From sequence record NC_101838.1: DNA of 64,000 bases. One strand, written 5' to 3'. The translations under genes and the position numbers were made by a program. The notes below the pieces were generated by a model. It did not search any database, had not been told where the DNA came from, and saw only the letters and a program-made list of their open reading frames with translations. Below, one piece after another: positions 1 through 64,000 of the stretch. Source of the DNA: a phage. The first letter of the stretch is position 1. The number at the start of each line of letters is the position of its first letter.

Positions 1-6
1 CTTAAG

Positions 7-252
7 ATGACTGAAGTAGTTGCTCGCGCAGGACAGAAAGTACGTTGTGTTGAAGTAGGTTTTGGTGGCAAAGGGTGTCAAAACTTGACTCAAGGTAAGG
101 AATACGCTGTTATTTCTGGTGGTGGCGACGAAAGTATTGTGTTCGAGGGCCACATCCTGGATGCTGAAAACTTTGAAATCTTTGACGACGATGGGGATCC
201 AATCACCTGCCTGCTGGACGGGAATTGGGGAACTTTCGAAGTGATTGGCTAA
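7..252 (+). CDS. hypothetical protein (81 aa)
   Basis: Six-frame ORF, first of a co-directional plus-strand array; no recognisable motif. Confidence 0.45.
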   Translation: MTEVVARAGQKVRCVEVGFGGKGCQNLTQGKEYAVISGGGDESIVFEGHILDAENFEIFDDDGDPITCLLDGNWGTFEVIG

Positions 253-335
253 CAAATACCTATTGTAATTTGCAGAAGGGGATGCTAAAATAGTGTCTCC
301 TTCTATGTTGTTCAAATAAAATCGGAGATTCCATA

Positions 336-701
336 ATGGAACAAATGAACGATCAAGCGTCGGTTGCGATGAACGAGCAAGAACAACCTCAAGAATTTTT
401 CTTAGGGTTAAGTAAAGATCAAGTGTCTCTTCTACTAGTGCTTTCTTCTTTCATGGGAAGACTTCAGGAGCTCACACAACAACCAGAGGCTGAACAATTA
501 TTTCAAGCTCTGCGTGAAGAAGAAAAATATCGTCGTTTGGACTATGCCTTAGGTTGGGTAGCTCAACAACGAGATATGCTGATGGCCCTCTCTGGGACCA
601 CAAGTTTTGCAATGGGGCTGTTGGCTCAAGTTCAGGACAAATTAATTCAAGCAGGGTTTGCACACACGGCAAACACTAACGAAGAACAAGGAGACAAATA
701 A
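336..701 (+). CDS. hypothetical protein (121 aa), Gln/Glu-rich
   Basis: ORF whose stop overlaps the next start (TAATG), suggesting translational coupling. Confidence 0.5.
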   Translation: MEQMNDQASVAMNEQEQPQEFFLGLSKDQVSLLLVLSSFMGRLQELTQQPEAEQLFQALREEEKYRRLDYALGWVAQQRDMLMALSGTTSFAMGLLAQVQDKLIQAGFAHTANTNEEQGDK

Positions 702-1927
702 TGAGCGTTATTCAACAATTCGCTAACCCGATGAATCCGCGTGAAACTGTTTTACTGGCTCACGGCATGATTAAACGTGTCAGCATCAAGCCTATCAAAG
801 GTGCTGATCCTACAACAGGTATTAAAACCACTGTGTGGCAAGGTAAGAAAATTGAATCCAGCCACACCATCTCTTTACTGATTTCTGAACTGGATTCCTC
901 TGATAACCTGCTTCAAGGTGGTGAAGAAGTTTGGATCAGCATGGGTGATAAGCTGCTTAAACCTGGTCATCAAGACTCTGTCTCTGTTAAAATTGATGAC
1001 AAGTGGGAAACCGTAACGCCGGGATGGATCGTAAATATCCCTTTGAAGGCAAACGAGCATAACGGTAAGACCTATTACAAAGGCTCACTGGCTAAGATGG
1101 TCAAGCTGGGTGCAGGAGAGGCTCCAGCAGCGACTCAGCAGCAAAAACAGCAACAAGGTGCACAATCACAAGGCCAGAAGCAGAAACCTCAGCAGAATGC
1201 CAATCAGGACGTTTTACGCATCTATGGCGATGTGACTCAGATTGTTGGCAACGTGGTTACTGTTAATGACCACAAGATTGGCGAAGGTGCTATGGTTGTA
1301 ACTGATGAGCAGCTTAAAGACCTGGTGGTAGGTGGTCGTGTTGCAGCCATTGTTGACAAAGACACCGGAAACATTATCAGTGGTTTCAAAGCCTATCCCC
1401 CTAAGGCAGAGAACGGCACTCAAGGCTCCGGTGGCAAGCGTAAATCCTCTTACGACCCTATCGGTGTGGAAACGGGGCATAGCATCAATGCGTTGCAGAT
1501 CATCCTGGATCGCGGGTTTAAGGTAGACGACCCACTGGGCGTGGCTAAAACACTGCACGTAGTCACCATTGAGCTTAAGAAAGAGTATGCTCAAGCCACC
1601 AACCGAACTGAAGATGAAGTAGGTGCCAGTGTCGGTAATGCGGTGTTGAACGCTTGTCGCCGTATTGACAAGAAAACGAAAGTTGATGATTTTGCAGCGG
1701 CAATTACTGCAGAAGCAAAAGATGTCTTGACTAATCTGGCTGAACCGTTGTACGATTGGATCAAGAACGGTGCTGGGTCAACTGACTATCAAGAACCCCA
1801 GGCTGCCAAACAGGAAGCAGCTCCACAGCAAAACACTGTAGACGCTCCTCCTGTAAATGATGAGGAAGATGACCCAATGGATCAGAATCCAGCACAGTAC
1901 ACCTTTGATGATGACATCCCTTTTTAA
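701..1927 (+). CDS. putative ssDNA-binding / SSB-interactome protein with canonical SSB C-terminal tail (408 aa)
   Basis: C-terminus ...PMDQNPAQYTFDDDIPF matches the E. coli SSB acidic tip (DDDIPF); Gln-rich linker (QQQKQQQGAQSQGQKQKPQQ) between two domains; N-terminal region not recognisably the canonical SSB OB-fold. Confidence 0.6.
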   Translation: MSVIQQFANPMNPRETVLLAHGMIKRVSIKPIKGADPTTGIKTTVWQGKKIESSHTISLLISELDSSDNLLQGGEEVWISMGDKLLKPGHQDSVSVKIDDKWETVTPGWIVNIPLKANEHNGKTYYKGSLAKMVKLGAGEAPAATQQQKQQQGAQSQGQKQKPQQNANQDVLRIYGDVTQIVGNVVTVNDHKIGEGAMVVTDEQLKDLVVGGRVAAIVDKDTGNIISGFKAYPPKAENGTQGSGGKRKSSYDPIGVETGHSINALQIILDRGFKVDDPLGVAKTLHVVTIELKKEYAQATNRTEDEVGASVGNAVLNACRRIDKKTKVDDFAAAITAEAKDVLTNLAEPLYDWIKNGAGSTDYQEPQAAKQEAAPQQNTVDAPPVNDEEDDPMDQNPAQYTFDDDIPF

Positions 1928-1942
1928 CATCTAGTTAACATA

Positions 1943-1970
1943 GCCCTGCCCGAAAGGGTGGGGCATTTTT
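1943..1970 (+). terminator. putative intrinsic terminator
   Basis: Imperfect GC hairpin (gccctgcccgaaagggtggggc) followed by cattttt just after the stop at 1927. Confidence 0.4.
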
Positions 1971-1989
1971 GTATAAGGAGATCTGAAAA

Positions 1990-2406
1990 ATGACATTAGA
2001 AGATATCATTGTTAAGCCTGAGAACTATGACCAATACAACCTGTCAACTCAATCTGTAGACCTTGGATGCGCCACGGTCAGTGCGTGGCTGGTTAACGGA
2101 AAAGAGCTGGATAAATGCTTAGAAGCTCACATGTCTATTAACAAGTTTCTGGATGAAAATACTCACTGGCTTGAGGGTGCAGGCGTATATGCTTCATGGT
2201 TGGATAGTATGGGATTCGACTACCAATCTGAAGAGGGGTGGTGGAGCTATTTAGCTATCTGTCCAGAGACGCTACAATGCTTCATGAAATATTCTGAAGA
2301 TTTGGAGTACCGGGCGGTGGTTGATAGTGCTATTGCCCGTTATAGCCGTAAACCTTTTTCCCACGACATTAAAACTGTGGAAGAATTTGTTGAAGTTTTC
2401 TGTTGA
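1990..2406 (+). CDS. hypothetical protein (138 aa)
   Basis: ORF preceded by aaggag SD-like motif; no recognisable domain. Confidence 0.5.
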   Translation: MTLEDIIVKPENYDQYNLSTQSVDLGCATVSAWLVNGKELDKCLEAHMSINKFLDENTHWLEGAGVYASWLDSMGFDYQSEEGWWSYLAICPETLQCFMKYSEDLEYRAVVDSAIARYSRKPFSHDIKTVEEFVEVFC

Positions 2407-2502
2407 CACAGATTGAAAGGTGTGCAATTATAACTTCATAGAACGGGAGGACGTGATGAACGAAGAAAACTGGGATGTATAACTAACAGGAGGCCACTGC
2501 CC

Positions 2503-2700
2503 ATGATTTATCGAATCCGTGTAAGAGAAGATGCACCAGGCTGTTACTTTGACTGGCGTGGGTGGTGGTTTATCCACCCAATGGATGGACTCACAGATAG
2601 AATGCTGGATGCTGCCCTTTACACAGATACCGACATAGAATATAATCTCTATCTGAAGGACGGTATAGATAACGGCCTGTTTGAAGCAATTCCTGTGTAA
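2503..2700 (+). CDS. hypothetical protein (65 aa)
   Basis: Short ORF preceded by aggagg SD-like motif. Confidence 0.4.
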   Translation: MIYRIRVREDAPGCYFDWRGWWFIHPMDGLTDRMLDAALYTDTDIEYNLYLKDGIDNGLFEAIPV

Positions 2701-2768
2701 GAGACTGTGATAGCTATGTTTTATGATCTTCCTGTAGCGCCACCACCTGTTGAACCAGGAGAACTAAG

Positions 2769-3194
2769 ATGATCTATGAAATGCCAAAACTGATTCGTGA
2801 CGATGCCCAAAACGCTCACACCATTATTATGGGCAAACGCATGGATATTATTTGTCATAAAGATTTCTGGGAAGGAAGTTACTTCACAGAGTATTTTGGT
2901 AAACTGGACAATGGTCTGCTGATCCAGTTCTACACCGATGCGGAAAACAACATTCCCTGGGAGTTCGAAACTGAAGATGTCCATAAACTTTTCACCTTCC
3001 TCGGTATTAAGGTTAAGGCCAAGTTTGAAGAAGGTGAGTGCGACGATTGTGGATTTTATGAGGTAACAGATTTCTACCTTCCTAGCGGTAAGAACCTTTA
3101 CTATGAAAGCCACTTCGGTAACTCCAATATGCCACAGTGCTGGACTGAGTTTTTTGAAATTGCGGAAGAGGAGCTGGCTTACCGTGATTATTGA
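2769..3194 (+). CDS. hypothetical protein (141 aa)
   Basis: ORF preceded by caggag; stop overlaps the probable GTG start of the next gene. Confidence 0.5.
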   Translation: MIYEMPKLIRDDAQNAHTIIMGKRMDIICHKDFWEGSYFTEYFGKLDNGLLIQFYTDAENNIPWEFETEDVHKLFTFLGIKVKAKFEEGECDDCGFYEVTDFYLPSGKNLYYESHFGNSNMPQCWTEFFEIAEEELAYRDY

Positions 3195-3642
3195 TACTGT
3201 AGAGGGAGATTTAATCTCCCTTTTTAAGAGCGGTGCTGGTCACCTGATCCACGGTTGTAACTGCTTCCACACAATGGGCAAGGGTATAGCAAAACAGATT
3301 GCCCGTGAGTTTCCTCAAGCACTGTCAGCCGACAAAGAGACTAGATACGGTTGCCTAAGTAAACTGGGTGCGTTCTCCCGATGGGAGCACTTATCTCCGG
3401 TAGGTATTGTCTACGGAATCAATCTATATACCCAGTTCTACCCAGGACCTAATGCTGAGTATTTCTCAATCCTGAAAGGCTTTGAGCTAGTCAATGAAGT
3501 ATTCAGCGGATCGACTTTACCATTCTACATCCCTAAGATCGGGTGCGGCATAGGCGGTTTGAAGTGGGAACACGTAGAGGACGTTATTAACCTTGCCACT
3601 TTCGACATAGATATTGTCGTGGTGGAGTACAAAAAGTGTTGA
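3184..3642 (+). CDS. macrodomain protein, TARG1/OARD1-like (O-acyl-ADP-ribose deacylase / ADP-ribosyl hydrolase family)
   Basis: Motifs GAGHLIHGCNCFHTMGKGIAKQI and IPKIGCGIGGLKWEHV resemble the TARG1/C6orf130 macrodomain signature as recalled (AHCISEDCRMGAGIA ... MPRIGCGLDRLQWENV). Probable GTG start at 3184 with gaagaggag upstream; the track ORF starts at an upstream ATG (3103) inside the previous gene. Confidence 0.6.
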   Translation: MIIDTVEGDLISLFKSGAGHLIHGCNCFHTMGKGIAKQIAREFPQALSADKETRYGCLSKLGAFSRWEHLSPVGIVYGINLYTQFYPGPNAEYFSILKGFELVNEVFSGSTLPFYIPKIGCGIGGLKWEHVEDVINLATFDIDIVVVEYKKC

Positions 3643-3667
3643 CGACCATCTTCTGAGGTGATATAGT
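3639..3667 (+). promoter_or_regulatory. sigma70-like promoter (TTGACG-17-TATAGT)
   Basis: -35/-10 hexamers with 17-bp spacer downstream of the macrodomain gene. Confidence 0.4.
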
Positions 3668-3893
3668 TTCCACGACAACTAAGAGAGGAGAGCACTGTGG
3701 AGACTAAAATCTTAATTCTTGCTGTGGTAGATACAACCGAAGGAGCTATATTCGAATCTGCAGGAGGGTATTTCTACCTACCATACGGAAAAAGAACTTC
3801 CGAGCCAGGTAAAGATTCAATCCTCAAAGTGTTCCCGTGTGCTTTCTGGCTGGAGATTTTGGTATAAGATTGCAGAGGATTTGGGAGAGAATT

Positions 3894-4088
3894 ATGAGAA
3901 ACAAGAAAGAACTTTACTCCGGTGAGTGGATCAACGATCAACAGGTGGGAGAGGTAACCTGCTTCCGATGTTTTACCAGGTACAATCTTAAAACTGCACC
4001 AAAAAGTGTTCCAAAGACTGACGGTTACTACATAAAAGAACCTCATTGCCCAAAATGTAAATGCCGATTGTACTGGAGCAATCTGTAA
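3894..4088 (+). CDS. small zinc-ribbon protein (about 64 aa)
   Basis: CxxC ... CPKCKC cysteine pairs; internal ATG of track ORF 3837..4088 chosen as start. Confidence 0.4.
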   Translation: MRNKKELYSGEWINDQQVGEVTCFRCFTRYNLKTAPKSVPKTDGYYIKEPHCPKCKCRLYWSNL

Positions 4089-4092
4089 GAGG

Positions 4093-4120
4093 TTGACATC
4101 TGAAAACTGCAGTGTATAAT
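4093..4120 (+). promoter_or_regulatory. sigma70-like promoter (TTGACA-16-TATAAT)
   Basis: Consensus hexamers upstream of the ORF at 4152. Confidence 0.55.
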
Positions 4121-4151
4121 ATACGCATAAACTAACAGAGGGTGATGTATT

Positions 4152-4343
4152 ATGGTAATTTTTAACCGGGATGGTATCATAGTTAGACAGCACCCGTTCC
4201 TTGAATACTATCAAATTGAGCAATGGTGCTACGGGGATTGCAGTCACTCCTATGGGCAAAGTTGGGGATATCGTACAGTTTTTGAATCCACAGACCTTGA
4301 CAAAGTAAAACAGAAAGTTTTAGAACTTCTTAACAACAAGTGA
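4152..4343 (+). CDS. hypothetical protein (63 aa)
   Basis: ORF downstream of a consensus promoter. Confidence 0.45.
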   Translation: MVIFNRDGIIVRQHPFLEYYQIEQWCYGDCSHSYGQSWGYRTVFESTDLDKVKQKVLELLNNK

Positions 4344-4353
4344 GTATCGTGCC

Positions 4354-4686
4354 ATGGTAACATTGGAAAGACGTAAAGCTATTGCCGCCACACTGGCAGA
4401 CATCTTTTGGGATTGTAATTTAAAATCTACCCGAAATTGTGGTGCATCTGTAGATGTATTATTCCCACGGCCTACTATTGTTGCAATGGGCAACCTGCTC
4501 GATGTGGTATATGGAGCATGGGACAAGGAAGGTGGATTCTATATCTGGCAACCTGACTACGGGACTTGGAAAGAGGTTAGTGGTTCTTCGGACTTCACTC
4601 CTGCAGTGGCTAAAATGGATGGCTGGAAAATCTATGTCGGTAACGACATGGAACTGAAAGGCGAAATTGTTTACTGGTTACCTTAA
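4354..4686 (+). CDS. hypothetical protein (110 aa)
   Basis: ORF in co-directional array. Confidence 0.5.
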   Translation: MVTLERRKAIAATLADIFWDCNLKSTRNCGASVDVLFPRPTIVAMGNLLDVVYGAWDKEGGFYIWQPDYGTWKEVSGSSDFTPAVAKMDGWKIYVGNDMELKGEIVYWLP

Positions 4687-4707
4687 GAAAGTCCAGGAGA
4701 TAAAGTT

Positions 4708-4953
4708 ATGAACAAAGGGTGGACATTTGTAGACGGCGTTAAAAACATGCCTCTAGGAAAGTATATTGTAGCCATGGCAGATGAGAATGGCAAGGTTGAT
4801 TTCGGAGTTTGCGAGGTTGTTCTTGCAGGATCTGGTGACTATGCTCACAAAACTGGGATAATTAACGGTCATTTCTACTTTGATTACAACCCTGTTGTGG
4901 CGTATATGGCTATGCCAGAGTTCGAGCTCCCAAAGGAAGGTGCAGATGTTTAA
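4708..4953 (+). CDS. hypothetical protein (81 aa)
   Basis: ORF preceded by ccaggag SD-like motif. Confidence 0.5.
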   Translation: MNKGWTFVDGVKNMPLGKYIVAMADENGKVDFGVCEVVLAGSGDYAHKTGIINGHFYFDYNPVVAYMAMPEFELPKEGADV

Positions 4954-5143
4954 GCTTAAATCTGCATGGAACATCGCTGTGGGGGACGAGATCCGTATCC
5001 CAGGTGGAAAGACCATTATGAAAATATCTCGTATCGAGTACGAAGGTGATCGTGTATTTCATATCTTTGCAGAAGATGGTCGAGAAATTTATATACAGGC
5101 AGGCTCTCACATCTATATTCGTAAGAAAGGGGAGGACAAATGA
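4946..5143 (+). CDS. hypothetical protein (65 aa)
   Basis: Internal ATG of track ORF 4880..5143, overlapping the upstream stop; aaggaagg SD-like motif. Confidence 0.45.
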   Translation: MFKLKSAWNIAVGDEIRIPGGKTIMKISRIEYEGDRVFHIFAEDGREIYIQAGSHIYIRKKGEDK

Positions 5144-5469
5144 CAGAGATCATCATTTCAACTGCAGGGTATGTATTCCTGACAATCATTGCGCTGGCTA
5201 TTCTGGTGGCGGTGTATGGATTTGTTATCCTTCCTATCCTTGAGACATTTAGTTTGTGTCGGTGTTGGAGAAAAGCTTACGGTCCACAACCATGGAAGGA
5301 CTGGCCCCACCTGGTGCGCTTAGCGTTCTCTTATGCTTACGATCACTCCAGTAGTGCATGCATAACCGGATACCACGCCCACAACTGGAGCTGGGAAGGG
5401 TTGAGGAAATGGAATGTTACAAAGACCATACCTCTGCGCATGTACAAACCTAAAAACAAAGACAACTGA
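5140..5469 (+). CDS. hypothetical membrane protein (109 aa)
   Basis: N-terminal hydrophobic helix (TAGYVFLTIIALAILVAVYGFVILPIL); aaaggggagg SD-like motif; start overlaps upstream stop. Confidence 0.5.
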   Translation: MTEIIISTAGYVFLTIIALAILVAVYGFVILPILETFSLCRCWRKAYGPQPWKDWPHLVRLAFSYAYDHSSSACITGYHAHNWSWEGLRKWNVTKTIPLRMYKPKNKDN

Positions 5470-5499
5470 TACTTGAAAATTCCTGGCATATCAAGTATA

Positions 5500-5960
5500 A
5501 GGGGGATTTCTAAAATGGATTTCCTCCTTTTGATATTTCACCGGGCTGGATATTTTAAAATTCTTAGAAAATCAGAAAATGGATCGAAAACTAAAATGGA
5601 TTTTTCAGAGTAGGCGCGACAAGCTGAATAACTCATCCTATCGTTTGCACCATATTCCAGGCCACCATTATAGATTTCCCACACATGCTAACCTCCCTCT
5701 ACTAGAACTTCCTCCACTTACCCTTGACCTTCTATGGTAACAATCTAACCGCTATCTTGAAGTTGCGGTGCAGCTTTCCAGGTACTCGATCTACTTTTCA
5801 TTTCAGGGCTTGGATTTTCTGAAAATTTTTCTCGATAAATTTCTCAGTACTCGATCTGTTTTTCGTTTTCTGAATCGGATTTTCTGGAAATCGTTCCGGC
5901 TCTCAACCTGAAATTTTTGGGGACGAAATCGATTTTTCGTTTTCAGAAATGGATTTTTAA
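5500..5960. repeat. iteron-like degenerate direct repeats (core GGATTTT) in ORF-free region
   Basis: At least 8 copies of (A)TGGATTTT(C)-like motifs and two copies of CAGTACTCGATCT about 65 bp apart. Confidence 0.6.
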
Positions 5961-6066
5961 AATTTCTATATGGGAATATTTTAGTGGATACTATTTTATA
6001 GTAAATTGTTACGGAGGGTAATTAGCGTGCTAATTAAATTTATTAAATGCGAGGAGTTCTCATTTA

Positions 6067-6285
6067 GAATCTTGAATGATAATCATTCTCGTTTGCAGAA
6101 TAACGGGCAGGCCCGGTGATTGTCTCCCGGCCCCTGTTGCCCCGGCTTGTTATTATAGTATCACACAGGACAAAGAAAGCAAGGATTTTTTGCATAAATT
6201 TTTAAATGATAATGATAACCGTTCTCATTTTATGCAGCGCTCATCCCTGGTGGTTGTCTCCCCCGTCACCGGTGCCTGCCGTCCT
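6067..6285. repeat. two copies of an approximately 75-bp direct repeat
   Basis: aatgataat..tctc.ttt..gcag...ggtgattgtctccc seen at about 6067-6140 and again at about 6208-6285. Confidence 0.5.
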
Positions 6286-6482
6286 TTCGATAGGTATATT
6301 GTGCCACCTGTCGGGGCCGCTGTCAACACTTTTCAAAAAATTTTTCTAACCTGATGCGCTAACCGCTGCAACCTGGCGGGGCCAGCCTGGCAGGACCTAA
6401 CTGACCAGGTGGGAGAGGGTGAAATCTTGCAAACCTGGTAGGCCCATGCTGTAGGGTAAACAATTGAAGAGGAGGTACAAAA

Positions 6483-6620
6483 ATGAAAGGTAATGCTACT
6501 CACCTGGGAAATGTAGTGATTAATGATACAGAAGCGCGGGAACATAAAGAAGAGTACGAAAAAATGGTGGTTAACCTGGCGGGGGGGCGGCAGGTGGATT
6601 CTATCATAAAAATAATTTAA
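6483..6620 (+). CDS. small hypothetical protein (45 aa)
   Basis: Short ORF with strong SD (gaagaggagg) 7 nt upstream of ATG; below the track length cutoff. Confidence 0.3.
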   Translation: MKGNATHLGNVVINDTEAREHKEEYEKMVVNLAGGRQVDSIIKII

Positions 6621-6628
6621 AATAATCG

Positions 6629-6656
6629 TTGACAACAAGGTTAATCATGGTATTAT
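6629..6656 (+). promoter_or_regulatory. sigma70-like promoter (TTGACA-16-TATTAT)
   Basis: Consensus-like hexamers upstream of the ORF at 6707. Confidence 0.5.
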
Positions 6657-6706
6657 TACCCTACAAGGTGAACAACACCGCACTAACCAGTAAAGAGGAT
6701 AAATTT

Positions 6707-6904
6707 ATGAACGCATACGGGATCAAAGTACGTCGCAACACTCGCCAGGTGGTCACCGATCAAATGGTTTGCCAGGTGGACGTAACCATCAACAACGGGC
6801 AAGGCCTTTATAAATTCCGTCGCGGTCAGAGCTATACCCGGCAACAGCTTAATCGTTGCGCCCTGACAAAAGGACAGATCAACCACTGGTTTAATAAAAA
6901 ATAA
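6707..6904 (+). CDS. hypothetical protein (65 aa)
   Basis: Internal ATG with aaagaggataaa SD-like leader, downstream of promoter. Confidence 0.45.
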   Translation: MNAYGIKVRRNTRQVVTDQMVCQVDVTINNGQGLYKFRRGQSYTRQQLNRCALTKGQINHWFNKK

Positions 6905-6968
6905 GTATTGACATATAGTCCGACACCAAATACACTAAAAGCACAAAAGACACTAAGAGGATAAAATC

Positions 6969-7367
6969 ATGAAAACCACTACCTTTAATTTTGATAATGC
7001 GGACTTTTCTTTTTCTGATGTCAAGAACTGCCGCCGTGATCGTGGATTTTACAAGGCTTATAATCTGGTGGGCCTGGACGATGACAATAATTTGCACGAA
7101 GTAGCTGAGATCCGGTATTATGCCGCCGTCAGCGGGAACACTCACTACTGCGTGTTTTGGATTCACGACAACAAGAACAATAAGTACGGTTATACTGGCG
7201 GCAAGGCGAGCGGTCACGGTTACGATAAAGCTAACGCAGCACTTGAGAGCGCATTAAATGCTATGGGGATCACTGCCGACGGCTGGATCTACGAAGAAGA
7301 GTTTTTGTCGGCACTTGCTGACCACCTGGGCTATAAAAAACACATTGTAACATGCGCCCACGAATAA
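6969..7367 (+). CDS. hypothetical protein (132 aa)
   Basis: ORF with ctaagaggataaaatc leader. Confidence 0.55.
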   Translation: MKTTTFNFDNADFSFSDVKNCRRDRGFYKAYNLVGLDDDNNLHEVAEIRYYAAVSGNTHYCVFWIHDNKNNKYGYTGGKASGHGYDKANAALESALNAMGITADGWIYEEEFLSALADHLGYKKHIVTCAHE

Positions 7368-7449
7368 AAATCATTGACACGCTGCAAAATTTAAGTAAAC
7401 TAGACACAAAAGGCGGGAATGTTTCCCGCCAGCACAAAGGAAAAAGATC

Positions 7450-7845
7450 ATGAATAAGAACGTACGCCGCATCATGAACGAACTGGCAAACGATGAAAAA
7501 ATTATTGATATGCATTTGGTCAACATTTGCCGCCGTTGTGTAACATATAACAACCGCGCCGCAAAAGCGCGTGAGATGAACGCAAAAGGCACCTTAAAGC
7601 CCTTTCAGGTGGTTGTAAAATCTATAACTAGCGCAGCAGGCCAGGCGCAGGACCACAACAACGAGAGCGCTAATATTGATCCGTCTTACGTAATGAAACG
7701 GATCCGGACTTGCAAGAATAAAGAGCAGGTATATAACGTCATAGATTGGCTGGACTCCCTGGGCGATGTGGTTTACAATAGGTTTTCTGCAGCTATCGAG
7801 ATCCAGCTTGACAGATTGGACGGGAAAGTACTAAAAACTTATTGA
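7450..7845 (+). CDS. hypothetical protein (131 aa)
   Basis: ORF preceded by a leader hairpin (ggcgggaatgtttcccgcc) and aaaggaaaaag SD-like motif. Confidence 0.55.
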   Translation: MNKNVRRIMNELANDEKIIDMHLVNICRRCVTYNNRAAKAREMNAKGTLKPFQVVVKSITSAAGQAQDHNNESANIDPSYVMKRIRTCKNKEQVYNVIDWLDSLGDVVYNRFSAAIEIQLDRLDGKVLKTY

Positions 7846-7846
7846 G

Positions 7847-7892
7847 TTTATTTTTAGATGGCCTTGACACCAGGGCCATCAATAAAGTAAAC
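7847..7892 (+). promoter_or_regulatory. repeated intergenic cassette: promoter -35 embedded in a stem-loop (copy 1)
   Basis: gtttatttttagatggccTTGACAccagggccatcaataaagtaaac; inverted repeat gatggcc/ggccatc encloses TTGACA. Confidence 0.5.
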
Positions 7893-7925
7893 TAACCACA
7901 GTTGAGCGGAAAAGGAGGCTTAAAG

Positions 7926-8045
7926 ATGAGCACTACACGCCAGCACACAAAGGTAACCATCATCGTTTGCATCATTGGGTACATCCTGGCGCAAATGTTG
8001 ATGGGTAGCGCCAACGGTGTCGCAAAATTTTTCTTAAACTTTTAA
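7926..8045 (+). CDS. small hydrophobic peptide (39 aa)
   Basis: Strong SD (aaaaggagg) before ATG; hydrophobic core IIVCIIGYILAQMLMG; below track cutoff. Confidence 0.35.
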   Translation: MSTTRQHTKVTIIVCIIGYILAQMLMGSANGVAKFFLNF

Positions 8046-8073
8046 TTGACAAGCTAACTTAAATCGATATAAT
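8046..8073 (+). promoter_or_regulatory. sigma70-like promoter (TTGACA-16-TATAAT)
   Basis: Perfect consensus hexamers upstream of the ORF at 8125. Confidence 0.6.
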
Positions 8074-8124
8074 AAGCACATAAACGGGAAAACTTCCCAG
8101 AACACACAAAAGGAGAAAAACACC

Positions 8125-8466
8125 ATGACTACTATGACCGCCTCAGAAAAAGCTATGCAGATCGCTGAACTGAAAAAACAGATCGCAGACCTTGAGAATA
8201 AGATCGATAACTTTGAAATCGACGAGGACAAGTACGACGAAAACTATGATGAATGGTTAGACGAGATCTACGGCGAAATTATGATCGGAAACATTTCTTT
8301 TCTTCCGTCGCGTATCCTCAAGGAGCTAGATCCTATCGCTTACCGCTGCGGATTTAGCGACTACATCGACAGCCTGGATATTGAGGACGATGAAGAATAC
8401 CAGGAATTACAGACAGAGTTAGAAGAAGCAAAAGAAGAGCTTGCGGAGCTGGAAGAAAACGAGTAA
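8125..8466 (+). CDS. hypothetical acidic coiled-coil protein (113 aa)
   Basis: ORF with aaaaggagaaaaac leader; highly acidic, heptad-like N-terminus. Confidence 0.55.
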   Translation: MTTMTASEKAMQIAELKKQIADLENKIDNFEIDEDKYDENYDEWLDEIYGEIMIGNISFLPSRILKELDPIAYRCGFSDYIDSLDIEDDEEYQELQTELEEAKEELAELEENE

Positions 8467-8513
8467 GCTTATTTTTAGATGGCCTTGACACCAGGGCCAT
8501 CAATAAAGTAAAC
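8467..8513 (+). promoter_or_regulatory. repeated intergenic cassette: promoter -35 embedded in a stem-loop (copy 2)
   Basis: Identical to the 7847 copy over about 45 nt. Confidence 0.5.
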
Positions 8514-8555
8514 TTTATACTGTTAACACTGAACTAATGCATAGGAGTTAAAACC

Positions 8556-8801
8556 ATGGCAGCACTAATCACCAAATATTATGCCCCTACCAACACCAAA
8601 AGCGCCCGTATCATGGTAAAAGGCTTCGGACGTAAAAAGGTGTACACCTGGGATTATGCCTTAGACATGGAAGACAACTACACCAACGCAATGACCGATT
8701 TTATTAATGAACTAAATAAGCAGATCTTGACAAGTTATAAAGTGACCGATATTGCTTATATAGGTGAAGGCGGGATCTGTTTTGTAGGCATTGTGAAATA
8801 G
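8556..8801 (+). CDS. hypothetical protein (81 aa)
   Basis: ORF preceded by taggagttaaaacc. Confidence 0.55.
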   Translation: MAALITKYYAPTNTKSARIMVKGFGRKKVYTWDYALDMEDNYTNAMTDFINELNKQILTSYKVTDIAYIGEGGICFVGIVK

Positions 8802-17466: not shown

Positions 17467-17527
17467 TATTGTGTCAAGTATTCCGATTGTGTCACCATTG
17501 TGTCTAAAGTGTCATATTGTGTCAGAC
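17467..17527. repeat. five tandem TTGTGTC(A) iterons
   Basis: tattgtgtcaag, gattgtgtcacc, cattgtgtctaa, agtgtcat, tattgtgtcagac at 12-17 bp spacing. Confidence 0.55.
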
Positions 17528-18099
17528 AAGTTTTTCTCCTCTTTGTCAAGTGCTGCATGAAAAATTTACAAACTGGTATGGTAGCATTTTTGCGGACCTG
17601 TTTACATTCAGGAGTGTATGTATAATCCTTGTTGTGTGGGCGTTTATACGTCTGGACGGTCAGAAGTCTGCAGGTTAATATCTAATCTATTGGCTGCTAA
17701 CTATATCCCACACAAATGATAAGAAATATAATTGTTATATGCGTAAACTGTAACTCATGTTATCAATCCCTGTATGGATCGCCAGTGGTGCGCATAATGG
17801 GTATTATGTTAAATTGCCCGTAATGATAAAGGTTCTCACAATGATAGGTATTCTCATTCACCCTCACAAAATAGATTGCAAATGTTGTGCCACTGTGTGA
17901 ACGGCCTCACCTATTAATTTGCCTCACTGCCTCGATATTTGAGAATTATTATAAGAATGAGAAGTATTCCCATTCCGTCCGCCTGGCAGCACTCCTGTAG
18001 GTCCTGCAAGGACTCTAGCTTTCAGCTAGACCCTTCGGGCCTCCCTGTAGGTCAGGTCAAAATCGGGGTAGAATTGGGCCTATTCAGATATTTCTGGCT

Positions 18100-18335
18100 G
18101 ACTCTTCAGGTCTGTGTGGGAAAAGCCAACCTCTCCGGCGGGGCAGGGGGATATCTGCGGGAAAATTGCAGGTCAATTAAAAAATTTACGTGGTATATGA
18201 AGCGCTCTTCAGGTAAGGCATGTATTATGGGATGAAACCCTCTTCAGGCAATGATATTTGTGGGTGTGATATTTGCTGGAAAGCCAGATATGACGGGACT
18301 CCCGGCGGGGCAGGGGTGGTACAGACAGGGAAAAT
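18100..18335. repeat. composite direct repeats (CTCTTCAGG ... CCGGCGGGGCAGGGG ... GGGAAAAT)
   Basis: Unit at 18100-18166 repeated at 18238-18335; extra CTCTTCAGG copies at about 18203 and 18654. Confidence 0.55.
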
Positions 18336-19014
18336 ATGAAGGATGTGGTTGGGTAGATTGATCAGACAGGTAGAGTATGGAATATGTTACAAGTATGTTA
18401 AATATGGAGGTTGAATATCTGTAGGATTTGTGTGTAAAATCAAAGACTTAAGTGGTGTTGTGGTATTTTCTATAAATAATTCAAGTTTAATAGGCAATAT
18501 TTGTCTCTATCCGCTTTGTGTGGTAAACAGATTCAGATTAGATTGGTTTACAAGTGTATACATAATATACAAATTAAAGATACAAGAAACCCCCCCTCCC
18601 CCCTTCGGCTACCATTCACCTTTTCCTCTGACTGGTACTTAAACACTTATTCAGACTCTTCAGGTTATCACCCATATATCATATGGCAGTGACTGGTGTC
18701 CTCCGGCCCCTCTTTCGTCACCCGTCCGCTTCGCCATGCTAATGCCATAGCTAATGGTTCGGTTGTTCACCCTGTTCACTCAGGTGTATCTCTATACCCC
18801 TTCAAACCGAAGAGAACAGAAAACCCGAATTACTCGGTAAAAGAAAAGAGAAGAACTTAATTTTATCAGGATAGGCAAGAATGTCAAGGTATGACTGCTC
18901 ACTAAACAAGCAAACAGTCATGTGTGGGAGGTAAGTGATTGTGGTGGTAGGAAATTTAGTTGAAAGATGTGTTATAGGTGCTTCCAGCACTTTAGCCGGG
19001 CAGCTAATTGTGTG

Positions 19015-19230
19015 TCAGTCCAGCGGTTCATCCTCTACTTCACTGAAATCAATGTTCATGGTCTCTTCCCAACCATCGATCTCAGCACAAGAGTGGAGTT
19101 CTTTAGGGTTTACTCCCAAAGCCTCAGCAACAGAGTCTATATTTAACACCTCTGGCAGGTATGATTCATCGAATTCAAGGTAAATCAGGCCACGAGTGTT
19201 GTCAGCTCCACCAAATATCTCTATCTTCAT
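19015..19230 (-). CDS. hypothetical acidic protein (71 aa)
   Basis: Last ORF of the minus-strand block; acidic. Confidence 0.5.
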   Translation of the reverse strand: MKIEIFGGADNTRGLIYLEFDESYLPEVLNIDSVAEALGVNPKELHSCAEIDGWEETMNIDFSEVEDEPLD

Positions 19231-19351
19231 AAAATCTCCTCTGGGAATGAAAGTGTGAACAGGGTTTTATACGTTCTAATGCACAGGAATTATACACGTT
19301 TGCCTCTTCAGGCCATGCTTTAGCATGAGGAACCTGTGTGGGCTCGGTGCT

Positions 19352-19564
19352 TCATAGTCTACCACCTCTGAACTCTTCGTGCTCAGGCATAATAGAGAAC
19401 CAGATATCTACGATGTCTTCCCACGTTAGGTCATCAGCCTCAGGATCTACCTGGAGCGAAGATGGAGAATCTTCAGAATCTAAGTTTTCCTCTTTCACTG
19501 GCTCAGCCAAGGGACATATAGTCACTCCTTTGGATGTCTCTTCAGATGCATGTGTGTTTATCAT
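19352..19564 (-). CDS. hypothetical acidic protein (70 aa)
   Basis: ORF in minus-strand array. Confidence 0.4.
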   Translation of the reverse strand: MINTHASEETSKGVTICPLAEPVKEENLDSEDSPSSLQVDPEADDLTWEDIVDIWFSIMPEHEEFRGGRL

Positions 19565-19888
19565 GTTCCACCCGTGAGTATTCCGGCAACAGCCGCTATG
19601 GACGTAATGATCATCAGGATCACCACTAAAACTTCGGACAATGTTCTCATTGTGTACTCCATATTCTACAAACTATGTGTGGATACTATCACTGGATCGG
19701 TAATGTGTCAACAGTCGGTAATGTGTCAACAGAAACGCCGCGAGGGTTTGGTTAAAATCCGAGCGTATGGTGATTTGGGTCAAAACGGACGTGCGTTCTC
19801 GCTACGCTCGAAATATGGAGTTGTTTGTAGGGAGCTCTTAAACGCTCTGTAATGAGATTAACTGCCCAAGGTATGCAATCGTGCACCA

Positions 19889-19918
19889 GATAAAGAAAAG
19901 GACGCCACAGAGCGTCCT
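19889..19918 (-). terminator. putative intrinsic terminator (minus strand)
   Basis: Hairpin aggacgc-cacag-agcgtcct with an adjacent A-run on the plus strand (T-run on minus). Confidence 0.45.
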
Positions 19919-19942
19919 AGGTGTCTTAAATTTGATATTTTG

Positions 19943-20254
19943 CTATACCCACGAGGGCTTATCAAGGTTGGAGTAGCTGAAAGGTGTCAAAAGGTGACTG
20001 TCAAAATCTCTCAAACTATCCAAATCTTTTTCCTCGTCCTGACACCATCTGTGCCTACATTTGTTGTTGTAGTGCATGGAATGCATAGCGTTCTGCAACT
20101 TAACAGGCACAAGTGATTCAGGAGTAGATAGTATTGTTGGGTATGCCAGAACCACCTCAAACAGTGGAAACACATCGAAACTAAAGTCTACCTCTGCAGA
20201 GGTTGATGGCATGTAGGAGTATTTAGCCGCCTTTGTAGACATAATCCACCTCAC
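19943..20254 (-). CDS. hypothetical protein (103 aa)
   Basis: ORF in minus-strand array. Confidence 0.45.
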   Translation of the reverse strand: MRWIMSTKAAKYSYMPSTSAEVDFSFDVFPLFEVVLAYPTILSTPESLVPVKLQNAMHSMHYNNKCRHRWCQDEEKDLDSLRDFDSHLLTPFSYSNLDKPSWV

Positions 20255-20583
20255 ACAGGTTTGATAATACCTTCACCGAATAGCTCTTCGTATCTAATCT
20301 TGTCCGGATCCCACTCCTGGATAATTTCGAAGACAATATCCAACCCAGGGACAATCACTTCTCCAGTGTCAAGCTTAGCAAGAACAAAACCGGAAGGTTG
20401 AATGGTTTCCCAGTTACGGCGATCAGAATAAAATACTTCGAAAATATCACCAACCTCAATCCGTTTCTGTTGCTCAAGATGCTCAAGGTTCTCTTTCATA
20501 CGGATGCAGCGTATTTTTCGTGCAGGCCATAGACCACCTGCATCACGTTCATTCAATTCTTTTACAGTGATCGGTATACCCAT
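20251..20583 (-). CDS. hypothetical protein (110 aa)
   Basis: ORF; start overlaps downstream gene stop. Confidence 0.55.
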   Translation of the reverse strand: MGIPITVKELNERDAGGLWPARKIRCIRMKENLEHLEQQKRIEVGDIFEVFYSDRRNWETIQPSGFVLAKLDTGEVIVPGLDIVFEIIQEWDPDKIRYEELFGEGIIKPV

Positions 20584-20604
20584 CTCAAATCTCCTTCATA
20601 GATA

Positions 20605-20630
20605 GTAAAAAGAGGGGCCCAAGCCCCTCT
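20605..20630 (-). terminator. intrinsic terminator (minus strand)
   Basis: Hairpin agaggggc-ccaa-gcccctct preceded on the plus strand by aaaaa (T-run after hairpin on minus). Confidence 0.6.
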
Positions 20631-20638
20631 ATTTGTCA

Positions 20639-20944
20639 TTATTCTACAGAGCGTTTGAACAGAATGTCTGCCTCGGACATGTGCTCAACCTCTTCTTCGA
20701 TTTTAGCTCGACGTTTTTCAGCCTCATAGCGAATATCGAACTCGGTAGCCACCAGAGATTTGATGAATTTAGGAGAATACAGGTGATCCTGCTTCTCAAC
20801 GAGAATGATATCCTTAATGGCATCTTTCAGATCTTTAATCTGAAGTTGGAGTTCCACCAGTTCTTCGATTGTCTTGCGAAGGCGATCACGCTCTGCAGTG
20901 TCAGAAGGAAGAGAGGTGAACAGTTCAACTTTAGATTTAGCCAT
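20639..20944 (-). CDS. hypothetical coiled-coil protein (101 aa)
   Basis: Charged, heptad-like sequence. Confidence 0.55.
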   Translation of the reverse strand: MAKSKVELFTSLPSDTAERDRLRKTIEELVELQLQIKDLKDAIKDIILVEKQDHLYSPKFIKSLVATEFDIRYEAEKRRAKIEEEVEHMSEADILFKRSVE

Positions 20945-20972
20945 AGTAAGAGTCTCCTTATGTTGTTTTAAA

Positions 20973-21224
20973 TTAACGTTCTACAAAAATACCGTTCAGT
21001 TCAATAACCAGGAATTTCTGGTCTTCACTGTCGTCTCGTGCCAGCACCTCACAGACGTATCGGTCATCTCCATCATCATCGCAGTCAAATACAAGACTGA
21101 GGACTTTATCATGATAAACCTTCGCCACTACCGCCTCGTAAGTATTGCCGATTGTGAATCCAAGATAATCTCCGATGCATTTGACAACAACATGGTCGCC
21201 AGCATTCAAGTCAATCTTCGTCAT
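20973..21224 (-). CDS. hypothetical acidic protein (about 83 aa)
   Basis: Internal ATG of track ORF 20973..21290 with aaggag SD upstream; Asp-rich (CDDDGDD). Confidence 0.45.
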   Translation of the reverse strand: MTKIDLNAGDHVVVKCIGDYLGFTIGNTYEAVVAKVYHDKVLSLVFDCDDDGDDRYVCEVLARDDSEDQKFLVIELNGIFVER

Positions 21225-21379
21225 TACTGCGCTCCTTGGGTAATAATACTGTATGTAAAACTTTAACCAGAGATGTGAATAACGCCCCAAAACACACCGA
21301 TAGCGCTAAAACAGACAAGGCCATCATTAAAGCTTCAGTAAAATCAGTCACTCCTCACCTCTTGTTAGTCACTATACTG

Positions 21380-21643
21380 TCATTTATCCTTGCCGTCAAG
21401 AACTTTTTTAAATCTTTCAGGGATATCGCCTGTTCTTAGATAGCTCATGACCTCACAAGGTTCCCACTTGAATTTCTTACAAAGCAGGGCGGCTGAGATT
21501 GTTTCATTGCGAAAAGAAAGGATATTAATATCCCATTCTGAGAACCCCAACTTCCGAAGGGTAGCTACAGAAATCCTCACCGCAACCCAGCAGCAAAAAC
21601 ATGCAACAAACGCCACTGCTATAACCCACATCAGGATGTTCAT
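21380..21643 (-). CDS. hypothetical membrane protein (87 aa)
   Basis: N-terminal transmembrane helix (ILMWVIAVAFVACFCCWVAV). Confidence 0.5.
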   Translation of the reverse strand: MNILMWVIAVAFVACFCCWVAVRISVATLRKLGFSEWDINILSFRNETISAALLCKKFKWEPCEVMSYLRTGDIPERFKKVLDGKDK

Positions 21644-21732
21644 ACAAGCACCTCACTGAAATACAAGACACAGTGTTAAGGTTACAGACCAGCAAATAAT
21701 TAACAGTGCCGTTGCAACCTTGGCAAGATTTA

Positions 21733-22020
21733 TCATAGTGCCTCTAAGATTTCATATCCTTCGGGTCGGAATACAAGCCACTCCGTGGCTCCGTTTGGTC
21801 GATACGCTTTATACAGAACAACCTGATCTCGGCACATGCACATAGCTACATAGTTTTCATCCACACCTGCAGCCTGCATTGCAGCTTCTTCTCCGGCAAC
21901 TGCTTTGCTTACAACCTCCTTAGTAGGCAGGTGTGCGATCAGCTCGTCACCATCATTAATTCCAAAATGGCTGAGTTCTCCATTGGTATCTTTAATCTTA
22001 ATCTTAACCAGATCTTTCAT
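21733..22020 (-). CDS. small acidic protein, MK-start/[YV]E[IV] C-terminus family (95 aa)
   Basis: Shares N-terminal MK..I.I and C-terminal EGYEILEAL pattern with neighbouring paralogs. Confidence 0.55.
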   Translation of the reverse strand: MKDLVKIKIKDTNGELSHFGINDGDELIAHLPTKEVVSKAVAGEEAAMQAAGVDENYVAMCMCRDQVVLYKAYRPNGATEWLVFRPEGYEILEAL

Positions 22021-22349
22021 TAGTCTTCCTCCAGGTTCAAAGGCCCTAAGATTTCATATGCCAGATTAGAAGTTACCAGAGGGTCTTCTGCATCTTTAGT
22101 ATTATACCACCCGTGAATAACCAGAGTCCCACTCTGTTTCATATCTAACTGGAACTGTTCTGCAGTTTCCTCATCCATCTCTAAGATCTCCATAAGGTAC
22201 TTGATGTTAGGAAGGTATGCAGCTGTTACAGTTCCCTCTACCAGACCTTCGGGCCAACCTACATCCGGATGACAAGTAGGAACCAGGTTGGTCAGCTTAA
22301 TGGTGTACGCTTTTTCTGCACGAGCCTTCAGTAACTGGTCAATCTTCAT
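22020..22349 (-). CDS. small acidic protein, paralog family (109 aa)
   Basis: MKIDQ... start, ...AYEILGPL end; stop/start overlap with neighbours. Confidence 0.55.
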   Translation of the reverse strand: MKIDQLLKARAEKAYTIKLTNLVPTCHPDVGWPEGLVEGTVTAAYLPNIKYLMEILEMDEETAEQFQLDMKQSGTLVIHGWYNTKDAEDPLVTSNLAYEILGPLNLEED

Positions 22350-22699
22350 TATTCGTCCTCCTCTTCGGTGCCTGCTTCCAGTAATAAGTTAAGAATATCT
22401 TCTGCACAAGGCTCATAGAACTCTTGGCCTTCATTATCGATGATTTTGTAGTCATCTCCGCGAATAATCAGAGGATCACTCTCAAAATTATCGAGACCTT
22501 TAACAACGACAACACGATCGATTGCCATCATTGTAAGAACTTTATCGACATCTTCCTCTGCTACACCATACTGCAGCAGAATGTCTTTGGTAGGAGGAAC
22601 AGCATCCACCACAACACCGTTACCAAAACCTTCCGGTAAGTTAGCTAAAATATCTTCCGGAACCACACTAACATCAAAACCAGTAATTTCTACTTTCAT
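22349..22699 (-). CDS. small acidic protein, paralog family (116 aa)
   Basis: MKVEITGFDV... start; very acidic C-terminus. Confidence 0.55.
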   Translation of the reverse strand: MKVEITGFDVSVVPEDILANLPEGFGNGVVVDAVPPTKDILLQYGVAEEDVDKVLTMMAIDRVVVVKGLDNFESDPLIIRGDDYKIIDNEGQEFYEPCAEDILNLLLEAGTEEEDE

Positions 22700-22960
22700 T
22701 TACAGCACCTCTTCGTCAACTACTTCATAAAAATGGCCTGGGATTGCAATAGCGTTCTCACCTTCACCTACAAACACAGTTCCGTCAAGAATCAACATCA
22801 TAAGAGTTTCTGGAATATCCTCTTCCTGAACGTTGCCAAAACCTTTAATCAGCTCGTAGGTTGGAAGATTTACCTCTAAGATGTCACCATCTTTAGAGCG
22901 GAAATCAACACCATCCTGAATCTCTGCCATTTCAAGGTTTTTCAGTTTAATCTTCATCAA
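22700..22960 (-). CDS. small acidic protein, paralog family (86 aa)
   Basis: MMKIKLKNLE... start, ...FYEVVDEEVL end. Confidence 0.55.
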   Translation of the reverse strand: MMKIKLKNLEMAEIQDGVDFRSKDGDILEVNLPTYELIKGFGNVQEEDIPETLMMLILDGTVFVGEGENAIAIPGHFYEVVDEEVL

Positions 22961-23036
22961 TCAGTCTCCCGTCTTGTTAAGATGAAGGTATTATTTCACA
23001 CAGGGTTGGCGTTGTCAACACCTGTGTGCAAGAAAA

Positions 23037-23432
23037 TTACTGAAACAGTGCGGATAAATTACCTTCTGGTGGGAACTTATCTGCCAAAAACGGTGTTAGC
23101 ACAGTAGCCTTCTGAAGATCTGGGGTCCACTCGTTGTTCAGAACATCCCAGTAGTACGCAATGTTGCTGTGTGGGTGCCGCATTACGAACTTTTTCCCTT
23201 CGTAGTCATCTGAAACCTCTACAGAAGAAATAACAACAGAATCTTCAAGGGTTTCTTCATAGAAAGATCCACCTTCAAATTTCCAACGAGATGCAAGAGC
23301 TCCTGCCTTGAACGCTGCAGATAACGGACTGTCGGCAAGAACATACATTTCTTGCACTCTGTCGCTGCGATCTTTGCTTCTTACGTTGTATACAGTATCT
23401 GAGCTATACTCAACACGGTATAGGCTTACCAT
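23037..23432 (-). CDS. hypothetical protein, paralog of 25239..25637 (131 aa)
   Basis: Shared ...V(M/I)xHP(H/D)S...YW(D/N)...WTP... pattern with the ORF at 25239. Confidence 0.55.
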   Translation of the reverse strand: MVSLYRVEYSSDTVYNVRSKDRSDRVQEMYVLADSPLSAAFKAGALASRWKFEGGSFYEETLEDSVVISSVEVSDDYEGKKFVMRHPHSNIAYYWDVLNNEWTPDLQKATVLTPFLADKFPPEGNLSALFQ

Positions 23433-23764
23433 TACCGCACCTCCTCAATAACTTCCACATCTGAGCCCACCACAAATGCAAAAGGACAGGTTTCATGAAA
23501 GACATCCGGATCGCCGCCAAGCTTGCTAACAATCTCTCCACCACTAATAAACACAAGCTCACCGATATTCATCAGATTGCTGAAATAGTACCCATAATGA
23601 TTAAAGAATGCAGCAGGGTCAGGTAGACTAGTAGCCTCAAGCACTACATCAGTTGAGGTTACTTTCTTATCATAACCTCTCGCCTTTTGAGATGCAAGAT
23701 CTGCAGAATCCTCAGGCGACCGGAGATGCACAGGAATTGTTTCACCAATAAAGCGTACTTTCAT
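23432..23764 (-). CDS. small acidic protein, MKV-start family (about 110 aa)
   Basis: Internal ATG (MKVRFIGE...) of the track ORF; ends ...GSDVEVIEEVR. Confidence 0.5.
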   Translation of the reverse strand: MKVRFIGETIPVHLRSPEDSADLASQKARGYDKKVTSTDVVLEATSLPDPAAFFNHYGYYFSNLMNIGELVFISGGEIVSKLGGDPDVFHETCPFAFVVGSDVEVIEEVR

Positions 23765-23768
23765 ATTA

Positions 23769-24032
23769 TCACCCAACAACCATAGCTTCAAAAGGGGTCA
23801 TGAACGAATAAACGGCATCATCATCTGCTTCAGGGAATGCTCCCAAAGACTTCATGTCTGAGCCCTTGACAAATACAAGGTTTTGATCAAAAGCTTCTTG
23901 AGGATCAATCCGATACATATTTCGTAGAATATCGCCTACCTCCTCATCAAGAGGTGAGTATGCTGTGCACGTTTTTCCGATCAAGCTTTGAGAATCAGGG
24001 TATCCACCTGAAGTTTTAAAATAAACAATCAT
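23769..24032 (-). CDS. small acidic protein, related family (87 aa)
   Basis: ...LVFVKGSDMKSLGAF... core resembles VKGxDLxAAGA of the paralogs. Confidence 0.5.
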   Translation of the reverse strand: MIVYFKTSGGYPDSQSLIGKTCTAYSPLDEEVGDILRNMYRIDPQEAFDQNLVFVKGSDMKSLGAFPEADDDAVYSFMTPFEAMVVG

Positions 24033-24123
24033 ATAGTATCACCTCTGGTAAGAGATTGGGATTCCTTTCCCACAAATAATTACAAACCTTCCTTATCGAG
24101 GAAGTATGCTAATCCAAGCAGGA

Positions 24124-24393
24124 TTATTCCTCTACAATCTCATACACATCCGGAGTTACAATCAACTCTTCTCCGTTACCCGGTGCAACAAACACCACCA
24201 TGCCTTCAGGTGTGTGCTTTTTAGCCATCTCGATAACATCTTCTCGCAGAGCTGGCTCCATCAGATCAAAACCTTCACCCAGGGCATCACGAACCACCTT
24301 CATATAGTCAACTGGTTGTGCTTCGACAATCATACCTTCAACCAGTCCACAGTTTTTGTCTGCCAGCTCAGTTTTGAATAATTTAATTTTCAT
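24124..24393 (-). CDS. small acidic protein, paralog family (89 aa)
   Basis: MKIKLFKTEL... start, ...PDVYEIVEE end. Confidence 0.55.
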   Translation of the reverse strand: MKIKLFKTELADKNCGLVEGMIVEAQPVDYMKVVRDALGEGFDLMEPALREDVIEMAKKHTPEGMVVFVAPGNGEELIVTPDVYEIVEE

Positions 24394-24530
24394 TTAGAGG
24401 TCTCCTCAATTATTTGATATTAATAGCCGTAACCTAACACATTAACTACAACTGCGATTGCAAACATAATTTCAAAGCATGCAATCTCTACATTTGGGAC
24501 TAATTTCTTGATCACACCCATTGTAGCACC

Positions 24531-24848
24531 TCATTCTCTAAAGTCAATCTTTACTTTGCCTTTCCCCTTACCTTTCTTTCCACCGCATTTAGCCAGTTGA
24601 CGTGCTGCAACATCTACCATACGGTCAGTTGCCTCGTAAGCATCACTGCCTTTAGCTTTGGCAATAACTTCTTTTCCAGAATTGTCAAAAATGAACGCCA
24701 TAACTTCCTGGTGATCATTTTCAACTTTTACACTCACACGTGCATAGTTGGCAGAGGGATGCAAACGCTCCAGCTTAGACATTTTGTGGGAAATGAAAGA
24801 CACCATACCTTCAGTGATTTCTACGTTGCCAGTGATTTCAATTTGCAT
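24531..24848 (-). CDS. hpf: ribosome hibernation promoting factor / RaiA (YfiA) family protein
   Basis: MQIEITGNVEITEGM...KLERL...VSVKVE...AKAKGSDAYEATDRMVDVAARQLAK aligns by eye with recalled E. coli HPF (MQLNITGNNVEITEAL...KLEQY...VVLKVEK...ASAEGQDMYAAIDGLIDKLARQLTKH); Lys/Gly-rich tail. Confidence 0.75.
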   Translation of the reverse strand: MQIEITGNVEITEGMVSFISHKMSKLERLHPSANYARVSVKVENDHQEVMAFIFDNSGKEVIAKAKGSDAYEATDRMVDVAARQLAKCGGKKGKGKGKVKIDFRE

Positions 24849-24930
24849 AACGTGTTCCTTTTAAAGAAGAGGGAACCAAACCCTCTTTGAAAACAATGAT
24901 ACTAAATCTGAAGCGTTGTGTCAACAGTTT

Positions 24931-25221
24931 TTACAGATTGTTGTCGATAGTTTTTAAAATATCCACAGCAAGATCTGCCATTTTTCGAACATACTCTGCA
25001 AACTCAACAGGATCCTTGATCAAAGAATTCACAGGGTCGTACCCTAGAGCGTTCAAAATGGCTGCAGCATCTACAACCTTCTCATCATTTGCGAAGATCT
25101 CTCCATCAAACTTGTAGGTCCATTTTGAGTCAATCTTGGCAGGGAATGATTGGTCAACGCTTGTTACACCATCCTTTTTAAACGCTCCGGTGTTATCAGT
25201 GTCTAGAACTAAATCCATCAT
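24931..25221 (-). CDS. hypothetical protein (96 aa)
   Basis: ORF in minus-strand array. Confidence 0.5.
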   Translation of the reverse strand: MMDLVLDTDNTGAFKKDGVTSVDQSFPAKIDSKWTYKFDGEIFANDEKVVDAAAILNALGYDPVNSLIKDPVEFAEYVRKMADLAVDILKTIDNNL

Positions 25222-25238
25222 GTTAGTACCTCACCGTT

Positions 25239-25637
25239 TCAGTTTAGCTTTTCTTCAACAACCCCATAGCTCGGGACAGAGTCAAGAGCTTTCTGGTTTA
25301 AAAGTGGTGTAGCAGAATCTGCAAACGGTGTCCAAGTTTTTGTTCTGGCATTCCAGTAATGCTTCACTCTGGAATCTGGATGCACTATAACAAAAACTTT
25401 TTCACTTGTCAACACATTAATTTCTTCTACACCCTTGCTGATAATTTCTCCGTCATAGCCACCAGTCTGGTATCCTTCGTACCAGGTTCTTGCATATGCA
25501 TAGCCAGCCTGCCAGCATGCAGCCTCCTCCGAGGTGGAGACTACGTAGAAGTCTTTCTCAAATTCTGGGATACGCCCTTGCTTTACGCTCCAAGCTCCGC
25601 GAATTTTCATTGTAACTTTGAACAGTTTATTTTTCAC
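25239..25637 (-). CDS. hypothetical protein, paralog of 23037..23432 (132 aa)
   Basis: Shared VIVHPDSRVKHYWNARTKTWTP pattern. Confidence 0.55.
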   Translation of the reverse strand: MKNKLFKVTMKIRGAWSVKQGRIPEFEKDFYVVSTSEEAACWQAGYAYARTWYEGYQTGGYDGEIISKGVEEINVLTSEKVFVIVHPDSRVKHYWNARTKTWTPFADSATPLLNQKALDSVPSYGVVEEKLN

Positions 25638-25649
25638 AACGGTTACCCA

Positions 25650-25904
25650 TCACAGCTCTACAATCTCTGCATCTGACCCTGCCCCAAAGGCATAATAGGA
25701 TTCTTCCCCGAAATAATATTCCGGTGCACCAGCAGCGATCAGGTCTGATCCCAAGATAAACACCACGTTGTGGCCTACATAACTGTGATGTTGCCGCACA
25801 GGATCATCCCACGGCAACCCTTCAAAGTATACCGCAGGAACGACCTTTCCCTTCAGGAAGGATTGTCCCAAGTAGACGTTAGAATCAAGAATTTTAACCT
25901 TCAT
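25650..25904 (-). CDS. small acidic protein, MKVK-start family (84 aa)
   Basis: MKVKILDSNVYLGQ...GKVVPA...GSDLIAAGA...AEIVEL. Confidence 0.55.
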   Translation of the reverse strand: MKVKILDSNVYLGQSFLKGKVVPAVYFEGLPWDDPVRQHHSYVGHNVVFILGSDLIAAGAPEYYFGEESYYAFGAGSDAEIVEL

Positions 25905-26121
25905 TCTCGTCCTCCACTATCTCTACATCCTCACCAAGGGCAAAGTTGTAGGTCCACTGGCTGTCAAAGCAGTCCTGAGATGCACCAGCGGAAATAAGAT
26001 CTGCACCTTTTATTTTTAAAAGGTCAGGATAATCTTCGTTAGGGATAGCGGTAAACACTTTCCCCACTAAGGGCTCCTGACCAATATAGAAGCTTGAATC
26101 TAAAACTTTAACTTTCATCAA
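25894..26121 (-). CDS. small acidic protein, MKVK-start family (75 aa)
   Basis: MMKVKVLDSSFYIGQ...GKVFTA...KGADLISAGA...VEIVED; tandem to the previous paralog. Confidence 0.55.
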   Translation of the reverse strand: MMKVKVLDSSFYIGQEPLVGKVFTAIPNEDYPDLLKIKGADLISAGASQDCFDSQWTYNFALGEDVEIVEDENEG

Positions 26122-26405
26122 CGGTCTCCCTCAGGCGGTTGTGGGACGTAAACACTGTTACGAATATCGTCAGCAGTGTAGTAATAAGTGGTTCCAACCC
26201 TATCTCGGGCTGCAATGTACTCTGCTATACCAATAAGTGCCATTGATTTGGTGGCGTATCTTCCCCACTCGTTAGCTCCCCAGTAGAATTTAGACCAGTA
26301 GGGAATAATACCGAACAAATATACCTTTTGACGAACTTCCCAGTAAGTGCCTTTTCCGACAAGTTTAAACTCTACTTCACTACTGTTAATCTTTTTCATT
26401 ATCAA
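26118..26405 (-). CDS. hypothetical protein (95 aa)
   Basis: ORF; Trp/Tyr-rich. Confidence 0.5.
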   Translation of the reverse strand: MIMKKINSSEVEFKLVGKGTYWEVRQKVYLFGIIPYWSKFYWGANEWGRYATKSMALIGIAEYIAARDRVGTTYYYTADDIRNSVYVPQPPEGDR

Positions 26406-26698
26406 TCTCCCTCTACCGTGGTCGGATTGTCAGTAAGAAATTGAGCATTGGCTGGAGGCACGCCTGACATTTTCCACACAACCATAAGTTTGTAACCAGG
26501 AACTCTATTAAGTGCAGATCGAGTAGAGTTTGTGCACGTATACTTTCGCTTTCCAAACCCGTTCTCCATCATAATCCAGTACCCAGTATCTTTGTCACCA
26601 GGTATCGGTAGACCACCTTCATCAACCCACTGAATGGACCACGGCACGATGGCTACAGCTTTATATTTAAACTTTTTAAACCACTCAAAAAGTTTCAT
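26402..26698 (-). CDS. hypothetical protein (98 aa)
   Basis: ORF; overlapping start/stop with neighbours. Confidence 0.5.
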   Translation of the reverse strand: MKLFEWFKKFKYKAVAIVPWSIQWVDEGGLPIPGDKDTGYWIMMENGFGKRKYTCTNSTRSALNRVPGYKLMVVWKMSGVPPANAQFLTDNPTTVEGD

Positions 26699-26793
26699 AA
26701 TTCAGCCTCGCATAGACATAATCACTATAAACAGGCAAACAATGAATCCGAATGCCACGCCACCCATAAACGTTAATATTGATGCAATCATAG

Positions 26794-26991
26794 TCAATCA
26801 GCCTCGCTTGGCAACTCTTCTACCTTAACATGCCGAAAAGTGTTACCGTAATGGTTGATCCATGACATCAGCTCGCTTTCTTGCTCTTCCTCTGGGATGA
26901 ACTCTCGAATGCTGACAAGTTTTAAGAAAACCCAATCACAATCTGCACCCATTCTACCAGACAGGCAATAGTGCTTCATAAAACCTCCCAC
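26794..26991 (-). CDS. hypothetical protein (65 aa)
   Basis: ORF in array. Confidence 0.45.
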   Translation of the reverse strand: MGGFMKHYCLSGRMGADCDWVFLKLVSIREFIPEEEQESELMSWINHYGNTFRHVKVEELPSEAD

Positions 26992-26996
26992 CTGGT

Positions 26997-27191
26997 TTAG
27001 AATATTGCTTCTTCCATTGCACCTGAGAGCAACAAAGAGGTGATCTGGCTAACATTCATCTCAGACTCTACTTCCTCCCCTTTGAAAGGTTCGCGGCAGA
27101 ATAGGACTGTTTCAGGACTTTTACTTCGAACAATATAATACAAATCATTCAATGTGTTGTAGTAATAAGTGTTAAAACGTAAGTTTTTCAT
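26997..27191 (-). CDS. hypothetical protein (64 aa)
   Basis: ORF in array. Confidence 0.45.
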   Translation of the reverse strand: MKNLRFNTYYYNTLNDLYYIVRSKSPETVLFCREPFKGEEVESEMNVSQITSLLLSGAMEEAIF

Positions 27192-27475
27192 TTTCTAGTC
27201 CCCTTCTTAGATTTTTGTGTAGAAACGCTTTCTGCAATACGAGACAAACGTTCTTCTGAAGCCTTGCCTATTCCAGGTTTTTTGAGTGGGTTATCTTTAT
27301 GACCACACTCCAATTGGATATTGGATACCTCTCCAACCTTGTAAGTCAATTCTAGCAAAAGGTTGTCGTCCTTGTCAAATGTTCTTACGATAAATTTTTT
27401 ATCGTTCTCCTGAACTTCGTATCGGGTACCCGCAGTATACAGCATGGTGCCATCCGCATAGGATATCCAGATCAT
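27188..27475 (-). CDS. hypothetical protein (95 aa)
   Basis: ORF in array. Confidence 0.5.
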   Translation of the reverse strand: MIWISYADGTMLYTAGTRYEVQENDKKFIVRTFDKDDNLLLELTYKVGEVSNIQLECGHKDNPLKKPGIGKASEERLSRIAESVSTQKSKKGTRK

Positions 27476-27819
27476 TGAACCTCCTTCTGCTGCAACAGCA
27501 TTAACTCTTTGTTGGAGATTTTTACTGCTGTTTTTATTGTTCCATCTTCACGAAACCACGACCAGAACTCTACAGTGTCCCCACTGTCAAGCAAAGCATA
27601 CCCGTGGTAGAAGTCTTTGTCCTTAGACAGTTTCTCATCTATGTCTGCATCGACACATTCGTGATCCATAGCATTTTGCCTGAATGCATCGGTTATACCA
27701 ATGCACGCCTTGCTCTCAAGACTGGTATATCCGATATCTTTTAATTCAGTTTCCCAAGTCCAGTACCCTATAAAAGCTAAAACAGCTACCCACATTAATA
27801 ACGTTTTAATCTTTGGCAT
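27472..27819 (-). CDS. hypothetical membrane-anchored protein (115 aa)
   Basis: N-terminal hydrophobic segment LLMWVAVLAFIGYW. Confidence 0.5.
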   Translation of the reverse strand: MPKIKTLLMWVAVLAFIGYWTWETELKDIGYTSLESKACIGITDAFRQNAMDHECVDADIDEKLSKDKDFYHGYALLDSGDTVEFWSWFREDGTIKTAVKISNKELMLLQQKEVQ

Positions 27820-27881
27820 TCTCTCTACCTCTTTCTTAGTTTATTTCACTATGGCACATCCTTTGTGCCATATCTCAACCA

Positions 27882-28343
27882 CTACTTAAATAGTAGTCCA
27901 AAATAGTGCAAAATTAACAGAAGTTGAACTACACCTAGTGCAACGGCGAGTATGTTAATCTTAGAATCGAAAAACTTCTTAACTTTTACTCTAAAAGGTT
28001 CCTTAATGTCCTTTACGATCCTATTTATAGATGATTTCATATCCCTGATTACCATCCTAAACATTAGAGACGGATCTTCCTTCTCTGTAATAGAATCGAA
28101 AACATACTCTCTTCGGTCATAAGGGCCTCCAGATCTGCGTATTAACCTCTCCACAGAGACCTCGTACGACACACCTGTAACGTAATCATCTATGATAAGT
28201 AGTGACGGGTCTTTATCGTCCAAGGGTATTAAAGTTATCTTTCCAGATTTTGTTAAAATTTCTCCTTTTTCAAGCAAGGTGTACCAATGCTCTCTACCAA
28301 GATTGTTGAGGCACGTTTTTACATATTTAACAAACATCGTCAC
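27882..28343 (-). CDS. hypothetical protein with C-terminal transmembrane helix (153 aa)
   Basis: C-terminal hydrophobic segment ILAVALGVVQLLLILHYFGLLF. Confidence 0.5.
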   Translation of the reverse strand: MTMFVKYVKTCLNNLGREHWYTLLEKGEILTKSGKITLIPLDDKDPSLLIIDDYVTGVSYEVSVERLIRRSGGPYDRREYVFDSITEKEDPSLMFRMVIRDMKSSINRIVKDIKEPFRVKVKKFFDSKINILAVALGVVQLLLILHYFGLLFK

Positions 28344-28525
28344 CCCTCATCGCACGTCTGATATAACCACTCTATGAAATCTTGATACCATTCGCCCTCT
28401 GAGCGCTCCGTAGGCCAATAATCTTCACCCTCTCGTGCATTAAAATCTGAGTATTCAACTTTCCACTCCTTTACCAGCTCGTGGAGAAGGTTTTCAGCCT
28501 GCTCTAAAGATTTATTTTTTGCCAT
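28340..28525 (-). CDS. hypothetical protein (about 61 aa)
   Basis: ATG with aaaaaggagacagca SD chosen over the track's upstream start. Confidence 0.45.
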   Translation of the reverse strand: MAKNKSLEQAENLLHELVKEWKVEYSDFNAREGEDYWPTERSEGEWYQDFIEWLYQTCDEG

Positions 28526-28744
28526 TGCTGTCTCCTTTTTCAAGATAGTTATACATCAGAACTGCACCACCTAAGATGGCTACCAGTAACAATATCCCAG
28601 ATAGCATCTCAATAAACATGGCTTGAAACACTGGAAGGTCTCCCTAAATTAACGCACCATTTTAAATACATGCTCTTTTCCCATAAAGGTGCCTGGCTAA
28701 GATCTGCGTAGAACGCAATCTCTTTAAGAACAGTATAGATAGTT

Positions 28745-29062
28745 TTAGGTGCGGTCTCCATCCCTACTCTCCTTCCTGATATTCTTGTAGTAATCAACTA
28801 GGCACATTATTACGATGAAGATAACAACAGGCCAAAAAGGTGCAGCAGTGATGATGGTGATAAAATCATCAAACTTCACCCTTCGTCTGGACACGATGCA
28901 TACACCTGTCAAGAATACCGCTGTTATAACGGACATTACCAGGTAACCTATTAGCACAACATTTATACTCATTGGTCCTCCCCTTTGTAGGTTAAATTGT
29001 ATACTACAAATGGTCGCTGAGGGTGTCAAGAAAATTATCCCGTTCTTTCTCAGAGTTTTCAT
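28745..29062 (-). CDS. hypothetical membrane protein (105 aa)
   Basis: Two hydrophobic segments. Confidence 0.45.
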   Translation of the reverse strand: MKTLRKNGIIFLTPSATICSIQFNLQRGGPMSINVVLIGYLVMSVITAVFLTGVCIVSRRRVKFDDFITIITAAPFWPVVIFIVIMCLVDYYKNIRKESRDGDRT

Positions 29063-29537
29063 GTGTGTAGCTGAAAAACATATCGAGAATAACCTTATTG
29101 ATATATTCCAGCTCCTCTGTGTTCAGATGCTTAGCAGGATCTACAATGACATCCCAAATATCATACAGACCACACTCATGATACCCATAACGCCACTCAA
29201 TTGTCAAGCTGAGCGGCAAATCTTTACCTTCACAAACAACCTTCCATCTACATATGTTGGTATCTGGTCGTACCTGTGCACGGTAAACCTGCACAAAATC
29301 CAATTTGAATTTGAGGTACTCGTCATACAATTTAAGCACAAAGCTCTCGATTTGTGGAGACACTTTTGCAGCAAACTGTGCGTATTTGTACTTGCACTGG
29401 ATGATCTTTCTGCGTTTTGCAGTTAAATTTTTTGCCGCCAGTTGTTCTTCAGTGTATCTCCACCTACGATCAACAAACGCAACAGGGTCTTTGTCCCCAT
29501 AGAGGTCTTCCCAGTTAATCAGAAGCATACCTGTCAC
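29004..29537 (-). CDS. hypothetical protein (177 aa)
   Basis: ORF in array. Confidence 0.5.
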   Translation of the reverse strand: MTGMLLINWEDLYGDKDPVAFVDRRWRYTEEQLAAKNLTAKRRKIIQCKYKYAQFAAKVSPQIESFVLKLYDEYLKFKLDFVQVYRAQVRPDTNICRWKVVCEGKDLPLSLTIEWRYGYHECGLYDIWDVIVDPAKHLNTEELEYINKVILDMFFSYTHENSEKERDNFLDTLSDHL

Positions 29538-29767
29538 TCCTCCACAACTTCAAGGCCTTTACCGCCTCGCTCTGGCAGATTACTTAAAGATAGGTAATAC
29601 ATATAATCAGGAGAGATCCTGCCAGACTCTGCACCTGCAGCTAGTAAATCCTTCCCTTTAACCAGGACAACATTCTCGTTTGCAGATAGCCGTTTTGCTT
29701 CCACAATTTTACCAACACAGTCAACCAAGGAAGGGTACCCTAAATCTGTAAGAAATTTAACTTTCAT
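29534..29767 (-). CDS. small acidic protein, MKVK-start family (77 aa)
   Basis: MKVKFLTDLGY...VGKIVEA...KGKDLLAAGA...LEVVEE. Confidence 0.55.
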   Translation of the reverse strand: MKVKFLTDLGYPSLVDCVGKIVEAKRLSANENVVLVKGKDLLAAGAESGRISPDYMYYLSLSNLPERGGKGLEVVEE

Positions 29768-29804
29768 GCTACCTCCTACCTACCGTCCCTGGTAAGATAA
29801 ATTA

Positions 29805-30203
29805 TTACTGAACAGAGCGCGGTGCTGGGAAGGATAACTCTTCTAAAGAGAAGATTTCATTTCCTACCACCCAAGTTGCTGGGTCATCTGGATCAACAGG
29901 TTGGATAATCATTACCTCATCCGCCTCGCACACACGTTTCCCACCCATAGTAGCGTCAGCCACTAACATACGCGGCTCTTCAGAAATGCACAGGTAGCCA
30001 CCTCGGCCCACTGTTCCTTCCACGGGATCCTGCCCTTTGACCACAATGAATACCTTCTCTCCTGTGGAGATATTACTTTTCACACTAACAGTTTGACCAA
30101 CTTTAGATGTACCGATCTTGGTGGCTTCAAACATTAAATCCCGAATTACTGTTGCATAGTTGCCGGACACTTTCTTACCTTCTTTAGTAATCTCAATCTT
30201 CAT
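29805..30203 (-). CDS. hypothetical protein, MKIEIT-start (132 aa)
   Basis: MKIEITKEGKK... start shared with other family members. Confidence 0.55.
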   Translation of the reverse strand: MKIEITKEGKKVSGNYATVIRDLMFEATKIGTSKVGQTVSVKSNISTGEKVFIVVKGQDPVEGTVGRGGYLCISEEPRMLVADATMGGKRVCEADEVMIIQPVDPDDPATWVVGNEIFSLEELSFPAPRSVQ

Positions 30204-30472
30204 AATCTAGGCTCCTTAAATGAATCTATGTAATCAATTAAATCCCAAGCATCCCTATGACCTGTCAGAGGGTATACTTCTCCAAGAGGGATCATAGCAA
30301 TAAGTCTATCAAAAACCCAATCTGGACGCAACATTTTATGGTGATACTCCCACTCACCTTCTACAGACTTTTTCTGAGTGATCAGGATCTCTGTGTAGTG
30401 TTTCGCCTGTCTTGAGTAGATTGAGAATGACTTGTACATAAATGGCCCCCTCTTGTTGAAAACAAAATACAC
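30200..30472 (-). CDS. hypothetical protein (90 aa)
   Basis: ORF in array. Confidence 0.5.
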   Translation of the reverse strand: MYFVFNKRGPFMYKSFSIYSRQAKHYTEILITQKKSVEGEWEYHHKMLRPDWVFDRLIAMIPLGEVYPLTGHRDAWDLIDYIDSFKEPRL

Positions 30473-30474
30473 TA

Positions 30475-30759
30475 CTACCAGGTCACTGTCAAGTAGGCAA
30501 CTGTGTTATTTTTCTCCGGAGAGATGCCAACAACATCCACCTGCAGACCTCCTGCCCTCAAATCCCCAACAATGTGTGGGAAGTAGTCTGAGAGGTGTGA
30601 TGGGAGATTTATCGAAAATCCACATCCCAGAAAGCCTGCTAACGCTTTATTTTGTATCTCCCCAACAATCGCATCATAAATAGAGTTAAGCTCGTCAGGA
30701 AGCGTTACAGGACGTTTTAGCGCTAACTGGTGTAATTTGTCCTTAGCACTCATTTTCAT
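30475..30759 (-). CDS. hypothetical protein (about 94 aa)
   Basis: Internal ATG overlapping the methyltransferase stop (ATGA); the track ORF extends further upstream. Confidence 0.45.
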   Translation of the reverse strand: MKMSAKDKLHQLALKRPVTLPDELNSIYDAIVGEIQNKALAGFLGCGFSINLPSHLSDYFPHIVGDLRAGGLQVDVVGISPEKNNTVAYLTVTW

Positions 30760-31289
30760 TTCAGGTCTACCTCTGGTGGTGCCAACCACATAAATGGCGG
30801 CAAGTCTAGACGGTTTTTCTTGTCCCATACAAAATATGCATATGCCTGCCCATCCGTTCTACCATTAGATTGGAATGACGGACGCTTAGATATTGTGATC
30901 ACAGTGGTAGGTGCATTATCAAGCCACCATTCAAATCTGGCCTTGCTTTCCAGAAAATTAAGACGCAAAAGCATAATAACTACGTCGGCATCTTTCAACG
31001 CCTTGTCCACAAACTCACGAGCCAGGCTGTACGGCGGGTTGGTGATAATACAGTCAACATGGTTGTATTCTGTATTCAGATAGTCAACACCTTCTTGGAT
31101 TTCTCCCCATGCAGATCCTAACGGCATACGGGAGTAGAACACACCTGAGGCACTATTCCTGCAAGGCTCTAAGTAGGTCCAGTCTTCTGGGAACGGAATA
31201 AGGTCATACAGCCCTTCTGCACACCACTCCGGTGTCACATACTCATCGTAGGCGTTACGTTGTTCATCAGGTTTTCTAGCACAAGTCAT
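30756..31289 (-). CDS. putative DNA N6-adenine methyltransferase (small phage Dam-like)
   Basis: Motif IV CIITNPPYS (NPPY); about 177 aa, the size of small phage Dam-like enzymes. Confidence 0.6.
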   Translation of the reverse strand: MTCARKPDEQRNAYDEYVTPEWCAEGLYDLIPFPEDWTYLEPCRNSASGVFYSRMPLGSAWGEIQEGVDYLNTEYNHVDCIITNPPYSLAREFVDKALKDADVVIMLLRLNFLESKARFEWWLDNAPTTVITISKRPSFQSNGRTDGQAYAYFVWDKKNRLDLPPFMWLAPPEVDLK

Positions 31290-31302
31290 GCAAATCTCCA
31301 GA

Positions 31303-31329
31303 TCATAAAAGCCCTCCGAAGAGGGCTTT
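31303..31329 (-). terminator. intrinsic terminator (minus strand)
   Basis: Hairpin aaagccctc-cgaa-gagggcttt with a T-run on the minus strand (plus-strand cataaaa). Confidence 0.6.
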
Positions 31330-31340
31330 AGAATTAATGT

Positions 31341-32390
31341 TTAAGCTTCTTCGACAATTCCTGCACCCAGGATTTTTTCATTGAGCTCTTTTGCTGTTTT
31401 AATAATATTGTCCACCAGACGCTTGCGAGTCTTATCTTTCACCTTAACCTCTTCACCTCCGTTCAGAGTAGTCTTCAATTGAGACAGAATATCCTGAAGT
31501 TCAACGACAGAGAATCTCTGCAGATCTTCTGAAGTAATCTCACTCAGGGCAATTCTGACGGTCTCGCCACTTTCCATCTGCAGATTCAGGAACACAGTGT
31601 GAACATCACCTTTCGAACCACCCGCTTTTGCAGATTCAACAGCATGAACTAACTCATCTAAAGATGTGCACTGGTGAATCTCCGGAAGACCTGCTTCACC
31701 TAACACGCCTTCTTCATCACCTTTTGCCAGAAGCTTTTTCGGTTTTTGTCCGTTCTGGATGCGTTGTATGTTGCCTTCATCCAGAATAATAGCTCCAGTG
31801 CGTGCTGCCAGCTCTTCTCCGTCCAACCACACTTCGCCACCAGCTGTGATGGATGCGATCTCATCTTCTGTCAGCACCCCACCGTAGTATTTTTCGATCA
31901 GGCGTTCAAAACGTTTTTTCCAGTAGCTGACCTGAGTATTCATGTTCACACCGTTACCATAAGTGCCACCTTGATAGTAGTGGAACATAAACTCTGTGTC
32001 CGGAGCCACAGTACGTTCTTTACAACCAAGCCATAAGATTGTTCCAGCAGAGCAGCACATCCCTTCAGCATGTGCAACAACGCTTGCCTGAGACTCTCGG
32101 AATGCCTGCAGATAAGCCATTGCAATGTGCACGCAACCCCCAGGGCTATTGATGATCACCCGAATGCTCTCTTCCGGCTGAGCCATACGGATCGTCTGCA
32201 GACGAGACATATGATCTTGTAAGTCTTCCAAATCGTCGATATAAAGAACGTGGTCAACAACAGGTGTTGGGTAGCTGTATGTTTCCATGATACCGCCCGG
32301 CATACCAAACATTTTATTACTCATAGGTTCGAAACCGTTCTGTTTTTCTTTCATGCCGTGTACCATGGTTCTGCGAGGTGTTAAATTCAT
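31341..32390 (-). CDS. ClpP/SppA-like serine protease with C-terminal extension (349 aa)
   Basis: INSPGGCVHIAMAYL and GMCCSAGTILWLG resemble ClpP-family oxyanion and active-site serine regions; the C-terminal 150 aa is charged and alpha-helical-looking. Confidence 0.6.
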   Translation of the reverse strand: MNLTPRRTMVHGMKEKQNGFEPMSNKMFGMPGGIMETYSYPTPVVDHVLYIDDLEDLQDHMSRLQTIRMAQPEESIRVIINSPGGCVHIAMAYLQAFRESQASVVAHAEGMCCSAGTILWLGCKERTVAPDTEFMFHYYQGGTYGNGVNMNTQVSYWKKRFERLIEKYYGGVLTEDEIASITAGGEVWLDGEELAARTGAIILDEGNIQRIQNGQKPKKLLAKGDEEGVLGEAGLPEIHQCTSLDELVHAVESAKAGGSKGDVHTVFLNLQMESGETVRIALSEITSEDLQRFSVVELQDILSQLKTTLNGGEEVKVKDKTRKRLVDNIIKTAKELNEKILGAGIVEEA

Positions 32391-32450
32391 GAGAAATCCT
32401 TAATATTGGAAGTTGAAAGCTATTTATTTAAACCTGATTCACATTTACCT

Positions 32451-32762
32451 TTATTTAGCAATCACTATGGAATACTTACGATTGTCAGAAGCATCACAAC
32501 TCAATGATTGCCAGTCTACCACATACCACGTATCATTGTCAACAATTACTTTATCGCCTGTTCTGTAGCAAGTGCTGCTTTCAATAATTCGAGACTCGAT
32601 AAAGAATCTGTGTCGGCGCTCACGTAGCAACGCTAAGTTAATTATATTACCACCGCTGTCCTTGGTCCACACATTCTTGGATCCCTTATTTGCCAAAATT
32701 GTCTCGCCGTTATAGACAAACAGGCAGTATATTTTATTCAGTTTCTCTTGTATTGTAGCCAT
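32451..32762 (-). CDS. hypothetical protein (about 103 aa)
   Basis: Internal ATG with agaagga SD; the track's upstream start would overlap phoH. Confidence 0.45.
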   Translation of the reverse strand: MATIQEKLNKIYCLFVYNGETILANKGSKNVWTKDSGGNIINLALLRERRHRFFIESRIIESSTCYRTGDKVIVDNDTWYVVDWQSLSCDASDNRKYSIVIAK

Positions 32763-32863
32763 ACTGTCCTTCTCTCTGTTTTGTCCGATAATAATATCTA
32801 AAGCTTGCCTATTTGTCAACAACTGTTTTAGATATTTAAGGGTGGAATAACCACCCTTCTGTA

Positions 32864-33652
32864 TTACTCGGAAACAGGGGTCCAAATATGATTTGCACGA
32901 TCCTCAATAAGATTGAGTGCGATTTGACGACCCAACCCGGAACGAACGACATCGTCTGGACTATCAAAGCTGATCATTCCAACCTCAGGATCTGGATGAC
33001 GAGTAAAGAAATCCGTCACCCATGCAAGGCCAGATTTACCAGGGATGTCACGTTGGCTATTATCACCCATAATTACAAGGGTGGCTTGATCAGAGATCCT
33101 TGTGATAATTGACAACATTTCTTCAGGGTTAGTTTGCTGTGCCTCGTCAATCAGGACAAAGCATCGCTCATCGAAACTACGACCACGAATGCTTTCAACT
33201 TCACAAATCTCGATACGACTGTTCTGACCGTCTCCCAGCATTGCGGCAAAAGCACCTTTGCCAACACGACGACAAATCGTGTCCATCATGCTTCGAAGAT
33301 AGGGCCACAGTTTCTGCATTGCATTTCCGGGTTTAAATCCTGAAGTCTTTCCTGTCTGGACGTAAGGACGTGCAACAATGATCTTATCAATCTCGTTCTT
33401 ACGCAGAAGATCACCTGCATATGCAGATGCCATAAATGTCTTACCGGATCCAAACACACCGTTTACAATAATAATCTTACGTGACCCTAGATAATCAAGA
33501 TACTTTTGCTGCTTCTTATTCATTGGTCGGAGAGCTGGAGCGGTGTGCTCTCTTTCGTCAGCAAATTTCTCAGCAGCCTTACGCAGGCGATCAGATTTGC
33601 GAGCCTCTCTAGCTTCATCACGCATGCGTTTTGTTTCTTTAGCTCGACCCAT
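32864..33652 (-). CDS. phoH: PhoH-like ATPase
   Basis: Walker A GVFGSGKTF, Walker B LIDEAQ, typical PhoH length (262 aa). Confidence 0.85.
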   Translation of the reverse strand: MGRAKETKRMRDEAREARKSDRLRKAAEKFADEREHTAPALRPMNKKQQKYLDYLGSRKIIIVNGVFGSGKTFMASAYAGDLLRKNEIDKIIVARPYVQTGKTSGFKPGNAMQKLWPYLRSMMDTICRRVGKGAFAAMLGDGQNSRIEICEVESIRGRSFDERCFVLIDEAQQTNPEEMLSIITRISDQATLVIMGDNSQRDIPGKSGLAWVTDFFTRHPDPEVGMISFDSPDDVVRSGLGRQIALNLIEDRANHIWTPVSE

Positions 33653-33690
33653 GTTGGGACTCCTTTCAGATTGAGATGTGCCAAGTACTT

Positions 33691-34041
33691 TTACTGCAAC
33701 AGTTTTTCAATAGCCGCTTCCATGCTGCTTGCAACAGCCTGAACTCGGATATTCATCTCTTCTTGGTGGATCAGCTCCTTAAGCTCTTTAATGGTAAATT
33801 CTTTAGAGAAACCTTCCACCATAATCTTGTGCAAGGCTTCTTGCGTGTCTACTTGCAAGAACTTTTCCAGTTTGTTGGCAGAGGCTTCTAAATCAGCCCG
33901 AATACGAGGGTCATCTGTGCGATTCAGCATTAGGCGTAAGCCATCAAGATTAGTAGAAATAGCATCTGCATGTTGAGTAACTAACCGTGGCAAAATGAGA
34001 TCTACAAACTTATTAGCCAAATCGATACGTTCTTGTGTCAC
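33691..34041 (-). CDS. hypothetical protein (116 aa)
   Basis: ORF; probable GTG start overlapping the stop of a tiny upstream ORF. Confidence 0.5.
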   Translation of the reverse strand: MTQERIDLANKFVDLILPRLVTQHADAISTNLDGLRLMLNRTDDPRIRADLEASANKLEKFLQVDTQEALHKIMVEGFSKEFTIKELKELIHQEEMNIRVQAVASSMEAAIEKLLQ

Positions 34042-34151
34042 TGTTGCACCCCCTCTTCATCTTCATGATGTTTCTTTTCACGCTTGTGTTTTTTCTTAAG
34101 CTCAAGCGCAATCTCTTTCTTGTACGCCTTCTTCAAGGCTTTTTTAGCCAT
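34038..34151 (-). CDS. small basic peptide (37 aa)
   Basis: ggaggtgccaa SD before ATG; MAKKALKKAYKKEIALELKKKHKREKKHHEDEEGVQQ; below track cutoff. Confidence 0.3.
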   Translation of the reverse strand: MAKKALKKAYKKEIALELKKKHKREKKHHEDEEGVQQ

Positions 34152-34213
34152 TTGGCACCTCCTCTGCTTTCATTACGACAATTATAACCGACTTAACAAA
34201 GCTTTGTCAACGA

Positions 34214-34687
34214 TTAGTCAACCTGAACCCAACCATCTGCTACCTTTTTAAACATTCTTTGGTTATCACTGCCTCTAAAGGGTTTTTTGGTGGGGTTATC
34301 TTTTTCGTACTTACCGTCCATAATGTAATCAACACTATCTTTAATGTAATCGGGGACTTCTTCAAACAAATACCCTGTGTACACCCAGATAGTTTTTGTG
34401 TTGCCGAAGTGTTCACGGATAGCGCGAATGATCGAGTACATACCATCAATATTGTAAGGCGCTAAAGGTTCGCCACCGCATAATGTAACGCCAGTAATGT
34501 GTTTCGGCTTTATAGAGTGAAGTATACTCTCAATAGTGTCATTTGTTAACGGTTCCCCTTTAGCTGGTGACCAAACACTTTTGTTTTGGCAACCGACGCA
34601 GTGATGTGGGCAACCAGAACAGAACACCGTTGTCCTAATGCCTGGGCCGTCAACCATGCTACACTCTATAATATTAACAACATTCAT
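34214..34687 (-). CDS. nrdG: anaerobic ribonucleotide reductase activating protein (radical SAM)
   Basis: Radical-SAM CxxxCxxC motif (CSGCPHHCVGC) plus a second Cys cluster; about 157 aa; located next to nrdD. Confidence 0.85.
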   Translation of the reverse strand: MNVVNIIECSMVDGPGIRTTVFCSGCPHHCVGCQNKSVWSPAKGEPLTNDTIESILHSIKPKHITGVTLCGGEPLAPYNIDGMYSIIRAIREHFGNTKTIWVYTGYLFEEVPDYIKDSVDYIMDGKYEKDNPTKKPFRGSDNQRMFKKVADGWVQVD

Positions 34688-34920
34688 TCCTTATCCTCTT
34701 TTAGGTAAGGATATTCAGGCCCACAATAAGCTCTATCCAAGAAAACAGCTTCTTCCCCTCTGGAATCAGTAGATCTATAATACCCATCACCATGGTAACT
34801 AACGAACCAGTGGCACCCATCATCGCTTTCTACTGTTGTGGCTCTGTCCGAATGAAAGATAATTTCGTAATCCTTACCGAATGTAAACCATCTGTTAGCT
34901 TTTACACAGACACCTATCAT
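34684..34920 (-). CDS. hypothetical protein (78 aa)
   Basis: ORF between the endonuclease-like gene and nrdG; stop overlaps nrdG start. Confidence 0.5.
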   Translation of the reverse strand: MIGVCVKANRWFTFGKDYEIIFHSDRATTVESDDGCHWFVSYHGDGYYRSTDSRGEEAVFLDRAYCGPEYPYLKEDKE

Positions 34921-35071
34921 AAGGAACCTCTCTTCTGTGATGTGCTTCTATTCAAGATAAACCTATAAAAGTCCATTTGATGAAGCCGTATAACTTTTTA
35001 TACTTACGCTTCAGTGCTAACAATTTTATCTTGATTTTCTTGATAGATTTCCGCATTTCGACCCCTTATGC

Positions 35072-35188
35072 TTATAAGTACTCCGCATCGCATTCAGGGC
35101 AATGCCAAATAAAATCGTCCAGTGCCTTGCACCAACGAAGATTGCAACGACAACCACACTTGCAAATTTTATAAATACCTGATGACAT
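35072..35188 (-). CDS. small zinc-ribbon peptide (38 aa)
   Basis: ggaggtgcagt SD before ATG; CKCGCRC...CPEC cysteine pairs; below track cutoff. Confidence 0.3.
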   Translation of the reverse strand: MSSGIYKICKCGCRCNLRWCKALDDFIWHCPECDAEYL

Positions 35189-35240
35189 ACTGCACCTCCT
35201 TAGTTAATAGCATGTTTAAGATATGCATATCTTTCTACAA

Positions 35241-36173
35241 TCATTTACCACAAATCTTCTTGTATACCTCTTCTACCGTGTCAAACACTTCAGGCCTGTA
35301 GTAGAAAAACTCAGTGCTACCGTCAAATTTTACAGGAAAGTTTATTTTATACTTGCTCAAGGCCTTATGCACAGATTTTTCTAAATCTACCATGTTTTGA
35401 GTTGATCCGCTCCATGTTTTTACTACGTGAAGAGTGTGGACACCTGCGCCAGATTTACGAGCACTGTTAAGCACCTCATTTTTCCTCCTGTGCATTTTAA
35501 CGCATACACCGATTTTCATAAGTGTTGGCACTTCTAAGTCATCAACCATAATGTAGAGTTTACCGTACTCATGAGATAAGAATCCATTTTGTGCGCATTT
35601 ACAGCAGCCACGACCACTTTTTAGGTTATTAGGTTTAGCAGACCACTTATACCCACAAATTTTGCACCTACATTGCACTTTTGTGTTATCATTGGCAATT
35701 TTCTCTAATATTTCTATGTCTGGGTTGGCTTTGTGGATAATTGCAGCGTGCTCCTTATGGGTTAACGCTTGACTTTGCCCACGTCTTAAGTCATAGCACT
35801 CTGGGCAGCCGTTTCTTTGGTATAAGTGGTTTTCAGGGTATTGTTCAAACACACCGTGTTCAGGGCAAACAATTTTTACAGGCGTTCTCATGTTCGCATA
35901 TTTGACTAATGAGTAATCGTACTTGTCCCCATGAACAGCCATAGCCTCTTTTATGAACTCTTCAGTGTTCTTTTTCGCTGACCCACCACACCTTGGACAA
36001 CCATGATTCTTGAAAGCATGTGCCACAGGGGTTTGCCAGAACTCACCGTGCTCAGGACAAATTATACACACAGGTGTCTTGTTGTTTTTATACTCCACTT
36101 TGAAGTAATCATATTTGTCACCATGTATAGTCTGAGCTTTTTCTATAAACTCTTCGGTTGTTAGTCTTCTCAT
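35241..36173 (-). CDS. T5orf172 (GIY-YIG-like) domain protein with three N-terminal zinc-ribbon repeats; homing-endonuclease-like
   Basis: Three repeats of FIEKA..IHGDKYDY..V.Y.N..TPV.I.CPEHG.F.Q.P..H...GCP.C; C-terminal KIGVCVKMHRRKNEV...DGSTEFF matches the T5orf172 domain pattern. Confidence 0.6.
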   Translation of the reverse strand: MRRLTTEEFIEKAQTIHGDKYDYFKVEYKNNKTPVCIICPEHGEFWQTPVAHAFKNHGCPRCGGSAKKNTEEFIKEAMAVHGDKYDYSLVKYANMRTPVKIVCPEHGVFEQYPENHLYQRNGCPECYDLRRGQSQALTHKEHAAIIHKANPDIEILEKIANDNTKVQCRCKICGYKWSAKPNNLKSGRGCCKCAQNGFLSHEYGKLYIMVDDLEVPTLMKIGVCVKMHRRKNEVLNSARKSGAGVHTLHVVKTWSGSTQNMVDLEKSVHKALSKYKINFPVKFDGSTEFFYYRPEVFDTVEEVYKKICGK

Positions 36174-36244
36174 TACCAGACCAGACCCTTCCGCTATTCA
36201 CTTTATATTGCATACTATAGAAAAGAGGAATAGAAGTCAATAAA

Positions 36245-36277
36245 AACAAAAAAAAAAATGAGAGCATCCTTGCTCTC
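36245..36277 (-). terminator. intrinsic terminator (minus strand)
   Basis: Hairpin gagagca-tcct-tgctctc next to an A-run of about 12 (T-run on minus) just downstream of the nrdD stop. Confidence 0.65.
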
Positions 36278-36288
36278 CACCTCTTTCC

Positions 36289-37512
36289 TTATTTACTCAA
36301 CGGACAACAGTCTACATTCCCAACATGTTTAACACGTTCGATAACCTCTGCTTGTTTACCTGTGTTATACGGCCTACTGTTCGGGCTGGAGAGATAGCCA
36401 GACACTCTTCGGATCACTGAGATATATTGTTCATCGTGGCATCCGCACGCAGGGCAGCAGAACCCTTTAGCTGTTGCACTGAACTCACCAGAGAAACCAC
36501 ACTTGAGACATTTATCCACAGGTTGGTTAATACCAAAATACATAATGTGTTTATACCCGAAGTCAACAAGAGCCTCTAAAGCATCAAGGTTGTTTTTCAG
36601 GTTAGGTGTCTCTACGTATCCGATGTTGCCACCGGAGGAGATCATAGCAAAACCTTCCTCATACTCCCACTTATCAAAAGGAGAGCTATTGATCCATACT
36701 GGCTGATGGAAACTGTTGGTGAGATATTCATGCTCGTGCTTTAACACTTCTGGATATTCACGATCCAGACAGGTTGCAGCTTTATAGCATAGACTCTCAG
36801 AAGGAGTGCCGTACAAGCTAAATGCTAGTCTACTTTCCTTCTTGTATCGCTCACAAGCATCTCTCATGTGCTGAAGGATTCCAAGAGCTAAAGCCTTGTC
36901 ACCTTCTCTGCCCAAAATCTGACAGGTTTCATACACACCAATGTACCCAATGCTGATGGAAGCGTACCCGTCATAGAAGAGTTTATCAATACTTTCTTCA
37001 GGATCCAGGCGAGCAAGAGCGCCTTCACACCACATGATGGGGTTCTGCCCTGCCTTTGTTCCTTTTAGACGGTTAACCCTTACAAGGTGAGCCTCGTATG
37101 CAAGATCCAAGTATTCGTCAAGAACTGCAAAGAAATCAACACCTTCCGTCTTAGCTTTTGCCGCAATCATTGGCAGGTTAAGGCTAACAACGCCTAAGTT
37201 AAATCTGCCAAGGTATTTCTCCTCGCCTGTTTCCAAGTCATTGTATTTGCTAAGAAAACTCCGGCAACCCATGCTCGTTACTTTGCCATCTGTCGAGCCT
37301 GTCACTTTTCTATTTAGTGGTACAGATACGAAGTCAGGATAGATACGTTCTGCACAGCATTCCAGAGCTAATCGTTTCAAATCATAGTTAGGATCTCCAG
37401 GGTTCATGTTGACACCCTCTTCTAGGAAGAACAGCACTTTAGGGAACACAGGTGTGATCCGTTCTTCACCAAGACCCATTTTGTGGACTTTCAAGTAATT
37501 TTTGGTAATCAT
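36289..37512 (-). CDS. nrdD: anaerobic ribonucleotide reductase NrdD, C-terminal part (candidate exon 2)
   Basis: Glycyl-radical motif RRVSGYLSS near the C-terminus; zinc ribbon CLKCGF...CCPACGC; GRFNLGVVSLNLPMIA resembles a conserved NrdD segment; no convincing SD before the first ATG. Confidence 0.8.
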   Translation of the reverse strand: MITKNYLKVHKMGLGEERITPVFPKVLFFLEEGVNMNPGDPNYDLKRLALECCAERIYPDFVSVPLNRKVTGSTDGKVTSMGCRSFLSKYNDLETGEEKYLGRFNLGVVSLNLPMIAAKAKTEGVDFFAVLDEYLDLAYEAHLVRVNRLKGTKAGQNPIMWCEGALARLDPEESIDKLFYDGYASISIGYIGVYETCQILGREGDKALALGILQHMRDACERYKKESRLAFSLYGTPSESLCYKAATCLDREYPEVLKHEHEYLTNSFHQPVWINSSPFDKWEYEEGFAMISSGGNIGYVETPNLKNNLDALEALVDFGYKHIMYFGINQPVDKCLKCGFSGEFSATAKGFCCPACGCHDEQYISVIRRVSGYLSSPNSRPYNTGKQAEVIERVKHVGNVDCCPLSK

Positions 37513-37605
37513 TCTACCAAAGACCGAGGTATCCAGTCCTAAACTTAATGTGATGAATGGAGTCTGCTGTCTCCTCCCTGTGTTTCCACAGGGCCAGACT
37601 ATCTC

Positions 37606-38139
37606 TTACTCTACTTCAATAAGATAATAACCCTTTATTGTGAGATGCTTACCTTCGGCATTTCCTTCGATAGCCCTATGAACGTTACCTACGTTCAAAT
37701 TTAAGGCTTTTGCACAGGCATAGAGTGAAGGATATTCACCCACCAAGGTTTTCCCTTTGTATGCCTGCACTTTCCTATAGCACTTACCTGGACAAAGTCC
37801 TGTTCGGAAAGCATGTCTCTTATTATCTTCCGGCAAAACCCACTCTAGGTTAGACGGATGATCATTCAATGTATTGCCATCTTTATGATTCACTTCCCAG
37901 TTTTCAGGGTCTTCTGGGACATCCGGCAAACAATACAAGGCAACAATCCTTGAGGTTTGGATTCGAATCTTTTTACCTTTGTGGTTGAAAGAGTACATAT
38001 AACGGCGTTTAACATGCTTGTTACCTTTTCCATAACCTCCCCACAATATTGGGTGTAGCATTCCACGTTTCCCGTATACGTTTCCAACCTCATCAATCAC
38101 ATAGTTTGATTCTTCACCATTAAGAATGATCTTTTTCAT
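37606..38139 (-). CDS. HNH homing endonuclease
   Basis: HNH motif EVNHKDGNTLNDHPSNLEWVLPEDNKRHA; own SD (ggagagg); sits between the two nrdD parts. Confidence 0.8.
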   Translation of the reverse strand: MKKIILNGEESNYVIDEVGNVYGKRGMLHPILWGGYGKGNKHVKRRYMYSFNHKGKKIRIQTSRIVALYCLPDVPEDPENWEVNHKDGNTLNDHPSNLEWVLPEDNKRHAFRTGLCPGKCYRKVQAYKGKTLVGEYPSLYACAKALNLNVGNVHRAIEGNAEGKHLTIKGYYLIEVE

Positions 38140-38360
38140 AGAGCCTCTCCATTTCGAAGTTAGTATTTCAACTAACCCCTACACTACTTGGTTCAGAAAT
38201 GTTTGTCAAGCATCTCTGCCTTTCGTTAGTCGTTACAACCGTTCCAACTCCTGTAAGAACTAGTCACGGGATTGGCATAGCTTTCGCCTTAGCGTTCCCC
38301 GTTAGCCGGATTTACCGACCCCTCTTATGAGGTTAGGAGAGTTTTACAACGGCCAGTTTG

Positions 38361-39224
38361 TTAACCGTTGACAGAAGTTAACGTATTGATTTGATAGAGC
38401 AAAGTCTGCATGCTGTCAAATACGTCTTTATCTGTCATTTGCATTGCAACAGTCTCAGCATCTGGCAACCAATGTTCCTGGCAAAATTTAAGGTTCTTCT
38501 CATAGGTCGCTTCAGCATACTGTGCCAGATAATGATCAATATGGCTCATAGTCTGACCCCCATATTGAGCACTAGCTACTGCACTAGAGATTTGGCTAAG
38601 GATTGTTGTTGCAACCCCTATTGACTTAGGCTTACTGACATGGGCGTTACCAATGTTGAATCCGTTTTCCAACATATCTGGATAATTTACCAAACAACAG
38701 TTTGTTAACGGACTGATCAAGTAGTCAAGATCATGCACATGGATGAAGCCTCTATTGTGCTCTTCTGAGACACGGTCTGGCAGGATCTGTGTTGATGCAA
38801 GGTGTTTGCTAAGAATGCCTGCAAGCAGGTCACGATGAGTGTGTACATGATTGGTAGGCTTATTTGCGTTTTCTTTTGTAAATTCATCACAAGTGCGATC
38901 CAAGAAGCCACTAATATCTGCAAGCAGTTTTCCACCTGCCTCTCTGTTATTATCTCTTGTCTGCCTATACTGGATGTATTCTCTGGCTGCACATTTTAAA
39001 CCCATATCCATAAGAGCGTCTTCAACAAGGATATGGATATTTTTTACAGAGATCGTGCACTGGTCGGTTGGTAGATTGTTAGCAACAACTTCATTAACCG
39101 CGCAGGCGATCCGGTAAGCTTCTTCTTCAGTATGTCCAGACTCAAGTAAGGCGGACTCTGCCGCCTTGATCACCTTAATTCCGTTATAGACCTCTTCTCT
39201 ACCGTCCCGTTTTACAACTTTCAC
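38361..39224 (-). CDS. nrdD: anaerobic ribonucleotide reductase NrdD, N-terminal part (candidate exon 1)
   Basis: ATP-cone-like N-terminus (MKVVKRDGREEVYNGIKV), GFIHVHDLDY motif typical of class III RNR; ORF stops after ...LTSVNG, 848 nt upstream of the C-terminal part. Confidence 0.8.
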   Translation of the reverse strand: MKVVKRDGREEVYNGIKVIKAAESALLESGHTEEEAYRIACAVNEVVANNLPTDQCTISVKNIHILVEDALMDMGLKCAAREYIQYRQTRDNNREAGGKLLADISGFLDRTCDEFTKENANKPTNHVHTHRDLLAGILSKHLASTQILPDRVSEEHNRGFIHVHDLDYLISPLTNCCLVNYPDMLENGFNIGNAHVSKPKSIGVATTILSQISSAVASAQYGGQTMSHIDHYLAQYAEATYEKNLKFCQEHWLPDAETVAMQMTDKDVFDSMQTLLYQINTLTSVNG

Positions 39225-39499
39225 TTTTTCTCTCCAAAACCATTCTTAACAAAAGAGATGAAATCGTCGGCACCGCCTATATGGACACTTTCAAGATTAC
39301 TTTCTAAGAAGATCTGCGGCAACGTTCTGGGTACGATTGGACTGCACTTCTCAATAAGCTCTTCTTTTGTGTAACCCTCGCCAAGTGTCTTATATACAAA
39401 AGGCAGACCTTTACTGACTGCAAATTCTTTTGCTCTTACACAATGTGGGCAGTTATCTTTACCGTAAATAATAAAGAAAAAAGATTTTTCACAGCTCAT
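39221..39499 (-). CDS. nrdC: glutaredoxin/thioredoxin-like protein (T4 NrdC-like)
   Basis: YGKDNCPHC active-site motif and C-terminal HIGGADDF; 92 aa; immediately downstream of nrdB. Confidence 0.7.
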   Translation of the reverse strand: MSCEKSFFFIIYGKDNCPHCVRAKEFAVSKGLPFVYKTLGEGYTKEELIEKCSPIVPRTLPQIFLESNLESVHIGGADDFISFVKNGFGEKK

Positions 39500-39502
39500 G
39501 TA

Positions 39503-40591
39503 TTAAAACTCCCAAATTTCTTCTTCAGCGTCATTAACAGTTGTGTTGACGCGGTAGTCAGTGTTCGACATTTCTTGGTTCGCCGTCTGTTGCAATGAAG
39601 GTTTCATCCACACCTGCATAAACGGTAGAGGGTCCTTTGTTGGCGGCACAAAGTCTTTGTCGATGCCGTAGTAATCATAAATCGGTGAGCAGTTATAGTC
39701 AACCCATTCTTTAAGCAACGGTGAGTTAAGACCTATAATCGCTCTTCCTTCGCTGAAAATATAGTCACTCCAACCGTACTCTTTGGTTCGTACTTCATCA
39801 AGAATCTCTTTTAACTCCCCCTTTATCTCAAGGAAGCTTTTCTCCCATGCGGGATCGTTAAGCAAGATATCAATGATGGCAAAATCACCTTTCGAATGTA
39901 GCATTTCGTCAAGCATGATTTTTTGAACAAGCTGCGCCACCTGAACAAAAATACCCTGTTCAGCTACTGCGAAAGTGCATGCAAAACTTGCAATAAACTC
40001 AATACTTTCCAGGGCTAAAAGTGCAAAAAGCGCTCTAAGAATGCATTTCCGCACAATATCTTCTTCAACACTAGAAGGATCCAGGCGGTATTTTGCACCA
40101 ATAACCTCAAGCTCTTGCATGTATTTGACAATAACGCCGGATCTGCTCAGAACGTTTTGGTTTTCCTGAATCTCTTCTATAATCTCACGGGCATTGGGGA
40201 GGCATTGTCTAACAATCTCTGAGTAAGTTAGTGCGTGAAGAACTTCAATCTCTGACTGTTTCATCAATAGAGTGAAAAGCTCACTATTAGTGATGAATGG
40301 TGAAAAGAGGCAGATGATCGATCTTGCCGCAACGCTATCAGCCTCCCATTGCCACATCAAGGTCTGCACCATCACGTCATAAGTTGACTTTGAGCATGTT
40401 ACAAAATCTGAAATAGATTGCGACAAATCCACTTCATCCTCTGCCCAATCTTGCTCTTTTTGTTTTTTGTATAGTTCAAACAGTTGTGGATATTTTTTGT
40501 TGATAGAGTCGTACATACCCATTTGCTGTCCCAGAAACAGCGGATAGTCACCAGTTTTATGAGCGGTGTTCTCAGCATTAAATACAGCCAT
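39503..40591 (-). CDS. nrdB: ribonucleotide reductase class Ia beta subunit
   Basis: Di-iron ligand ExxH-like motifs (EIEVLHA, DEMLHSK); acidic C-terminus ...EEEIWEF; adjacent to nrdA. Confidence 0.85.
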   Translation of the reverse strand: MAVFNAENTAHKTGDYPLFLGQQMGMYDSINKKYPQLFELYKKQKEQDWAEDEVDLSQSISDFVTCSKSTYDVMVQTLMWQWEADSVAARSIICLFSPFITNSELFTLLMKQSEIEVLHALTYSEIVRQCLPNAREIIEEIQENQNVLSRSGVIVKYMQELEVIGAKYRLDPSSVEEDIVRKCILRALFALLALESIEFIASFACTFAVAEQGIFVQVAQLVQKIMLDEMLHSKGDFAIIDILLNDPAWEKSFLEIKGELKEILDEVRTKEYGWSDYIFSEGRAIIGLNSPLLKEWVDYNCSPIYDYYGIDKDFVPPTKDPLPFMQVWMKPSLQQTANQEMSNTDYRVNTTVNDAEEEIWEF

Positions 40592-40602
40592 TATTCTAAC
40601 CT

Positions 40603-40626
40603 CTAAAATGGGGCCGAAGCCCCTTT
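40603..40626 (-). terminator. putative terminator / processing hairpin (minus strand)
   Basis: Hairpin ggggc-cgaa-gcccc flanked by A/T runs between nrdA and nrdB. Confidence 0.5.
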
Positions 40627-40630
40627 AAAA

Positions 40631-42946
40631 TTATAGTGCACAACTTTCGCAATACTGATCTTCAACTGAACTATCTGCATTCAAAGGATAGTTCTTTCTG
40701 GTTTCATCTTCAGCCTGTTTCTTGGCATGAAGTTCCTCTGCCAAGGAGTCGCCAGCACCAACCCTAGAGTTTAAATAATACCATGTCTTCATTCCGAATT
40801 TAGTGGCACGGATAAGGTACCCTAGCTGCTCCTTCATTGAAATTTTACCATCTTTCAACTTGGTGTAGTCTATGTACAAATCCGCGCTGATTGCCTGACC
40901 TGTGAATTTTTGAATCACAGCATACATATCGATCATGTCGTTAGTATCAACGTCCCAAGCCGAAGTGTAATACTCTTTCAACTCATCATAGTCAGGAACG
41001 ATAAACAGCACCTGCCCTTGTGGCGACTTTTTAAAGATAATGTGCTCACGGACAGGATAAACCCCGTTAGTGGTGTTTGTTGCCAGCGAAGAGCTTTCAT
41101 TAGGCATATATGCTTCAAGAACGCTATTACGTAGCCCACCATTCTCAATGATTTCTTTACGTAACCCTTCCCAATCCTGTTTAAGAGAAGGATCTTTCAC
41201 CACGCTATCGACCTCTTTGTTATAGGTGTCGATTGGTAACCAACCTTCTGGATATTTTGTTTTATGCATCCACTCGCAGACACCACGCTCTTTTGCCAAC
41301 CGTAAACTTGCCTTATGCAAGCTGTAGCTGTGAAGTTCTGCAAGATCGTGAACGAGCTGTTTACTTTCAGGAGACCCGTAAGTAACCTTGTGGCTGGCAA
41401 TAAAATGTGCAACATTGGTAAGGCCAACCCCGATGGATCTGCGTTTTTTAACTGTGCTTTCCATATTTTCATACGGATATGTCATGATTTCCATAACATT
41501 GTCAATCATAAGCACCGTATAGTATGCAACATCCTCATACTCCTCTGGAGTAACCCTCCCAGCTACAAGAGATGACAGGAAGCACAATGCAACCTCTCCA
41601 TCATCAGCATCGTACTTGAAGATATTACGCATATCTGAATAGCCTTTTGTCGGGAGGGCTATTTCTGCACACAGGTTGCTTGAATAGATCACATCTTTAA
41701 AAGGTGTATGTCTATTCATCTCATCTGTCCAGTATACGTACAGCCTTCCCACCTCAGTGCGCTGCGTGATCAGTTCAACAGCAAGATCTCTAGCTCGGAT
41801 CCATGTTTTAGGAATACTGTCATCTTTAGCAATACGATCAACCTCTGCATCAAACTCCTCCATAGACATGGTGAAGATACCCTCATGCAGTTGAGGCGCG
41901 TGCTTATAAGAAACAAGCATCCAATCTAAATTCTTAGCCACACGGTTGATAAACGACCTATTAATACCGATGGAGTAGTCCATGGTGTTGATTCTTTTTG
42001 AAGCAACAGTCATAGGGTTTCTCAAACGGATTAGCTCATCAATCTGCGGGTCCAGTGCAAGGAATGATACTGTTGCAGAACCACCACGTGATTGTTGTCT
42101 GTTCTCCTTAACCCCAGCATCAATACCTCGATAATATGGAATCTTACCCATATGTTTAATAGTGTTACCACGAACACCATCGCCTGCAGATCTTGAGGAT
42201 AAGTAGTAGCCGATACCTGCTTGGTTAACCGTCATTGTGTACGCAACTTCACGTGCCACACCAATAGATTTTGCTGTATCGTCAGCTTTTATTACACAAC
42301 AAGATGCATACCCTGTCTTACCTGTGCGCAGCCCGTTTAAGTACGGTGTTGGGGCATTGATCTTTAAGTCGGACAGATAAGTGTATAATTTTACAACATC
42401 GTTGATACGACGTTCTTTCGGCATATTCTTCATGACAGCCATTGCTATCCCCATAAACATCATCTGGGGAGATTCAAACAAGGTGTCTTTAAGAGTATCC
42501 TTGATCCCGTATTTGTCGCGAAACTGTTTAAGGACTGCATAGCCATAACCGAGATCTTTACTGTGGTCAATAACAGCGTCTAAAGTGTTTAGCTCGGTAA
42601 AGCTATAACCCATATCCTCCCAATAACCTTTCTCAACCATGTCATTGTAAAATGATGGTAAGGAAGGGATCTTTGTAAACCCTCCAAAAGCCTCTTTATA
42701 GATCTGACCAATAAGAACACGACCAGCCATACGGGAATGTGCTTCGTCTTTACGGCTAACACAAGAGTCTATAATAGCTTGGTTAACTTCTTTGGTTGTA
42801 CATCCATCATACAACCGCTTGTAGGCATCCAGTGCAATATGTGACCAATTGCCGTTACCATCGTCACCGAAAATAGCTGCCTTATTTAAACGTTCTGGAT
42901 CGAATGCCACTTCACATCCGTTGCTTTTAATTACCTTGGTGATCAA
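40631..42946 (-). CDS. nrdA: ribonucleotide reductase class Ia alpha subunit
   Basis: 771 aa; N-terminal ATP-cone-like VIKSNG; active-site SNLCAEI; C-terminal CESCAL Cys pair. Confidence 0.9.
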   Translation of the reverse strand: MITKVIKSNGCEVAFDPERLNKAAIFGDDGNGNWSHIALDAYKRLYDGCTTKEVNQAIIDSCVSRKDEAHSRMAGRVLIGQIYKEAFGGFTKIPSLPSFYNDMVEKGYWEDMGYSFTELNTLDAVIDHSKDLGYGYAVLKQFRDKYGIKDTLKDTLFESPQMMFMGIAMAVMKNMPKERRINDVVKLYTYLSDLKINAPTPYLNGLRTGKTGYASCCVIKADDTAKSIGVAREVAYTMTVNQAGIGYYLSSRSAGDGVRGNTIKHMGKIPYYRGIDAGVKENRQQSRGGSATVSFLALDPQIDELIRLRNPMTVASKRINTMDYSIGINRSFINRVAKNLDWMLVSYKHAPQLHEGIFTMSMEEFDAEVDRIAKDDSIPKTWIRARDLAVELITQRTEVGRLYVYWTDEMNRHTPFKDVIYSSNLCAEIALPTKGYSDMRNIFKYDADDGEVALCFLSSLVAGRVTPEEYEDVAYYTVLMIDNVMEIMTYPYENMESTVKKRRSIGVGLTNVAHFIASHKVTYGSPESKQLVHDLAELHSYSLHKASLRLAKERGVCEWMHKTKYPEGWLPIDTYNKEVDSVVKDPSLKQDWEGLRKEIIENGGLRNSVLEAYMPNESSSLATNTTNGVYPVREHIIFKKSPQGQVLFIVPDYDELKEYYTSAWDVDTNDMIDMYAVIQKFTGQAISADLYIDYTKLKDGKISMKEQLGYLIRATKFGMKTWYYLNSRVGAGDSLAEELHAKKQAEDETRKNYPLNADSSVEDQYCESCAL

Positions 42947-43173
42947 TTTGCTTCCTCCACTTCACTAACGTATTTATCAAGGCAGGTATCAGTATCTTGC
43001 TGGATAAAAGTATCCTCTTCTACAGAGATATTTATAATTTTACCTGTATACTCGTCATAATAGACATCATCATACATTTTAATATCGTTTGTCAGGCCAT
43101 TGAACCAAAGCCAACCAACATACTCTGCCCGACTTGCAAAACCAAGATCCTTCCACTTGGAGTTATGACTCAT
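42943..43173 (-). CDS. hypothetical protein (about 76 aa)
   Basis: Internal ATG (MSHNSKW...) with aggtgg SD; avoids overlap with the upstream gene. Confidence 0.45.
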   Translation of the reverse strand: MSHNSKWKDLGFASRAEYVGWLWFNGLTNDIKMYDDVYYDEYTGKIINISVEEDTFIQQDTDTCLDKYVSEVEEAN

Positions 43174-43183
43174 CTTCACCACC

Positions 43184-43684
43184 TTAGCTTTCAATACCGA
43201 ATAATTTTTCCAGGCGATGCAGATCTTCAAAATTGAAAGGTTCATCAACAATATGAATATCTTCAGCCTTTTCAGATTGTTTTGTATACTTTCTTACATT
43301 AACACGATCCTCTACAGGGATATCATACGGGAGATTTTGAACAAGCATTGCCTCACCAGGTGCTTTATCTACATCTAAAATATCTACACCGTTATACATT
43401 TGTGGGTATCTAAAGTCTGCACGCATGACACCAGCAAATACATCTGCCTTTCGATAATGTGTTGGCTTATTTTTGCATCGAACGTTTTTTCCACGAAGAA
43501 CATCAATACTTTTTAAATCAAACCCTACGGCAAAGAGTGCAGCTCGGAGACCGTTTCGTGTGCGAACGTTAAACCCGGGGACGGTAGATAGAAAATCTAA
43601 AGTAACTGAAATAAATGTCTTTTTAGGAATCATAACATTACTCATATCTGTCTCCATTTCTGGCTCACCAACAAAGTGAGCCAT
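43184..43684 (-). CDS. hypothetical protein (166 aa)
   Basis: ORF between thyX and nrdA; not recognisably DHFR. Confidence 0.5.
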   Translation of the reverse strand: MAHFVGEPEMETDMSNVMIPKKTFISVTLDFLSTVPGFNVRTRNGLRAALFAVGFDLKSIDVLRGKNVRCKNKPTHYRKADVFAGVMRADFRYPQMYNGVDILDVDKAPGEAMLVQNLPYDIPVEDRVNVRKYTKQSEKAEDIHIVDEPFNFEDLHRLEKLFGIES

Positions 43685-43743
43685 TATTATAGATTATCTA
43701 ATACTATTAGTCAACACAAAAGTTACCTATCGCTGTGATAGGA

Positions 43744-44727
43744 TTAACCTTTCACGAAGTGGTTATTAAGCAGTTGTCTGTGCTGAACCCACCCACAAAA
43801 GTTGGCAGACCAGAATTTACCATCACGGTCTTGATGGGTTACACCTTCCTGCCAAGTACTGATGTCTTGTGTGATTTCACATGAAGACAGGTAGTAGTTT
43901 AAACGTTCCATTGCGTTATCGTGATCCATAGGTGTTGCCTGGTGCTCGTAAGGGCTTGCATGAATACGATCCCCACCAATCAATTTTTTAGCCACACTAT
44001 CTGCCTTTTCAAACGTGCTGTCAATATTTCGATAAGATACTTGTGCACAGCAACTAGCACTGATAGACAGAGCTTCTTTAGTATCGAGAATGCAGAGCTT
44101 TCCTTCTGTGTCACGTACAGCGTAGTTAAACTCTCCGTCCAAATAAACGTGCTCTACATATGGGGTGTGCCATTGACCCGGTTTAAGGATTTCAGGAGTG
44201 CTATTCTCAAGAGCCTCCCACATACAATTAGCTAACATCTGAATCGTAGGATCCGCATCGTGCCAGCAACGGAGGTGGAAAAAATTATTCCACTCGGTGC
44301 TTGTTACAACTGTTTTCATGCGCTGGAACGGCTCCACTAAGCGGTTACATACTTGCTTATGGTAACCAGCAAGGGCGAACTTCTCTGCATGCCAAGCGGC
44401 GTTTTTTGCAGCTTCTTTCCAAAACTCTTCAGGAGTTAGCTCCATGTCAGTGTACTCTACACGGATCTTTTGATCGTGTTCCCCACCATCTTCCATTCCT
44501 CGCTTATTTACACCGAAGCGAACTGGCATTGCCGGATTCTCCACAATCTGTTGCAGCATCTTGCCGACAGGTACTGCACGGGAAGACATGGCGTTTCGGC
44601 TGAACACTCGGTGCGTCATAAGCTCTGAGTGAATAATTCGAGGATACTCTAGTTCAAAAGTGGTGATACGCTTACCTTTCTCGGAAATGCTGTCAGCAAT
44701 AATCTTTGCAGTGCACAGTTTTAGCAT
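43744..44727 (-). CDS. thyX: flavin-dependent thymidylate synthase
   Basis: ThyX-like motif THRVFSRNAMSSR (RHR...S signature with R to T change in first position); 327 aa; nucleotide-metabolism context. Confidence 0.75.
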   Translation of the reverse strand: MLKLCTAKIIADSISEKGKRITTFELEYPRIIHSELMTHRVFSRNAMSSRAVPVGKMLQQIVENPAMPVRFGVNKRGMEDGGEHDQKIRVEYTDMELTPEEFWKEAAKNAAWHAEKFALAGYHKQVCNRLVEPFQRMKTVVTSTEWNNFFHLRCWHDADPTIQMLANCMWEALENSTPEILKPGQWHTPYVEHVYLDGEFNYAVRDTEGKLCILDTKEALSISASCCAQVSYRNIDSTFEKADSVAKKLIGGDRIHASPYEHQATPMDHDNAMERLNYYLSSCEITQDISTWQEGVTHQDRDGKFWSANFCGWVQHRQLLNNHFVKG

Positions 44728-44927
44728 TATTTAGCTCTCCTTGTTTTAATTTTGGAAATTTCGTCTGGGTTTATGTTGGCCTTAAATGCAAGGTATCTGT
44801 TGAACATGTCAGAGCACATATCTTGGGTGATCCTAGAGGCATACACTAGCTTACCTCCTAGATCATACACCTCTAGCCAGTCACCGTATCTGACTACAGG
44901 ATCGCCACCTTTAGAACATCTGCCCAT
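44727..44927 (-). CDS. hypothetical protein (66 aa)
   Basis: Small ORF; start overlaps thyX stop. Confidence 0.45.
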   Translation of the reverse strand: MGRCSKGGDPVVRYGDWLEVYDLGGKLVYASRITQDMCSDMFNRYLAFKANINPDEISKIKTRRAK

Positions 44928-44928
44928 T

Positions 44929-45522
44929 TCAAATACCTTCTAAAAATTTTCCTATTTTATACCAGCTATTAGCGGTATAGTCAACACTGACCTTTAACTC
45001 CTCGAATTGCTCATAAGGCGTATCTTTTAGGATTTTAATAACTTCAGGTCGTGAAGCGAATTGGTTCAGGTATTCATGCCTGTCGTCAATTATAACATCT
45101 ACAGCCACATTCCCTTTGAAATGTATGGCGTAGAAGCCGTGGCCCTGGGTGTGATCGTCCAGATCCATAAAATCACTGGTCCAACGCTTTAAGAACCTTG
45201 ATTTAGATGCAAGGTGACCTTTCTTGCATACCGAGATAAATGCAAGCTTGTGACCACGAGCCACCAAATCTTTCATAACCTCAATAGCCCCCTCTTCAGG
45301 CTTAAGGAAGTCGTAGAGGAACGGATCACTCCAGAAATCAAAAGGTCCTATGATGTTTTCTTTGGGACGATCAGGCCAATACTTTGACAGATCGTAATAC
45401 ATTAGCCCATTAGAAGGTTTAGCTACTGTCTTACTGGCTGGACCATACAAACGCTCCAACCACTCCCACCATGCTGTTCCTGAATCTACCAGTGTCAGAT
45501 CTACATCAATTCCGATTAACAT
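44929..45522 (-). CDS. HAD-superfamily phosphatase (putative 5'-nucleotidase)
   Basis: HAD motif I IGIDVDLTLVD (DxDxT) at the N-terminus. Confidence 0.6.
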   Translation of the reverse strand: MLIGIDVDLTLVDSGTAWWEWLERLYGPASKTVAKPSNGLMYYDLSKYWPDRPKENIIGPFDFWSDPFLYDFLKPEEGAIEVMKDLVARGHKLAFISVCKKGHLASKSRFLKRWTSDFMDLDDHTQGHGFYAIHFKGNVAVDVIIDDRHEYLNQFASRPEVIKILKDTPYEQFEELKVSVDYTANSWYKIGKFLEGI

Positions 45523-46130
45523 TCTTCTTGGGCCTCTTTAGCATCAATATACTTGCACACAATCTCCGATGCACACTCCCAAGGTGCACCTTCAGGGTTT
45601 ACAACATCAAACTCAACCCCTTTTATTCCGTTCTTTTCCAGACTTAGATAGGTTCTGGAATCATTTCCCCAGTCATATCCTACACGGTGAATACGGAACA
45701 ACAACAGATCTCCACCTGTGCTGTATGCGTACTCGCTAAGGCATGCCAGTTCCTCTTTGAATCCACCATCGGAGTAAACAATAACCCCTTTACTTTCAGG
45801 AAAATCTTTCTTCAAAGATGCGACTGCGGCTTTACCGAAAGCATCTTCACCAAAGATAGGTTTAATCAGATTTTCACTACAATGGATCATCCATTCTCGC
45901 GGAGAAACATGCTTGCCGTCTATCATTAAGAAAGGGCAAGGCTCTTCTTTGTAGTGGCGGTCATAAAGTGCATTCCAGAGTTGAGGAGTTACACCAGCTG
46001 CCTTAATTGCCACGCTGAAGAGCATTTCCTTAACCTCGCGGTGGTGTGAGTTAGGAATAGCTTCCAACAAGAGATCTGCAATGTGATCCTTACCACTGCT
46101 GGGCGGGGCGTTAAGAACAATAATATCCAT
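45516..46130 (-). CDS. putative deoxynucleoside monophosphate kinase
   Basis: P-loop LNAPPSSGKDHIA resembles T4 gp1 dNMP kinase N-terminus; 204 aa. Confidence 0.55.
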   Translation of the reverse strand: MDIIVLNAPPSSGKDHIADLLLEAIPNSHHREVKEMLFSVAIKAAGVTPQLWNALYDRHYKEEPCPFLMIDGKHVSPREWMIHCSENLIKPIFGEDAFGKAAVASLKKDFPESKGVIVYSDGGFKEELACLSEYAYSTGGDLLLFRIHRVGYDWGNDSRTYLSLEKNGIKGVEFDVVNPEGAPWECASEIVCKYIDAKEAQEEC

Positions 46131-46333
46131 TAAAAACCTCCGTGGTATTCTTCAACTGCATCAATAATACTTTTACACTTATCTACCAGCTCGTTAGCCA
46201 CTACAGCATCGTCTTCCCAAACAGCCTCCTCAATCTGATCAAGCAATGATCGCATCTTACTCATCATTTCTGGGATAAAGTTTTCTGAAAAGCTGTCTGG
46301 AATTGTTAACTCTAGTGTCATTTCGGTCTCCAA
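46130..46333 (-). CDS. hypothetical acidic protein (67 aa)
   Basis: ORF in array. Confidence 0.45.
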   Translation of the reverse strand: METEMTLELTIPDSFSENFIPEMMSKMRSLLDQIEEAVWEDDAVVANELVDKCKSIIDAVEEYHGGF

Positions 46334-46348
46334 TCATACTATACGTTA

Positions 46349-46807
46349 TTAGAAGTTTGTTTTTACACGTCCCTTTTCATCAACCTCGTTGTTAGCTAAA
46401 AGCGTTACAAAGTCTGTGAAACGAACATGAAGAACCCTTTTCTTATCAAGGTATCCTAAAGCCACCCCTGAGAAATTTAGCATCAAAGGGGCTAAAGAAG
46501 CTCTGGCACTGAAATGCTGTTGTTCTACCCTTCCAACACCCTTAGTGTAGGATGGGTTAAGATTGTAAGTTCTGAATCCCAGTTTTGTTGGAGCTTTAGA
46601 ATTAAAAACGACTTTATAGCGTTTCTTACTCAACTTATGTTCCAGGATAAGCATTCCCTTATCACCTTTGATAAGTTGAAAATCTGTAAAGTGCTCTTTT
46701 AAGACGAAAGGTAGTGCCAGTCCCATCGCCTGTCCTCTTTGTACCGCTGTCTCACCAAAAGCTTTTGCATCAGTAAGTTCTTTGGTCAAGTCTATGCTTT
46801 TGATCAT
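46349..46807 (-). CDS. hypothetical protein (152 aa)
   Basis: ORF; overlaps the 3' end of the upstream methyltransferase ORF. Confidence 0.5.
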   Translation of the reverse strand: MIKSIDLTKELTDAKAFGETAVQRGQAMGLALPFVLKEHFTDFQLIKGDKGMLILEHKLSKKRYKVVFNSKAPTKLGFRTYNLNPSYTKGVGRVEQQHFSARASLAPLMLNFSGVALGYLDKKRVLHVRFTDFVTLLANNEVDEKGRVKTNF

Positions 46808-47618
46808 ACCTGGTCTCCAAAATGTATTGTAGTTCTTTCTTACCTATACTCTTCATTCCAGCAGTCTTACCTGCTTCTTCTTGAAAAGAAGAATAGCATT
46901 CAGCAAACACTCTGTCAACACCGTCAACTAAAGATTTTATGAAATATGTAGATTCTTCAGATTTTGGGTCATCCTCCCCCAATACTTTTCCAGCATTATA
47001 CCCAACACGTCTTACACAGAAGTCGTAGTCATCTGGTGTGCTAAAAGAAAATAACTTATTCTCTCCAATCTCTACAGGATCCCTATTGCACGCCTTTTTC
47101 TCCCAAATTTGGAAAACACATGGCACGTCATAAGGTTTGCCATTAAGTAAAAACGAGTTCTTAGGGCACCTTTCGCTGTAGACAAGGTGCATCGACATGT
47201 CCAATTTGTTTGCAAAAAATATTTTTTCAAATGTCCGTGGCAAGATGAAGGCTATAGCCCCTCCAAGCTCTAGCAATGATGCACAATGGTTAAAGAATTT
47301 GCAAGCTAAGGATGAATTCTTGCCAAATGGTGGGTTACCTATGAAGACATCTGCCTTGGGATGCACCTCTAAGAAGTTTGCCTGAATGCACGGTGTTGGT
47401 CCTTCAAATTCAGGATCTGGTACTAAATCGTACGACAGTATCTCTGAAAATAGTTTTGAAAAAGAACCCCTTCCAGCAGAAGGCTCAACGTATGCACAAT
47501 TCCCATACCTATCTTTTACTTTACCAACAAGATATTCTGCATACTCAGGGTTTGTGTAATATTTGTCGTTGGACTCTTTCTTGCTCAAAGTGCCTCCAAA
47601 AGGAAAAGGGAGGCGCAA
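46770..47618 (-). CDS. DNA N6-adenine methyltransferase (gamma-type motif order)
   Basis: AdoMet motif I VEPSAGRGSF followed by motif IV GNPPFG. Confidence 0.7.
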   Translation of the reverse strand: MRLPFPFGGTLSKKESNDKYYTNPEYAEYLVGKVKDRYGNCAYVEPSAGRGSFSKLFSEILSYDLVPDPEFEGPTPCIQANFLEVHPKADVFIGNPPFGKNSSLACKFFNHCASLLELGGAIAFILPRTFEKIFFANKLDMSMHLVYSERCPKNSFLLNGKPYDVPCVFQIWEKKACNRDPVEIGENKLFSFSTPDDYDFCVRRVGYNAGKVLGEDDPKSEESTYFIKSLVDGVDRVFAECYSSFQEEAGKTAGMKSIGKKELQYILETRYDQKHRLDQRTY

Positions 47619-47625
47619 GCCTCCC
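47598..47625 (-). terminator. intrinsic terminator (minus strand)
   Basis: Hairpin gggaggc-gcaa-gcctccc with an adjacent T-rich run on the minus strand. Confidence 0.55.
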
Positions 47626-47633
47626 TATAGTTG

Positions 47634-48617
47634 TTAGATTATCTGAATCAGGGTGTTTTTCATTTCTTCTCTGGTGCGGATGTTGTTACGGTCACGAACA
47701 ACAGATCCACAACCTTCGCAGCGGTATGTTTTAAATGCACTCAGTTGAGTATACGCCAAAGCTTCTTCCTCGTGAAGGTGTTCTCCACCACAGCGTGGAC
47801 AACGAACTTTTGGCTCCTCGTCTTGATAGTACAATGACATGTTTGGGTGCTGCTTAGCAAACGGGCGAGCCAGCAAATACAGGCCTTCCAGAGACAAGAT
47901 ATCACCAACATTGTACTCCCGCATCTGTTTAAACGCCTCAAGGTCACCGTGAACACACTTGATCCACATTTCAAATGTGTGGTCAATCAGTTTCTGTCGG
48001 GCAAGTTGGAAGTATTTGCATGCATACTCCAAAGTGTTTGCATTCAAACGGAATGCCTTCTTGATCATTTTAAGGGTGTCAACCTCTTTGTAGGGGCTTG
48101 TTGGAGGCAACCCGTGAAATGCAAATCGTTGGTTGGCCCACCCACAGTCAAAACCTGAATTGTGGGCTACTGCGACATCACATTTATCCAGATAATACCA
48201 CAAATCCTGAATCAATTCGAGATCATTGTGAATATCCTCATCCCACATTTTGTAATCGGGAAGAGCGCAGTCAACCACACTAGGACTGTCTAACCACTTA
48301 CCTGCGAAAGTTAGCATGTAGGGCATAATTTCAATACCGCAGGTTTGAATGTTGGTCTTATAGTGCCCAAAGAACCAGCCGTTTGTTGGAGATGTCTCTG
48401 TATCATACACCCAAACTTTAGCACCTTTGTGCTCTTCAAGGAAGCGCTCCGTTGCTTCTCCTACAATCTCTGACATATTCTCCTGTGCACGTTTAAGCTG
48501 TAGTCGGATCCAGCTCTCACGTGACTCACGGCCTAAAAATTCACGAGCAATTTGTCTATTAGTGTATCCCTGTTGCTTTAGTGTTAAAATTTGCTCAAGA
48601 GTTAACTTTGTCATCAT
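47634..48617 (-). CDS. DnaQ-like 3'-5' exonuclease with C-terminal zinc ribbon
   Basis: Exo I VWVYDTETSP (DxE), Exo II VAHNSGFD, Exo III-like YNVGD; C-terminal CPRCGG...CEGCG. Confidence 0.7.
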   Translation of the reverse strand: MMTKLTLEQILTLKQQGYTNRQIAREFLGRESRESWIRLQLKRAQENMSEIVGEATERFLEEHKGAKVWVYDTETSPTNGWFFGHYKTNIQTCGIEIMPYMLTFAGKWLDSPSVVDCALPDYKMWDEDIHNDLELIQDLWYYLDKCDVAVAHNSGFDCGWANQRFAFHGLPPTSPYKEVDTLKMIKKAFRLNANTLEYACKYFQLARQKLIDHTFEMWIKCVHGDLEAFKQMREYNVGDILSLEGLYLLARPFAKQHPNMSLYYQDEEPKVRCPRCGGEHLHEEEALAYTQLSAFKTYRCEGCGSVVRDRNNIRTREEMKNTLIQII

Positions 48618-48629
48618 CGTTAAGATTCC

Positions 48630-48851
48630 TTAGTAAAACTGAAGAATGTCTTTTAAAGCGAAGTCACGATATTCGCCCTTGTCTACATCGAAGGCACGCA
48701 TCAACCACTGCTCTTCTTTATGATACTCTGTAGAGCCAAACCATAAATTAGGCTCAGTAACGCAGCGATCTGCAACAACACCTTTCCAGTTACGGTATTT
48801 CATCCTGATCAGGACTGAGTCGCAAGGATTGAATACCTTTTTCATCCCCAT
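48630..48851 (-). CDS. hypothetical protein (73 aa)
   Basis: ORF in array. Confidence 0.45.
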   Translation of the reverse strand: MGMKKVFNPCDSVLIRMKYRNWKGVVADRCVTEPNLWFGSTEYHKEEQWLMRAFDVDKGEYRDFALKDILQFY

Positions 48852-49395
48852 AGAAATCTCTCTCCTCAGTTTTCTTTATAAACTCTTGCATGTAGAACTC
48901 AATAGCCTCATGCTTGGTGCACTCTGGATTAATGACAATATTGAGATCTGATTCTGCTCGTGCAATGATCGTAGCTTTAGAGCATCTCCTCAAGAACTTT
49001 GTCATATCATCTCTGTAGTTTTTGTGGAGCGGGAAGTCGCTGTAGTCTTTCTCCAAATAGTCAGCCATCCGGCGCAACGCCTCTGATAAACTGCAATCTG
49101 TATACTCGTTACAGTATTTCATCCAGTATTTAAGCACATACCCCTCAAAGGTATTAGTGCACTGAGACAAAACACCCCTGCAACGACCAGTCAGATGATC
49201 ATGATCTAAACAAGGCTTACGAAGTGGCTCGCACAAGATCGGATCAAGACCATCCTGCTCCTCTGACAATTCTTTTCGAAAGTTGGCTATGTCCTTAGAA
49301 TCTTTTAACCACCCGTTATGAACGGGGGCTTTGACAGCTTTCTTTCTTATTTTACGCTTTGCGATAATCCCTCCAGATGCGCCCTGCCTATCCAA
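48790..49395 (-). CDS. endonuclease VII-like Holliday junction resolvase
   Basis: CEPLRKPCLDHDHLTGRCRGVLSQCTN matches the Endo VII C..C..DHDH.TG..RG.L...CN signature. Confidence 0.7.
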   Translation of the reverse strand: MDRQGASGGIIAKRKIRKKAVKAPVHNGWLKDSKDIANFRKELSEEQDGLDPILCEPLRKPCLDHDHLTGRCRGVLSQCTNTFEGYVLKYWMKYCNEYTDCSLSEALRRMADYLEKDYSDFPLHKNYRDDMTKFLRRCSKATIIARAESDLNIVINPECTKHEAIEFYMQEFIKKTEERDFYGDEKGIQSLRLSPDQDEIP

Positions 49396-49976
49396 TAAGC
49401 ATCTGCGAGATCGGCCTTACCTTGTACCAAATTGATCCCATCTAGGAACCCAGGTTCAGATACTTCGCAGGCCTTAACCATCAACTTTTTATCCATCGTA
49501 ACAGGTTTCTTCACAGTATGCTCTTTACCTGTCTTTTTGTCAAGCTTTTTCTTCTCCTCGAAAGCAAGTTCCTCAGGAAGATGACCACGAGCAAACTTTT
49601 TGGCAGTTGTTGGTGTCACTGTGTGGACCTTAAACAGGCCGTCATTTTCACAATCAGCTAAGGCATCCCAAAGCATAACTTCAAGACCGTAAAACAACCC
49701 AGCCAGTTCACGTGTGGCATCCCCGCGTGATCCAAAGGAAAGCCCTTCCATAACTACAGTGTCAACGCCGTGCGTGTGGATATAATATCTGACCTGTTTG
49801 CAGATCCAGTCAATACGCTCAGCAGCTGTTGCAAAAGAAACCGTCCCTGGTTTCTTCTCTTTTGCAGATGAGCTTTGAGTTCGTAACACAACCTTATGAA
49901 CAGGCTTTCCATCGTCCCATACAACGCAAGCTGTGTGTGTCAACGACTGGTCTATGGATAATAGACGCTCTCTCAT
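49347..49976 (-). CDS. RuvC-like Holliday junction resolvase
   Basis: LLSIDQSLTHTACVVW (RuvC motif I-like), VVMEGLSFG, DLADAYWIG acidic-residue positions consistent with the RuvC fold. Confidence 0.6.
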   Translation of the reverse strand: MRERLLSIDQSLTHTACVVWDDGKPVHKVVLRTQSSSAKEKKPGTVSFATAAERIDWICKQVRYYIHTHGVDTVVMEGLSFGSRGDATRELAGLFYGLEVMLWDALADCENDGLFKVHTVTPTTAKKFARGHLPEELAFEEKKKLDKKTGKEHTVKKPVTMDKKLMVKACEVSEPGFLDGINLVQGKADLADAYWIGRAHLEGLSQSVK

Positions 49977-50308
49977 GCTTCCTCATCCTCCTCTCCTTCA
50001 TCAGGAGCATAAGCCTTATCTTTGAACAATACGAGAGAGCAAAGCTTAACATCTGTTTCCACACTGGTGAACATGCATAACCGCTCGCCCTCAATCAGCT
50101 CACAATCCTCTTTTAAAACAGCAGACCATACACGGTCATCTGCGTAATCATCCGTGTACAGGATGTATGAAATGGTGTCATCTTCATACAACCGCCACAT
50201 ACCTGTGGCAACAACGAATGTATTTTTTGTTTTAAGTGTCCCTGTTGTGTGATCATCCTCAAAAACAGCTTCCATAATTGCGTTATCTACAGAATTTTTA
50301 GTCATCAA
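49973..50308 (-). CDS. hypothetical protein (111 aa)
   Basis: ORF; overlapping start/stop with neighbours. Confidence 0.5.
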   Translation of the reverse strand: MMTKNSVDNAIMEAVFEDDHTTGTLKTKNTFVVATGMWRLYEDDTISYILYTDDYADDRVWSAVLKEDCELIEGERLCMFTSVETDVKLCSLVLFKDKAYAPDEGEEDEEA

Positions 50309-51444
50309 ATTGCTCCAACATTTCTAAGAACGTTAACAAGTTTTGTTTGATCATTGAATGTTCGCTTCATATACAAACAGTCAAAAATTATACTCATCCA
50401 TTGACCTACGGAGATTCTACGATCAATACCATTGAAGTCAGTATACTTAACAACACCTTTCGGGAACCACTTCTTGTACTGATCAATAATAGCCACCCAC
50501 ATCTCCTTTGGAGTGCTGCACTGAGACAGTAGGTAGAATGCTGAGGCATCTCCGAACTTACCCTTACCGATAAGTCCTTGATACGGCTTGATATTGTCAG
50601 CAGAGTCACCACACAGCATTTGGTATCCGAAGAACAGCATTCCGTAACCACCAACCTCTCCATTAGGCTTCATGAAGATGTTTCCCATACCGTTATCGAT
50701 CAGCATAGGGGTTTCCCTTACAAAATCTCCCTTATCGTTTCGCATGGGATCGAACACAAGCCCCGGTAGTGTTCTTTGGTCCTTATCAATAGAGATAATA
50801 AACTTGTTGAACTTACCTGTTTTTTGGTAGTGGTTCCAACCTTCAAATTGCTGGATAGCTAACCAGTCGTCAGCCTCGATACCGTTGATCACTTGAGCAT
50901 TATACTGCTTTTGGAGATACTGTCTTGCATCTCCAAGCAGCAGTGGTCGAAGAGTATTGTTACGGTTGGCTTTGTATCTTTCCGGCATGGGAAGATCTAG
51001 TCTGAAATTACCTGTGCCTCCAAGTACCCCCACGCACCGATCTTCCGGAATACCGAGATAATTAAGGACTGCATTAGCTTTACACTTAATTGTGTGCAAG
51101 CAGTTCTCTACAGGATCAGGGGTTTGGATATCCAAGACATCGAAATCTTCTCGTGTCCACGGAATAAACTCCTTGCCAGCCTTTTTACATGCAGCTTCAC
51201 GGTTGGTATTCTCAGCTTTTAACCAACCACCAACGGTGTTCTTCTGCCGCCCCCAGAACTCTGTTCGTGTTTTAAACATCTTCTTACGTCCGGAGGCTTT
51301 GTGTGTTACCTCAATTGTCCTTTTTTCACAACTTGCTGCAGCTTGATATGCAACCTGATCGAAGTCATAATAAACTATAGCGTCAGGTTCAAGAAGATCA
51401 GCCAGACAATCTATGGACTCAATAAGTGGATATTCTCTACTCAA
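50305..51444 (-). CDS. 5'-3' exonuclease / flap endonuclease (RNase H-like, FEN family)
   Basis: IEADDWLA and GDSADNIKP match the EADD and GD.SDNIPG motifs of Pol I-type 5' nucleases. Confidence 0.7.
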   Translation of the reverse strand: MSREYPLIESIDCLADLLEPDAIVYYDFDQVAYQAAASCEKRTIEVTHKASGRKKMFKTRTEFWGRQKNTVGGWLKAENTNREAACKKAGKEFIPWTREDFDVLDIQTPDPVENCLHTIKCKANAVLNYLGIPEDRCVGVLGGTGNFRLDLPMPERYKANRNNTLRPLLLGDARQYLQKQYNAQVINGIEADDWLAIQQFEGWNHYQKTGKFNKFIISIDKDQRTLPGLVFDPMRNDKGDFVRETPMLIDNGMGNIFMKPNGEVGGYGMLFFGYQMLCGDSADNIKPYQGLIGKGKFGDASAFYLLSQCSTPKEMWVAIIDQYKKWFPKGVVKYTDFNGIDRRISVGQWMSIIFDCLYMKRTFNDQTKLVNVLRNVGAI

Positions 51445-51745
51445 AGACCCTCCTGTTAGTTATTCTGCAAGATGGTTGGATGCTGTAATGGAAGGCATCA
51501 TCACTCTCTGCAATAAGTGACTCAACATCCCAATACTTTTCAAAAAGGAACGGATTAGACCCCCAGTGGTGGGTTATTTTCATCAAGGAGTCTGGTATCA
51601 TATAACCACAGATCTTAATTACATCGCCAGGTTGAATTGTGTTTTCATGAAGGTTGCTTGCCTTCTTCAGAATCATACCTTTATGATTCTCGTTTGCATA
51701 CAACTGGACAATATCTTTATCTTCAACAATAAAAATTTTAAGCAT
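51437..51745 (-). CDS. hypothetical protein (102 aa)
   Basis: ORF in array. Confidence 0.5.
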   Translation of the reverse strand: MLKIFIVEDKDIVQLYANENHKGMILKKASNLHENTIQPGDVIKICGYMIPDSLMKITHHWGSNPFLFEKYWDVESLIAESDDAFHYSIQPSCRITNRRVFE

Positions 51746-51804
51746 ATCTAGTTCTCCTAGTTTATAGATATCTTACCGATAATATCAGATTAATAACACT
51801 TTTG

Positions 51805-52098
51805 TCAAGACTCTTTAGTCTTTCTTGGAGAGCTTTTTGTTGATCTTTTCCTTTTGTGGTAGATTCCAAGTGCAGCGTTTTCTTGGGCGCACGTTTTAAC
51901 AGTTCTCAGACAAGAACTTTCAGCTTTAGGCAGGTTTAACTCCCACCAACCAAGCCAGTAAAGTTCTGATTCAGACAACTGCTCAGATTCAGCCTTCCGA
52001 TACAAGGCTTGCATACCTCTGATGATATCGTCCAGAGGTGTATCGAATACAAAAGCTGTCTTATCGAATTTCTCTTTTACAGGTTTCTTAGCCATCAA
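51805..52098 (-). CDS. hypothetical protein (97 aa)
   Basis: ORF; basic C-terminus. Confidence 0.5.
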   Translation of the reverse strand: MMAKKPVKEKFDKTAFVFDTPLDDIIRGMQALYRKAESEQLSESELYWLGWWELNLPKAESSCLRTVKTCAQENAALGIYHKRKRSTKSSPRKTKES

Positions 52099-52552
52099 GG
52101 TAACCCTCTATCCACGAAAAGTCAGTCTTCCACTCTGGAACTTTACTAAGCTCACGCCACTCTGCAAAGCAGTCTCGGTAATACGCCTCTGCCATACCTT
52201 TGGTGATCTTATTCACCTTAGCCAACTGATTAACTGCCTGAGCATACTTTCCACGAATATTTGCTAACCCAGGATGCACCGATGTGTGACAATCTGGGCA
52301 CAACGCTATCAGTCCGACAAGCCGGATCACTCCCTCTTCGAAAGTGTAAAGTTCATGACACTCCACTGGATGTTTGCTGCCTTTACCGCCGCACACCTCA
52401 CAGGTGTAGTTGGCTTCTCTATAGCACTTCTTGCGGATCTTATCCCACTCACTCTTCTTTACAGCGTTTCGGAGGTTATTATACCAAGCTGTTTCTGGGA
52501 TCAGTTGCACAATAAGCCTGCGTTCAGACTTCATTAAACGTCCGTCTTCCAC
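52088..52552 (-). CDS. putative HNH/zinc-finger nuclease-like protein (154 aa)
   Basis: Cys/His clusters CEVCGG...HPVECHEL and CPDCHTSVH resemble an HNH-type zinc finger. Confidence 0.45.
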   Translation of the reverse strand: MEDGRLMKSERRLIVQLIPETAWYNNLRNAVKKSEWDKIRKKCYREANYTCEVCGGKGSKHPVECHELYTFEEGVIRLVGLIALCPDCHTSVHPGLANIRGKYAQAVNQLAKVNKITKGMAEAYYRDCFAEWRELSKVPEWKTDFSWIEGYLDG

Positions 52553-52561
52553 GTATCCTCC

Positions 52562-52768
52562 TCATTCAAAGAAATGGGTGCGAGGGCAGGAACCTGCCTC
52601 TCCTTGTTTCACAAGTTCGTAGAGCTCACCTTGGCTTGTCTCATAAAGGCAAATACGTTTACCATTGTCCCGATATACATCGACAAGATACGCTGTTTCA
52701 CCTGCAAACACTACACCACAGGCCAGACATGCCGCCATGAACAAAATTGCCAACAGAAAATCTTTCAT
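52562..52768 (-). CDS. small exported/membrane-anchored protein next to the endolysin (68 aa)
   Basis: N-terminal hydrophobic segment LLAILFMAACLACGVVFAG; possible lysis accessory protein. Confidence 0.4.
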   Translation of the reverse strand: MKDFLLAILFMAACLACGVVFAGETAYLVDVYRDNGKRICLYETSQGELYELVKQGEAGSCPRTHFFE

Positions 52769-52831
52769 GGTTAAACCCTCTCAAACATTTTATGAGGTGA
52801 CAATACCACGTCCGTGTGGTTATGTCAATGA

Positions 52832-53302
52832 TCAATCCAGGGCAACACCGCCTGCCTTTTTAAACACCTCGATCAACTTCTCGATCTTCTGTTCATGCTG
52901 ACCATATCCAGCGCCGGGTAACGAAGCCCAGCGGGAACGGCATTTGCGGATAGCTTCGTGGATACGCCCTTCGTCAATGTCGGCGAGAGCCTTGCACTCA
53001 CGGATCAGTTGCAACGCAATCTTGTCCTGACTGGCAGGGCCAAAATCTGGTAATCCTAACTGTTTCATGTAGTGTTTAGCAAACTTCTCCAAAACCTGGT
53101 AACGACCAGCAGCGGAGGAGGTAAGTTTAGCATTTAGCTTAACGTAAACACCTGGATGCTTGCTGTAATCGCTGAACAGCTTGCCGCCGACTATGACATC
53201 GTACCCCCGATCCTTGGTAGGTTGTCTACCATTATCTGTTCCTTCCGAATATGCGATCATATCCAAGAAAGCTTTTCGTTGAACATTTTTATCAAGTTTC
53301 AT
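52832..53302 (-). CDS. endolysin, lambda R-like lytic transglycosylase
   Basis: Near-colinear match by eye to recalled lambda R (QRKAFLDMIAYSEGTDNGRQ...GYDVIVGG...AAGRYQ...WASLPGAGYGQ). Confidence 0.85.
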   Translation of the reverse strand: MKLDKNVQRKAFLDMIAYSEGTDNGRQPTKDRGYDVIVGGKLFSDYSKHPGVYVKLNAKLTSSAAGRYQVLEKFAKHYMKQLGLPDFGPASQDKIALQLIRECKALADIDEGRIHEAIRKCRSRWASLPGAGYGQHEQKIEKLIEVFKKAGGVALD

Positions 53303-53426
53303 TTTTCATACTCTCCAGTTTGCTCATAACTAACCCGATCAACAACACTGCATAGTGTGGTTATGTAGGTGCCAATTGAAAAACCATCATTCAATTGGCT
53401 ACCGTTACCTACTAAACCATCCTACA

Positions 53427-54710
53427 TCATTCCAGAACCTCCCAAGTGTCTGGGTTAACATTTCGGACGCAGATACCGACAGGGAATTGGTAGTTGTTGT
53501 CTTCTGTCCTTGCTTGATATTTGAAGGTGACAAACTTGCCGATCATTTCCTGCATCCTGTCATAGCTACGCTCCTCGTGCGTGCCTTTCATCTTCATTTT
53601 AACAACAACACCTTCCTTGTCAACACAGATAAGAACACCTTCATCATTCTTATCTTTCTCAACGTCAATAACTTTCACCTCTGCGTCGTTGAACTTTTTC
53701 CATTTCAATGCTTCAGATGTTCGCTGACCATACTCATATTTACCGCAGAAGTTACGCATAATGGTACCTTCATATCCTTCAGACATAAATATACCAACAG
53801 ACTCTTCGCACCGATCAACCGTATATGCAAGCTCTGCATCAACAACCTTAATATGATCAAGCATCAAAGAAGTAATAGCACCGTTTGCCTCCATAAGATC
53901 CTTACAGCGACCAGACTCTGTTTCAGGATCCCACCACACCTTATCGCTAGGGATATCGAAAATATGATACTCTAGGTCGTAGCTGCAGTACCCACCGTAA
54001 CGCAAATCATCACGAACAGGCTCAACATCGACAGGAATATCTACCTTGTTGAAGTTTTTGTATGTTGATAAGCCTGCCTTAATTGCTGCATGACGGCGTT
54101 TTTTATCTGCCTCATAGTCTTTATCGATCTCGGCCTGAATCTCTTCCTGTGTGCGCCACCGTTTAGCAAGAGACACTATTTTCTGCAAAGGAAGACCATG
54201 AATGTATAGTTCCCCATCAAGTTGTTTAATCCCAGTGGTAGAATGGAAAGAACGAAGTTGCTCTAAAAGCTTTCCTTGAATAGGGTAGGACTTATTACCA
54301 CGGGAAATAAATTTAGGCTCACCATTTTGGAAAACAACAAGCAGACGAAGGCCATCTAACTTACGCAAGATCCAGCAAGGTAATTTAAGTGCCTTGCCAC
54401 GCTTCAGGTAGTCATGCACCAGCATGGGTAAAAGATCAACACCCTGCTCGCAATCTTCCATGTTTTCAACATACCCCAGACGGACTTGTTTTTCCCACTT
54501 GCTGATAGCCTCAAGCTCGGCCTGTTGCTCAGCTGTAGTCTCGTTGGCACGACCTACGTTCTTAGGTGTGCATACCGTCTCTTTGTACTGCAGTTTACCA
54601 TCAAGCTTGCCAAACTCTACGATAACCTTATCACCATCCGTGAATACTTTCCACTGTTGGTAGCTGCCATCTTTATTCAGTGCGTACAGTGTTGTTTTGA
54701 TCTGATGCAT
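53427..54710 (-). CDS. ATP-dependent DNA ligase
   Basis: Nucleotidyltransferase motif I ILRKLDGLR (KxDG), motif IV EGYEGTIMR, motif V KWKK; 427 aa. Confidence 0.75.
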   Translation of the reverse strand: MHQIKTTLYALNKDGSYQQWKVFTDGDKVIVEFGKLDGKLQYKETVCTPKNVGRANETTAEQQAELEAISKWEKQVRLGYVENMEDCEQGVDLLPMLVHDYLKRGKALKLPCWILRKLDGLRLLVVFQNGEPKFISRGNKSYPIQGKLLEQLRSFHSTTGIKQLDGELYIHGLPLQKIVSLAKRWRTQEEIQAEIDKDYEADKKRRHAAIKAGLSTYKNFNKVDIPVDVEPVRDDLRYGGYCSYDLEYHIFDIPSDKVWWDPETESGRCKDLMEANGAITSLMLDHIKVVDAELAYTVDRCEESVGIFMSEGYEGTIMRNFCGKYEYGQRTSEALKWKKFNDAEVKVIDVEKDKNDEGVLICVDKEGVVVKMKMKGTHEERSYDRMQEMIGKFVTFKYQARTEDNNYQFPVGICVRNVNPDTWEVLE

Positions 54711-54979
54711 TACTCGGCCTCTTCCTTAAAAATTTTAAACATCTCTTCTTTACTCATTACCAACCAGTCTCCCATAAAGTCAACTAGCCAATCTCCCTGG
54801 TACAAGACAAGGTTACCAAAAGGCTCGACAAGCTCACACATGCGACGAAGATCTCTGGTCCGAACAGGTGACGATGTAAACACACCTGTATCAATCCACC
54901 GTTGCAGATCAGATACTGATGAAGAGCTTCCGTCAAACTGATGTGCTTCTACAGGTTTAGCAAGATTAAATAACGGCAT
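54710..54979 (-). CDS. hypothetical protein (89 aa)
   Basis: ORF; start codon overlaps ligase start region. Confidence 0.5.
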   Translation of the reverse strand: MPLFNLAKPVEAHQFDGSSSSVSDLQRWIDTGVFTSSPVRTRDLRRMCELVEPFGNLVLYQGDWLVDFMGDWLVMSKEEMFKIFKEEAE

Positions 54980-55274
54980 TGCAGTCCTCCTTCTGTAGTA
55001 GGTCTTTTATAGGATAAACAAGTAAGTGTGGGTCGTAATAACGTATAGTCCTATTCTGCCACACTATGAACTTTATTACAACCAAATTTACAATATCTTT
55101 ATCACCATGTAGCCCAACACACACATTTGTCCATATTTTGTGGTTGAAGACCTTGCTATCGATGTAGATTTTAGTGTCAAACTTATCTTCCATTCTACCT
55201 ATAAGTTTGATCAGCTCCTTCATCTGGTCGCCAAACACAGCATCTTTTTCAAGATCTCTGGAATGCTTGTACAT
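54966..55274 (-). CDS. hypothetical protein (102 aa)
   Basis: ORF in array. Confidence 0.5.
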   Translation of the reverse strand: MYKHSRDLEKDAVFGDQMKELIKLIGRMEDKFDTKIYIDSKVFNHKIWTNVCVGLHGDKDIVNLVVIKFIVWQNRTIRYYDPHLLVYPIKDLLQKEDCNAVI

Positions 55275-55302
55275 AACTAACTACCTCACTGCATACTTTC
55301 CA

Positions 55303-55330
55303 TAATAAGTAAAGCCGGGTAATCCCGGCT
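55303..55330 (-). terminator. putative terminator (minus strand)
   Basis: Hairpin agccggg-taat-cccggct with a T-rich tract on the minus strand. Confidence 0.45.
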
Positions 55331-55336
55331 ATGTTG

Positions 55337-56050
55337 TTAAATATACTCTGTTACATCCTTGAAGCTCGAAGGCTTCATAATCTTACCTTTACTGTCAAGG
55401 AATATAATAACTTTATTACCGTTGTAGAACTCCTCTTTAGCAACGAAACCTTCGTAGCGACCACCAAAACGACGCTCAAGATCTTCAATCTCTAACTCTA
55501 TGAGCAATTCAGTAGACATATCTGCACTGGCACCGTGAGAATATCGTAGATGGTTGATCCGTGCAAACTTGCTGTCATTAGATTTGAGAACCTTCCGCAT
55601 CATCCCACACACATCGCCGCGAAGCTGGAACAGCAAAGCTGTTGACAACTCCGCTAAGCGGTAAGCTGACGCTCTTTGCTTGGATGTGTTTTTCGCAGCG
55701 ATCAGTGTATCATAGAACTCACCGATCTTGAACTTAAGACCTCGTGGATTATCAAACAGGTTTGACCACTTTTCGTGATTATCATTAACAAGATAAGCGG
55801 CATAACTTGTGACAACGTGAAGATCGCAGGCCTCTTTTAGCAGGTGATCTCCACCATCACCTTTCTCCAGCTCTTCCAAAACCTCATTGAACTCTTCCTC
55901 AATGAAGCTAAGCTGTAATTCGAATGGTGTGTATGATTTTTTCACTTTAGCTGCCACACGGTTCCAGTTTTCCACCCAGTTGGCAGACCAAAGGTAGTTT
56001 TCAGGCTGAGACAGTTTTTCCAGGTTGTCGATCAGTTTAGTATTCAGCAT
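55337..56050 (-). CDS. hypothetical protein with MazG-like NTP pyrophosphohydrolase-type motif (237 aa)
   Basis: EEEFNEVLEELEKGDGGDHLLKEACDL resembles the MazG EE..E...E...D...ExxD.L signature; C-terminal half unassigned. Confidence 0.4.
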   Translation of the reverse strand: MLNTKLIDNLEKLSQPENYLWSANWVENWNRVAAKVKKSYTPFELQLSFIEEEFNEVLEELEKGDGGDHLLKEACDLHVVTSYAAYLVNDNHEKWSNLFDNPRGLKFKIGEFYDTLIAAKNTSKQRASAYRLAELSTALLFQLRGDVCGMMRKVLKSNDSKFARINHLRYSHGASADMSTELLIELEIEDLERRFGGRYEGFVAKEEFYNGNKVIIFLDSKGKIMKPSSFKDVTEYI

Positions 56051-56063
56051 TAAAGGTCTCCTT

Positions 56064-56825
56064 TTAAAGTTCCATAAAGTTTTCTACAGTTTCAATAAAT
56101 GCTTTATCAGAGAAAGCGTCAACAGCACCGTTAAACCATACAGGGATCCCGCGATCCTCATATTGATAAAGGTCGCTACGTGAAATGCCACTTCCATCTG
56201 CACTCTGCGAGTCATACTTGTTTACAATCAGCAGTTTTGTGCCTTTACAAGTAGCAGGAAACAATTCCCAGTTAAAATTAATAACTGTGTTAGAACAACC
56301 TACTAGGATCACCATATCATTGCTTGTGAGAGATGTCAACAGGTCATACATGTCTGTATACTTAGGAGCAACCTCACCGAAGAACACTACATTGGGCTTA
56401 ACCCAGGTATACTTGCCTGTATCTACCTCCGTGTATCCGATATTTTTAATTACATCATTACCTTCAGCATCTTCGTAGGTGATTTCAGGCAAATACCCGT
56501 GGACATGTAAAATATCTTCATGTTTTACACCAGCACGCTCCAGCAAATCATCTACATTGGTGGTAAGGTTGATCACACGACCAGACCAGCGGGAATACCA
56601 CTCAGCGATCCGAAGATGTGCAAGGTTAGGATCAACACTGCCCAGAGCTACACGACGTGCATTGTAAAAGTCATGCACCTTATAGTAATTCTTGGCAAAG
56701 GTGTGGATGTTGCACACCTCATCGATGCTGAAATTCTCCCACATTGCAGTGCTACCAGATCGGAAAGTGGGAATACCAGATTCAGCGCTCAAACCAGCAC
56801 CGGAGATAATAATCAGTCGTCGCAT
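56064..56825 (-). CDS. Sir2-family (sirtuin-like) NAD-dependent enzyme lacking an obvious zinc ribbon
   Basis: ISGAGLSAESGIPTFRS (Rossmann/NAD motif), TTNVDDL, HVHG (catalytic His), VVFFGE, ILVGCSNTV; no CxxC...CxxC pairs seen. Confidence 0.8.
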   Translation of the reverse strand: MRRLIIISGAGLSAESGIPTFRSGSTAMWENFSIDEVCNIHTFAKNYYKVHDFYNARRVALGSVDPNLAHLRIAEWYSRWSGRVINLTTNVDDLLERAGVKHEDILHVHGYLPEITYEDAEGNDVIKNIGYTEVDTGKYTWVKPNVVFFGEVAPKYTDMYDLLTSLTSNDMVILVGCSNTVINFNWELFPATCKGTKLLIVNKYDSQSADGSGISRSDLYQYEDRGIPVWFNGAVDAFSDKAFIETVENFMEL

Positions 56826-56833
56826 AAGTGTCC

Positions 56834-57184
56834 TCAGTAGATGTTTTGTTTAATCTCTATTCCAAACTTCTTGAATGAGTCAGCAGCAAGCATAAATTTA
56901 CGAGCTGCCGATGGATTAGAAGTATGCACGAAAATAATCACGTTGTCAATAAGTGGTGGCTTTCCGAATACAAGTTTCTCCTCTAGCGCAGAGAAGCAGT
57001 CGTACCCTTCAAGCACTTCACCTAGATCATTGTCAAAATACCACTCAGATACGCGTCTGTAGAGCTTTCTCTTATCATTAAGAAAATCCATAAACTCAGA
57101 AGAATTCTTTAGCCACAGAGCGTCTGGGAGTCCATAATCTGACGGATCTCTAAAATCATCAAGCCACACAATCCACTTCTTCAT
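56834..57184 (-). CDS. hypothetical protein (116 aa)
   Basis: ORF between the RNA ligase and Sir2 genes; overlapping stop/start on both sides. Confidence 0.5.
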   Translation of the reverse strand: MKKWIVWLDDFRDPSDYGLPDALWLKNSSEFMDFLNDKRKLYRRVSEWYFDNDLGEVLEGYDCFSALEEKLVFGKPPLIDNVIIFVHTSNPSAARKFMLAADSFKKFGIEIKQNIY

Positions 57185-58116
57185 TGCATATAGTCCTCGT
57201 TGTGGAAATAGTAGTCCAGTATCTCACGACGCTCCTGCTCTAATAAGCAATTCCACACATCTTCTGTATAGTTGCTACGAATAAATTTTACCATACCGTA
57301 AAACTCTTCGTCAACACGTTTAAAGATATCATCATCCCAAATCTTCCAAGCTTTACCCCTCATTACTGCCTTCCGTGCCAGATAGTATGGAGACTTGATC
57401 TTCAGCTGCAGATCATAAGGGTAGTAAGGCTTACGAATCATATACCCTTCACCTCTTGTTTCTGCAGCTAATTCTTTTGCATAGCTGAACGGAATTTCAC
57501 GCACAGTGTTAGGACGTTTTGCACCAAGGTATTTGGCAATCCCATCTAAAGCTGCTTCTGGTAGCATTATTCCAGAATCATTATATCTGCAACCTATCAA
57601 ATATGCGCCATGGTCTTCTTGAACAATATGCGGATCTGAAGGGTGACAAATTTCAAACATGAATGTCATGTTTTCATTGCCCATAACCTTCTTGATAAGA
57701 TCTAAATTACCACATTGCTCTTGGATGGTTTCCTTTGCAAGGTTACAATATGGAGAATCAAGAGACCCGGTTGTTGAGAACAATAGGTCACCTTTATGAG
57801 ATGATACCACACCAAGGAATCCGTTCTTTTTCTCTACCGCAGTCACAAGCTTATTGTCAGGCAGGTTGGTGGAGTTTTCTCCCAAGTTAAACACTTTTGT
57901 GAAGGGCCATGCCACAACATTTCCTTCATTACCTACAACAATGCCTCGGCACTCCAGTAAACGAGGGGACAAATGCCATAAATTGTTGTAAAATACTTTT
58001 CTAGCATATTTATAGATCTTTAACCCGAGATCTGGGTAATACCTACTGGTTGCAAGACCTTTGTCAACTAGGTCGTCTGCATTAAAATACTTCATTATAT
58101 GTTCCTCATTTGTCAT
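57181..58116 (-). CDS. rnlA: RNA ligase, T4 Rnl1 (RnlA)-like
   Basis: LSPRLLECRGIVV and KVFNLGENSTNLP match recalled T4 Rnl1 segments (LPDALECRGIMF, KFFNLNENP); motif I VEKKNG (KxDG/NG) near residue 97, motif IV EGYMIRK, motif V KIKSP. Confidence 0.7.
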   Translation of the reverse strand: MTNEEHIMKYFNADDLVDKGLATSRYYPDLGLKIYKYARKVFYNNLWHLSPRLLECRGIVVGNEGNVVAWPFTKVFNLGENSTNLPDNKLVTAVEKKNGFLGVVSSHKGDLLFSTTGSLDSPYCNLAKETIQEQCGNLDLIKKVMGNENMTFMFEICHPSDPHIVQEDHGAYLIGCRYNDSGIMLPEAALDGIAKYLGAKRPNTVREIPFSYAKELAAETRGEGYMIRKPYYPYDLQLKIKSPYYLARKAVMRGKAWKIWDDDIFKRVDEEFYGMVKFIRSNYTEDVWNCLLEQERREILDYYFHNEDYMQ

Positions 58117-58159
58117 TTTGTCAGTCTATCCTGCCACACAAATAACTTAGTGTCAACAC

Positions 58160-58188
58160 TTGAAATTAACAAAACAGTTAGGTATACT
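58160..58188 (+). promoter_or_regulatory. sigma70-like promoter (TTGAAA-17-TATACT) in divergent intergenic region
   Basis: Hexamers upstream of the kinase gene; the minus-strand block starts 45 nt to the left. Confidence 0.5.
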
Positions 58189-58216
58189 ACCGTTGAAATT
58201 AAAACGGAGGGTCGCT

Positions 58217-58627
58217 ATGTCTAAAATGCTATATATCGTGCGTGGTCTACCAGGGTCTGGCAAATCAACACTGGCAAATGCGCTATCTTTAGAGGGTCTG
58301 TATCCACATTTTGAGAACGACATGTTCTGGTATGACGATGACGGCAATTACAACTGGGATGCAAGTAAAGTAACACTCGCAGCAAAATGGTGCAAAGATA
58401 ACGTAGAAGATATGATGCGTATGGGATACGACCGTATCGTGGTAAGTAATACGTTTACAAAAGAAAAACATGTGCAGGAATATGTTGACATGGCAATCAC
58501 TCATGGGTATAGTTATACCGTGATCGTGGTTGAAAACCGCCACGGTAATAAAAGCATTCATGATGTTCCAGACAAGGTTGTGGATCGTATGGAACGCCAG
58601 CTTAAAAACTGCATTAAACTTAAATGA
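58217..58627 (+). CDS. P-loop kinase, polynucleotide 5'-kinase-like
   Basis: Walker A LYIVRGLPGSGKSTLA resembles the T4 Pnk kinase N-terminus (GCPGSGKSTWA); ggagg SD; 136 aa. Confidence 0.6.
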   Translation: MSKMLYIVRGLPGSGKSTLANALSLEGLYPHFENDMFWYDDDGNYNWDASKVTLAAKWCKDNVEDMMRMGYDRIVVSNTFTKEKHVQEYVDMAITHGYSYTVIVVENRHGNKSIHDVPDKVVDRMERQLKNCIKLK

Positions 58628-58634
58628 GGAATGT

Positions 58635-59189
58635 ATGAAATACTTTGTAACAAGCGACACACACTTTCTCCACCAGCGGGTCATGGAGTTTGATTCATGT
58701 CAAAAACACAGATCTCAGTATGATCACAATCTTGACAGTATGAATGCGGGAATCATCACCAAGTGGAACTCTGTTGTGTCACCTGCAGACACTGTGTTCC
58801 ACTTGGGAGATATTGCATGCACTAATGATAAGAATATCAACAAATTGCTCCCAGATATTCTAAATATGTTGAACGGACATATTATTCTTGTTCGTGGCAA
58901 CCATGACACAAGGACGACTGTCAAAATTATGAAAGAGTTCGGTCATGAGGTTGTAGATTATTACGAGCTTCGCCACAACAAGAATTTGATCTGTATGAGC
59001 CATTACCAGTTTGCAAAGTGGAACAGAAAGCCTCACGGATCAGTCCAACTGTTCGGTCATGCTCACGGAACCACACAACAGTTGTTTGGCAGGCAGCTTG
59101 ATGTCGGTTGGGATGTGTGGGGGAGACTCTTACCATTAGAAGAGGCATACCGTATTGCAATGAGTTTTGATATTGACAGCAGGGAGTAA
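58635..59189 (+). CDS. calcineurin-like metallophosphoesterase
   Basis: Metallophosphatase motifs SDTHF, GDI, GNHD, GHAH in canonical order; starts 8 nt after the kinase stop. Confidence 0.7.
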   Translation: MKYFVTSDTHFLHQRVMEFDSCQKHRSQYDHNLDSMNAGIITKWNSVVSPADTVFHLGDIACTNDKNINKLLPDILNMLNGHIILVRGNHDTRTTVKIMKEFGHEVVDYYELRHNKNLICMSHYQFAKWNRKPHGSVQLFGHAHGTTQQLFGRQLDVGWDVWGRLLPLEEAYRIAMSFDIDSRE

Positions 59190-59236
59190 TCCCTGCTATT
59201 TTAAAGAAAATTGCCACACAAGGAGAATCAGGAGAT

Positions 59237-59587
59237 ATGAAAGATGGGGATAAGCTGCTATATCTTAAAGTCCCCCTTGAAATACTATCTATGTCAAAAG
59301 TTTTGAATGACACAACTGGGGAGGTTGTTGTTCTTGACTTGTATGACAAGATCGTATACTGCTACCTGCACAACTGGTATAAGCTTGGAGGAAATTCACG
59401 CTTCACACCAAGCACAAGGAAAATTGCAGCAGATGTTGGGATAAAGAAAACAAAAGCAGCAGCGTGCGTTAAAACTTTAGAATGTGCAGGAGTGGTTGAA
59501 ACATCCACACAAGGGAGAGGTAAAAGATGCACATTTTCCAAAGTTTTGCCACCAGAAGAAGTTATTCGGATGTCAACAACTGGTTAG
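59237..59587 (+). CDS. putative winged-helix DNA-binding protein (116 aa)
   Basis: STRKIAADVGIKKTKAAACVKTLECAGVV has helix-turn-helix character; followed by an iteron array. Confidence 0.45.
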   Translation: MKDGDKLLYLKVPLEILSMSKVLNDTTGEVVVLDLYDKIVYCYLHNWYKLGGNSRFTPSTRKIAADVGIKKTKAAACVKTLECAGVVETSTQGRGKRCTFSKVLPPEEVIRMSTTG

Positions 59588-59661
59588 ACCAGTAAAAACT
59601 TAAATATCTGTACTATAAGGATTCGTATGTTTTATGTTCGCCATGGAACGGATACTATTAA

Positions 59662-59725
59662 CTGTCCGTGATACGGACACATCTGCCCGTAATACGGACA
59701 CTAACTGTCCGTGATACGGACACAT
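59662..59725. repeat. three tandem palindromic iterons (GTCCGTnnnACGGAC core), about 21-bp period
   Basis: ctgtccgtgatacggacaca, ctgcccgtaatacggacac, ctgtccgtgatacggacacat; followed by an AT-rich tract and further palindromes to about 59850. Confidence 0.65.
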
Positions 59726-59879
59726 AAAGAATATAACTAAAATAACTAAATAATAAAAAATAAAAGATCTAGTACTTATGGTACTAAGTACATATACTTA
59801 ACTTATGTAGAATATACTAGATCCTAAGTACCATGTTTTAAATTTATTACTTACTATGGGCAGTGTCGGCCCTTCATTG

Positions 59880-60160
59880 GCACTCGCCTACGAGGGGCGA
59901 GATGCCGGGCCTCCTTGGTGCACACAATAACAGAAGTTCATACATGCAGGTCTGTTAACATGTGTGGGAGCGAAGCGATAGCGCAGGCCAAAGGCCGAGC
60001 ACTGATGTGGACCACCGACGAAAGCTTGCCAGCGCCGTAAGGAGTCGGTTGAGAGTCTCCCGCGCGAGCTTGGATGAAGTTTATGTGTGGAAACTGACAA
60101 GAAGGCCCCTAAATCGCTCCACAGCTATATAAACTATACCAGGTAATGCAATCGCACCAG
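59880..60160 (+). ncRNA. candidate structured RNA / GC-rich ORF-free island
   Basis: About 280 nt, conspicuously GC-rich and stem-forming, with no credible ORF; strand not established. Confidence 0.2.
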
Positions 60161-60226
60161 TTTGATAGAAAAGCTCGTTACAAAGCGATACAGTGAGTTT
60201 TTCTATAACTTGAAGAGGAGGCAGCT

Positions 60227-60805
60227 ATGGGTTCACGCAAAGATGACCGTGAAAAGATTGCAAAACGTTATCAGAATGAAGAACAGATGGAGAAAACTTT
60301 CAAGTGGAAGCCCGGTTTCCAGCGTAATCATTCTAACGCTCGTGATCGTAAGCATCCGGATAAGTGGCTAACACCGCCAAATGATGGCATGCAGGTTGGG
60401 GATGAGAAGGAGATGTCGCCTGGAAAAGATGGCAACTACATTCGCACTAAGGACGCTGGTCCAAAGGATGACAGCTATCTTGTAGATAAGGTTCTTGATG
60501 GTATCAATGTAGATGTTGACACTGCACGAAACCTTTTTCTTGGGTGGTATCGCACAGGTTTTTTCGACATCAAGGCTATTCGTCGTGTTTGTGATATTAA
60601 AAAGTCTGCATATGATGACGACTCGTTACATCGCACCCTGAGACAATATTCAGAAAGATATGGTCATCCGGTTATCACTCTTGACGATGTTAACGAAGTG
60701 ATGTATCATGCAGAGGTTGTTGCAGGAAGATTTGGTGATGCATATCTTGATATCCTTTCTGCAAAGGATGAGGTAATGTTAAATAAGATTTACTATGAAC
60801 GCTGA
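60227..60805 (+). CDS. hypothetical protein (192 aa)
   Basis: ORF with gaagaggagg SD 7 nt upstream. Confidence 0.55.
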   Translation: MGSRKDDREKIAKRYQNEEQMEKTFKWKPGFQRNHSNARDRKHPDKWLTPPNDGMQVGDEKEMSPGKDGNYIRTKDAGPKDDSYLVDKVLDGINVDVDTARNLFLGWYRTGFFDIKAIRRVCDIKKSAYDDDSLHRTLRQYSERYGHPVITLDDVNEVMYHAEVVAGRFGDAYLDILSAKDEVMLNKIYYER

Positions 60806-60815
60806 GGAGCGCTTA

Positions 60816-61004
60816 ATGAACAACCCGGTAGCAAAGAACTGTAATAAGTTCAACAAGTCTGCAATTCACACTGACAGGAAAAAGAGCTGGTCTCCTGACA
60901 TTGACGAGGAGCTTGAGAGTTACTTTGAAGACCTGGTCACTAATGCAGATGAGGTTGCGATTAAAGAATACGCAGACAGGAAGTATAAGGCCGGGATCTG
61001 TTGA
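60816..61004 (+). CDS. hypothetical protein (62 aa)
   Basis: Internal ATG with gaggag SD; the track ORF starts 21 nt upstream. Confidence 0.45.
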   Translation: MNNPVAKNCNKFNKSAIHTDRKKSWSPDIDEELESYFEDLVTNADEVAIKEYADRKYKAGIC

Positions 61005-61029
61005 CAAAAATAGTGTTACCTGATAAGAT
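61001..61029 (+). promoter_or_regulatory. sigma70-like promoter (TTGACA-17-TAAGAT)
   Basis: Hexamers upstream of the ORF at 61081. Confidence 0.45.
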
Positions 61030-61080
61030 CTGCAATATGATGTGATGCAATTTTAACTTACGAGGTCTACAGGTAATGCT

Positions 61081-61323
61081 ATGTTTAAGGTTAAGCTCGT
61101 TTTTCGTTCCATGAATGAGGATTATTTAGAAGATGAAGGTGAATTTCGTGCACTGGATGATGCAATAGATTTTGCCAACGACTTAGCTTGTATGAATACG
61201 GGTTATGGGCTATGCTGTTGGGATGGTGGTGTTCAGATCGGTGATAGCAAGATCTTCTACTTCTACCCTGAGCCTGATAACAAACAAATTAAGTATGTTT
61301 TATTTATTTGTGCTTTACAATGA
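61081..61323 (+). CDS. hypothetical acidic protein (80 aa)
   Basis: ORF downstream of promoter. Confidence 0.45.
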   Translation: MFKVKLVFRSMNEDYLEDEGEFRALDDAIDFANDLACMNTGYGLCCWDGGVQIGDSKIFYFYPEPDNKQIKYVLFICALQ

Positions 61324-61379
61324 GGTTGTTTTCGTGTATCATGATGAATATCCAATTTAAAGATGAATTTGATGGCTTT

Positions 61380-61610
61380 ATCTCCGGATGCTTTGAAACA
61401 GGGTTCGGAGAAGGCTGAGTTCCCCTTAGAGGGCTTGATAGTGCACCACACTTAAAATGGTAGGGGCAGCCAGCACATGACGATGTGACCCCAGCCAACC
61501 TGTAATAAGGTCGAGCCAAAGTGCGGTAATGGGCTCTGGTAACCCACTTGTTGGGTCTTGCTGGTCCAGGACGCTGGACAAGTCGCAGGGAATACCACCC
61601 TGCGGCGAAC
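61380..61610 (+). ncRNA. candidate structured RNA / second GC-rich ORF-free island
   Basis: About 230 nt GC-rich segment where only overlapping minus-strand pseudo-ORFs appear; strand not established. Confidence 0.2.
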
Positions 61611-61639
61611 TTGACAATCAGTATTTGCTATGATAAAAT
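61611..61639 (+). promoter_or_regulatory. sigma70-like promoter (TTGACA-17-TAAAAT)
   Basis: Hexamers upstream of the ORF at 61668. Confidence 0.5.
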
Positions 61640-61667
61640 CCACCTATCACGTGATAATGGAGGAAAC

Positions 61668-62006
61668 ATGGCGGATACAACTAAAAAGCGTCGCCGTAGA
61701 GGCAGACCTCTGAAAGAGGAGTCCAACGCCATTCAGCTAGAGAAGAACATCCTTGATATGAAGGAATCTTTTATAGCGATGGTTCCAGAAGCTCACAAAG
61801 TTTTAAGAGAGCTGATGTTGGACCCGAAAACCAAACAAAATATTCGTCAAAGCATTGCAGAGTATGTTCTTGATAAGGCAGACCGAATGCAGGAAGAATA
61901 TGATGAGATGTTTGGTGAAGAGGAAGAGGTGGTAGTAGAAGAGGCTGAAAAACCAGCACCTTTTATGCCATTCACCACAGAAATACAGCCTGTTGGCAAT
62001 AGTTAA
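61668..62006 (+). CDS. hypothetical protein with basic AT-hook-like N-terminus (112 aa)
   Basis: Internal ATG with aatggaggaaac SD; KKRRRRGRPLKEE N-terminus, acidic C-terminus. Confidence 0.5.
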   Translation: MADTTKKRRRRGRPLKEESNAIQLEKNILDMKESFIAMVPEAHKVLRELMLDPKTKQNIRQSIAEYVLDKADRMQEEYDEMFGEEEEVVVEEAEKPAPFMPFTTEIQPVGNS

Positions 62007-62015
62007 AATATTTTC

Positions 62016-62044
62016 TTGACAAACTTTGCTTAACAGTGTAATAT
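62016..62044 (+). promoter_or_regulatory. sigma70-like promoter for the tRNA cluster (TTGACA-17-TAATAT)
   Basis: Consensus hexamers about 60 nt upstream of the first tRNA. Confidence 0.55.
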
Positions 62045-62102
62045 TGTAAACATGGTCTCCCACCTTTTCTGGCGGCTAAGGTGTAAAAGAAAGCCACCCA
62101 GT

Positions 62103-62177
62103 GCCCTGTTAGCTTAGTGGATAAAGCAGCGGCCTTCTAAGCCGTTGACACTGGTTCGAGTCCAGTACGGGGTGCCA
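62103..62177 (+). tRNA. tRNA-Arg (anticodon UCU)
   Basis: Manual cloverleaf fold: 7-bp acceptor, D-arm agtggata, anticodon loop cuUCUaa, T-loop ttcgagt, encoded CCA. Confidence 0.85.
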
Positions 62178-62181
62178 AATT

Positions 62182-62268
62182 GGGGAGTTATCCCGTAGAG
62201 GTAGCGGTGTAGACTGTAAATCTATTGTCATTGCGACTCGGGTGGTTCGACTCCACCACTCCCCACCA
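62182..62268 (+). tRNA. tRNA-Tyr (anticodon GUA)
   Basis: Perfect 7-bp acceptor (ggggagt/actcccc), anticodon loop cuGUAaa, long variable arm, T-loop ttcgact, encoded CCA. Confidence 0.8.
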
Positions 62269-62382
62269 AATTTATATTTTTAGATGCATAAATAATACAG
62301 ATAATGGCATTGATATTTATCGTCGTTTATACTAGTCACTAACTGCTCGAAAATCAGTGTCATTATCAGTATTATTTATAAA

Positions 62383-62473
62383 GGAGGGTAGGGAGCAATG
62401 GTGCTCAAGCGGTCTTGAAAACCGTCCCGTTGAGGATGACTCGATGATGGTTCGATTCCATTACTCTCCGCCA
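62383..62473 (+). tRNA. tRNA-Ser (anticodon UGA)
   Basis: Acceptor ggagggt/actctcc, anticodon loop cuUGAaa, long variable arm, T-loop ttcgatt, encoded CCA. Confidence 0.8.
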
Positions 62474-62571
62474 CATTGTTGACCTTGTAATTAAGCGAAA
62501 GTCGGAAGCAGAACCGGATTATCAAATGTTACAGTCGTCATCGCCGACTAGCAACATGGTCAACATACTGA

Positions 62572-62670
62572 GCTAGGTAAGCCCTTTGGCAAGGGCGAGG
62601 ATTTTTAATCCTGAAAATAGACGAGGTAGTCGTTGAATACATAGGTGGTTCGATTCCATCACCTAGCACC
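62572..62670 (+). ncRNA. aberrant tRNA-like element (about 97 nt) lacking a canonical anticodon arm
   Basis: Good acceptor (gctaggt/acctagc), D-arm and T-arm (ggtgg-ttcgatt-ccatc), but the region between holds two 5-bp/5-nt-loop hairpins instead of a 7-nt anticodon loop. Confidence 0.35.
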
Positions 62671-62675
62671 TTTTT

Positions 62676-62751
62676 GCTGATGTAGCACAATCGGTAGTGC
62701 AATTGATTTGTAATCAATAGGTTGTAGGTTCAAGTCCTGCCATCAGCACCA
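62676..62751 (+). tRNA. tRNA-Thr (anticodon UGU)
   Basis: Acceptor gctgatg/catcagc, anticodon stem attga/tcaat with loop uuUGUaa, encoded CCA. Confidence 0.8.
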
Positions 62752-62752
62752 A

Positions 62753-62827
62753 GGCCCTGTAGCTGGAAGGTTCAAGCAAGCGACTCATAATCGCCAGACG
62801 GTGGTTCAATTCCACCCAGGGCCACCA
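62753..62827 (+). tRNA. tRNA with CAU anticodon (Met or lysidine-Ile)
   Basis: Acceptor ggccctg/cagggcc, anticodon loop cuCAUaa, T-loop ttcaatt, encoded CCA. Confidence 0.75.
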
Positions 62828-62838
62828 AATAGTAAATA

Positions 62839-62915
62839 CTCCGCGTAGCTCAGCTTGGTAGAGCGCCTGATTTGGGATCAGGAGGTCGAGTGTTCGAATC
62901 ACTCCGTGGAGACCA
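62839..62915 (+). tRNA. tRNA-Pro (anticodon UGG)
   Basis: Acceptor ctccgcg/cgtggag, canonical D-arm agctcagcttggtagagc, anticodon loop uuUGGga, T-loop ttcgaat, encoded CCA. Confidence 0.85.
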
Positions 62916-62963
62916 CTTTCAGTTATACTTTAAACATATATATAAACAAAAGGAACCTTTAAA

Positions 62964-63233
62964 ATGTATACACTTAAAATTGTAGAGCGTGTAAATCCAA
63001 CTCATACCGTAGATTTTCGTGACGATTTCAATCCTCTGGCTGTAAATCTTCGAGAGTCATATCATGAACTCAGCTGCGATGCAGTGGTGGTCTTTTTTGA
63101 AGACAACTCTGAAGGGGCGGTAGCTTGTGTTGTTGATAGTGAGCAGAAGTTTTATATTTACAGAGATGTAGATGCATACTTGATGAATGAAAACGCAGTT
63201 ACTGTTAGAATCATCCACCGAGTGCCTCGATAA
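62964..63233 (+). CDS. hypothetical protein (89 aa)
   Basis: ORF after the tRNA cluster; followed by a terminator. Confidence 0.5.
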   Translation: MYTLKIVERVNPTHTVDFRDDFNPLAVNLRESYHELSCDAVVVFFEDNSEGAVACVVDSEQKFYIYRDVDAYLMNENAVTVRIIHRVPR

Positions 63234-63285
63234 GTATTAGTCTCCTTTTAGTTAGTTTCGATCTATTTAGGTTACTCAATTTTAA

Positions 63286-63320
63286 CCCGCCCCGTTAGCT
63301 GTATAGCTGCGGGGTTTTTT
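63286..63320 (+). terminator. intrinsic terminator
   Basis: Hairpin ccccgttagctgtatagctgcgggg followed by ttttttcgttt. Confidence 0.65.
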
Positions 63321-63338
63321 CGTTTCTGGAGCCTTAAA

Positions 63339-63737
63339 ATGATTTCAGGTTTAACATGGCTGAGTAGGTATAGAGGGATCATAAAAGGTTTAGTTTTTGC
63401 AGCGGCTATAGGTACAGCTTATCTTGGGGCCGTGTATTGGTTTAACTCTAAGCTTAATGAAGCCTACCAAGAAGGTGTGTTAGCAACAGAGTTGAAGTGG
63501 GAACGGATCCTTGATCAGCAACAAAAGCAGGCCGACAAAATTAAAATGGGCCACGCAGAGGAGGTTAAAAACCTTGAAAAATCTCTTTCTGATCTACAGG
63601 ATAAATTAAATATAGCTGAGAGGGCAGGTAGAGAAAAGCAGATTATCTACCTCCAATCACCTGAAGGTAAGAAGTCAACACTTCCTGATCAGCTTATAGA
63701 TATTTATAATGAGAGTATCAATCAGGAGGATCGATGA
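63339..63737 (+). CDS. putative i-spanin (Rz-like)
   Basis: N-terminal transmembrane helix (GLVFAAAIGTAYLGAVYWF) then charged coiled-coil region; stop overlaps next start (ATGA). Confidence 0.55.
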   Translation: MISGLTWLSRYRGIIKGLVFAAAIGTAYLGAVYWFNSKLNEAYQEGVLATELKWERILDQQQKQADKIKMGHAEEVKNLEKSLSDLQDKLNIAERAGREKQIIYLQSPEGKKSTLPDQLIDIYNESINQEDR

Positions 63738-64000
63738 GAGTTGCCGCACTGTTTATTGCGTGCTTGTTATTATGTGGGTGTGCAACCAGCGTTGAGAGAG
63801 AATACAAGATTGACCCTCCGGATGTAGGAAGGTTGATTGTTAAACCCCCAGAAGGTGCCATGAAACCACCTGCTAAGGCTATGCCTTTGAAGAAAGGTGC
63901 GCCAGATGCAGTGAATTCTGGCATTATGAGGGATAATAATCTGTCTTGTAGCAATGATAGAGCTAAATTGATCATTTTGCAAGACTATATTAGAACACTG
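63734..64000 (+). CDS. putative o-spanin (Rz1-like lipoprotein), 3' end beyond the window
   Basis: Lipoprotein signal with lipobox-like LLLCGCA, proline-rich mature region; ORF runs off the window end. Confidence 0.5.
   Translation, partial: MRVAALFIACLLLCGCATSVEREYKIDPPDVGRLIVKPPEGAMKPPAKAMPLKKGAPDAVNSGIMRDNNLSCSNDRAKLIILQDYIRTL

What the first reader, a model, noticed from the sequence alone, without database searches (positions are those of the whole stretch)
701..1927. Large early protein ending in the exact host SSB C-terminal tip (DDDIPF)
The last six residues reproduce the E. coli SSB tail that recruits the SSB interactome (ExoI, RecQ, PriA, Pol III chi and others), preceded by an acidic stretch and a Gln-rich flexible linker. 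The 408-aa body does not look like the canonical SSB OB-fold, so it may be a divergent phage SSB or a mimic that hijacks or titrates host SSB partners.
Basis: partly seen in the sequence, partly recalled or inferred. Interest (0 to 1): 0.6.

Follow-up and report, generated by a model that had tools for sequence, protein, structure and literature searches.

The report
Non-canonical phage SSB with host tip
This rV5-like coliphage gene most likely encodes the phage's own single-stranded-DNA-binding protein, of an unannotated family that carries the same C-terminal docking peptide as E. coli SSB; a 2026 preprint has already described its near-identical ortholog this way, as the trigger of the DRT10 defence system.

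Summary
Window 701-1927 (+) is a 408-aa ORF ending ...QYTFDDDIPF*, sharing its last 7 residues with E. coli SSB. About 4e-6 such ORFs are expected by chance.

The window is a Vequintavirus (rV5-like myophage). No Pfam, NCBIfam or PDB sequence match exists; PHROG 4477 is 'unknown function'. AlphaFold2 predicts five parts:
- a Gln-rich linker;
- a small OB-like barrel;
- a conserved 4-helix bundle;
- a disordered acidic tail.

The family has 246 representatives at 50% identity. Most are short forms (OB, bundle, tail). Of the near-full-length ones, 152 of 185 end in acidic-[ILV]P[FW], and some share 12 terminal residues with E. coli SSB. In four phage lineages the gene lies downstream of the replicative helicase and DNA polymerase. 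I found no other SSB in the genome.

Best reading: a non-canonical phage SSB whose tip docks SSB-binding proteins. It is not new. bioRxiv 10.64898/2026.04.29.721553 describes Bas52_0087, which differs at 3 tail residues, as SSB-like with an FDDDIPF tip and as the DRT10 trigger. ssDNA binding and tip partners remain untested.

Side finding: about a third of Vequintavirus genomes carry an endonuclease cassette after the Phe codon, which adds 15 residues to the tip.

The parts
336..701 (+). Upstream 121-aa ORF (PHROG 7310, unknown function), apparently co-transcribed and translationally coupled (TAATG overlap). It is not conserved next to family members in other phage lineages.
   Evidence: ESCO9 has a different upstream PHROG
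689..693 (+). Shine-Dalgarno AGGAG, 7 nt before the ATG at 701
   Evidence: read directly from the sequence
701..1927 (+). CDS of the 408-aa SSB-like protein (PHROG 4477). It differs from Bas52_0087 / QXV84166.1 at 3 residues (99.3% identity).
701..1117 (+). aa 1-139: predicted OB-fold domain, the presumed ssDNA-binding module. Family-conserved aromatics H55, W78, W102, Y126 and basic residues K97, K123.
1118..1207 (+). aa 140-169: disordered Gln-rich linker
   Evidence: pLDDT 25-35; sequence
1208..1408 (+). aa 170-236: small five-stranded barrel (OB/S1-like). Present in only about 29% of family members, so it is a lineage-specific insertion.
   Evidence: Foldseek hits of 64-76 alignment columns to IF1, proteasome Rpt OB and RPA14, probability 0.87-0.99; occupancy
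1451..1768 (+). aa 251-356: four-helix bundle, the best-conserved globular part (G312 invariant; G259 and G308 above 90%; D252, G255 about 81%; H260, N263 about 75-78%). It holds both DRT10 escape positions, D252 and Y351. Presumed self-association domain.
   Evidence: preprint
1769..1894 (+). aa 357-398: disordered acidic P/Q/A-rich linker
   Evidence: pLDDT below 50; net charge of the tail -12
1895..1924 (+). aa 399-408, QYTFDDDIPF: SSB C-terminal tip. The last 7 residues are identical to E. coli SSB.
   Evidence: family conservation P407 98%, F408 95%
1943..1974 (+). Intrinsic-terminator-like hairpin (9-bp stem, 7 GC pairs) with a T-run, 16 nt after the stop. Annotated as a terminator in phage HdK5.

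Best explanation
The gene encodes the phage's own single-stranded-DNA-binding protein, a member of a large, sequence-orphan phage family (PHROG 4477). The family core is an N-terminal OB fold, a flexible linker, a conserved four-helix bundle and a disordered acidic tail ending in the bacterial SSB C-terminal tip. Vequintaviruses and some relatives have a second small OB-like barrel inserted between the OB fold and the bundle.

Proposed mechanism:
1. The OB fold, and possibly the mini-barrel, coat ssDNA at phage replication and recombination intermediates (inferred from fold, conserved aromatic and basic residues, and gene position).
2. The helical bundle mediates self-association or cooperative binding (inferred; the DRT10 escape substitutions D252V and Y351C lie in it).
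3. The free ...FDDDIPF-COOH tip docks into the pockets that normally accept E. coli SSB-Ct. Candidates are host proteins (ExoI/SbcB, RecQ, PriA, Pol III chi, DnaG, RecO and others) and/or the phage's own T7-like replisome (Pol A, gp4-like primase-helicase, PIF1 helicase). This is inferred from 7-residue identity with the host tip (up to 12 residues in relatives) and from precedents in T7 gp2.5 and HK620 SSB.
4. The protein is required for efficient activation of the DRT10 (UG17) reverse-transcriptase defence during infection. This was shown genetically for the ortholog in the preprint.
For: Sequence and chance.

Family: 246 cluster representatives at E<=1e-3. Of 185 near-full-length members, 152 end in [ILVMAST]P[FW], 44 end in DDDIPF and 12 end in MDFDDDIPF. 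The shared suffix with E. coli SSB reaches 12 residues. The only PDB sequence hit of the family profile is the E. coli SSB tail, residues 154-178 (E 0.64, not significant).

Context: the gene is on the same strand as primase, replicative helicase and Pol A, about 3.2 kb downstream, in phage HdK5. Short homologs lie within about 1-1.7 kb downstream of helicase plus polymerase in three other lineages, and in two of these an exonuclease gene follows them.

No other SSB: the rV5 paper names none. No Pfam SSB family was found in window ORFs of 95 aa or more or in the replication-region hypothetical proteins. None is annotated in the rest of HdK5.

Independent literature: Bas52_0087 (3 tail differences) is described as SSB-like with two OB folds and an FDDDIPF tip. 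DRT10 escape mutants map to it, and SbcB dosage modulates the defence. A few GenBank records already label short family members as SSB.
Confidence: 0.75

Rival explanations
1. The tip serves only phage-internal contacts, as in T7 gp2.5. It would recruit the phage's own Pol A, gp4-like primase-helicase, PIF1 helicase or exonuclease, and its identity with the host tip would reflect a common ancestral or convergent solution, not host hijacking.
For: The phage has a T7-type replication set: Pol A, gp4d-like helicase, primase and PIF1. Family members sit between polymerase and exonuclease genes. The HK620 SSB tail NDYPPF works with the phage's own Sak4. From my own knowledge, the acidic Phe-ending tail of T7 gp2.5 binds T7 gp5 and gp4 (Kong & Richardson 1998, also cited within).
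Against: Identity extends to 12 residues of E. coli SSB in enterobacterial members (EPPMDFDDDIPF), beyond what a generic acidic-aromatic tail needs. The preprint links the protein genetically to a pathway controlled by host ExoI, a classical SSB-Ct client. The two roles are not mutually exclusive.
Confidence: 0.3
2. It is a decoy that titrates or redirects the host SSB interactome. The protein would not be the phage's general SSB; its main job would be to present many SSB-Ct tips that sequester ExoI, RecQ, PriA and similar proteins away from host or phage DNA.
For: It carries the exact host tip. [quoted passage not shown] DRT10, whose threshold is set by SbcB, senses it.
Against: It has a confident OB fold and sits in the replication-gene cluster in four phage lineages. 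No other SSB candidate was found in the genome. Expressing Bas52_0087 alone did not affect host viability. Many natural alleles cap the tip with 15 residues.
Confidence: 0.1
3. It is a specialised recombination or restart mediator, not a general SSB. The OB-plus-helical-domain layout resembles RecO, RPA32 or Stn1, so the protein could load or anneal DNA at specific intermediates.
Against: The RecO alignments cover only about 87 residues, i.e. the OB fold. There is no Pfam RecO, ERF or RecT signal in 121 members. RecO binds the SSB tip and does not carry it. A family-wide SSB-type tail is the hallmark of the hub protein itself.
Confidence: 0.08

Closest known systems
Bas52_0087 (QXV84166.1) of Escherichia phage RudolfGeigy/Bas52, the DRT10 (UG17) trigger described in bioRxiv 10.64898/2026.04.29.721553
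   Same: Same gene at the same locus, 408 aa, only 3 substitutions, all in the disordered tail (Y363H, A369T, T401S). D252 and Y351 are identical. The preprint reports an SSB-like AF2/Phold prediction with two OB folds, a disordered C-terminus and an FDDDIPF tip.
   Different: Essentially nothing differs. The preprint gives no biochemistry, no family survey and no account of the helical bundle as a separate conserved domain. Those points are added here.
Bacterial SSB (E. coli SSB; Pfam PF00436, TIGR00621) and the phage and plasmid SSBs of that type
   Same: OB-fold DNA-binding domain (predicted), a low-complexity linker, and an acidic tail ending in DDDIPF. The last 7 residues are identical.
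   Different: No detectable sequence homology in the OB domain. It has an extra conserved 4-helix bundle and, in this lineage, an extra mini-barrel. The monomer is 408 aa against 178 aa. The oligomerisation mode is unknown and probably not the OB-mediated tetramer.
T7 gp2.5-type phage SSBs (Pfam DUF2815/PF10991; PDB 4klk, 4jg2)
   Same: A phage SSB that works with a Pol A plus gp4-type helicase-primase replisome, and an acidic tail ending in Phe that mediates partner binding (my knowledge; context).
   Different: Only weak Foldseek similarity (E 0.075-0.24) and no sequence similarity. The tip is the bacterial IPF type and not the gp2.5 type.
HK620 SSB (distant SSB homolog that stimulates Sak4; PMC5928155)
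   Same: A divergent phage SSB whose last six residues are required for functional coupling to a partner.
   Different: The tip differs (NDYPPF), it is a small protein, and its partner is a phage annealase. There is no helical bundle.
RPA32 / Stn1 / RecO architecture (OB fold plus a separate interaction domain)
   Different: Those proteins lack an SSB-Ct tip, and there is no sequence relationship. The resemblance is architectural only.

Membership tests
PHROG 4477 (phage protein family, function unknown) | Full-length match to the family profile | tested here: met
   E 7.9e-174, residues 1-408 against profile 1-393 of 393. Short homologs match the same PHROG in two stretches.
Bas52_0087-type DRT10 trigger | Orthology with Bas52_0087 (same locus, near-identical sequence, D252 and Y351 present) | tested here: met
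   3 differences in 408 aa, with the same neighbouring genes.
Bas52_0087-type DRT10 trigger | Required for DRT10 activation during infection | not testable with these tools
   Shown genetically for Bas52 in the preprint; not tested for this phage.
Bacterial-type SSB (PF00436 / TIGR00621) | Sequence match to the SSB OB-domain model | tested here: not met
   No Pfam hit at E<=1. 0 of 121 family members hit PF00436. No NCBIfam hit. hhalign probability is at most 0.3% against the E. coli SSB OB domain, with a shallow target profile.
Bacterial-type SSB (PF00436 / TIGR00621) | OB-fold nucleic-acid-binding domain | tested here: met
Bacterial-type SSB (PF00436 / TIGR00621) | Disordered linker plus acidic C-terminal tip ending in D-D-D-[ILV]-P-F with a free carboxylate | tested here: met
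   FDDDIPF followed directly by the stop codon. Identical to the E. coli SSB tip. Conserved across the family.
Bacterial-type SSB (PF00436 / TIGR00621) | Preferential, cooperative ssDNA binding and homo-oligomerisation | not testable with these tools
   Needs purified protein (EMSA, SEC-MALS).
T7 gp2.5-like SSB (PF10991 / DUF2815) | Sequence or fold match to gp2.5/DUF2815 | tested here: not met
   No Pfam hit in 121 members. Foldseek against 4klk and 4jg2 gives E 0.075-0.24.
T7 gp2.5-like SSB (PF10991 / DUF2815) | Encoded with a Pol A plus gp4-type helicase-primase replication module | tested here: met
RecO-like recombination mediator | RecO sequence signature, OB fold plus helical and zinc-binding domains, binds (does not carry) SSB-Ct | tested here: not met
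SSB-Ct decoy (tip without a DNA-binding role) | Tip present, no DNA-binding function, toxic or inhibitory to host SSB clients | tested here: inconclusive
   The tip is present, but an OB fold is predicted and expression alone was not toxic in the preprint. Partner binding is untested.

The most novel reading that the evidence does not exclude
PHROG 4477 would be an unrecognised, widespread class of phage SSB (OB fold plus 4-helix bundle) that has taken over the host's SSB-Ct tip to plug phage ssDNA into the host SSB interactome, or to shield it from ExoI. The tip-coding DNA would also be a shared homing site for an endonuclease-VII-like mobile gene that moves between unrelated ssb genes. That gene would leave a 15-residue cap after the terminal Phe, which switches canonical tip docking off, possibly with consequences for defence systems such as DRT10 that sense this protein.
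Probability: 0.2. Interest if true: 0.6.

Novelty: already known. Interest (0 to 1): 0.33.

Why it matters
rV5-like phages are widely used for E. coli O157 typing and biocontrol, and their replication proteins are poorly annotated. The original genome paper lists no SSB. Assigning this gene gives the missing SSB for Vequintavirinae, Stephanstirmvirinae and many related ~135-155 kb phages of other enterobacterial hosts, and puts a function on a PHROG of unknown function with hundreds of representatives.

The protein is also the genetically defined trigger of the DRT10 reverse-transcriptase defence, whose threshold is set by ExoI, a classical SSB-tip client. Whether the tip really binds host partners therefore bears directly on how that immune system senses infection. 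The capped-tip alleles offer natural variants to test this.

None of this changes the general picture: phage SSBs with host-like tips are familiar, and this particular protein has already been flagged.

Tried and rejected
- Sequence identification failed. Pfam, NCBIfam and PDB by sequence gave nothing. A family profile against PDB matched only the E. coli SSB tail, at E 0.64.
- A search with the E. coli SSB OB domain, meant to build a diverse target profile, returned only sequences at least 93% identical. The hhalign test therefore used a shallow profile. Its negative result shows no close relationship but does not prove the absence of remote homology.
- The promoter scan was at chance level (4 found against 3.8 expected), so I make no statement on timing or promoter class.
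- I first took the 15-residue extension after IPF to be a mere by-product of the endonuclease insertion. That had to be revised when the same cap turned up without any endonuclease in ESCO9, L011, L012 and the canonical SSB of mEpX2. Alternative-frame remnants of the endonuclease N-terminus now favour a scar, but selection on the peptide is not excluded.
- The upstream 121-aa ORF was considered as a conserved partner and rejected, because other lineages have unrelated upstream genes.
- A literature search for the cap strings found nothing.

Full report
**1. Observation**

Window 701-1927 (+) is an ATG-initiated ORF of 408 codons. Its product ends ...VNDEEDDPMDQNPAQYTFDDDIPF, followed directly by TAA. 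I confirmed the E. coli SSB sequence against PDB entries 1eqq/4mz9. It ends ...SNEPPMDFDDDIPF, so the last seven residues are identical. With the amino-acid frequencies of the window's own ORFs, 3.7e-6 ORFs ending in DDDIPF are expected. The motif occurs once in the window.

The tail (aa 357-408) has net charge -12. The conspicuous Gln-rich stretch (aa 140-169) is an internal linker, not the segment just before the tip. The gene has a good Shine-Dalgarno sequence (AGGAG, 689-693). Its ATG overlaps the TAA of a 121-aa upstream ORF. A GC-rich hairpin with a T-run follows at 1943-1964. 'Early' expression was not tested.

**2. Where it comes from**

The first 6 kb are 99.9% identical to Escherichia phage pangalan and match 119 phage records at 90% identity or better, nearly all rV5-like phages (the records checked are genus Vequintavirus). 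The gene is 'hypothetical protein' in all Vequintavirus records listed. It matches PHROG 4477 ('unknown function') end to end (E 8e-174). It has no Pfam, NCBIfam or PDB sequence match.

**3. Structure**

AlphaFold2 with a 23-sequence alignment gives:
- an all-beta domain, aa 1-139 (pLDDT 80-92);
- a disordered Q-rich linker, aa 140-169;
- a small five-stranded barrel, aa 170-236;
- a short linker;
- a four-helix bundle, aa 253-355 (pLDDT about 90);
- a disordered tail from aa 363.

The pTM of 0.37 indicates domains that are independent of one another.

Foldseek against the PDB finds nothing significant. It does give high-probability local matches of 64-76 alignment columns to IF1, the proteasomal Rpt OB domain and RPA14, which fit the mini-barrel. 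It also gives weak hits to DUF2815 and to the lactococcal phage p2 SSB.

The predicted fold of the first domain is nevertheless an OB fold.

**4. The family**

A word-indexed search found 56 relatives. An exhaustive HMM search of 1.84 billion cluster representatives found 246 at E<=1e-3. Most are 260-300 aa. These short forms lack the mini-barrel, which is present in only about 29% of 121 aligned members.

A short member (P0055, 275 aa) models at pLDDT 89.7. It consists of an OB fold (1-120), a 27-residue linker, a four-helix bundle (148-245) and a disordered tail. That is the family core.

The bundle and the tip are the best-conserved parts. G312 is invariant. G259 and G308 are above 90%, D252 and G255 about 81%, and H260 and N263 about 75-78%. 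P407 is at 98% and F408 at 95%. The OB domain keeps aromatic positions (H55, W78, W102, Y126) and basic positions (K97, K123).

Of 185 near-full-length members, 152 end in [ILVMAST]P[FW], 44 end in exactly DDDIPF and 12 end in MDFDDDIPF. The shared C-terminal suffix with E. coli SSB reaches 12 residues (EPPMDFDDDIPF) in several enterobacterial-phage members. The only PDB sequence that the family profile touches is the last 25 residues of E. coli SSB, at a non-significant E of 0.64.

None of 121 members hits any Pfam SSB family. hhalign of the N-domain or the mini-barrel against the E. coli SSB OB domain or T7 gp2.5 gives a probability below 1%. The target profiles in that test were shallow, because one search returned only near-identical SSBs.

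**5. Genomic context**

In phage HdK5 the gene is on the same strand as primase, replicative helicase, an HNH gene and DNA polymerase I, about 3.2 kb downstream. Short family members lie just downstream of the following genes in three other lineages:
- a DnaB-type helicase and Pol A, in a metagenomic contig (L003);
- a Toprim primase-helicase, a polymerase and a T7 Gp5.9-like ORF, in a 45-kb contig (L004);
- helicase, endonuclease and DNA polymerase, in the phi92-like phage ESCO9, where one group already labels the gene 'single-stranded DNA-binding protein'.

In L003 and L004 an exonuclease gene (PHROG 107) follows.

The rV5 genome paper lists ligase, Pol A, a gp4-like helicase and a PIF1 helicase, but no SSB. 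I found no Pfam SSB family among window ORFs of 95 aa or more or among the hypothetical proteins of the HdK5 replication region. None is annotated in the rest of that genome. ORFs under 95 aa and unknown SSB families are not excluded.

**6. Literature**

bioRxiv 10.64898/2026.04.29.721553 (30 April 2026) isolated escape mutants of phage Bas52 (RudolfGeigy) from the DRT10/UG17 reverse-transcriptase defence. Both substitutions, D252V and Y351C, lie in Bas52_0087 (QXV84166.1). [quoted passage not shown]

Their other results:
- Expression of the protein alone was not toxic and did not trigger DRT10.
- Extra wild-type protein enhanced restriction.
- SbcB (ExoI) overexpression weakened restriction.

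Bas52_0087 sits at the same locus as the window gene. It differs from the window protein at three tail positions only, and D252 and Y351 are identical.

The preprint reports no ssDNA-binding or partner-binding experiments.

DRT10 also restricts Stephanstirmvirinae, which carry the short form of the family. That fits a family-wide trigger, but this is my inference.

**7. Mechanism**

The best-supported reading is that this is the phage's own SSB.
- The OB fold binds ssDNA, and the mini-barrel may contribute. This is inferred.
- The bundle, where both escape substitutions map, mediates self-association. This is inferred; the preprint calls it a putative oligomerisation interface.
- The acidic tail presents a free ...DDDIPF carboxyl end to SSB-Ct-binding pockets.

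Whether the clients are host proteins, the phage's own T7-like replisome, or both is open. Twelve-residue identity with the host tail in relatives and the ExoI link favour host clients. T7 gp2.5 (my knowledge) and HK620 SSB-Sak4 show that phage-internal use of such tails is common.

A pure decoy is unlikely, given the OB fold, the gene position, the lack of toxicity and the natural capped alleles.

**8. Side finding that bears on the tip**

In the metagenomic Vequintavirus contig L002, a 642-bp cassette sits exactly after the Phe codon. It encodes a 207-aa endonuclease-VII-like protein (PHROG 1035). The SSB-like ORF reads 15 codons into it (...DDIPFAPVGLQYGKSRIHAL*), and the endonuclease ATG lies inside this extension.

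Findings on its distribution:
- The cassette occurs in 52 phage records, 40 of them at near-full length. For comparison, 119 records match the window's first 6 kb.
- The same tip-plus-cap with an overlapping endonuclease is found on an unrelated small SSB of phage morffagbaw.
- The cap occurs without any endonuclease in ESCO9, in L011 and L012, and on the canonical E. coli-type SSB of the lambdoid phage mEpX2 (...DDDIPFAPVTLPFPRHAIHAI*).
- In ESCO9 and L011, the alternative reading frame still shows remnants of the endonuclease N-terminus.
- A tblastn of tip plus cap hits 230 phage records, including Vibrio, Aeromonas, Providencia and Salmonella phage SSBs.
- No paper in the library contains these strings.

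The simplest reading is a homing endonuclease that targets the conserved tip-coding DNA of unrelated ssb genes and leaves a cap that survives its loss. A selected function for the cap is not excluded.

For the present finding this matters in two ways. It shows that mobile elements treat this gene's 3' end like that of a bona fide ssb gene. It also shows that viable phages tolerate a tip that is no longer C-terminal. The window's own allele is uncapped.

**9. Verdict**

- Novelty is 'already known', because the near-identical ortholog was described as SSB-like with this tip in a 2026 preprint. The family-level picture and the tip-targeting cassette are additions.
- Interest is moderate to low (0.33).
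- ssDNA binding, oligomerisation and tip partners remain to be shown experimentally.

Noticed in passing
Insertion point at window 1924/1925 (empty in this window); L002 4225-4866; L005 9691-9738; L009 1525-1572; L010 1525-1984; L011, L012, L013: A 642-bp cassette with an endonuclease-VII-like gene (207 aa, PHROG 1035) sits exactly after the Phe codon of the SSB tip in 40-52 phage records (119 records match this window's first 6 kb). It extends the protein by 15 residues (AP[IV]GLQYG[KR]SRI[HY]AL). The same tip-plus-cap occurs on unrelated SSBs, with or without the endonuclease (230 phage records by tblastn). It looks like a homing endonuclease that targets tip-coding DNA and leaves a cap that would block the free Phe carboxylate. 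No paper in the library holds these strings.
   Followed up: partly
window 62103-62915: A cluster of seven tRNA calls (Arg-TCT, Tyr, Ser, Thr, Met, Pro). One 99-nt call at 62572-62670 has a four-base anticodon 'atcc' and no assigned amino acid. It may be an ARAGORN artefact, a degenerate tRNA, or something odd.
   Followed up: no
Phage records MG065644, MG065655, MG065658, MG065690 and others: Sixteen to twenty-one GenBank records named 'Campylobacter phage', with host Campylobacter jejuni, are 90-99% identical to E. coli Vequintaviruses across this region. They are probably E. coli phages carried along in the isolation or mislabelled.
   Followed up: no
L004 7837-8001 (upstream of the short family member at 8001-8831): In a 45-kb T7-like metagenomic contig, a Gp5.9-like ORF (the RecBCD-inhibitor family) immediately precedes the family member, with an overlapping stop and start. 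This places a putative SSB next to an anti-nuclease function.
   Followed up: no
window 35244-36173 (-): A 310-aa ORF combines DUF723, CapR/treble-clef zinc-finger and T5orf172 domains. It is probably another free-standing homing endonuclease, located inside the nucleotide-metabolism region.
   Followed up: no
window ORF sets 1990-34687 and 35244-63734; individual coordinates not resolved: Besides ribonucleotide reductases (NrdAB, NrdDG), ThyX and ATP-dependent DNA ligase, the window encodes PhoH, a Clp-protease-like protein, a ribosome-hibernation-factor-like protein (PF02482 S30AE), a Sir2-family protein, a T4-type RNA ligase and a cyclic-phosphate-processing receiver domain. The last two suggest a tRNA or RNA repair set.
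   Followed up: no
window 3184-3642 (+): A macro-domain protein (PF01661, E 2e-6) lies 1.3 kb downstream of the SSB-like gene. It could be an ADP-ribose-processing or anti-defence function.
   Followed up: no

Follow-up and report, generated by a model that had tools for sequence, protein, structure and literature searches.

The window analysed here, a 64,000-nucleotide stretch of phage DNA (NC_101838.1), belongs to a Vequintavirus (rV5-like) and matches phage naswa at 99.9%. Close to its beginning, two overlapping genes lie on the plus strand downstream of a promoter-like element, and the second of them encodes a small macrodomain protein (Table 1). The gene was found where the initial annotation had placed it, with a GTG start at 3184 and a TGA stop that ends at 3642. 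A longer version in the mechanical ORF list begins at an ATG at 3103. This start was rejected, as it adds 27 residues that have no counterpart in homologues and creates a 92-nt overlap with the upstream ORF. The GTG is preferred because alignments with homologues, including T4 Tk.4, begin at residue 1 of its product, because it is preceded by a GAGGAG element, and because naswa (naswa_120) and HdK5 (HdK5_00038, 'macro domain protein') carry an annotated CDS at identical coordinates. The upstream ORF stops 11 nt into the macrodomain gene, an overlap suggestive of translational coupling. In phage Bas54 the genes bas54_0091 and bas54_0092 are arranged in the same way. Between positions 1 and 8,000 we counted 28 sigma-70-like promoter matches, all of them consensus matches, against 14.7±3.7 expected. 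This dense array makes it plausible that the macrodomain gene is expressed early.

Table 1. Features of the macrodomain locus and the Sir2 gene of the same window.
Feature	Position	Strand	Remarks
Intrinsic-terminator-like hairpin	1943..1964	+	Closes the preceding transcription unit; a terminator is annotated in HdK5 too
Strong sigma-70-like promoter match	2618..2646	+	TTTACA-17-TATAAT, 11/12; nearest upstream of the macrodomain gene; consensus match only
Upstream ORF	2769..3194	+	141 aa; PHROG 8157; unknown function
GAGGAG, Shine-Dalgarno-like	3168..3173	+	10 nt before the GTG; within the 3' end of the upstream ORF; read directly
Macrodomain gene	3184..3642	+	152 aa, GTG start; homologue of T4 tk.4/adfM; positional counterpart of bas54_0092
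Motif 1, HGCNCFHTMGKGIA	3250..3291	+	Residues 23-36; invariant Asn26 and Gly-rich phosphate-binding loop
NLYTQ	3421..3435	+	Residues 80-84; Gln84 at the site of TARG1 Lys84, DarG Lys80 and SCO6735 Gln85
Motif 2, PKIGCGIGG	3532..3558	+	Residues 117-125; second substrate-binding loop
Sir2 gene	56064..56825	-	

The product of the gene is a macrodomain, and the match lies far above chance, as the initial annotation had proposed. It scores 28 bits against Pfam Macro (PF01661; cut-off 22), matches PHROG 335 with an E value of 1.9e-59, and is recognized by the DarG models of PADLOC and NCBIfam (2.7e-13 and 2.5e-12, respectively). When a family profile was run against PDB sequences, DarG, BT1257, SCO6735, TARG1 and Poa1p were recovered at E values from 3e-17 to 3e-11. 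The AF2 model (pLDDT 96.5, pTM 0.91) is a single domain with the alpha/beta/alpha macro fold, and its best Foldseek match is TARG1 (E 6e-10). In sequence and structure the protein is nearer to the ALC1-like class (TARG1, DarG, Poa1p and SCO6735) than to macrodomains of the MacroD, viral nsP3 or PARG type. Ten longer family members (203–350 aa) searched with Pfam for domain fusions contained the Macro domain alone, and a search of the window for a second macrodomain with the family HMM returned only this one. The assignment as such is not new, since the ORF is labelled 'macro domain protein' or 'phosphatase' in near-identical genomes. Databases label thousands of such phage proteins 'phosphatase' or 'hypothetical protein'.

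Both signature segments described in the initial annotation are present. In the first of these, G24, N26, G34 and A36 are invariant across 71 homologues. A reference alignment pairs Asn26 with the catalytic-site Asn23 of the PhiKZ macrodomain AdfM and Asn27 of SCO6735, and Gly24 with SCO6735 Val25. The N23A exchange reduced the activity of PhiKZ AdfM (PMC13309987). In the second segment Gly120 and Gly122 align with Gly126 and Gly128 of SCO6735. Between the two lies Gln84, which is kept in 227 of 233 family members and is invariant in the 71-homologue alignment. HMM and MAFFT alignments both place it at the position of SCO6735 Gln85; in the HMM alignment SCO6735 and BT1257 carry ANMIGQ where the phage protein has NLYTQ. 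SCO6735 is an ADP-ribosyl-thymidine hydrolase that is inactivated by the Q85A exchange (PMC9411070).

The description of the protein as TARG1/OARD1-type holds for its class and fails for its catalytic residues. The Lys/Asp equivalents of TARG1, whose presence the initial annotation had proposed to check, are absent, and Gln84 and Gly124 stand at the positions of TARG1 Lys84 and Asp125. Judged by those two residues, what is probably a functional enzyme would have been wrongly dismissed. The loop following Gln84 (FYPGPNAEY) is short and contains no lysine, and the protein is mildly acidic (pI 5.9), versus basic values of 8.4–9.7 for the DarG, SCO6735 and TARG1 macrodomains. Net charge was considered and rejected as an argument against a DNA substrate, because PhiKZ AdfM has a pI of 5.05 and is nevertheless active on DNA.

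T4 Tk.4 is a full-length homologue of the window protein (39% identity over 150 of 152 residues, E 2e-41; 155 versus 152 aa), and the two have HGCNCFHTMG-G-A, NLYTQF-PGPN and P-IG-GIG in common, Gln84 included. Tk.4 was named AdfM (anti-DarT factor macrodomain) by Humolli et al. The evidence in their preprint is genetic: a tk.4 knockout is DarTG2-sensitive, and tk.4 was the sole significant hit of a T4 transposon screen on DarTG2 (bioRxiv 10.1101/2025.11.20.689424). The name AdfM is likewise given to PhiKZ gp104 (Morgan et al., Cell Rep 2026), which in vitro clears DNA of the ADP-ribose attached by DarT2 and which protects cells against the toxicity of that enzyme (PMC13309987). This proven activity on DarT2-modified DNA provides a mechanistic model for the window protein. 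TARG1, DarG and SCO6735 all remove the thymidine-linked ADP-ribose made by DarT (PMC9411070). Of the two functions suggested in the initial annotation, reversal of DarT-like DNA ADP-ribosylation is the better supported, because T4 needs Tk.4/AdfM for DarTG2 resistance and because TARG1, DarG and SCO6735 act on the DarT product. On balance we favour the view that the rV5-like macrodomain is an ADP-ribosyl hydrolase of the T4 Tk.4/AdfM family that would remove ADP-ribose from phage DNA as a counter to DarTG2. Sitting less easily with it are the loss of the Lys that DarG and TARG1 use for catalysis, the shortness of the loop after Gln84, and T4 evidence that is purely genetic, stems from a preprint and concerns a relative that is only 39% identical.

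The distribution of the gene was also considered. It is present in 116 of 118 matching Vequintavirus-type records. T5, which is reported to be DarTG2-sensitive, showed no macrodomain homologue when searched with tblastn and with the family HMM over six frames, so that in this phage absence of the macrodomain correlates with sensitivity. On E. coli K-12, a host without DarTG2, insertions into the Bas54 counterpart gene bas54_0092 were tolerated at every one of 31 sites, and this dispensability fits an accessory counter-defence gene. Some T4-like phages carry a much closer copy (69.5% identical to the window protein in GEC-3S), which suggests exchange between lineages. Our literature search found no report on DarTG2 versus Vequintavirinae; the sole link between Vequintavirinae and DarTG that it returned was the NADAR protein (AdfN) of Bas60-62, which acts on DarTG1.

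If the anti-DarTG2 reading is right, the following course of events can be envisaged. The gene lies among small accessory genes, none of them essential, that follow the replication genes, and host RNA polymerase would probably transcribe this block in the early or early-middle phase of infection. Infection would release host DarT2, and this toxin would ADP-ribosylate single-stranded phage DNA at the thymidines of TNTC motifs, so that replication is blocked. The macrodomain would grip the ADP-ribose by means of its two Gly-rich loops and Asn26, and subsequent hydrolysis of the ribose–thymine bond would restore replicable DNA. The protein may then be regarded as an 'orphan antitoxin', a DarG2-like eraser that lacks the DarT-binding domain of DarG2. 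Judging from the residues present, catalysis by the DarG Lys or the TARG1 Lys/Asp dyad cannot operate here. The reaction would most likely be of the SCO6735 type, with Gln84 positioning the distal ribose and water performing the chemistry.

The other function suggested in the initial annotation makes the macrodomain a partner of the phage's own Sir2, either deacylating the O-acyl-ADP-ribose produced by the sirtuin or reversing its ADP-ribosylation. Enzymes of the TARG1/OARD1 class can deacylate O-acyl-ADP-ribose, searches confirm the Sir2 gene (Pfam SIR2 6.9e-28; PHROG 2162 1.5e-108), and Vequintaviruses carry both genes. However, the gene distributions contradict such a link. T5 encodes a Sir2 that is 57% identical and has no macrodomain. 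None of 60 evenly sampled macrodomain-bearing records fell into the T5-like genome-size range of 105–122 kb, which accounts for about half of the sampled Sir2 list, and none of 40 sampled Sir2-bearing records was T4-like in size or name; the gene tables of T4 and Bas37 list no sirtuin. With Sir2 alone in T5, and a macrodomain without a detected Sir2 in T4-like phages, the two genes are inherited independently. Within the window 52 kb separate them and they lie on different strands; Sir2 is part of an RNA ligase/cREC/pyrophosphohydrolase operon. Neither the co-inheritance nor the operon linkage expected of a Sir2-coupled deacylase was found, and we regard such a partnership as highly improbable. 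Only slightly less improbable is a Poa1p-like ADP-ribose-1''-phosphate phosphatase that clears by-products of RNA repair or tRNA splicing, an idea that would suit a phage with an RNA-repair module and the historical 'phosphatase' annotation. When 100 ORFs of the window were searched against Pfam, the 25 families listed (13 weaker ones lie below these) included none of ART, DarT, NADAR or Tpt1, and Tpt1/KptA is the 2'-phosphotransferase that would have to make the substrate. Furthermore, Phe152 and Ser85 of Poa1p are replaced by Gly124 and Gln84, the RNA-repair genes are 52–55 kb away on the other strand, and the T4 homologue has a DarTG2 phenotype.

It is also conceivable, if unlikely, that the protein is a broader or different ADP-ribose eraser, acting on protein- or RNA-linked ADP-ribose made by other host-defence ADP-ribosyltransferases or by phage enzymes, with DarT2-modified DNA only one substrate or not a physiological one. 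Protein-linked ADP-ribose is hydrolysed as well by TARG1 and by SCO6735, which has the same Gln in its active site (PMC9411070), so that the substrates of the window protein may go beyond DNA. An acidic protein with a short lysine-free loop looks less adapted to DNA than SCO6735, and the family is large, with 4,395 representatives at 50% identity and homologues in 2,781 phage records from many phage groups. Against this, the sole known phenotype in the subfamily is the DarTG2 sensitivity of T4 lacking tk.4; PhiKZ AdfM is likewise acidic and works on DNA; and the Pfam families listed above for the window include no ADP-ribosyltransferase domain. Replacement of the catalytic Lys by Gln could alternatively point to a non-catalytic ADP-ribose binder or stoichiometric DarT inhibitor that acts by binding DarT2 or ADP-ribosylated targets, and catalytically dead mutants of SCO6735, DarG and TARG1 do still inhibit DarT by interaction (PMC9411070). 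We give this very little credence. SCO6735 depends on the same Gln for its high hydrolytic activity (PMC9411070), Gln84, Asn26 and the Gly loops hardly vary over thousands of relatives, which indicates a conserved active site, and the 152-aa protein is a single domain without a DarT-binding domain.

Within the favoured assignment to the Tk.4/AdfM family, the active-site composition raises a further, tentative possibility. Tk.4-type phage macrodomains, including the window protein, may constitute a third active-site type in the ALC1-like class, and what is called 'AdfM' may have been recruited by phages from two different macrodomain lineages, one Lys-type and DarG-like (PhiKZ gp104), the other Gln-type (Tk.4). 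Catalysis by the Gln type would be lysine-independent and water-mediated, and its substrates might extend beyond DarT2-modified thymidine, for instance to ADP-ribose that defence systems attach to other bases, to RNA or to proteins. The features that set the proposed type apart are an invariant N-x-Y-T-Q in which Gln replaces Lys, a 'PGPN' loop that is short, free of lysine and unlike that of SCO6735, and an acidic surface.

Should the anti-DarTG2 reading hold, Vequintaviruses, which have a broad host range and serve for phage typing of E. coli and for phage therapy against it, would carry a ready counter to DarTG2, with consequences for predicting host range on DarTG2-positive strains. The window gene would provide a second, easily testable example of a T4-type AdfM. 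By sequence, the proteins named AdfM split into a Lys type (PhiKZ, DarG-like) and a Gln type (T4 and rV5-like, whose chemistry would be SCO6735-like), a point not addressed in the accessible parts of the AdfM papers. The split bears on mechanism, inhibitor design and annotation.

Comparison with characterized macrodomains places the protein as follows. Human TARG1/OARD1 (4J5R/4J5S), of similar size and the same class, is the top structural match (TM 0.78–0.85) and shares GCG-x-x-x-L-x-W, but identity is 23–26%, motif 1 has Ser in place of the phage Asn, and the phage protein has lost the catalytic dyad. In DarG2 (M. tuberculosis 5M3I; T. aquaticus 5M31/5M3E) the catalytic Lys80 of the T. aquaticus protein lies in P-T-K, with T-K also in M. 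tuberculosis DarG and PhiKZ gp104, where the window protein has Y-T-Q. Unlike DarG2, the latter is phage-encoded, has no adjacent darT, and ends directly after the macrodomain without a C-terminal DarT-binding domain. Its match to the NCBIfam DarG equivalog covers positions 3–141 of 338 and, at 46.7 bits, stays far short of the 250 that the cut-off demands. SCO6735 (Streptomyces coelicolor) and BT1257 (Bacteroides thetaiotaomicron) are the Gln-type members of the ALC1-like class, and Gln84 agrees with their subclass Gln (Gln85). However, identity is 24–26%, those proteins are cellular and strongly basic whereas the phage protein is viral and acidic, and their 'mobile loop', which is five residues longer and defines the subclass, is missing: SCO6735 and BT1257 show an insertion of 5–6 residues relative to the phage family, and the phage protein lacks Lys89/Lys93, the loop lysines that the SCO6735 study ties to efficient activity on DNA (PMC9411070). 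Yeast Poa1p (6LFQ), an ADP-ribose-1''-phosphate phosphatase, is 23% identical and has an insertion of about 25 residues before motif 2; of its mutated residues, the alignment shows His23 conserved, Ser30 as Thr30 and Phe152 as Gly124, and no pathway making its substrate was seen in the window.

Among the phage proteins, PhiKZ gp104 is likewise a stand-alone macrodomain of the same class and of PHROG 335. Its identity to the window protein reaches only 20–25% (BLASTP E 1e-4), compared with 39% to M. tuberculosis DarG. It carries the DarG-type Lys (PTKD) at the site of the Gln and is imported into a phage nucleus, a structure that Vequintaviruses do not form. T4 Tk.4 differs in belonging to the Straboviridae rather than the Vequintavirinae, in its neighbouring genes and at 61% of positions, and the DarTG2 phenotype is that of Tk.4 only. 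Both are stand-alone single macrodomains of PHROG 335 from lytic phages, without a DarT-binding domain, with a pI of 5.9 and non-essential in E. coli K-12.

The window protein, a 152-residue ORF reading from GTG to TGA at 3184..3642 (+), proved to be the macrodomain that the initial annotation had placed at these coordinates. It scored 28 bits against Pfam Macro (cut-off 22), matched PHROG 335 ('phosphatase') at E 1.9e-59 and was recognized through the macrodomain part of the DarG models of PADLOC (E 2.7e-13) and NCBIfam (E 2.5e-12). The NCBIfam score lay far under the equivalog cut-off, which is what a protein lacking the second domain of DarG should give. In agreement with these profiles, an AlphaFold2 model built from 71 homologues (pLDDT 96.5, pTM 0.91) retrieved macrodomains from the PDB by Foldseek, with TARG1 at the top (6e-10) and Poa1p and DarG macrodomains next. 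The ORF list also held a longer frame from an ATG at 3103. We favoured the GTG because alignments with homologues, T4 Tk.4 included, begin at residue 1 of the window protein, a Shine-Dalgarno-like element precedes this codon, and two near-identical phages carry the same annotated CDS: naswa (naswa_120, 'hypothetical protein') and HdK5 (HdK5_00038, 'macro domain protein').

The initial annotation had called for the catalytic Lys and Asp of TARG1, and both were absent. Gln84 of the window protein aligns with TARG1 Lys84, DarG Lys80 and the corresponding Lys of PhiKZ gp104, and Gly124 aligns with TARG1 Asp125. Gln84 was invariant in the 71-sequence alignment, as were Asn26, Gly24, Gly34, Ala36, Asn80, Pro117 and Gly120, and was kept in 227 of 233 relatives from two database searches; the substitution is therefore not decay. 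SCO6735 of Streptomyces coelicolor and BT1257 of Bacteroides thetaiotaomicron carry the same exchange, the family profile 'NlYTQ' aligning to their 'NMIGQ'. SCO6735 efficiently removes thymidine-linked ADP-ribose without the catalytic residues of TARG1 and DarG; its Q85A mutant is inactive and a water-mediated mechanism has been proposed (PMC9411070). Numbering SCO6735 from the PDB alignment reproduced Gln85 and placed its Val25, Asn27, Gly126 and Gly128 opposite Gly24, Asn26, Gly120 and Gly122 of the window protein.

Homologues of the window protein were found by tblastn in 2,781 records of the phage collection, including all classical T-even phages. The T4 match was gene tk.4, whose product is 39% identical over 150 residues (E 2e-41) and likewise belongs to PHROG 335. 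According to a 2025 preprint (bioRxiv 10.1101/2025.11.20.689424), tk.4 is non-essential in E. coli K-12, was the sole significant hit of a T4 transposon library on a DarTG2 host and, when cleanly deleted, leaves T4 sensitive to DarTG2; the gene was named adfM, for anti-DarT factor macrodomain. As described by Morgan et al. (PMC13309987), PhiKZ gp104, independently named AdfM, strips DarT2-made ADP-ribose from a TNTC oligonucleotide, an activity reduced by N23A, and rescues DarT2 toxicity. PhiKZ gp104 also matches PHROG 335, yet its identity with the window protein is just 20-25%, against 39% with Mtb DarG. These identities indicate that the proteins called AdfM in T4 and PhiKZ represent different subgroups, with the window protein grouping with T4 Tk.4. 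The macrodomain of the T4-like Enterobacteria phage GEC-3S (match H24; 163 kb) is 69.5% identical to the window protein, compared with 39% for T4's copy. Such a pattern suggests that unrelated phage families have exchanged this accessory gene horizontally.

On balance we consider an anti-DarTG2 role likely, with the window protein acting as an orphan, DarG2-like eraser. Host DarT2 would place ADP-ribose on thymidines of single-stranded phage DNA, and the window protein would remove it through an active site of the Gln type, as in SCO6735, and not of the Lys type, allowing phage replication to proceed. TARG1, DarG and SCO6735 all remove thymidine-linked ADP-ribose (PMC9411070). T5 serves as a DarTG2-sensitive phage in both DarTG papers, and no macrodomain homologue was detected in T5 by tblastn with three queries or by the family HMM in six frames (window positive control, E 3e-63). 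The positional counterpart in Bas54, bas54_0092, tolerated insertions at 31/31 sites and is classed as non-essential in K-12, a host without DarTG2; it showed no depletion (log2FC +0.42, q = 1) in a single comparison whose host was not identified.

The initial annotation had alternatively linked the macrodomain to the product of the phage's own Sir2. This ORF does encode a genuine sirtuin. It sits in an operon of its own with the RNA ligase, the cREC domain protein and the PHROG-671 protein. T5 carries a Sir2 57% identical to that of the window (T5.102; L006:6548-7366 in the T5 record) and has no macrodomain. Among phage records, 1,011 contained a Sir2 homologue; these include many with a T5-like genome size as well as rV5-like, phAPEC8-like and jumbo phages. 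About half of an even sample of them measured 105-122 kb, the T5-like size, and none resembled T4-like phages in size or name. Macrodomain-bearing records, likewise sampled evenly, showed the opposite, with many T4-like phages and none of T5-like size, and the gene tables of T4 and Bas37 list no sirtuin. Given these opposite distributions, the two genes are inherited independently, so that an obligate functional pairing is very improbable.

A Poa1p-like ADP-ribose-1''-phosphate phosphatase role, the origin of the 'phosphatase' label, draws weak support from an H-x-C-N-C motif common to both proteins and from the RNA-repair genes of the window; however, no Tpt1-type enzyme was seen among the Pfam families listed for the window and Poa1p-specific residues are kept only in part, and this role is improbable. 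The eraser may act more broadly, on protein- or RNA-linked ADP-ribose, as SCO6735 and TARG1 also act on proteins (PMC9411070). A purely binding role is unlikely because of the conservation pattern.

Some 6 kb separate the macrodomain gene from the DNA polymerase gene upstream of it. Both belong to a long co-directional run in which rIIA, rIIB, helicase, methyltransferases, primase/helicase and polymerase precede dozens of small genes of unknown function. The start of the macrodomain gene is overlapped by 11 nt by the end of the upstream ORF 2769..3194, an arrangement also listed for Bas54 (bas54_0091/0092). The region shares 99.9% identity with Escherichia phage naswa and is covered at a minimum of 90% identity in 116 Vequintavirus-type records. 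Window 1..8000 (+) contained 28 sigma-70-like promoter matches compared with 14.7 ± 3.7 in shuffles (~2-fold), a density suggesting that host polymerase transcribes the accessory-gene array as many short units; one of the matches, at 4093-4120, is a perfect TTGACA-16-TATAAT. Together, the promoter matches and the terminator-like hairpin make early transcription of the macrodomain gene by host polymerase plausible.

Features of the window near the macrodomain gene and elsewhere
Feature	Coordinates	Strand	Basis or remark
Terminator-like hairpin	1943-1964		
Sigma-70-like promoter match	2618-2646		11/12 consensus match; upstream of the 2769/3184 gene pair
Shine-Dalgarno-like GAGGAG	10 nt upstream of GTG start	+	sequence read
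Motif NLYTQ (ends in Gln84)	3421-3435		alignment
310-aa ORF	35241..36173	-	between nrdD and activase nrdG; DUF723, CapR, treble-clef zinc-finger, T5orf172 domains
nrdD C-terminal part	36289..37512	-	NRDD 180-562 and glycyl-radical domain
HNH endonuclease ORF	37606..38139		between nrdD parts
nrdD N-terminal part	38361..39224	-	ATP-cone and NRDD positions 1-154
'Nucleotide pyrophosphohydrolase'	55337..56050	-	PHROG-671
Sir2	56064..56825	-	Pfam SIR2 6.9e-28, PHROG 2162
cREC_REC 'cyclic-phosphate processing receiver' domain protein	56834..57184	-	
RNA ligase	57181..58116	-	
PNK-like AAA_33 kinase	58160..58627		divergent from Sir2 operon
Metallophosphoesterase	58530..59189		divergent from Sir2 operon
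99-nt tRNA, four-base anticodon 'atcc'	62572..62670	+	ARAGORN; no identity assigned

Elsewhere, window 55337..59189 (both strands) forms an RNA-repair-like cluster; since the sirtuin shares an operon with an RNA ligase, it seems more likely to serve in RNA or NAD-linked end processing than to deacetylate proteins. The nrdD gene, which encodes the anaerobic ribonucleotide reductase, is split across 36289..39224 (-); it is intact in phage APECc02 and split in another way in Bas54. Rfam gave a group I intron match below threshold at 37576..37863 (27.7 bits, gathering score 50, E 7.7e-5), and a mobile intron carrying a homing endonuclease probably accounts for the interruption. The neighbouring 310-aa ORF resembles a free-standing mobile gene of the homing-endonuclease type. 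The tRNA with the four-base anticodon, inside the cluster 62103..62915, matched Rfam tRNA weakly (35.5 bits), and no tRNA is annotated at this place in APECc02; it could be intron-containing, degenerate or frameshift-suppressor-like.

The ORF is already annotated as a macrodomain protein in several GenBank and RefSeq records; the anti-DarTG2 phenotype of the T4 homologue and the biochemistry of a more distant phage relative have also been published, the former in a preprint. Our comparison extends the putative AdfM assignment to Vequintavirinae and adds evidence against Sir2 coupling. The phage AdfM-type trio (window protein, T4 Tk.4 and PhiKZ gp104) has pI values of 5.0-5.9, in contrast to 8.4-9.7 for the cellular DNA-ADP-ribose hydrolases DarG, SCO6735, BT1257 and TARG1. 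The window protein, at 5.9, is mildly acidic like T4 Tk.4; PhiKZ AdfM is more acidic still (5.05), though active on DNA, and of 175 family members, two thirds fall below pI 7. The 'mobile loop' that defines the SCO6735 subclass, five residues longer and carrying Lys89/Lys93, is missing from the window protein. We recognize in the T4-type AdfM family a near-invariant Gln where DarG and TARG1 have lysine, combined with a short loop, unlike both DarG and SCO6735.

What the first reader, a model, noticed from the sequence alone, without database searches (positions are those of the whole stretch)
5470..6480. One-kilobase ORF-free region with iteron-like repeats between the first gene module and the small-ORF array
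Degenerate GGATTTT-core repeats (at least 8), a duplicated CAGTACTCGATCT motif, two copies of an approximately 75-bp direct repeat and several G/C homopolymer runs occupy a region with no credible gene. Possible functions are a replication origin, a protein-titrating site array or a packaging-related element.
Basis: seen in the sequence. Interest (0 to 1): 0.5.

Follow-up and report, generated by a model that had tools for sequence, protein, structure and literature searches.

The report
Phage control region with Fur operators
The gene-free kilobase is a real control region, conserved in rV5-like phages of at least eight genera: it combines repeats, an AT-rich stretch, promoters with no gene behind them and binding sites for the host iron sensor Fur, and it is most likely a replication origin, though this has not been tested by experiment.

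Summary
Window 5470-6482 of this rV5-like coliphage (Vequintavirus) has no credible gene and is full of non-random repeats.

- **Fur operators.** Three near-consensus sites (6046-6064 degenerate, 6075-6093, 6205-6229). The proximal operator is 20/23 identical to the E. coli ryhB operator. In 15 lineages from 8+ genera it sits exactly 40 bp from an invariant GGTGNTTGTCTC motif, and further operators follow in 29-bp phase.
- **Leftward promoters.** Two tandem sigma-70 promoters fire against the flow of every neighbouring gene. They pass the Fur sites and run into the second most AT-rich 100 bp of the window and the genus-specific iteron-like repeats. No ORF lies downstream of them.
- **Conservation.** The core 5781-6340 is nearly invariant among nine Vequintaviruses. 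Its centre is the only DNA here still detectable by blastn in other genera.

Packaging is rejected. The 459-bp terminal repeat described for a close relative maps to 17,525-17,983, 11.5 kb away.

Best reading (about 0.4): a transcription-activated replication origin of T7/T4 type, gated or organised by host Fur. Main rival (about 0.3): a Fur-controlled transcriptional switch with no role in replication.

No held paper reports Fur operators in virulent phages.

The parts
5470..6482 (.). Whole non-coding control region between the stop of gene 5140-5469 and ATG 6483
   Evidence: ORFs are inconsistent between records and frame-shifted between relatives. Both-strand tblastn hits are equal.
5468..5607 (+). 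AT-rich block (69% AT) with an 81-bp-spaced duplicated segment and three AAATGGAT(T/C) iteron-like cores (5513, 5577, 5594)
   Evidence: Families D4 and D7; k-mer enrichment. 5547-5607 is nearly invariant in nine Vequintaviruses.
5608..5780 (+). Fast-evolving spacer, C-rich and G-poor on the + strand (C 31-38%, G 8-15%). As rightward RNA it looks like a Rho-utilisation (rut) site; as leftward RNA it is G-rich.
   Evidence: Composition. It is the least conserved part of the region. The function is inferred only.
5772..5975 (+). Three tandem 65-74-bp units. Each carries (G)TACTCGATCT or its degenerate form, a TTTTCGTTTTC tract, a GGATTTT core and an A/T tract such as GAAAATTTTTC.
   Evidence: Families D1-D3. 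Invariant within the genus. Other genera have units of similar plan but different sequence (TTCTCGATCG...GAAAAAATTTTT).
5949..6048 (.). AT-rich stretch (77% AT), a candidate DNA-unwinding element, containing the palindrome TAATTAGCGTGCTAATTA at 6019-6036
   Evidence: Second most AT-rich 100-bp window of the 64 kb, 99.9th percentile. The palindrome is not kept intact in rV5.
6046..6064 (.). Fur operator O0, degenerate (AATGCGAGGAGTTCTCATT), exactly 29 bp upstream of O1
   Evidence: position -69 from the GGTG core. The same position holds good operators in Klebsiella, Serratia, Pectobacterium, Cronobacter and Phapecoctavirus phages.
6075..6093 (.). Fur operator O1 (AATGATAATCATTCTCGTT)
   Evidence: 15/19 to the Fur consensus GATAATGATAATCATTATC (consensus from PMC3788343). 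20/23 identical to the E. coli ryhB operator. At -40 from the core in all lineages examined.
6072..6101 (+). Candidate rightward Fur-repressed promoter P_R: TTGAAT-18-CAGAAT, with O1 filling the spacer
   Evidence: score 9.0. Intact in 10 of 16 lineages. The essential A of the -10 is lost in 6 of them (CTGAAT, CGGAAT, CTAAAT). Inconclusive.
6102..6148 (.). GC box 1 with the invariant core GGTGATTGTCTC at 6115-6126
   Evidence: No consensus RNA fold on either strand.
6152..6206 (-). Leftward sigma-70 promoter P_L1: -35 TTGCTT (6182-6177), -10 TACTAT/TATAAT (6160-6152), and an A/T-rich UP-like tract at 6183-6206. The transcription start is predicted near 6145.
   Evidence: the best-scoring promoter at the same aligned position in all 13 lineages tested. 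The hexamers are kept while the spacers are unrelated in sequence.
6205..6229 (.). Fur operator O2 (GATAATGATAACCGTTCTC at 6208-6226; two overlapping registers)
   Evidence: 16/19 to the consensus here and 17/19 in rV5. At -38 from core 2.
6236..6295 (.). GC box 2 with core GGTGGTTGTCTC at 6249-6260, a diverged duplicate of GC box 1
   Evidence: Families D9 and D10 (134-136-bp spacing).
6298..6326 (-). Leftward sigma-70 promoter P_L2: TTGACA-17-CACAAT with TG extension
   Evidence: 10/12 match. It is one of only two minus-strand promoters of that strength in 17.5 kb, against 17 on the + strand. Invariant within the genus.
6327..6348 (.). A6T5 tract (CACTTTTCAAAAAATTTTTCTA) upstream of P_L2
   Evidence: Its length is polymorphic between relatives.
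6362..6455 (+). G-rich, indel-prone AACCTGG(C/T)(G/A)GG repeats leading to the ribosome-binding site and ATG 6483
   Evidence: Family D5. Deletions of 14-48 bp in five of nine relatives, so it is probably dispensable.

Best explanation
The region is a cis-acting control region, most likely a replication origin activated or primed by host RNA polymerase.

**Shown from sequence**
- Two tandem sigma-70 promoters (P_L2 and P_L1) point leftward, against every neighbouring gene and away from the nearby genome end.
- Their transcripts would cross a GC box containing GGTGNTTGTCTC, then a phased array of host Fur operators, then a 77%-AT stretch, then same-strand iteron-like repeats.
- No gene lies downstream of these promoters.

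**Inferred**
- The leftward transcripts open the AT-rich stretch or prime DNA synthesis there, as at the T7 primary origin and T4 oriF/oriG.
- The genus-specific repeats bind a phage protein.
- Fur-Fe2+ bound at +45 to +100 of the transcripts blocks, positions or organises this complex, which would tie initiation to the iron status of the host.
For: **Origin-like anatomy**
1. Iteron-like cores all lie on one strand and are strongly enriched locally.
2. Next to them lies the second most AT-rich 100 bp of the 64 kb.
3. P_L1 is the top-scoring promoter at the same position in all 13 lineages from 8+ genera, with the hexamers kept and the spacers unrelated. P_L2 is a 10/12 match. Neither has an ORF downstream.

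**Conservation**
4. 5781-6340 is nearly invariant among nine Vequintaviruses whose flanking genes differ by 10-14%.
5. Window 6034-6191 is the only part still found by blastn in Phapecoctavirus, Mydovirus, Seunavirus, Certrevirus, Henunavirus and in Serratia and Pantoea phages. The neighbouring proteins give no cross-genus hit.

**Replication and genome type**
6. rV5 encodes a Pol A-type polymerase and a T7 gp4-like primase-helicase (PMC3606486).
7. Relatives have short direct terminal repeats and T7-type packaging (PMC7471380 and PMC9862379).
8. The region lies 8.4-9.1% of the genome from the end and its promoters point inward. From memory, this resembles T7's tandem promoters plus AT-rich origin at about 15%.

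**Fur operators in unrelated phages**
9. In unrelated uncultured phages the same Fur operator sits inside DnaA-box clusters and iterons in gaps of 500-1350 bp, beside primase-helicase genes.

**Identity of the Fur sites**
Against: - There is no experimental mapping of an origin.
- No initiator gene is recognisable next to the region.
- There are no DnaA boxes.
- GC skew follows transcription direction and is uninformative (the rV5 paper says the same).
- A second, larger ORF-poor region (16.6-19.3 kb) has its own iteron-like repeats (5x ATTGTGTCA) and Fur-like boxes, and could be the origin instead or as well. That region is conserved only within Vequintavirus and contains the terminal repeat.
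- As far as I know, Fur has no role at any replication origin.
- Fur is a transcription factor, so a purely transcriptional role is the simpler assumption.
Confidence: 0.4

Rival explanations
1. The region is a Fur-controlled transcriptional switch or insulator with no role in replication. Fur-Fe2+ bound at O1 represses the rightward promoter P_R (TTGAAT-18-CAGAAT). P_R faces P_L1, with the two start sites about 40 bp apart. Iron status would decide which of the two convergent promoters wins, and so set the level of the downstream early small genes or of antisense transcription into the upstream module. The repeats, the C-rich spacer and the hairpin at 5913-5950 would serve to terminate incoming transcription.
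For: - Repression of promoters is the established activity of Fur.
- O1 fills the spacer between the -35 and -10 of P_R, the classical geometry seen at ryhB.
- P_R is intact in 10 of 16 lineages.
- The distance from operator to GGTG core is fixed at 40 bp, as expected for a promoter plus its initial transcribed sequence.
- The C-rich, G-poor 5608-5780 looks like a Rho-utilisation site for rightward RNA.
- Fur-like boxes also occur in and near the terminal repeats, where early promoters would be expected.
Against: - The -10 of P_R lacks the essential A at position 2 in 6 of 16 lineages, including the whole Klebsiella group.
- The second module in the window (O2) has no P_R-like -10 at all.
- The downstream small genes each have their own strong sigma-70 promoter, as do the upstream genes, so no obvious regulatory target exists.
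- A switch alone does not explain the iterons, the AT-rich stretch or the near-total invariance of 560 bp.
Confidence: 0.3
2. The region is a genome-entry checkpoint like the injection stop signal (iss) of T5. The first 8-9% of the DNA would enter (terminal repeat plus the array of small, strongly promoted early genes), and transfer would pause at this repeat-rich untranslated region through a host DNA-binding protein: Fur here, DnaA in Davison's model for T5.
For: - The region begins 11.5 kb (8.4%) from the predicted right end. In Klebsiella phage KPP-1 the equivalent distance is about 8.3-8.8 kb, or 6%.
- T5 iss lies at 7.9% in an untranslated region full of repeats, palindromes and 8 host DnaA boxes (bioRxiv 10.1101/866236).
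- About 25 small ORFs with strong sigma-70 promoters lie between the region and the end.
Against: - Two-step injection is not known for rV5-like phages.
- Which end enters first is unknown.
- The terminal repeat is 459 bp, not about 10 kb as in T5.
- Strong sigma-70 promoters also lie on the far side of the region, so it does not bound the early class.
- The T5 DnaA model is itself a hypothesis.
Confidence: 0.1
3. The promoters express small non-coding RNAs: leftward RNAs from P_L1 and P_L2 containing GGAGACAAUCACC, and/or a Fur-repressed rightward RNA from P_R. These would act by base-pairing on host or phage mRNAs, in the manner of RyhB.
For: - The promoters are conserved and have no ORF behind them.
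- The 12-nt core is invariant at a fixed distance from the promoter elements.
- A closing stem is possible in many lineages, for example AAUAACGGGC/GCUUGUUAUU in the window.
- In other genera a second element downstream shows a small covarying stem: CCCC/GGGG, CCAA/UUGG and CCAU/AUGG.
Against: - There is no Rfam match at permissive thresholds.
- RNAalifold finds no consensus fold on either strand (-3.9 and -1.5 kcal/mol), and single-sequence z-scores are insignificant in about half of the lineages.
- No intrinsic terminator is found on the minus strand.
- The GG/CC dimorphism at 6109-6110 is not compensated.
- The similarity to ryhB is confined to the Fur box.
Confidence: 0.12
4. The region is a packaging signal (pac or terminase-binding site).
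For: The repeats are phased and carry A-tracts and a few GATC sites (5582, 5788, 5853). Some pac sites look similar.
Against: - Phage Gotham (92% identical here) has defined ends with a 459-bp terminal repeat (PMC7471380). That repeat maps to window 17,525-17,983 at 95% identity.
- Mydovirus KPP-1 likewise has a 514-bp terminal repeat about 8.3 kb from its copy of this region.
Confidence: 0.02
5. The region is ordinary protein-coding sequence that gene callers partly missed.
For: GenBank records annotate 1-5 'hypothetical proteins' here.
Against: - The annotated ORFs differ from record to record.
- Homopolymer-length changes shift the frames.
- The few substitutions in the invariant core are non-synonymous in the candidate frames, and there is no synonymous drift.
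- Both strands give equal tblastn hits.
- The ATG of a possible leaderless leftward ORF is ATA in about half of the genera.
Confidence: 0.02

Closest known systems
Primary origin of phage T7 (tandem promoters phi1.1A/1.1B followed by an AT-rich segment, about 15% from the left end); from memory, not checked here
   Same: Both have two tandem promoters pointing away from the near genome end into an AT-rich stretch, in a linear genome with short direct terminal repeats and a Pol A plus gp4-like replisome.
   Different: The promoters here are host sigma-70 type, because the phage has no RNA polymerase of its own. Fur operators and a conserved GC box lie between the promoters and the AT-rich stretch. 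Iteron-like repeats follow. No function has been shown.
T4 oriF(uvsY)/oriG and the ColE1 origin (a promoter transcript forms a persistent RNA-DNA hybrid that primes synthesis); from memory
   Same: A promoter with no gene of its own is followed by an easily unwound segment. The leftward RNA would carry G-clusters over the GC boxes and would be G-rich over 5608-5780.
   Different: Hybrid formation was not tested. The G-clusters are not conserved in other genera. No RNase H-type processing site is identifiable.
Iteron origins (lambda ori, plasmids such as P1, F and R6K); from memory
   Same: Several direct repeats lie on one strand next to an AT-rich stretch. The repeat sequence changes between genera while the architecture stays the same, as expected for co-evolution with a phage-encoded binding protein.
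   Different: The units are 65-81 bp apart rather than about 20 bp. There is no initiator gene around or beside them, and there are no DnaA boxes.
Fur-repressed promoters of E. coli (ryhB, fhuA, fepD-entS, fepB-entC)
   Same: The operator sequence is the same: 15-17/19 to the consensus, and 20/23 to the ryhB operator. The phage-derived pattern recovers those host operators and nothing else in 35 kb. O1 overlaps the spacer of a candidate promoter.
   Different: The operators lie in a virulent phage and form arrays of 1-4 with a strict 29-bp phase and a fixed 40-bp distance to a phage motif. The overlapped promoter is not conserved in all lineages. No iron-related gene lies downstream.
Injection stop signal (iss) of phage T5 (Davison, bioRxiv 10.1101/866236)
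   Same: Both are untranslated regions rich in repeats and palindromes, carry an ordered set of sites for a host DNA-binding protein, and lie about 8% from a genome end beyond a block of small early genes.
   Different: The sites are for Fur, not DnaA. The region is not inside a long terminal repeat. Two-step entry is unknown in this phage group.
Host nutrient-sensor sites in virulent cyanophages (NtcA and PhoB boxes); from memory
   Same: A lytic phage carries operators for a host regulator that reports nutrient status.
   Different: The cyanophage sites sit upstream of identifiable phage genes. Here they sit in a gene-free region and in the terminal repeat.

Membership tests
Fur operator (Fur box) | About 19-bp dyad-symmetric site matching GATAATGATAATCATTATC | tested here: met
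   - O1 matches 15/19 and O2 16/19 (17/19 in rV5) (consensus from PMC3788343).
- Relatives carry the perfect 9-1-9 palindrome AATGAGAATCATTCTCATT.
- There are 6 pattern hits in 64 kb against 0.30 expected.
Fur operator (Fur box) | Resemblance to experimentally established host operators, with specificity of the pattern | tested here: met
   - The phage-derived pattern hits the fhuA, ryhB, fepD-entS and fepB-entC operators and nothing else in 35 kb of E. coli K-12.
- O1 is 20/23 identical to the ryhB operator; none of 200 shuffles reached the observed alignment score.
Fur operator (Fur box) | Overlaps the -35/-10 of the promoter it represses | tested here: inconclusive
   O1 fills the spacer of TTGAAT-18-CAGAAT, but the -10 is defective in 6 of 16 lineages. 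Relative to P_L1 the operators lie at about +45 to +100.
Fur operator (Fur box) | Bound by Fur-Fe2+ in vitro or in vivo | not testable with these tools
   Needs a gel shift, footprint or ChIP.
Replication origin (iteron type) | Several direct repeats in one orientation | tested here: met
   GGATTT occurs 6 times and AAATGGAT 4 times, all on the + strand. There are also three 65-74-bp units.
Replication origin (iteron type) | Adjacent AT-rich unwinding element | tested here: met
   5949-6048 is 77% AT, the second highest of all 100-bp windows in the 64 kb.
Replication origin (iteron type) | Initiator gene in cis, or DnaA boxes | tested here: not met
   The flanking proteins match only PHROG families of unknown function. 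No DnaA box within 1 mismatch was seen on reading the sequence; the closest is AGTGGATAC at 5993, which is not conserved.
Replication origin (transcription-activated: T7, T4, ColE1) | Promoter(s) directed into an AT-rich segment with no gene downstream | tested here: met
   P_L2 and P_L1. There is no conserved ORF on the minus strand.
Replication origin (any type) | Replication starts there (copy-number peak, replication bubbles, autonomous amplification) | not testable with these tools
   No read-depth or experimental data are available. GC skew is confounded by transcription (PMC3606486).
pac / terminase recognition site | Lies at or next to the physical genome ends | tested here: not met
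   The terminal repeat of Gotham maps to 17,525-17,983. The KPP-1 terminal repeat lies about 8.3 kb from its homologue of this region.
Structured non-coding RNA | Match to a described family, or a covariation-supported consensus fold | tested here: not met
   Rfam gave no hit at E<=1 in the window or in 7 related loci. RNAalifold gave -3.9 and -1.5 kcal/mol with no shared helix. The closing stem is not in a common register between genera.
T5-type injection stop signal | Untranslated repeat-rich region about 8% from the end that enters first, with ordered host-protein sites | tested here: inconclusive
   The distance (8.4-9.1%) and the repeat content fit. The sites are for Fur, not DnaA. The entering end and two-step transfer are unknown.
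Protein-coding gene | ORF conserved in frame across relatives | tested here: not met
   and the inconsistent annotation.

The most novel reading that the evidence does not exclude
Host Fur-Fe2+ acts as a licensing or architectural factor that virulent Enterobacterales phages recruit at their replication origin and at their genome ends. Phased Fur operators, held at a fixed distance from a phage motif, would make DNA replication or genome entry depend on the iron status of the infected cell. Iron limits the iron-dependent ribonucleotide reductases that supply dNTPs. The same solution would have arisen repeatedly, because unrelated uncultured phages place an identical Fur operator among the DnaA boxes and iterons of their putative origins.
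Probability: 0.2. Interest if true: 0.8.

Novelty: new variant of a known kind. Interest (0 to 1): 0.6.

Why it matters
**An unexplained conserved element.** rV5-like phages are widely used as broad-host-range therapeutic and biocontrol agents. Their origin of replication is unknown; the rV5 genome paper looked for it by skew analysis and failed. This region is the most deeply conserved non-coding DNA found in this window, and it stays recognisable across at least eight genera whose neighbouring genes are unrelated.

**Iron could affect infection.** If the Fur sites work, the outcome of infection would depend on iron availability. Iron is scarce in the gut, in urine and in blood, where these phages are meant to act.

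**Easy to test.** Experiments with fur mutants, iron chelation and operator mutants are simple. The recurrence of the same operator next to DnaA boxes in unrelated phages suggests that Fur may be a general, previously overlooked host factor for phages.

**Practical consequence.** Databases currently annotate spurious 'hypothetical proteins', and in one record 'tRNA' genes, over these sites.

Tried and rejected
1. **Rfam.** Permissive searches of the window region and of seven related loci found nothing.
2. **tRNA.** A Klebsiella phage record annotates tRNA-Met and tRNA-Ile exactly over the Fur box and GC box. ARAGORN and Rfam find no tRNA in the window's copy, and Rfam finds none in that locus, so the annotation looks spurious.
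3. **Consensus RNA fold of the GC box, both strands.** No shared helix was found and z-scores were mixed. A closing stem exists in many lineages but in different registers. Left as inconclusive.
4. **Homology to RyhB.** A 12-nt identity (TTGTCTCGCGAT) between PVP-SE1 and the ryhB promoter/5' end looked promising. Local alignment with shuffles showed that the only significant similarity is the Fur box itself.
5. **Small leftward ORFs.** The 43-aa ORF 6195-6064, and a possible leaderless 31-aa ORF in PVP-SE1, are rejected. The start codon is ATA in about half of the genera and no synonymous variation is seen.
6. **'attL/attR' in Salmonella phage R7.** The record starts 69 bp from the Fur box. 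The features are 80-bp repeats at the two record ends, probably an assembly overlap, and are not evidence of termini.
7. **ICP1.** This phage has a related replisome and a mapped origin 'near 60 kb' (PMC7145576). In the reference record, 52-68 kb has no large gap and no Fur box. Coordinates of the strain used in the paper may differ, so this is uninformative.
8. **Literature.** Searches for Fur boxes in virulent phages or in Vequintavirinae found only Fur boxes upstream of sitABCD in temperate lambdoid phages. Searches for transcriptomes or origins of rV5-like phages found nothing usable.
9. **Tandem Repeats Finder.** It misses the 65-74-bp units because they are only 70-74% alike.
10. **Identity of the unrelated Fur-box phages L014 and L015.** There is no close relative among isolated phages.
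Full report
**Identity and context.** The window is part of a Vequintavirus (rV5-like) coliphage genome. Positions 5300-6700 are 99.8% identical to Escherichia phage CarlMeissner (Bas48), and 121 phage records match. All genes from 1 to about 16.5 kb lie on the + strand. The gene upstream of the finding ends at 5469 and the next plausible start is ATG 6483. The larger flanking proteins match only PHROG families of unknown function, apart from one phosphatase-like protein. The rV5 genome paper marks a 'non-coding' box, gives no analysis of it, and reports that skew analysis failed to find the origin because skew follows transcription (PMC3606486).

**Check of the observation.**
- GGATTTT occurs 5 times, all on the + strand, within 5598-6189. 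The whole window has 16 copies, so about 0.13 would be expected locally.
- GGATTT occurs 6 times and AAATGGAT 4 times in 5470-6045, against 0.16 and 0.01 expected.
- GTACTCGATCT is duplicated exactly at 5782 and 5847.
- The 'two copies of a 75-bp repeat' are three tandem units at 5772, 5837 and 5911, 70-74% alike and spaced 65 and 74 bp apart.
- G/C runs of 4-5 are present.

**The region is not coding.**
- Different records annotate different ORFs here.
- A T-run polymorphism at 5600-5605 breaks rV5 'ORF199' in about half of the relatives.
- Indels of 14-48 bp occur in 6386-6450.
- Plus- and minus-strand translations of the core hit other genera equally well.

**Conservation.** I aligned nine Vequintaviruses whose flanking genes differ by 10-14%.
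- 5547-5607 and 5781-6340 are almost invariant.
- 5608-5780 is the fastest-evolving stretch. It is C-rich (31-38%) and G-poor (8-15%) on the + strand.
- 6386-6450 is prone to deletion.

A sensitive blastn search finds 248 records. Outside the genus, only window 6034-6191 still aligns, at 72-88% identity. The matches are in Phapecoctavirus, Mydovirus (Klebsiella, Proteus), Seunavirus (PVP-SE1), Certrevirus (Pectobacterium, Cronobacter), Henunavirus (Erwinia), and Serratia, Pantoea and other phages. Each of these genomes has a gene-free gap of 600-1100 bp at the syntenic place. The neighbouring proteins of the window give no cross-genus hit in those loci. The non-coding core is therefore better conserved than the genes around it.

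**Anatomy, left to right on the + strand** (coordinates verified).
1. 5468-5607: AT-rich block with an 81-bp-spaced duplication and three AAATGGAT cores.
2. 5608-5780: variable C-rich spacer.
3. 5772-5975: three repeat units. Each carries a GTACTCGATCT-type box, a T/C tract, a GGATTTT core and an A/T tract.
4. 5949-6048: 77% AT, the second most AT-rich 100 bp of the 64 kb. It includes the palindrome at 6019-6036.
5. 6046-6094: Fur operators O0 (degenerate) and O1.
6. 6102-6148: GC box 1, with GGTGATTGTCTC at 6115-6126.
7. 6152-6206: leftward promoter P_L1 with an A/T-rich upstream tract.
8. 6205-6229: Fur operator O2.
9. 6236-6295: GC box 2, with GGTGGTTGTCTC at 6249-6260.
10. 6298-6326: leftward promoter P_L2.
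11. 6327-6348: an A6T5 tract.
12. 6362-6455: dispensable G-rich repeats.

Items 8-10 are a diverged tandem duplicate of items 5-7, at 134-136-bp spacing (families D9 and D10).

**Fur operators.** O1 matches the Fur consensus GATAATGATAATCATTATC at 15/19. O2 matches at 16/19, and at 17/19 in rV5 (consensus cited from PMC3788343). Relatives carry the perfect palindrome AATGAGAATCATTCTCATT.

The derived pattern AATGAKAATNATTMTCATT, allowing up to 3 mismatches, gives 6 hits in the window against 0.30 expected. All six lie in two non-coding regions.

As a positive control I fetched E. coli K-12 loci. The same pattern hits the known Fur-regulated promoters of fhuA, ryhB, fepD-entS and fepB-entC and nothing else in 35 kb. 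Local alignment shows that O1 is 20/23 identical to the ryhB operator, and the Klebsiella phage copy 20/22; none of 200 shuffles reached either alignment score.

The geometry is rigid. In 15 lineages the proximal operator starts exactly 40 bp before the GGTG core. Further operators sit at -69 and -98, a 29-bp phase, and at about -136. Each lineage has one to four operators. In the window, O0 occupies the -69 position.

Fur binding itself is inferred, not shown. A phage-encoded protein with the same specificity cannot be excluded. It is made unlikely by the identity with host operators and by the same 19-mer occurring in unrelated phages.

**Promoters.** A weight-matrix scan of 13 lineages puts the best sigma-70 promoter of each on the minus strand at the same aligned position. 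The hexamers are conserved: TTGCAA, TTGATC, TTGACG, TTGACC or TTGCTT for the -35, and TATATT, TATTAT, CATAAT, GATAAT or TACTAT for the -10. The spacers are unrelated in sequence. This pattern is expected of a working promoter (P_L1).

P_L2 is TTGACA-17-CACAAT with a TG extension. Among promoters matching at least 10/12 in the first 17.5 kb, 17 are on the + strand and only 2 on the minus strand; P_L2 is one of the two.

In other genera two TTGTAAAGA repeats 11 bp apart lie just upstream of the -35 of P_L1. The window has an A/T tract there instead.

A rightward promoter P_R (TTGAAT-18-CAGAAT, 6072-6101) has O1 in its spacer. This is the classical Fur-repression geometry. Its -10 lacks the essential A in 6 of 16 lineages, and it is absent from the O2 module. 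If active, its start (about 6107) would face that of P_L1 (about 6145) across roughly 40 bp.

No intrinsic terminator is predicted on the minus strand. One weak terminator-like hairpin lies on the + strand at 5913-5950.

**RNA structure.** Rfam has no match. RNAalifold finds no shared helix in the GC box on either strand, and z-scores are significant only in the Certrevirus group. A closing stem can be drawn in many lineages, but in different registers. The recurrent GG/CC dimorphism at 6109-6110 is not compensated on the other side. Conservation is therefore at the level of primary sequence. This points to protein or polymerase recognition rather than a folded RNA.

**Genome ends.** Phage Gotham, 92% identical over this region, has defined ends with 459-bp terminal repeats (PMC7471380; features). 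Its repeat aligns to window 17,525-17,983 at 95% identity. The finding therefore lies 11.5-12.5 kb, or 8.4-9.1% of about 137 kb, from the predicted right end. P_L1 and P_L2 point away from that end.

Klebsiella phage KPP-1 has a 514-bp terminal repeat and T7-type packaging (PMC9862379). Its copy of the Fur/GC module lies about 8.3 kb from that repeat. In both phages, additional Fur-like boxes lie in or beside the terminal repeat. This excludes a packaging role for 5470-6480.

**Other phages.** A scan of IMG/VR for TTGAATGAKAATCATTCTC returned 35 loci. About half are unrelated to this family. In those, the operator sits in non-coding gaps of about 500-1350 bp. The contexts are:
- six DnaA boxes and tandem 10-bp repeats (L014);
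- TTATCCACA boxes (the L015 group);
- other iterons (L019, L034);
- arrays of 4-7 Fur boxes (L018, L025, L037).

L014 and L015 encode Toprim plus DnaB or AAA_25 primase-helicases within 0.4-2 kb of the site. This is an association of Fur operators with origin-like DNA in independent lineages.

**Mechanism.**

*Shown from sequence:* an insulated, gene-free island. Two conserved host-type promoters fire leftward through a conserved GC motif and a phased Fur-operator array into a very AT-rich stretch and same-strand repeats.

*Inferred, best reading (about 0.4):* a transcription-activated or transcription-primed replication origin. From memory, it is comparable in layout to the T7 primary origin (tandem promoters plus an AT-rich segment near one end of a terminally repeated linear genome) and to T4 oriF/oriG and ColE1. 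rV5 has a Pol A plus gp4-like replisome. The genus-specific repeats would bind a phage protein. Fur would block, position or organise the complex.

*Main rival (about 0.3):* a purely transcriptional Fur switch between convergent promoters.

*Minor rivals:*
- a T5-iss-like entry checkpoint, about 0.1 (Davison, bioRxiv 10.1101/866236);
- small RNAs, about 0.12;
- packaging and coding, each about 0.02 or less.

*Against the origin reading:*
- there are no experimental data;
- there is no initiator gene and no DnaA box;
- Fur has no known role in replication;
- a second ORF-poor region at 16.6-19.3 kb has its own repeats. That region is genus-specific and contains the terminal repeat.

**Novelty.** Phage origins, iterons and host-factor sites are known kinds of element. 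Fur boxes are known upstream of cargo genes in temperate phages (PMC6969025). No paper in the held library links Fur with virulent phages or with Vequintavirinae. That library is incomplete, so this is absence of evidence only. I rate the finding a new variant of a known kind, and of moderate to high interest because simple experiments can test it.

Noticed in passing
window 16,600-19,300: A second, larger ORF-poor region lies where + strand and - strand transcription converge. It contains the homologue of the 459-bp direct terminal repeat of phage Gotham (17,525-17,983), so the physical genome ends probably lie inside this window. It is conserved only within Vequintavirus. It is probably the 'non-coding' box of the rV5 paper.
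   Followed up: partly
window 17,715-17,974: At least three more Fur-box-like palindromes lie inside the predicted terminal repeat: 17,715; 17,840 (AATGATAGGTATTCTCATT); and 17,956 (AATGAGAAGTATTCCCATT). The last ends about 10 bp from the repeat boundary. Klebsiella phage KPP-1 also has Fur-like boxes in and just beside its 514-bp terminal repeat (L060 4714-5460).
   Followed up: partly
window 17,468-17,525: Five ATTGTGTCA-type repeats spaced 10-13 bp apart end exactly at the predicted terminal-repeat boundary (17,525). They are a candidate terminase or end-recognition site, or another set of iterons. Nearby are a 20-bp exact repeat, ATGCAAACGAATGGCATGGC (17,171 and 17,386), and an 18-bp perfect inverted repeat (17,204 / 17,338).
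   Followed up: no
L003-L010, L016, L020, L026, L036, L041, L042, L046 (e.g. L005 2685-2770): In most other genera the place of the window's second module is taken by a different, highly conserved element of about 85 nt: CTACCGGCGATCCACCTT, a variable hairpin, then GTTAGCCCCGCC...GTGGGGTGGCG. One small stem covaries (CCCC/GGGG, CCAA/TTGG, CCAT/ATGG). A second leftward promoter follows. The element is absent from the window and has no Rfam match.
   Followed up: partly
L014 (motif 1261-1279), L015 (753-771), L018, L019, L025, L034, L037: Unrelated uncultured phages carry the identical Fur operator inside clusters of DnaA boxes, other iterons, or arrays of 4-7 Fur boxes (26-bp period in L025). 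These lie in long non-coding gaps, close to primase-helicase genes in L014 and L015.
   Followed up: partly
window 6483-6620: The first 'small ORF' after the region differs among relatives by a 34-nt indel and by frame-shifting homopolymer changes (the G-run at 6577-6583). It may not be a real gene.
   Followed up: no
window 6109-6110 and the same column in other genera: There is a GG/CC dimorphism (GGCAGG versus GGCACC) just before the GGTG core. It recurs in Vequintavirus, Certrevirus and Mydovirus lineages without any compensating change elsewhere. This suggests two interchangeable alleles of a binding site, or recombination between phages.
   Followed up: no
window 62,572-62,670: Within the cluster of seven tRNAs (62,103-62,915), ARAGORN reports a 99-nt tRNA-like gene of undetermined identity with a four-base anticodon (atcc).
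   Followed up: no
L005 2511-2664 (OY978796.1) and L004/L052 (PQ002170.1): Two public annotations over this region look wrong. In the Klebsiella phage record, 'tRNA-Met' and 'tRNA-Ile' cover the Fur box and GC box. In the Salmonella phage record, 'attL/attR' are 80-bp repeats at the two record ends, probably an assembly overlap, and the phage is filed under Demerecviridae although this region closely matches PVP-SE1.
   Followed up: partly
window 15,219-15,230 (minus strand): A third exact copy of GGTGATTGTCTC lies in the opposite orientation, just upstream of the ORF at 15,265 and inside the small-ORF array. I did not examine whether it is conserved.
   Followed up: no

Follow-up and report, generated by a model that had tools for sequence, protein, structure and literature searches.

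Among therapeutic and biocontrol coliphages, Vequintaviruses are common, and function is unassigned for about two thirds of their genes. What, then, is the block of small ORFs around positions 20251-30203 of the DNA analyzed here, a stretch of 64,000 nucleotides (sequence record NC_101838.1; hereafter the window) from a Vequintavirus, an rV5-like E. coli phage? A preliminary description took these ORFs for one diversifying family of at least 12 acidic paralogues, accompanied by a second related pair, and left the fold open. The analysis presented below sorts these "hypothetical proteins" into three defined families, assigns a predicted fold and ties them to an existing genetic phenotype.

Two five-member families and a gene pair share one region

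Leave-one-out HMMs and, for the gene pair, BLASTP showed that the paralogue expansion is genuine and concentrated in the region around 20251-30203. Instead of a single family of at least 12 ORFs, however, we found within the one 64 kb stretch two families of five members each, A and B, unlinked by sequence (HMM cross-searches, E > 1), and a family C of two larger proteins. All family genes lie on the minus strand and are small, densely packed, real genes. In line with the tight packing and overlapping stops and starts noted earlier, neighbouring genes overlap by one base at 22020, 22349, 23432 and 26118, and by 11 bases at 25894-25904. The proteins of families A and B measure 74-116 aa, and the acidity ascribed to the whole group holds for all ten of them (pI 4.05-5.4) but not for the C member 25239 (pI 7.8).

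The proposed terminal motifs do discriminate family members from the rest of the window, which has 122 putative genes: an MK[VI]x[IVFL] start is present in 8/10 A/B members versus 3/112 other genes, a [YVLA]E[IV][IVL][EDG]-type end in 8/10 versus 1/112, and both together in 7/10 versus 0/112. Two further candidates, ORFs 19015 and 29805, have only an MKIEI start in common with the members and match no profile; ORF 12611 likewise has the N-terminal motif without profile support. Outside the three families, BLASTP turned up no credible pair of paralogues in the 64 kb. Its sole further match spans 26 residues (E = 7e-4) and involves an ORF of 49 residues on the non-coding strand.

Each A or B member, when left out of its family HMM and ranked against about 470 non-member ORFs, came first. 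In family A (25894, 25650, 29534, 23769 and 23432), the corresponding E values were 1e-16 to 1e-5, and four members matched phrog_5009 at E = 1e-36 to 1e-4. Orthologues are named below after phage Bas54, whose proteins are 90-100% identical to those of the window. The gene at 25894..26118 (bas54_0159) encodes 74 aa (MKVKVLDSS...VEIVEDENEG) and supplied the A sequence for structure modelling. It is followed in tandem, with the 11-base overlap, by 25650..25904 (bas54_0158; 84 aa), which matches it by BLASTP at E = 7e-15, has a loop insert between strands 2 and 3, belongs to phrog_5009 and was recovered at a leave-one-out E of 9e-16. About 3.4 kb upstream of the remaining cluster, by transcription direction, lies 29534..29767 (bas54_0166; 77 aa, ...LPERGGKGLEVVEE), with a leave-one-out E of 1e-5, an hhalign P of 7e-19 to the 25894 subfamily and a phrog_5009 match at 8e-36. 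Of the remaining two members, 23769..24032 (bas54_0152; 87 aa), probably with a helical insert, gave a leave-one-out E of 6e-6 and was linked by hhalign to three other A subfamilies (P about 2e-6), and 23432..23764 (bas54_0151; 110 aa from MKVRF), which carries a long insert in its N-terminal half, was tied to the family by hhalign (P = 4e-8, 25650 subfamily) and a leave-one-out E of 1e-5. Recombinant chimeras between A paralogues also exist.

Family B is restricted to Vequintavirus. Its members (24124, 22700, 22349, 22020 and 21733) were recovered at leave-one-out E values of 8e-8 to 2e-3, an iterative search stopped at exactly these five with a clean gap thereafter, and hhalign joined all five (P = 1e-6 to 5e-4) once orthologues from a relative, 29-74% identical, were added. 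The gene at 24124..24393 (bas54_0153; 89 aa, MKIKLFKTE...VYEIVEE) was matched by an HMM of the four other members at E = 1.4e-4, the next ORF scoring E = 2.9. Some GenBank records call it a "sigma 54 modulation factor", which is wrong, as the protein matches neither S30AE nor any other Pfam model; the true hibernation factor (HPF) is encoded at 24531-24848 (Pfam Ribosomal_S30AE, 1.8e-12). The other four genes form a run: 22700..22957 (bas54_0149; 85 aa), the B sequence chosen for structure modelling; 22349..22699 (bas54_0148; 116 aa), which has an acidic extension at its C terminus, a leave-one-out E of 8e-8 and hhalign P values of 1e-6 (22700 subfamily) and 5e-6 (22020 subfamily); 22020..22349 (bas54_0147; 109 aa), with an N-terminal extension, ranked top at E = 2e-3 and aligned to the 22349 subfamily at P = 5e-6; and 21733..22020 (bas54_0146; 95 aa), with a leave-one-out E of 1e-5 and an hhalign P of 5e-4 over 82 columns to the 24124 subfamily. 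The rV5 record breaks the counterpart of 21733 into two ORFs, 153/154.

The relatedness suggested for the second pair was confirmed: 23037..23432 (bas54_0150; 131 aa) and 25239..25637 (bas54_0157; 132 aa from GTG) matched by BLASTP at E = 7e-10 (119 aa aligned, 28% identical), and both were assigned to phrog_7379 (23037 at 2e-66). This pair, family C, is unrelated to A and B. Each C gene lies 3' of a pair of A genes, so that the order A-A-C is present twice, as 25894-25650-25239 and 23769-23432-23037. The annotated start of 25239 differs between records, some of which use a later ATG that yields 123 aa.

The families are retained under purifying selection

Comparison with three other genomes gave orthologue dN/dS values of 0.03-0.29, mostly 0.03-0.2, for all members of A and C and for every B member except 22700, which reached 0.44 and 1.09 only in two very shallow comparisons (dS < 0.06). 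All genes were found in the four compared genomes and in contig L012, a relative that retains all five A and five B genes even though its orthologues are only 29-74% identical at the protein level. Queried with one member each, families A, B and C each gave about 117 phage records with ≥80% identity. The term "diversifying" in the preliminary description is thus not upheld, since selection on the orthologues is purifying.

Families A and B share a predicted SH3-like barrel

AlphaFold models of one A (25894) and one B (22700) protein, at pLDDT 88-90, predicted an SH3-like five-strand barrel for both, which offers an answer to the fold question. The A model includes a short helix as well as a long loop after strand 3, and in the B model strands 2 and 3 are separated by a helical insert of roughly 25 residues; the predicted fold and strand order are otherwise the same. 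Because each model was built from an alignment pooling all paralogues, the fold of the B members besides 22700 is assumed.

Homology between A and B could not be demonstrated at the sequence level. Whole-family hhalign gave P = 0.024 and 7e-4, confined to the first 24-27 columns, and the best P among 25 subfamily pairs was 0.0023. Neither the 62 family sequences scanned at E up to 5 nor the ten window proteins gave a Pfam SH3 or KOW match. Neither family has a sequence relative in Pfam, NCBIfam, PADLOC or PDB, and the PADLOC defence models matched none of the family proteins.

Candidate promoters within the cluster and a terminator downstream

Two near-consensus sigma-70-like promoters were identified on the minus strand. 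The promoter at 22990..23018 (TTGACA, 17 bases, TG-AATAAT; 11/12 consensus, with an extended -10) precedes the four-gene B run, of which 22700 is the first gene, and the same site is annotated as P150 in rV5. The promoter at 24896..24924 (TTGACA, 17 bases, TATCAT; 11/12 consensus), annotated as P144 in rV5, lies upstream of the hibernation-factor gene, and transcription from it would reach 24124 and, beyond that gene, the second A-A-C module. Downstream of the cluster, a bidirectional intrinsic terminator (20611..20630; 8-bp stem, 6 GC pairs) coincides with a terminator annotated at the equivalent site in rV5. These promoter sequences and the rV5 annotation suggest early expression of the cluster.

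Three adjacent genes appear to be required on a uropathogenic strain

We next consulted the published Tn-seq data for phage Bas54 (HIDEN-SEQ preprint, Extended Data Table 8; bioRxiv 10.1101/2025.11.20.689424), in which sheets S6 and S7 are duplicates of the CFE311 run; the data used here cover one clinical strain. On K-12, all family orthologues were classed as "Non-essential" or "Intermediate", consistent with an accessory character. On CFE311, insertions in bas54_0152 (23769), bas54_0151 (23432) and bas54_0150 (23037) fell to zero reads, with log2FC values of -7.16, -6.17 and -6.77 (adjusted P = 0 for each), and bas54_0157 (25239) showed a four-fold drop (log2FC -2.14, adjusted P = 0). Insertions in bas54_0158 and 0159, the A genes upstream of 0157, were not depleted, the genes bas54_0149 to 0146 downstream of 0150 were unaffected, and seven of the ten A and B genes had no phenotype on either host (bioRxiv 10.1101/2025.11.20.689424).

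The earlier idea of host-directed factors is accordingly upheld for a subset, namely 23037, 23432, 23769 and, more weakly, 25239, but not for the other eight family genes. Being dispensable on K-12 and apparently required on CFE311, the three-gene set probably comprises host-specific infection helpers. Since its downstream genes were unaffected, 23037 is the sole unambiguously required family member; the need for the A genes 23769 and 23432 could partly reflect a polar effect on 23037. A gene may also become essential on a clinical strain through differences in metabolism or host factors rather than immunity, and the absence of a phenotype in seven of ten A/B genes fits different specificities, redundancy or no host-interaction role. 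The requirement for three adjacent genes and a weaker paralogue on a uropathogenic strain is a point absent from the discussion in the source preprint.

A host-specific accessory module and its alternatives

We propose, with a probability of about one half, that the cluster is a Vequintavirus accessory module of three families in which the A and B proteins are SH3-like barrels that bind proteins in host-specific infection or counter-defence. Each A or B member would be a single SH3-like beta-barrel domain with variable loops bearing paralogue-specific inserts, and the MK[VI]K start and acidic (Y/V)E(I/V)VEE end would be common to the members because the first, second and last strands are conserved. 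Produced from host-RNA-polymerase promoters, the proteins would work as stoichiometric binders, and the variable loops may direct each paralogue to a different host (or phage) partner. Their role would be that of host-specific infection or counter-defence factors rather than core replication functions, with 23769-23432-23037 as one functional unit needed on uropathogenic E. coli CFE311 and not on K-12. Early expression, the binding mode of action, the counter-defence purpose and any target are what we infer. A narrower version, which we hold only tentatively and consider rather doubtful, is that 24032-23037, with two A genes and one C gene, is a three-protein counter-defence module directed against the immunity of uropathogenic E. 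coli. More broadly, families A and B would constitute a phage-encoded repertoire of SH3-like binders, in which a conserved barrel is combined with loops specific to each paralogue and every copy is aimed at another defence or factor of the host; single copies of this scaffold may serve again in lambdoid prophages, T1-like phages and T4-like phages.

Other explanations have to be weighed against this module. The similarity could be a product of short MK starts, acidic ends and biased phage composition, with no real families behind it. The lack of a sequence link between A and B, and the N-terminal motif of ORFs 19015, 29805 and 12611 without profile support, would agree with such an origin; the top leave-one-out rank of every member (E down to 1e-16), full-length hhalign alignments at P = 1e-6 to 1e-24, the independent grouping by PHROGs of three A members (23769 more weakly) in phrog_5009 and of both C proteins in phrog_7379, and about 30 more full-length A relatives found by HMMER among 1.84 billion proteins make it scarcely credible. 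Chance is refuted for A, B and C separately and holds for 19015, 29805 and the single 12-member family.

An unlikely alternative is that these are duplicated small ORFs carried as near-neutral cargo, the CFE311 effect of the A genes being a polar or local artefact upstream of the needed 23037. The many A/B genes lacking a phenotype on two hosts and the unambiguous requirement for 23037 only are compatible with this, and the preprint authors, while arguing against widespread polar effects, admit possible locus-dependent ones (bioRxiv 10.1101/2025.11.20.689424). Yet the failure of the 0158/0159 insertions to reproduce the 0157 phenotype argues against strong polarity, and purifying selection on every paralogue, retention of all ten in a distant relative and presence of the queried members in about 117 records are not expected of neutral cargo. 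We regard as quite improbable a role in modulating transcription or translation, in which KOW/Sm-like barrels would act on the ribosome, RNA polymerase or RNA, in cooperation with the phage ribosome hibernation factor encoded mid-cluster. The accessory module that we favor provides a testable lead to a new host-range or counter-defence determinant and a first functional foothold for phrog_5009, which is spread over lambdoid prophages, T1-like and T4-like phages.

Comparison with known families and systems

Family A corresponds to phrog_5009 and phrog_13367, with 31 of 32 aligned family A sequences matching phrog_5009, and family B to five single-subfamily PHROGs (11868, 12359, 12155, 12457 and 12794); these and phrog_7379 are all annotated "unknown function". 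As PHROGs places 23432 and each B gene in separate families, the ten-gene picture, the shared predicted fold and the A-A-C order are hidden there. The roughly 30 further A relatives are small, full-length proteins. Krischvirus ECD7_00074 (HMM E = 3e-9) and Tls gp04 (E = 4e-4) belong to the same sequence family as A, as do small proteins of Vibrio phage VpV262, Proteus phages and E. coli lambdoid prophages, for which tblastn is part of the evidence. The A-type model resembles those of small uncharacterised phage and prophage proteins at Foldseek TM up to 0.85-0.89, and family A and its relatives have the consensus MKVKLLNDGGYxGM..VGKVVEA...G.DLI.AGA...Y.F..G.E.E(I/V)VEE. Relatives elsewhere are found at accessory or moron sites: E. 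coli lambdoid prophages have them between the Q antiterminator and holin, a Morganella prophage has one flanked by RecT/YqaJ and NinX/integrase, and in phage Tls the neighbours are stp and pnkP. They are mostly single-copy per genome, whereas Vequintavirus has five diverged A copies and five B genes.

SH3 domains, Spt5/NusG KOW, PsaE and the retroviral integrase C-terminal domain are likewise SH3-like small barrels, about 10-20% identical to A and B; A and B are stand-alone acidic phage proteins rather than domains within larger ones. A functional comparison lies directly below the region, where ORF 19943-20242 is a 99% identical orthologue of bas54_0140, the published anti-DS-28 factor (bioRxiv 10.1101/2025.11.20.689424). 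It sits in the same accessory block as 23037, 23432 and 23769 and, like them, is dispensable on K-12 and lost on CFE311; unlike them, it falls outside A, B and C by every profile and has its cognate defence system identified.

Three families of small paralogous genes

All-against-all BLASTP of the proteins encoded in window 20251-30203 resolved three groups, here called families A, B and C, with genes named by their lower coordinate. In family A, 25650 and 25894 matched each other at E = 7e-15 and were joined more weakly by 29534, 23432 and 23769, while family B was held together by weak matches (22349/22700, 8e-4; 22020/22349, 0.01; 21733/22700, 0.05). Family C is the pair 23037/25239 (E = 7e-10), which the preliminary description had correctly set apart. 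Extending BLASTP to all 475 ORFs of the 64 kb window revealed no further credible paralogue pair; the sole extra match covered 26 residues (E = 7e-4) of a 49-residue non-coding-strand ORF. HMM iteration from three A seeds recruited exactly five genes, and iteration from 22349 and 22700 converged on five B genes and no more; 24124, the fifth, was recovered at E = 1.4e-4 by a model built without it, the next ORF lying at E of at least 1.4. In leave-one-out HMM searches against ~470 non-members, each omitted member ranked first (1e-16 to 1e-5 for A, 8e-8 to 2e-3 for B). These alignments and profiles refute chance similarity for A, B and C, each taken separately. Moreover, the N- and C-terminal motifs noted earlier proved to be enriched, both occurring together in seven of the ten A/B members and in none of 112 other genes.

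At least 12 ORFs had previously been grouped by recognisable shared termini. The paralogy is real, as five A genes, five B genes and one C pair, but the single 12-member superfamily was ruled out by HMM cross-searches and hhalign. Cross-searches between A and B gave E > 1; whole-family hhalign gave P = 0.024, or 7e-4 with a deeper A profile, over the first 24-27 columns only, and the best of 25 subfamily pairs reached P = 0.0023. As judged by these profiles, A and B have no sequence link. The idea that family C is a fusion containing A or B was likewise dropped (hhalign P = 0.4-0.7), and by the same measure neither family is related to C. The original twelve presumably included ORFs 19015 and 29805, which had only an MKIEI start in common and matched no profile.

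Genomic setting and transcription signals

Escherichia phage ime shares 99.5% identity with region 20251-30203, which matches 122 phage records, nearly all of the genus Vequintavirus (rV5-like myoviruses, ~137 kb). Across the region, eighteen records named 'Campylobacter phage' (MG0656xx) share at least 95% identity with E. coli Vequintaviruses; they list Campylobacter jejuni as host, and this label looks doubtful. Every gene of the region lies on the minus strand, at the distal end of a long block running leftwards. The block begins near 58 kb with genes for RNA ligase, DNA ligase, exonucleases, thymidylate synthase, ribonucleotide reductases, PhoH, a ClpP-like protease and a methyltransferase, and leads into ~45 small hypothetical genes. 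The rV5 genome paper proposed this block as a transcription unit (genes 82-163) and nowhere mentions paralogues (PMC3606486).

Transcription proceeds from 29534 (A) through intervening non-family genes to 25894 (A), 25650 (A) and 25239 (C), then to 24931, a promoter and 24531, followed by 24124 (B), 23769 (A), 23432 (A) and 23037 (C), a further promoter, the four B genes 22700, 22349, 22020 and 21733, and three more genes before a terminator. An A-A-C triplet thus occurs twice (25894-25650-25239 and 23769-23432-23037). Its positional counterparts are strongly linked by hhalign (23769 with 25894, P = 2e-6; 23432 with 25650, P = 4e-8), although 23769 matches 25650 equally well; the arrangement is consistent with an old block duplication.

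The two promoters, at 24924-24896 (-) and 23018-22990 (-), are near-consensus sigma-70 sites that coincide with the annotated P144 and P150 of rV5, and the strong terminator at 20630-20611 coincides with the one annotated there. These signals indicate that host RNA polymerase probably transcribes the family genes, and they appear to suggest early or middle timing; our search of the literature on this phage group returned no reports of transcript timing. Gene 24531 (24531-24848, -), which sits among the paralogues behind its own sigma-70-like promoter, encodes a ribosome hibernation factor (HPF; Pfam Ribosomal_S30AE, E = 1.8e-12). Orthologues of the adjoining 24124 (24124-24393, -) are called 'sigma 54 modulation factor' in several records (e.g. 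APCEc02, nomo and ime); 24124 has no S30AE match, and this label looks like an error propagated from the HPF gene.

Several other features were observed in and around the region. The final gene ahead of the terminator (20639-20944, -; 101 aa) matches phrog_639 'transcriptional regulator' (E = 1e-21) and, weakly, a GapR-like DNA-binding family (E = 0.04), and its protein is 100% conserved in three other genomes. Comparison with phages Bas54 and SYGMH1 delimited a variable patch at 26402-28337 (-), which holds no family genes: the six genes from 26402 to 27882 are absent from Bas54 except for the last 19 codons of 26402. Identity to SYGMH1 falls to only 51% for 29004, 65% for 26402 and 74% for 26118, all three non-family genes. 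Beyond the region, the converging plus- and minus-strand blocks are separated by a ~2.3 kb gap (~16600-18900) of lower GC (0.38) with no annotated gene, whose rV5 equivalent is labelled 'non-coding' (PMC3606486). The equivalent Bas54 gap tolerated zero transposon insertions (bioRxiv 10.1101/2025.11.20.689424), a pattern suggestive of an essential role for the non-coding DNA. Neither Rfam nor tandem-repeat scans returned a match in the region or in this gap.

Predicted fold and distant relatives

Pfam, NCBIfam and PADLOC searches gave no match for any family member, PDB sequence profiles gave nothing below E = 0.26 for families A and C, and the PHROG families of the A, B and C members are all annotated as unknown function. 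The fold, left open by the preliminary description, was addressed by modelling 25894 for family A and 22700 for family B, each from a 30-sequence alignment (pLDDT 89.9 and 87.9). Both models are predicted SH3-like barrels with the same strand order: in 25894, strands span residues 2-5, 21-23, 33-37, 56-61 and 65-69 and a short helix occupies 38-43, and in 22700, helices 34-38 and 45-57 are inserted between strands 2 and 3. The top Foldseek matches in BFVD were small uncharacterised phage proteins (TM up to 0.85-0.89).

In tblastn searches with one A, one B and one C protein, full-length matches of at least 80% identity were confined to ~117 Vequintavirus records. Among 5.8 billion proteins, a word-indexed search recovered orthologues of the ten A/B genes and nothing else, and repeating it with a broad family A alignment added few members. 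The A profile was also run with HMMER over all 1.84 billion representatives and gave 35 matches, of which ~30 are full-length, measure 63-87 aa and follow the consensus MKVKLLNDGGYxGM..VGKVVEA...G.DLI.AGA...Y.F..G.E.E(I/V)VEE. Two giant proteins, P0094 (with YDG/MBG adhesin repeats) and P0113 (without a Pfam match), matched over short internal stretches only and were treated as spurious.

Wherever context was readable, the A relatives occupied accessory positions. On a phage contig of 42.5 kb the neighbours are Prim-Pol and AAA_24, and in a Morganella prophage the relative is flanked by RecT/YqaJ and NinX/integrase. In the lambdoid prophages of E. coli, where the relatives form a cluster of 309 sequences, they separate the Q antiterminator from the holin. 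In phage Tls (1598-1945), gp04 (HMM E = 4e-4) immediately precedes stp and is close to the polynucleotide kinase gene pnkP. The Tls record annotates stp as 'activator of host PrrC lysyl-tRNA endonuclease'; we take its product to be an anti-restriction peptide and read these surroundings as a counter-defence neighbourhood. Furthermore, the Krischvirus Escherichia phage ECD7 encodes, at 1826-3325, the relative ECD7_00074 (E = 3e-9) together with neighbouring small genes with weaker A-profile matches (00076, 3e-4; 00072, 0.012; 00073, 0.18), hinting at an independent tandem expansion in this T4-like phage.

Old subtypes under purifying selection

Selection was estimated from orthologues in phages SYGMH1, nomo and rV5 instead of from paralogues, because the 26-41% protein identity of the latter saturates synonymous sites. 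For A, C and all B members but one, orthologue dN/dS was 0.03-0.29; only 22700 departed, with 0.44 and 1.09 in two comparisons at dS below 0.06. The values resemble those of ClpP and the methyltransferase and thus give no sign of diversifying selection, and the earlier epithet 'diversifying' is not supported. The fastest-evolving gene of the region (dN/dS 0.44-0.57 in all three comparisons) is the non-family 24931-25221 (-), which encodes an acidic 96-aa protein and lies between 25239 and the HPF gene.

A more distant relative, a 128 kb metagenomic contig with orthologues only 29-74% identical, retains five A and five B genes in unchanged order and one C gene only. Moreover, 25894 is closer to some external homologues than to its own co-resident paralogues. 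Together, these comparisons argue that the A and B subtypes are old rather than a recent burst. Chimeric A proteins P0014 and P0017 join a 25894-type front to a 25650-type back, as expected from deletion between tandem paralogues, and P0028 joins a prophage-type front (that of P0031) to a 25894-type back; the three show ongoing recombination among paralogues.

Insertions in a subset of family genes are depleted on a clinical host

Saturating transposon mutagenesis has been reported for phage Bas54 (MaxBurger) in the HIDEN-SEQ preprint (bioRxiv 10.1101/2025.11.20.689424), and the Bas54 proteins compared here are 90-100% identical to those of the window. On laboratory K-12, the A, B and C orthologues were scored 'Non-essential', save bas54_0151, 0152 and 0153, scored 'Intermediate' (Extended Data Table 8, bioRxiv 10.1101/2025.11.20.689424). 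On uropathogenic E. coli CFE311, zero reads were recorded for insertions in bas54_0152 (23769, A), 0151 (23432, A) and 0150 (23037, C), with log2 fold changes of -7.2, -6.2 and -6.8 (adjusted P = 0), and insertions in bas54_0157 (25239, C) dropped four-fold (adjusted P = 0); the drop for bas54_0153 (24124, B) was not significant, and no effect was seen for HPF, the remaining B genes (four) or A genes 0158, 0159 and 0166 (Extended Data Table 8, bioRxiv 10.1101/2025.11.20.689424). In that table, Data S6 and S7 are duplicates, 'K-12_vs_CFE303' carrying the command line and numbers of 'K-12_vs_CFE311', both from the 311 sample (bioRxiv 10.1101/2025.11.20.689424); the clinical-strain figures used here are from the CFE311 run only.

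The preprint does not discuss the A, B and C genes and reports no individual knockouts of them, its follow-up being limited to bas54_0063 and bas54_0140, both of which counter the predicted system DS-28 (bioRxiv 10.1101/2025.11.20.689424). The orthologue of bas54_0140 (99% identity) lies directly below the region at 19943-20242 (-), outside the three families; one GenBank record names it 'portal vertex protein'. In the preprint, bas54_0140 is reported as an anti-defence gene that the phage needs against the predicted DS-28 of CFE311 (bioRxiv 10.1101/2025.11.20.689424).

Interpretation

The evidence supports A, B and C as conserved accessory genes with host-specific value, a subset of which shows the kind of phenotype expected of counter-defence or host-adaptation factors. 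For that subset the proposal of host-takeover or anti-defence factors gains support in so far as the genes behave as host-specific factors, insertions in the orthologues of 23769, 23432 and 23037 being lost on CFE311 and those in the orthologue of 25239 depleted; the seven unaffected A/B orthologues showed no phenotype on either host. One main rival treats the genes as near-neutral cargo, with polarity producing the CFE311 phenotype as an artefact. Such cargo is disfavoured by purifying selection and by deep retention. As for polarity, genes downstream of bas54_0150 are unaffected in the published data, so 23037 itself is needed on CFE311, and insertions in the A genes upstream of bas54_0157 do not copy its phenotype, so polar effects seem weak; the preprint's authors also argue against polarity in general (bioRxiv 10.1101/2025.11.20.689424).

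With host-specific accessory genes as the preferred reading, three features favour a mechanism in which A and B proteins would bind host (or phage) proteins stoichiometrically, the variable loops setting specificity: a predicted fold of one SH3-like barrel domain, an acidic charge, and loops that vary around a conserved core. The other main rival is that the proteins modulate the ribosome or RNA polymerase together with the adjacent hibernation factor, for which KOW-like matches and gene adjacency to HPF give a weak hint; the KOW motif itself is absent, however, the proteins are acidic, and the phenotypes are uncoupled. The Bas54 HPF orthologue is dispensable on K-12 and CFE311 alike (bioRxiv 10.1101/2025.11.20.689424).

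The paralogy is implicit in PHROGs, but our literature search turned up no account of it. New in this analysis are the assigned fold, the ten-gene picture, the twofold A-A-C order and the connection with the CFE311 phenotype. Collectively, A, B and C are uncharacterised accessory families of a familiar kind.
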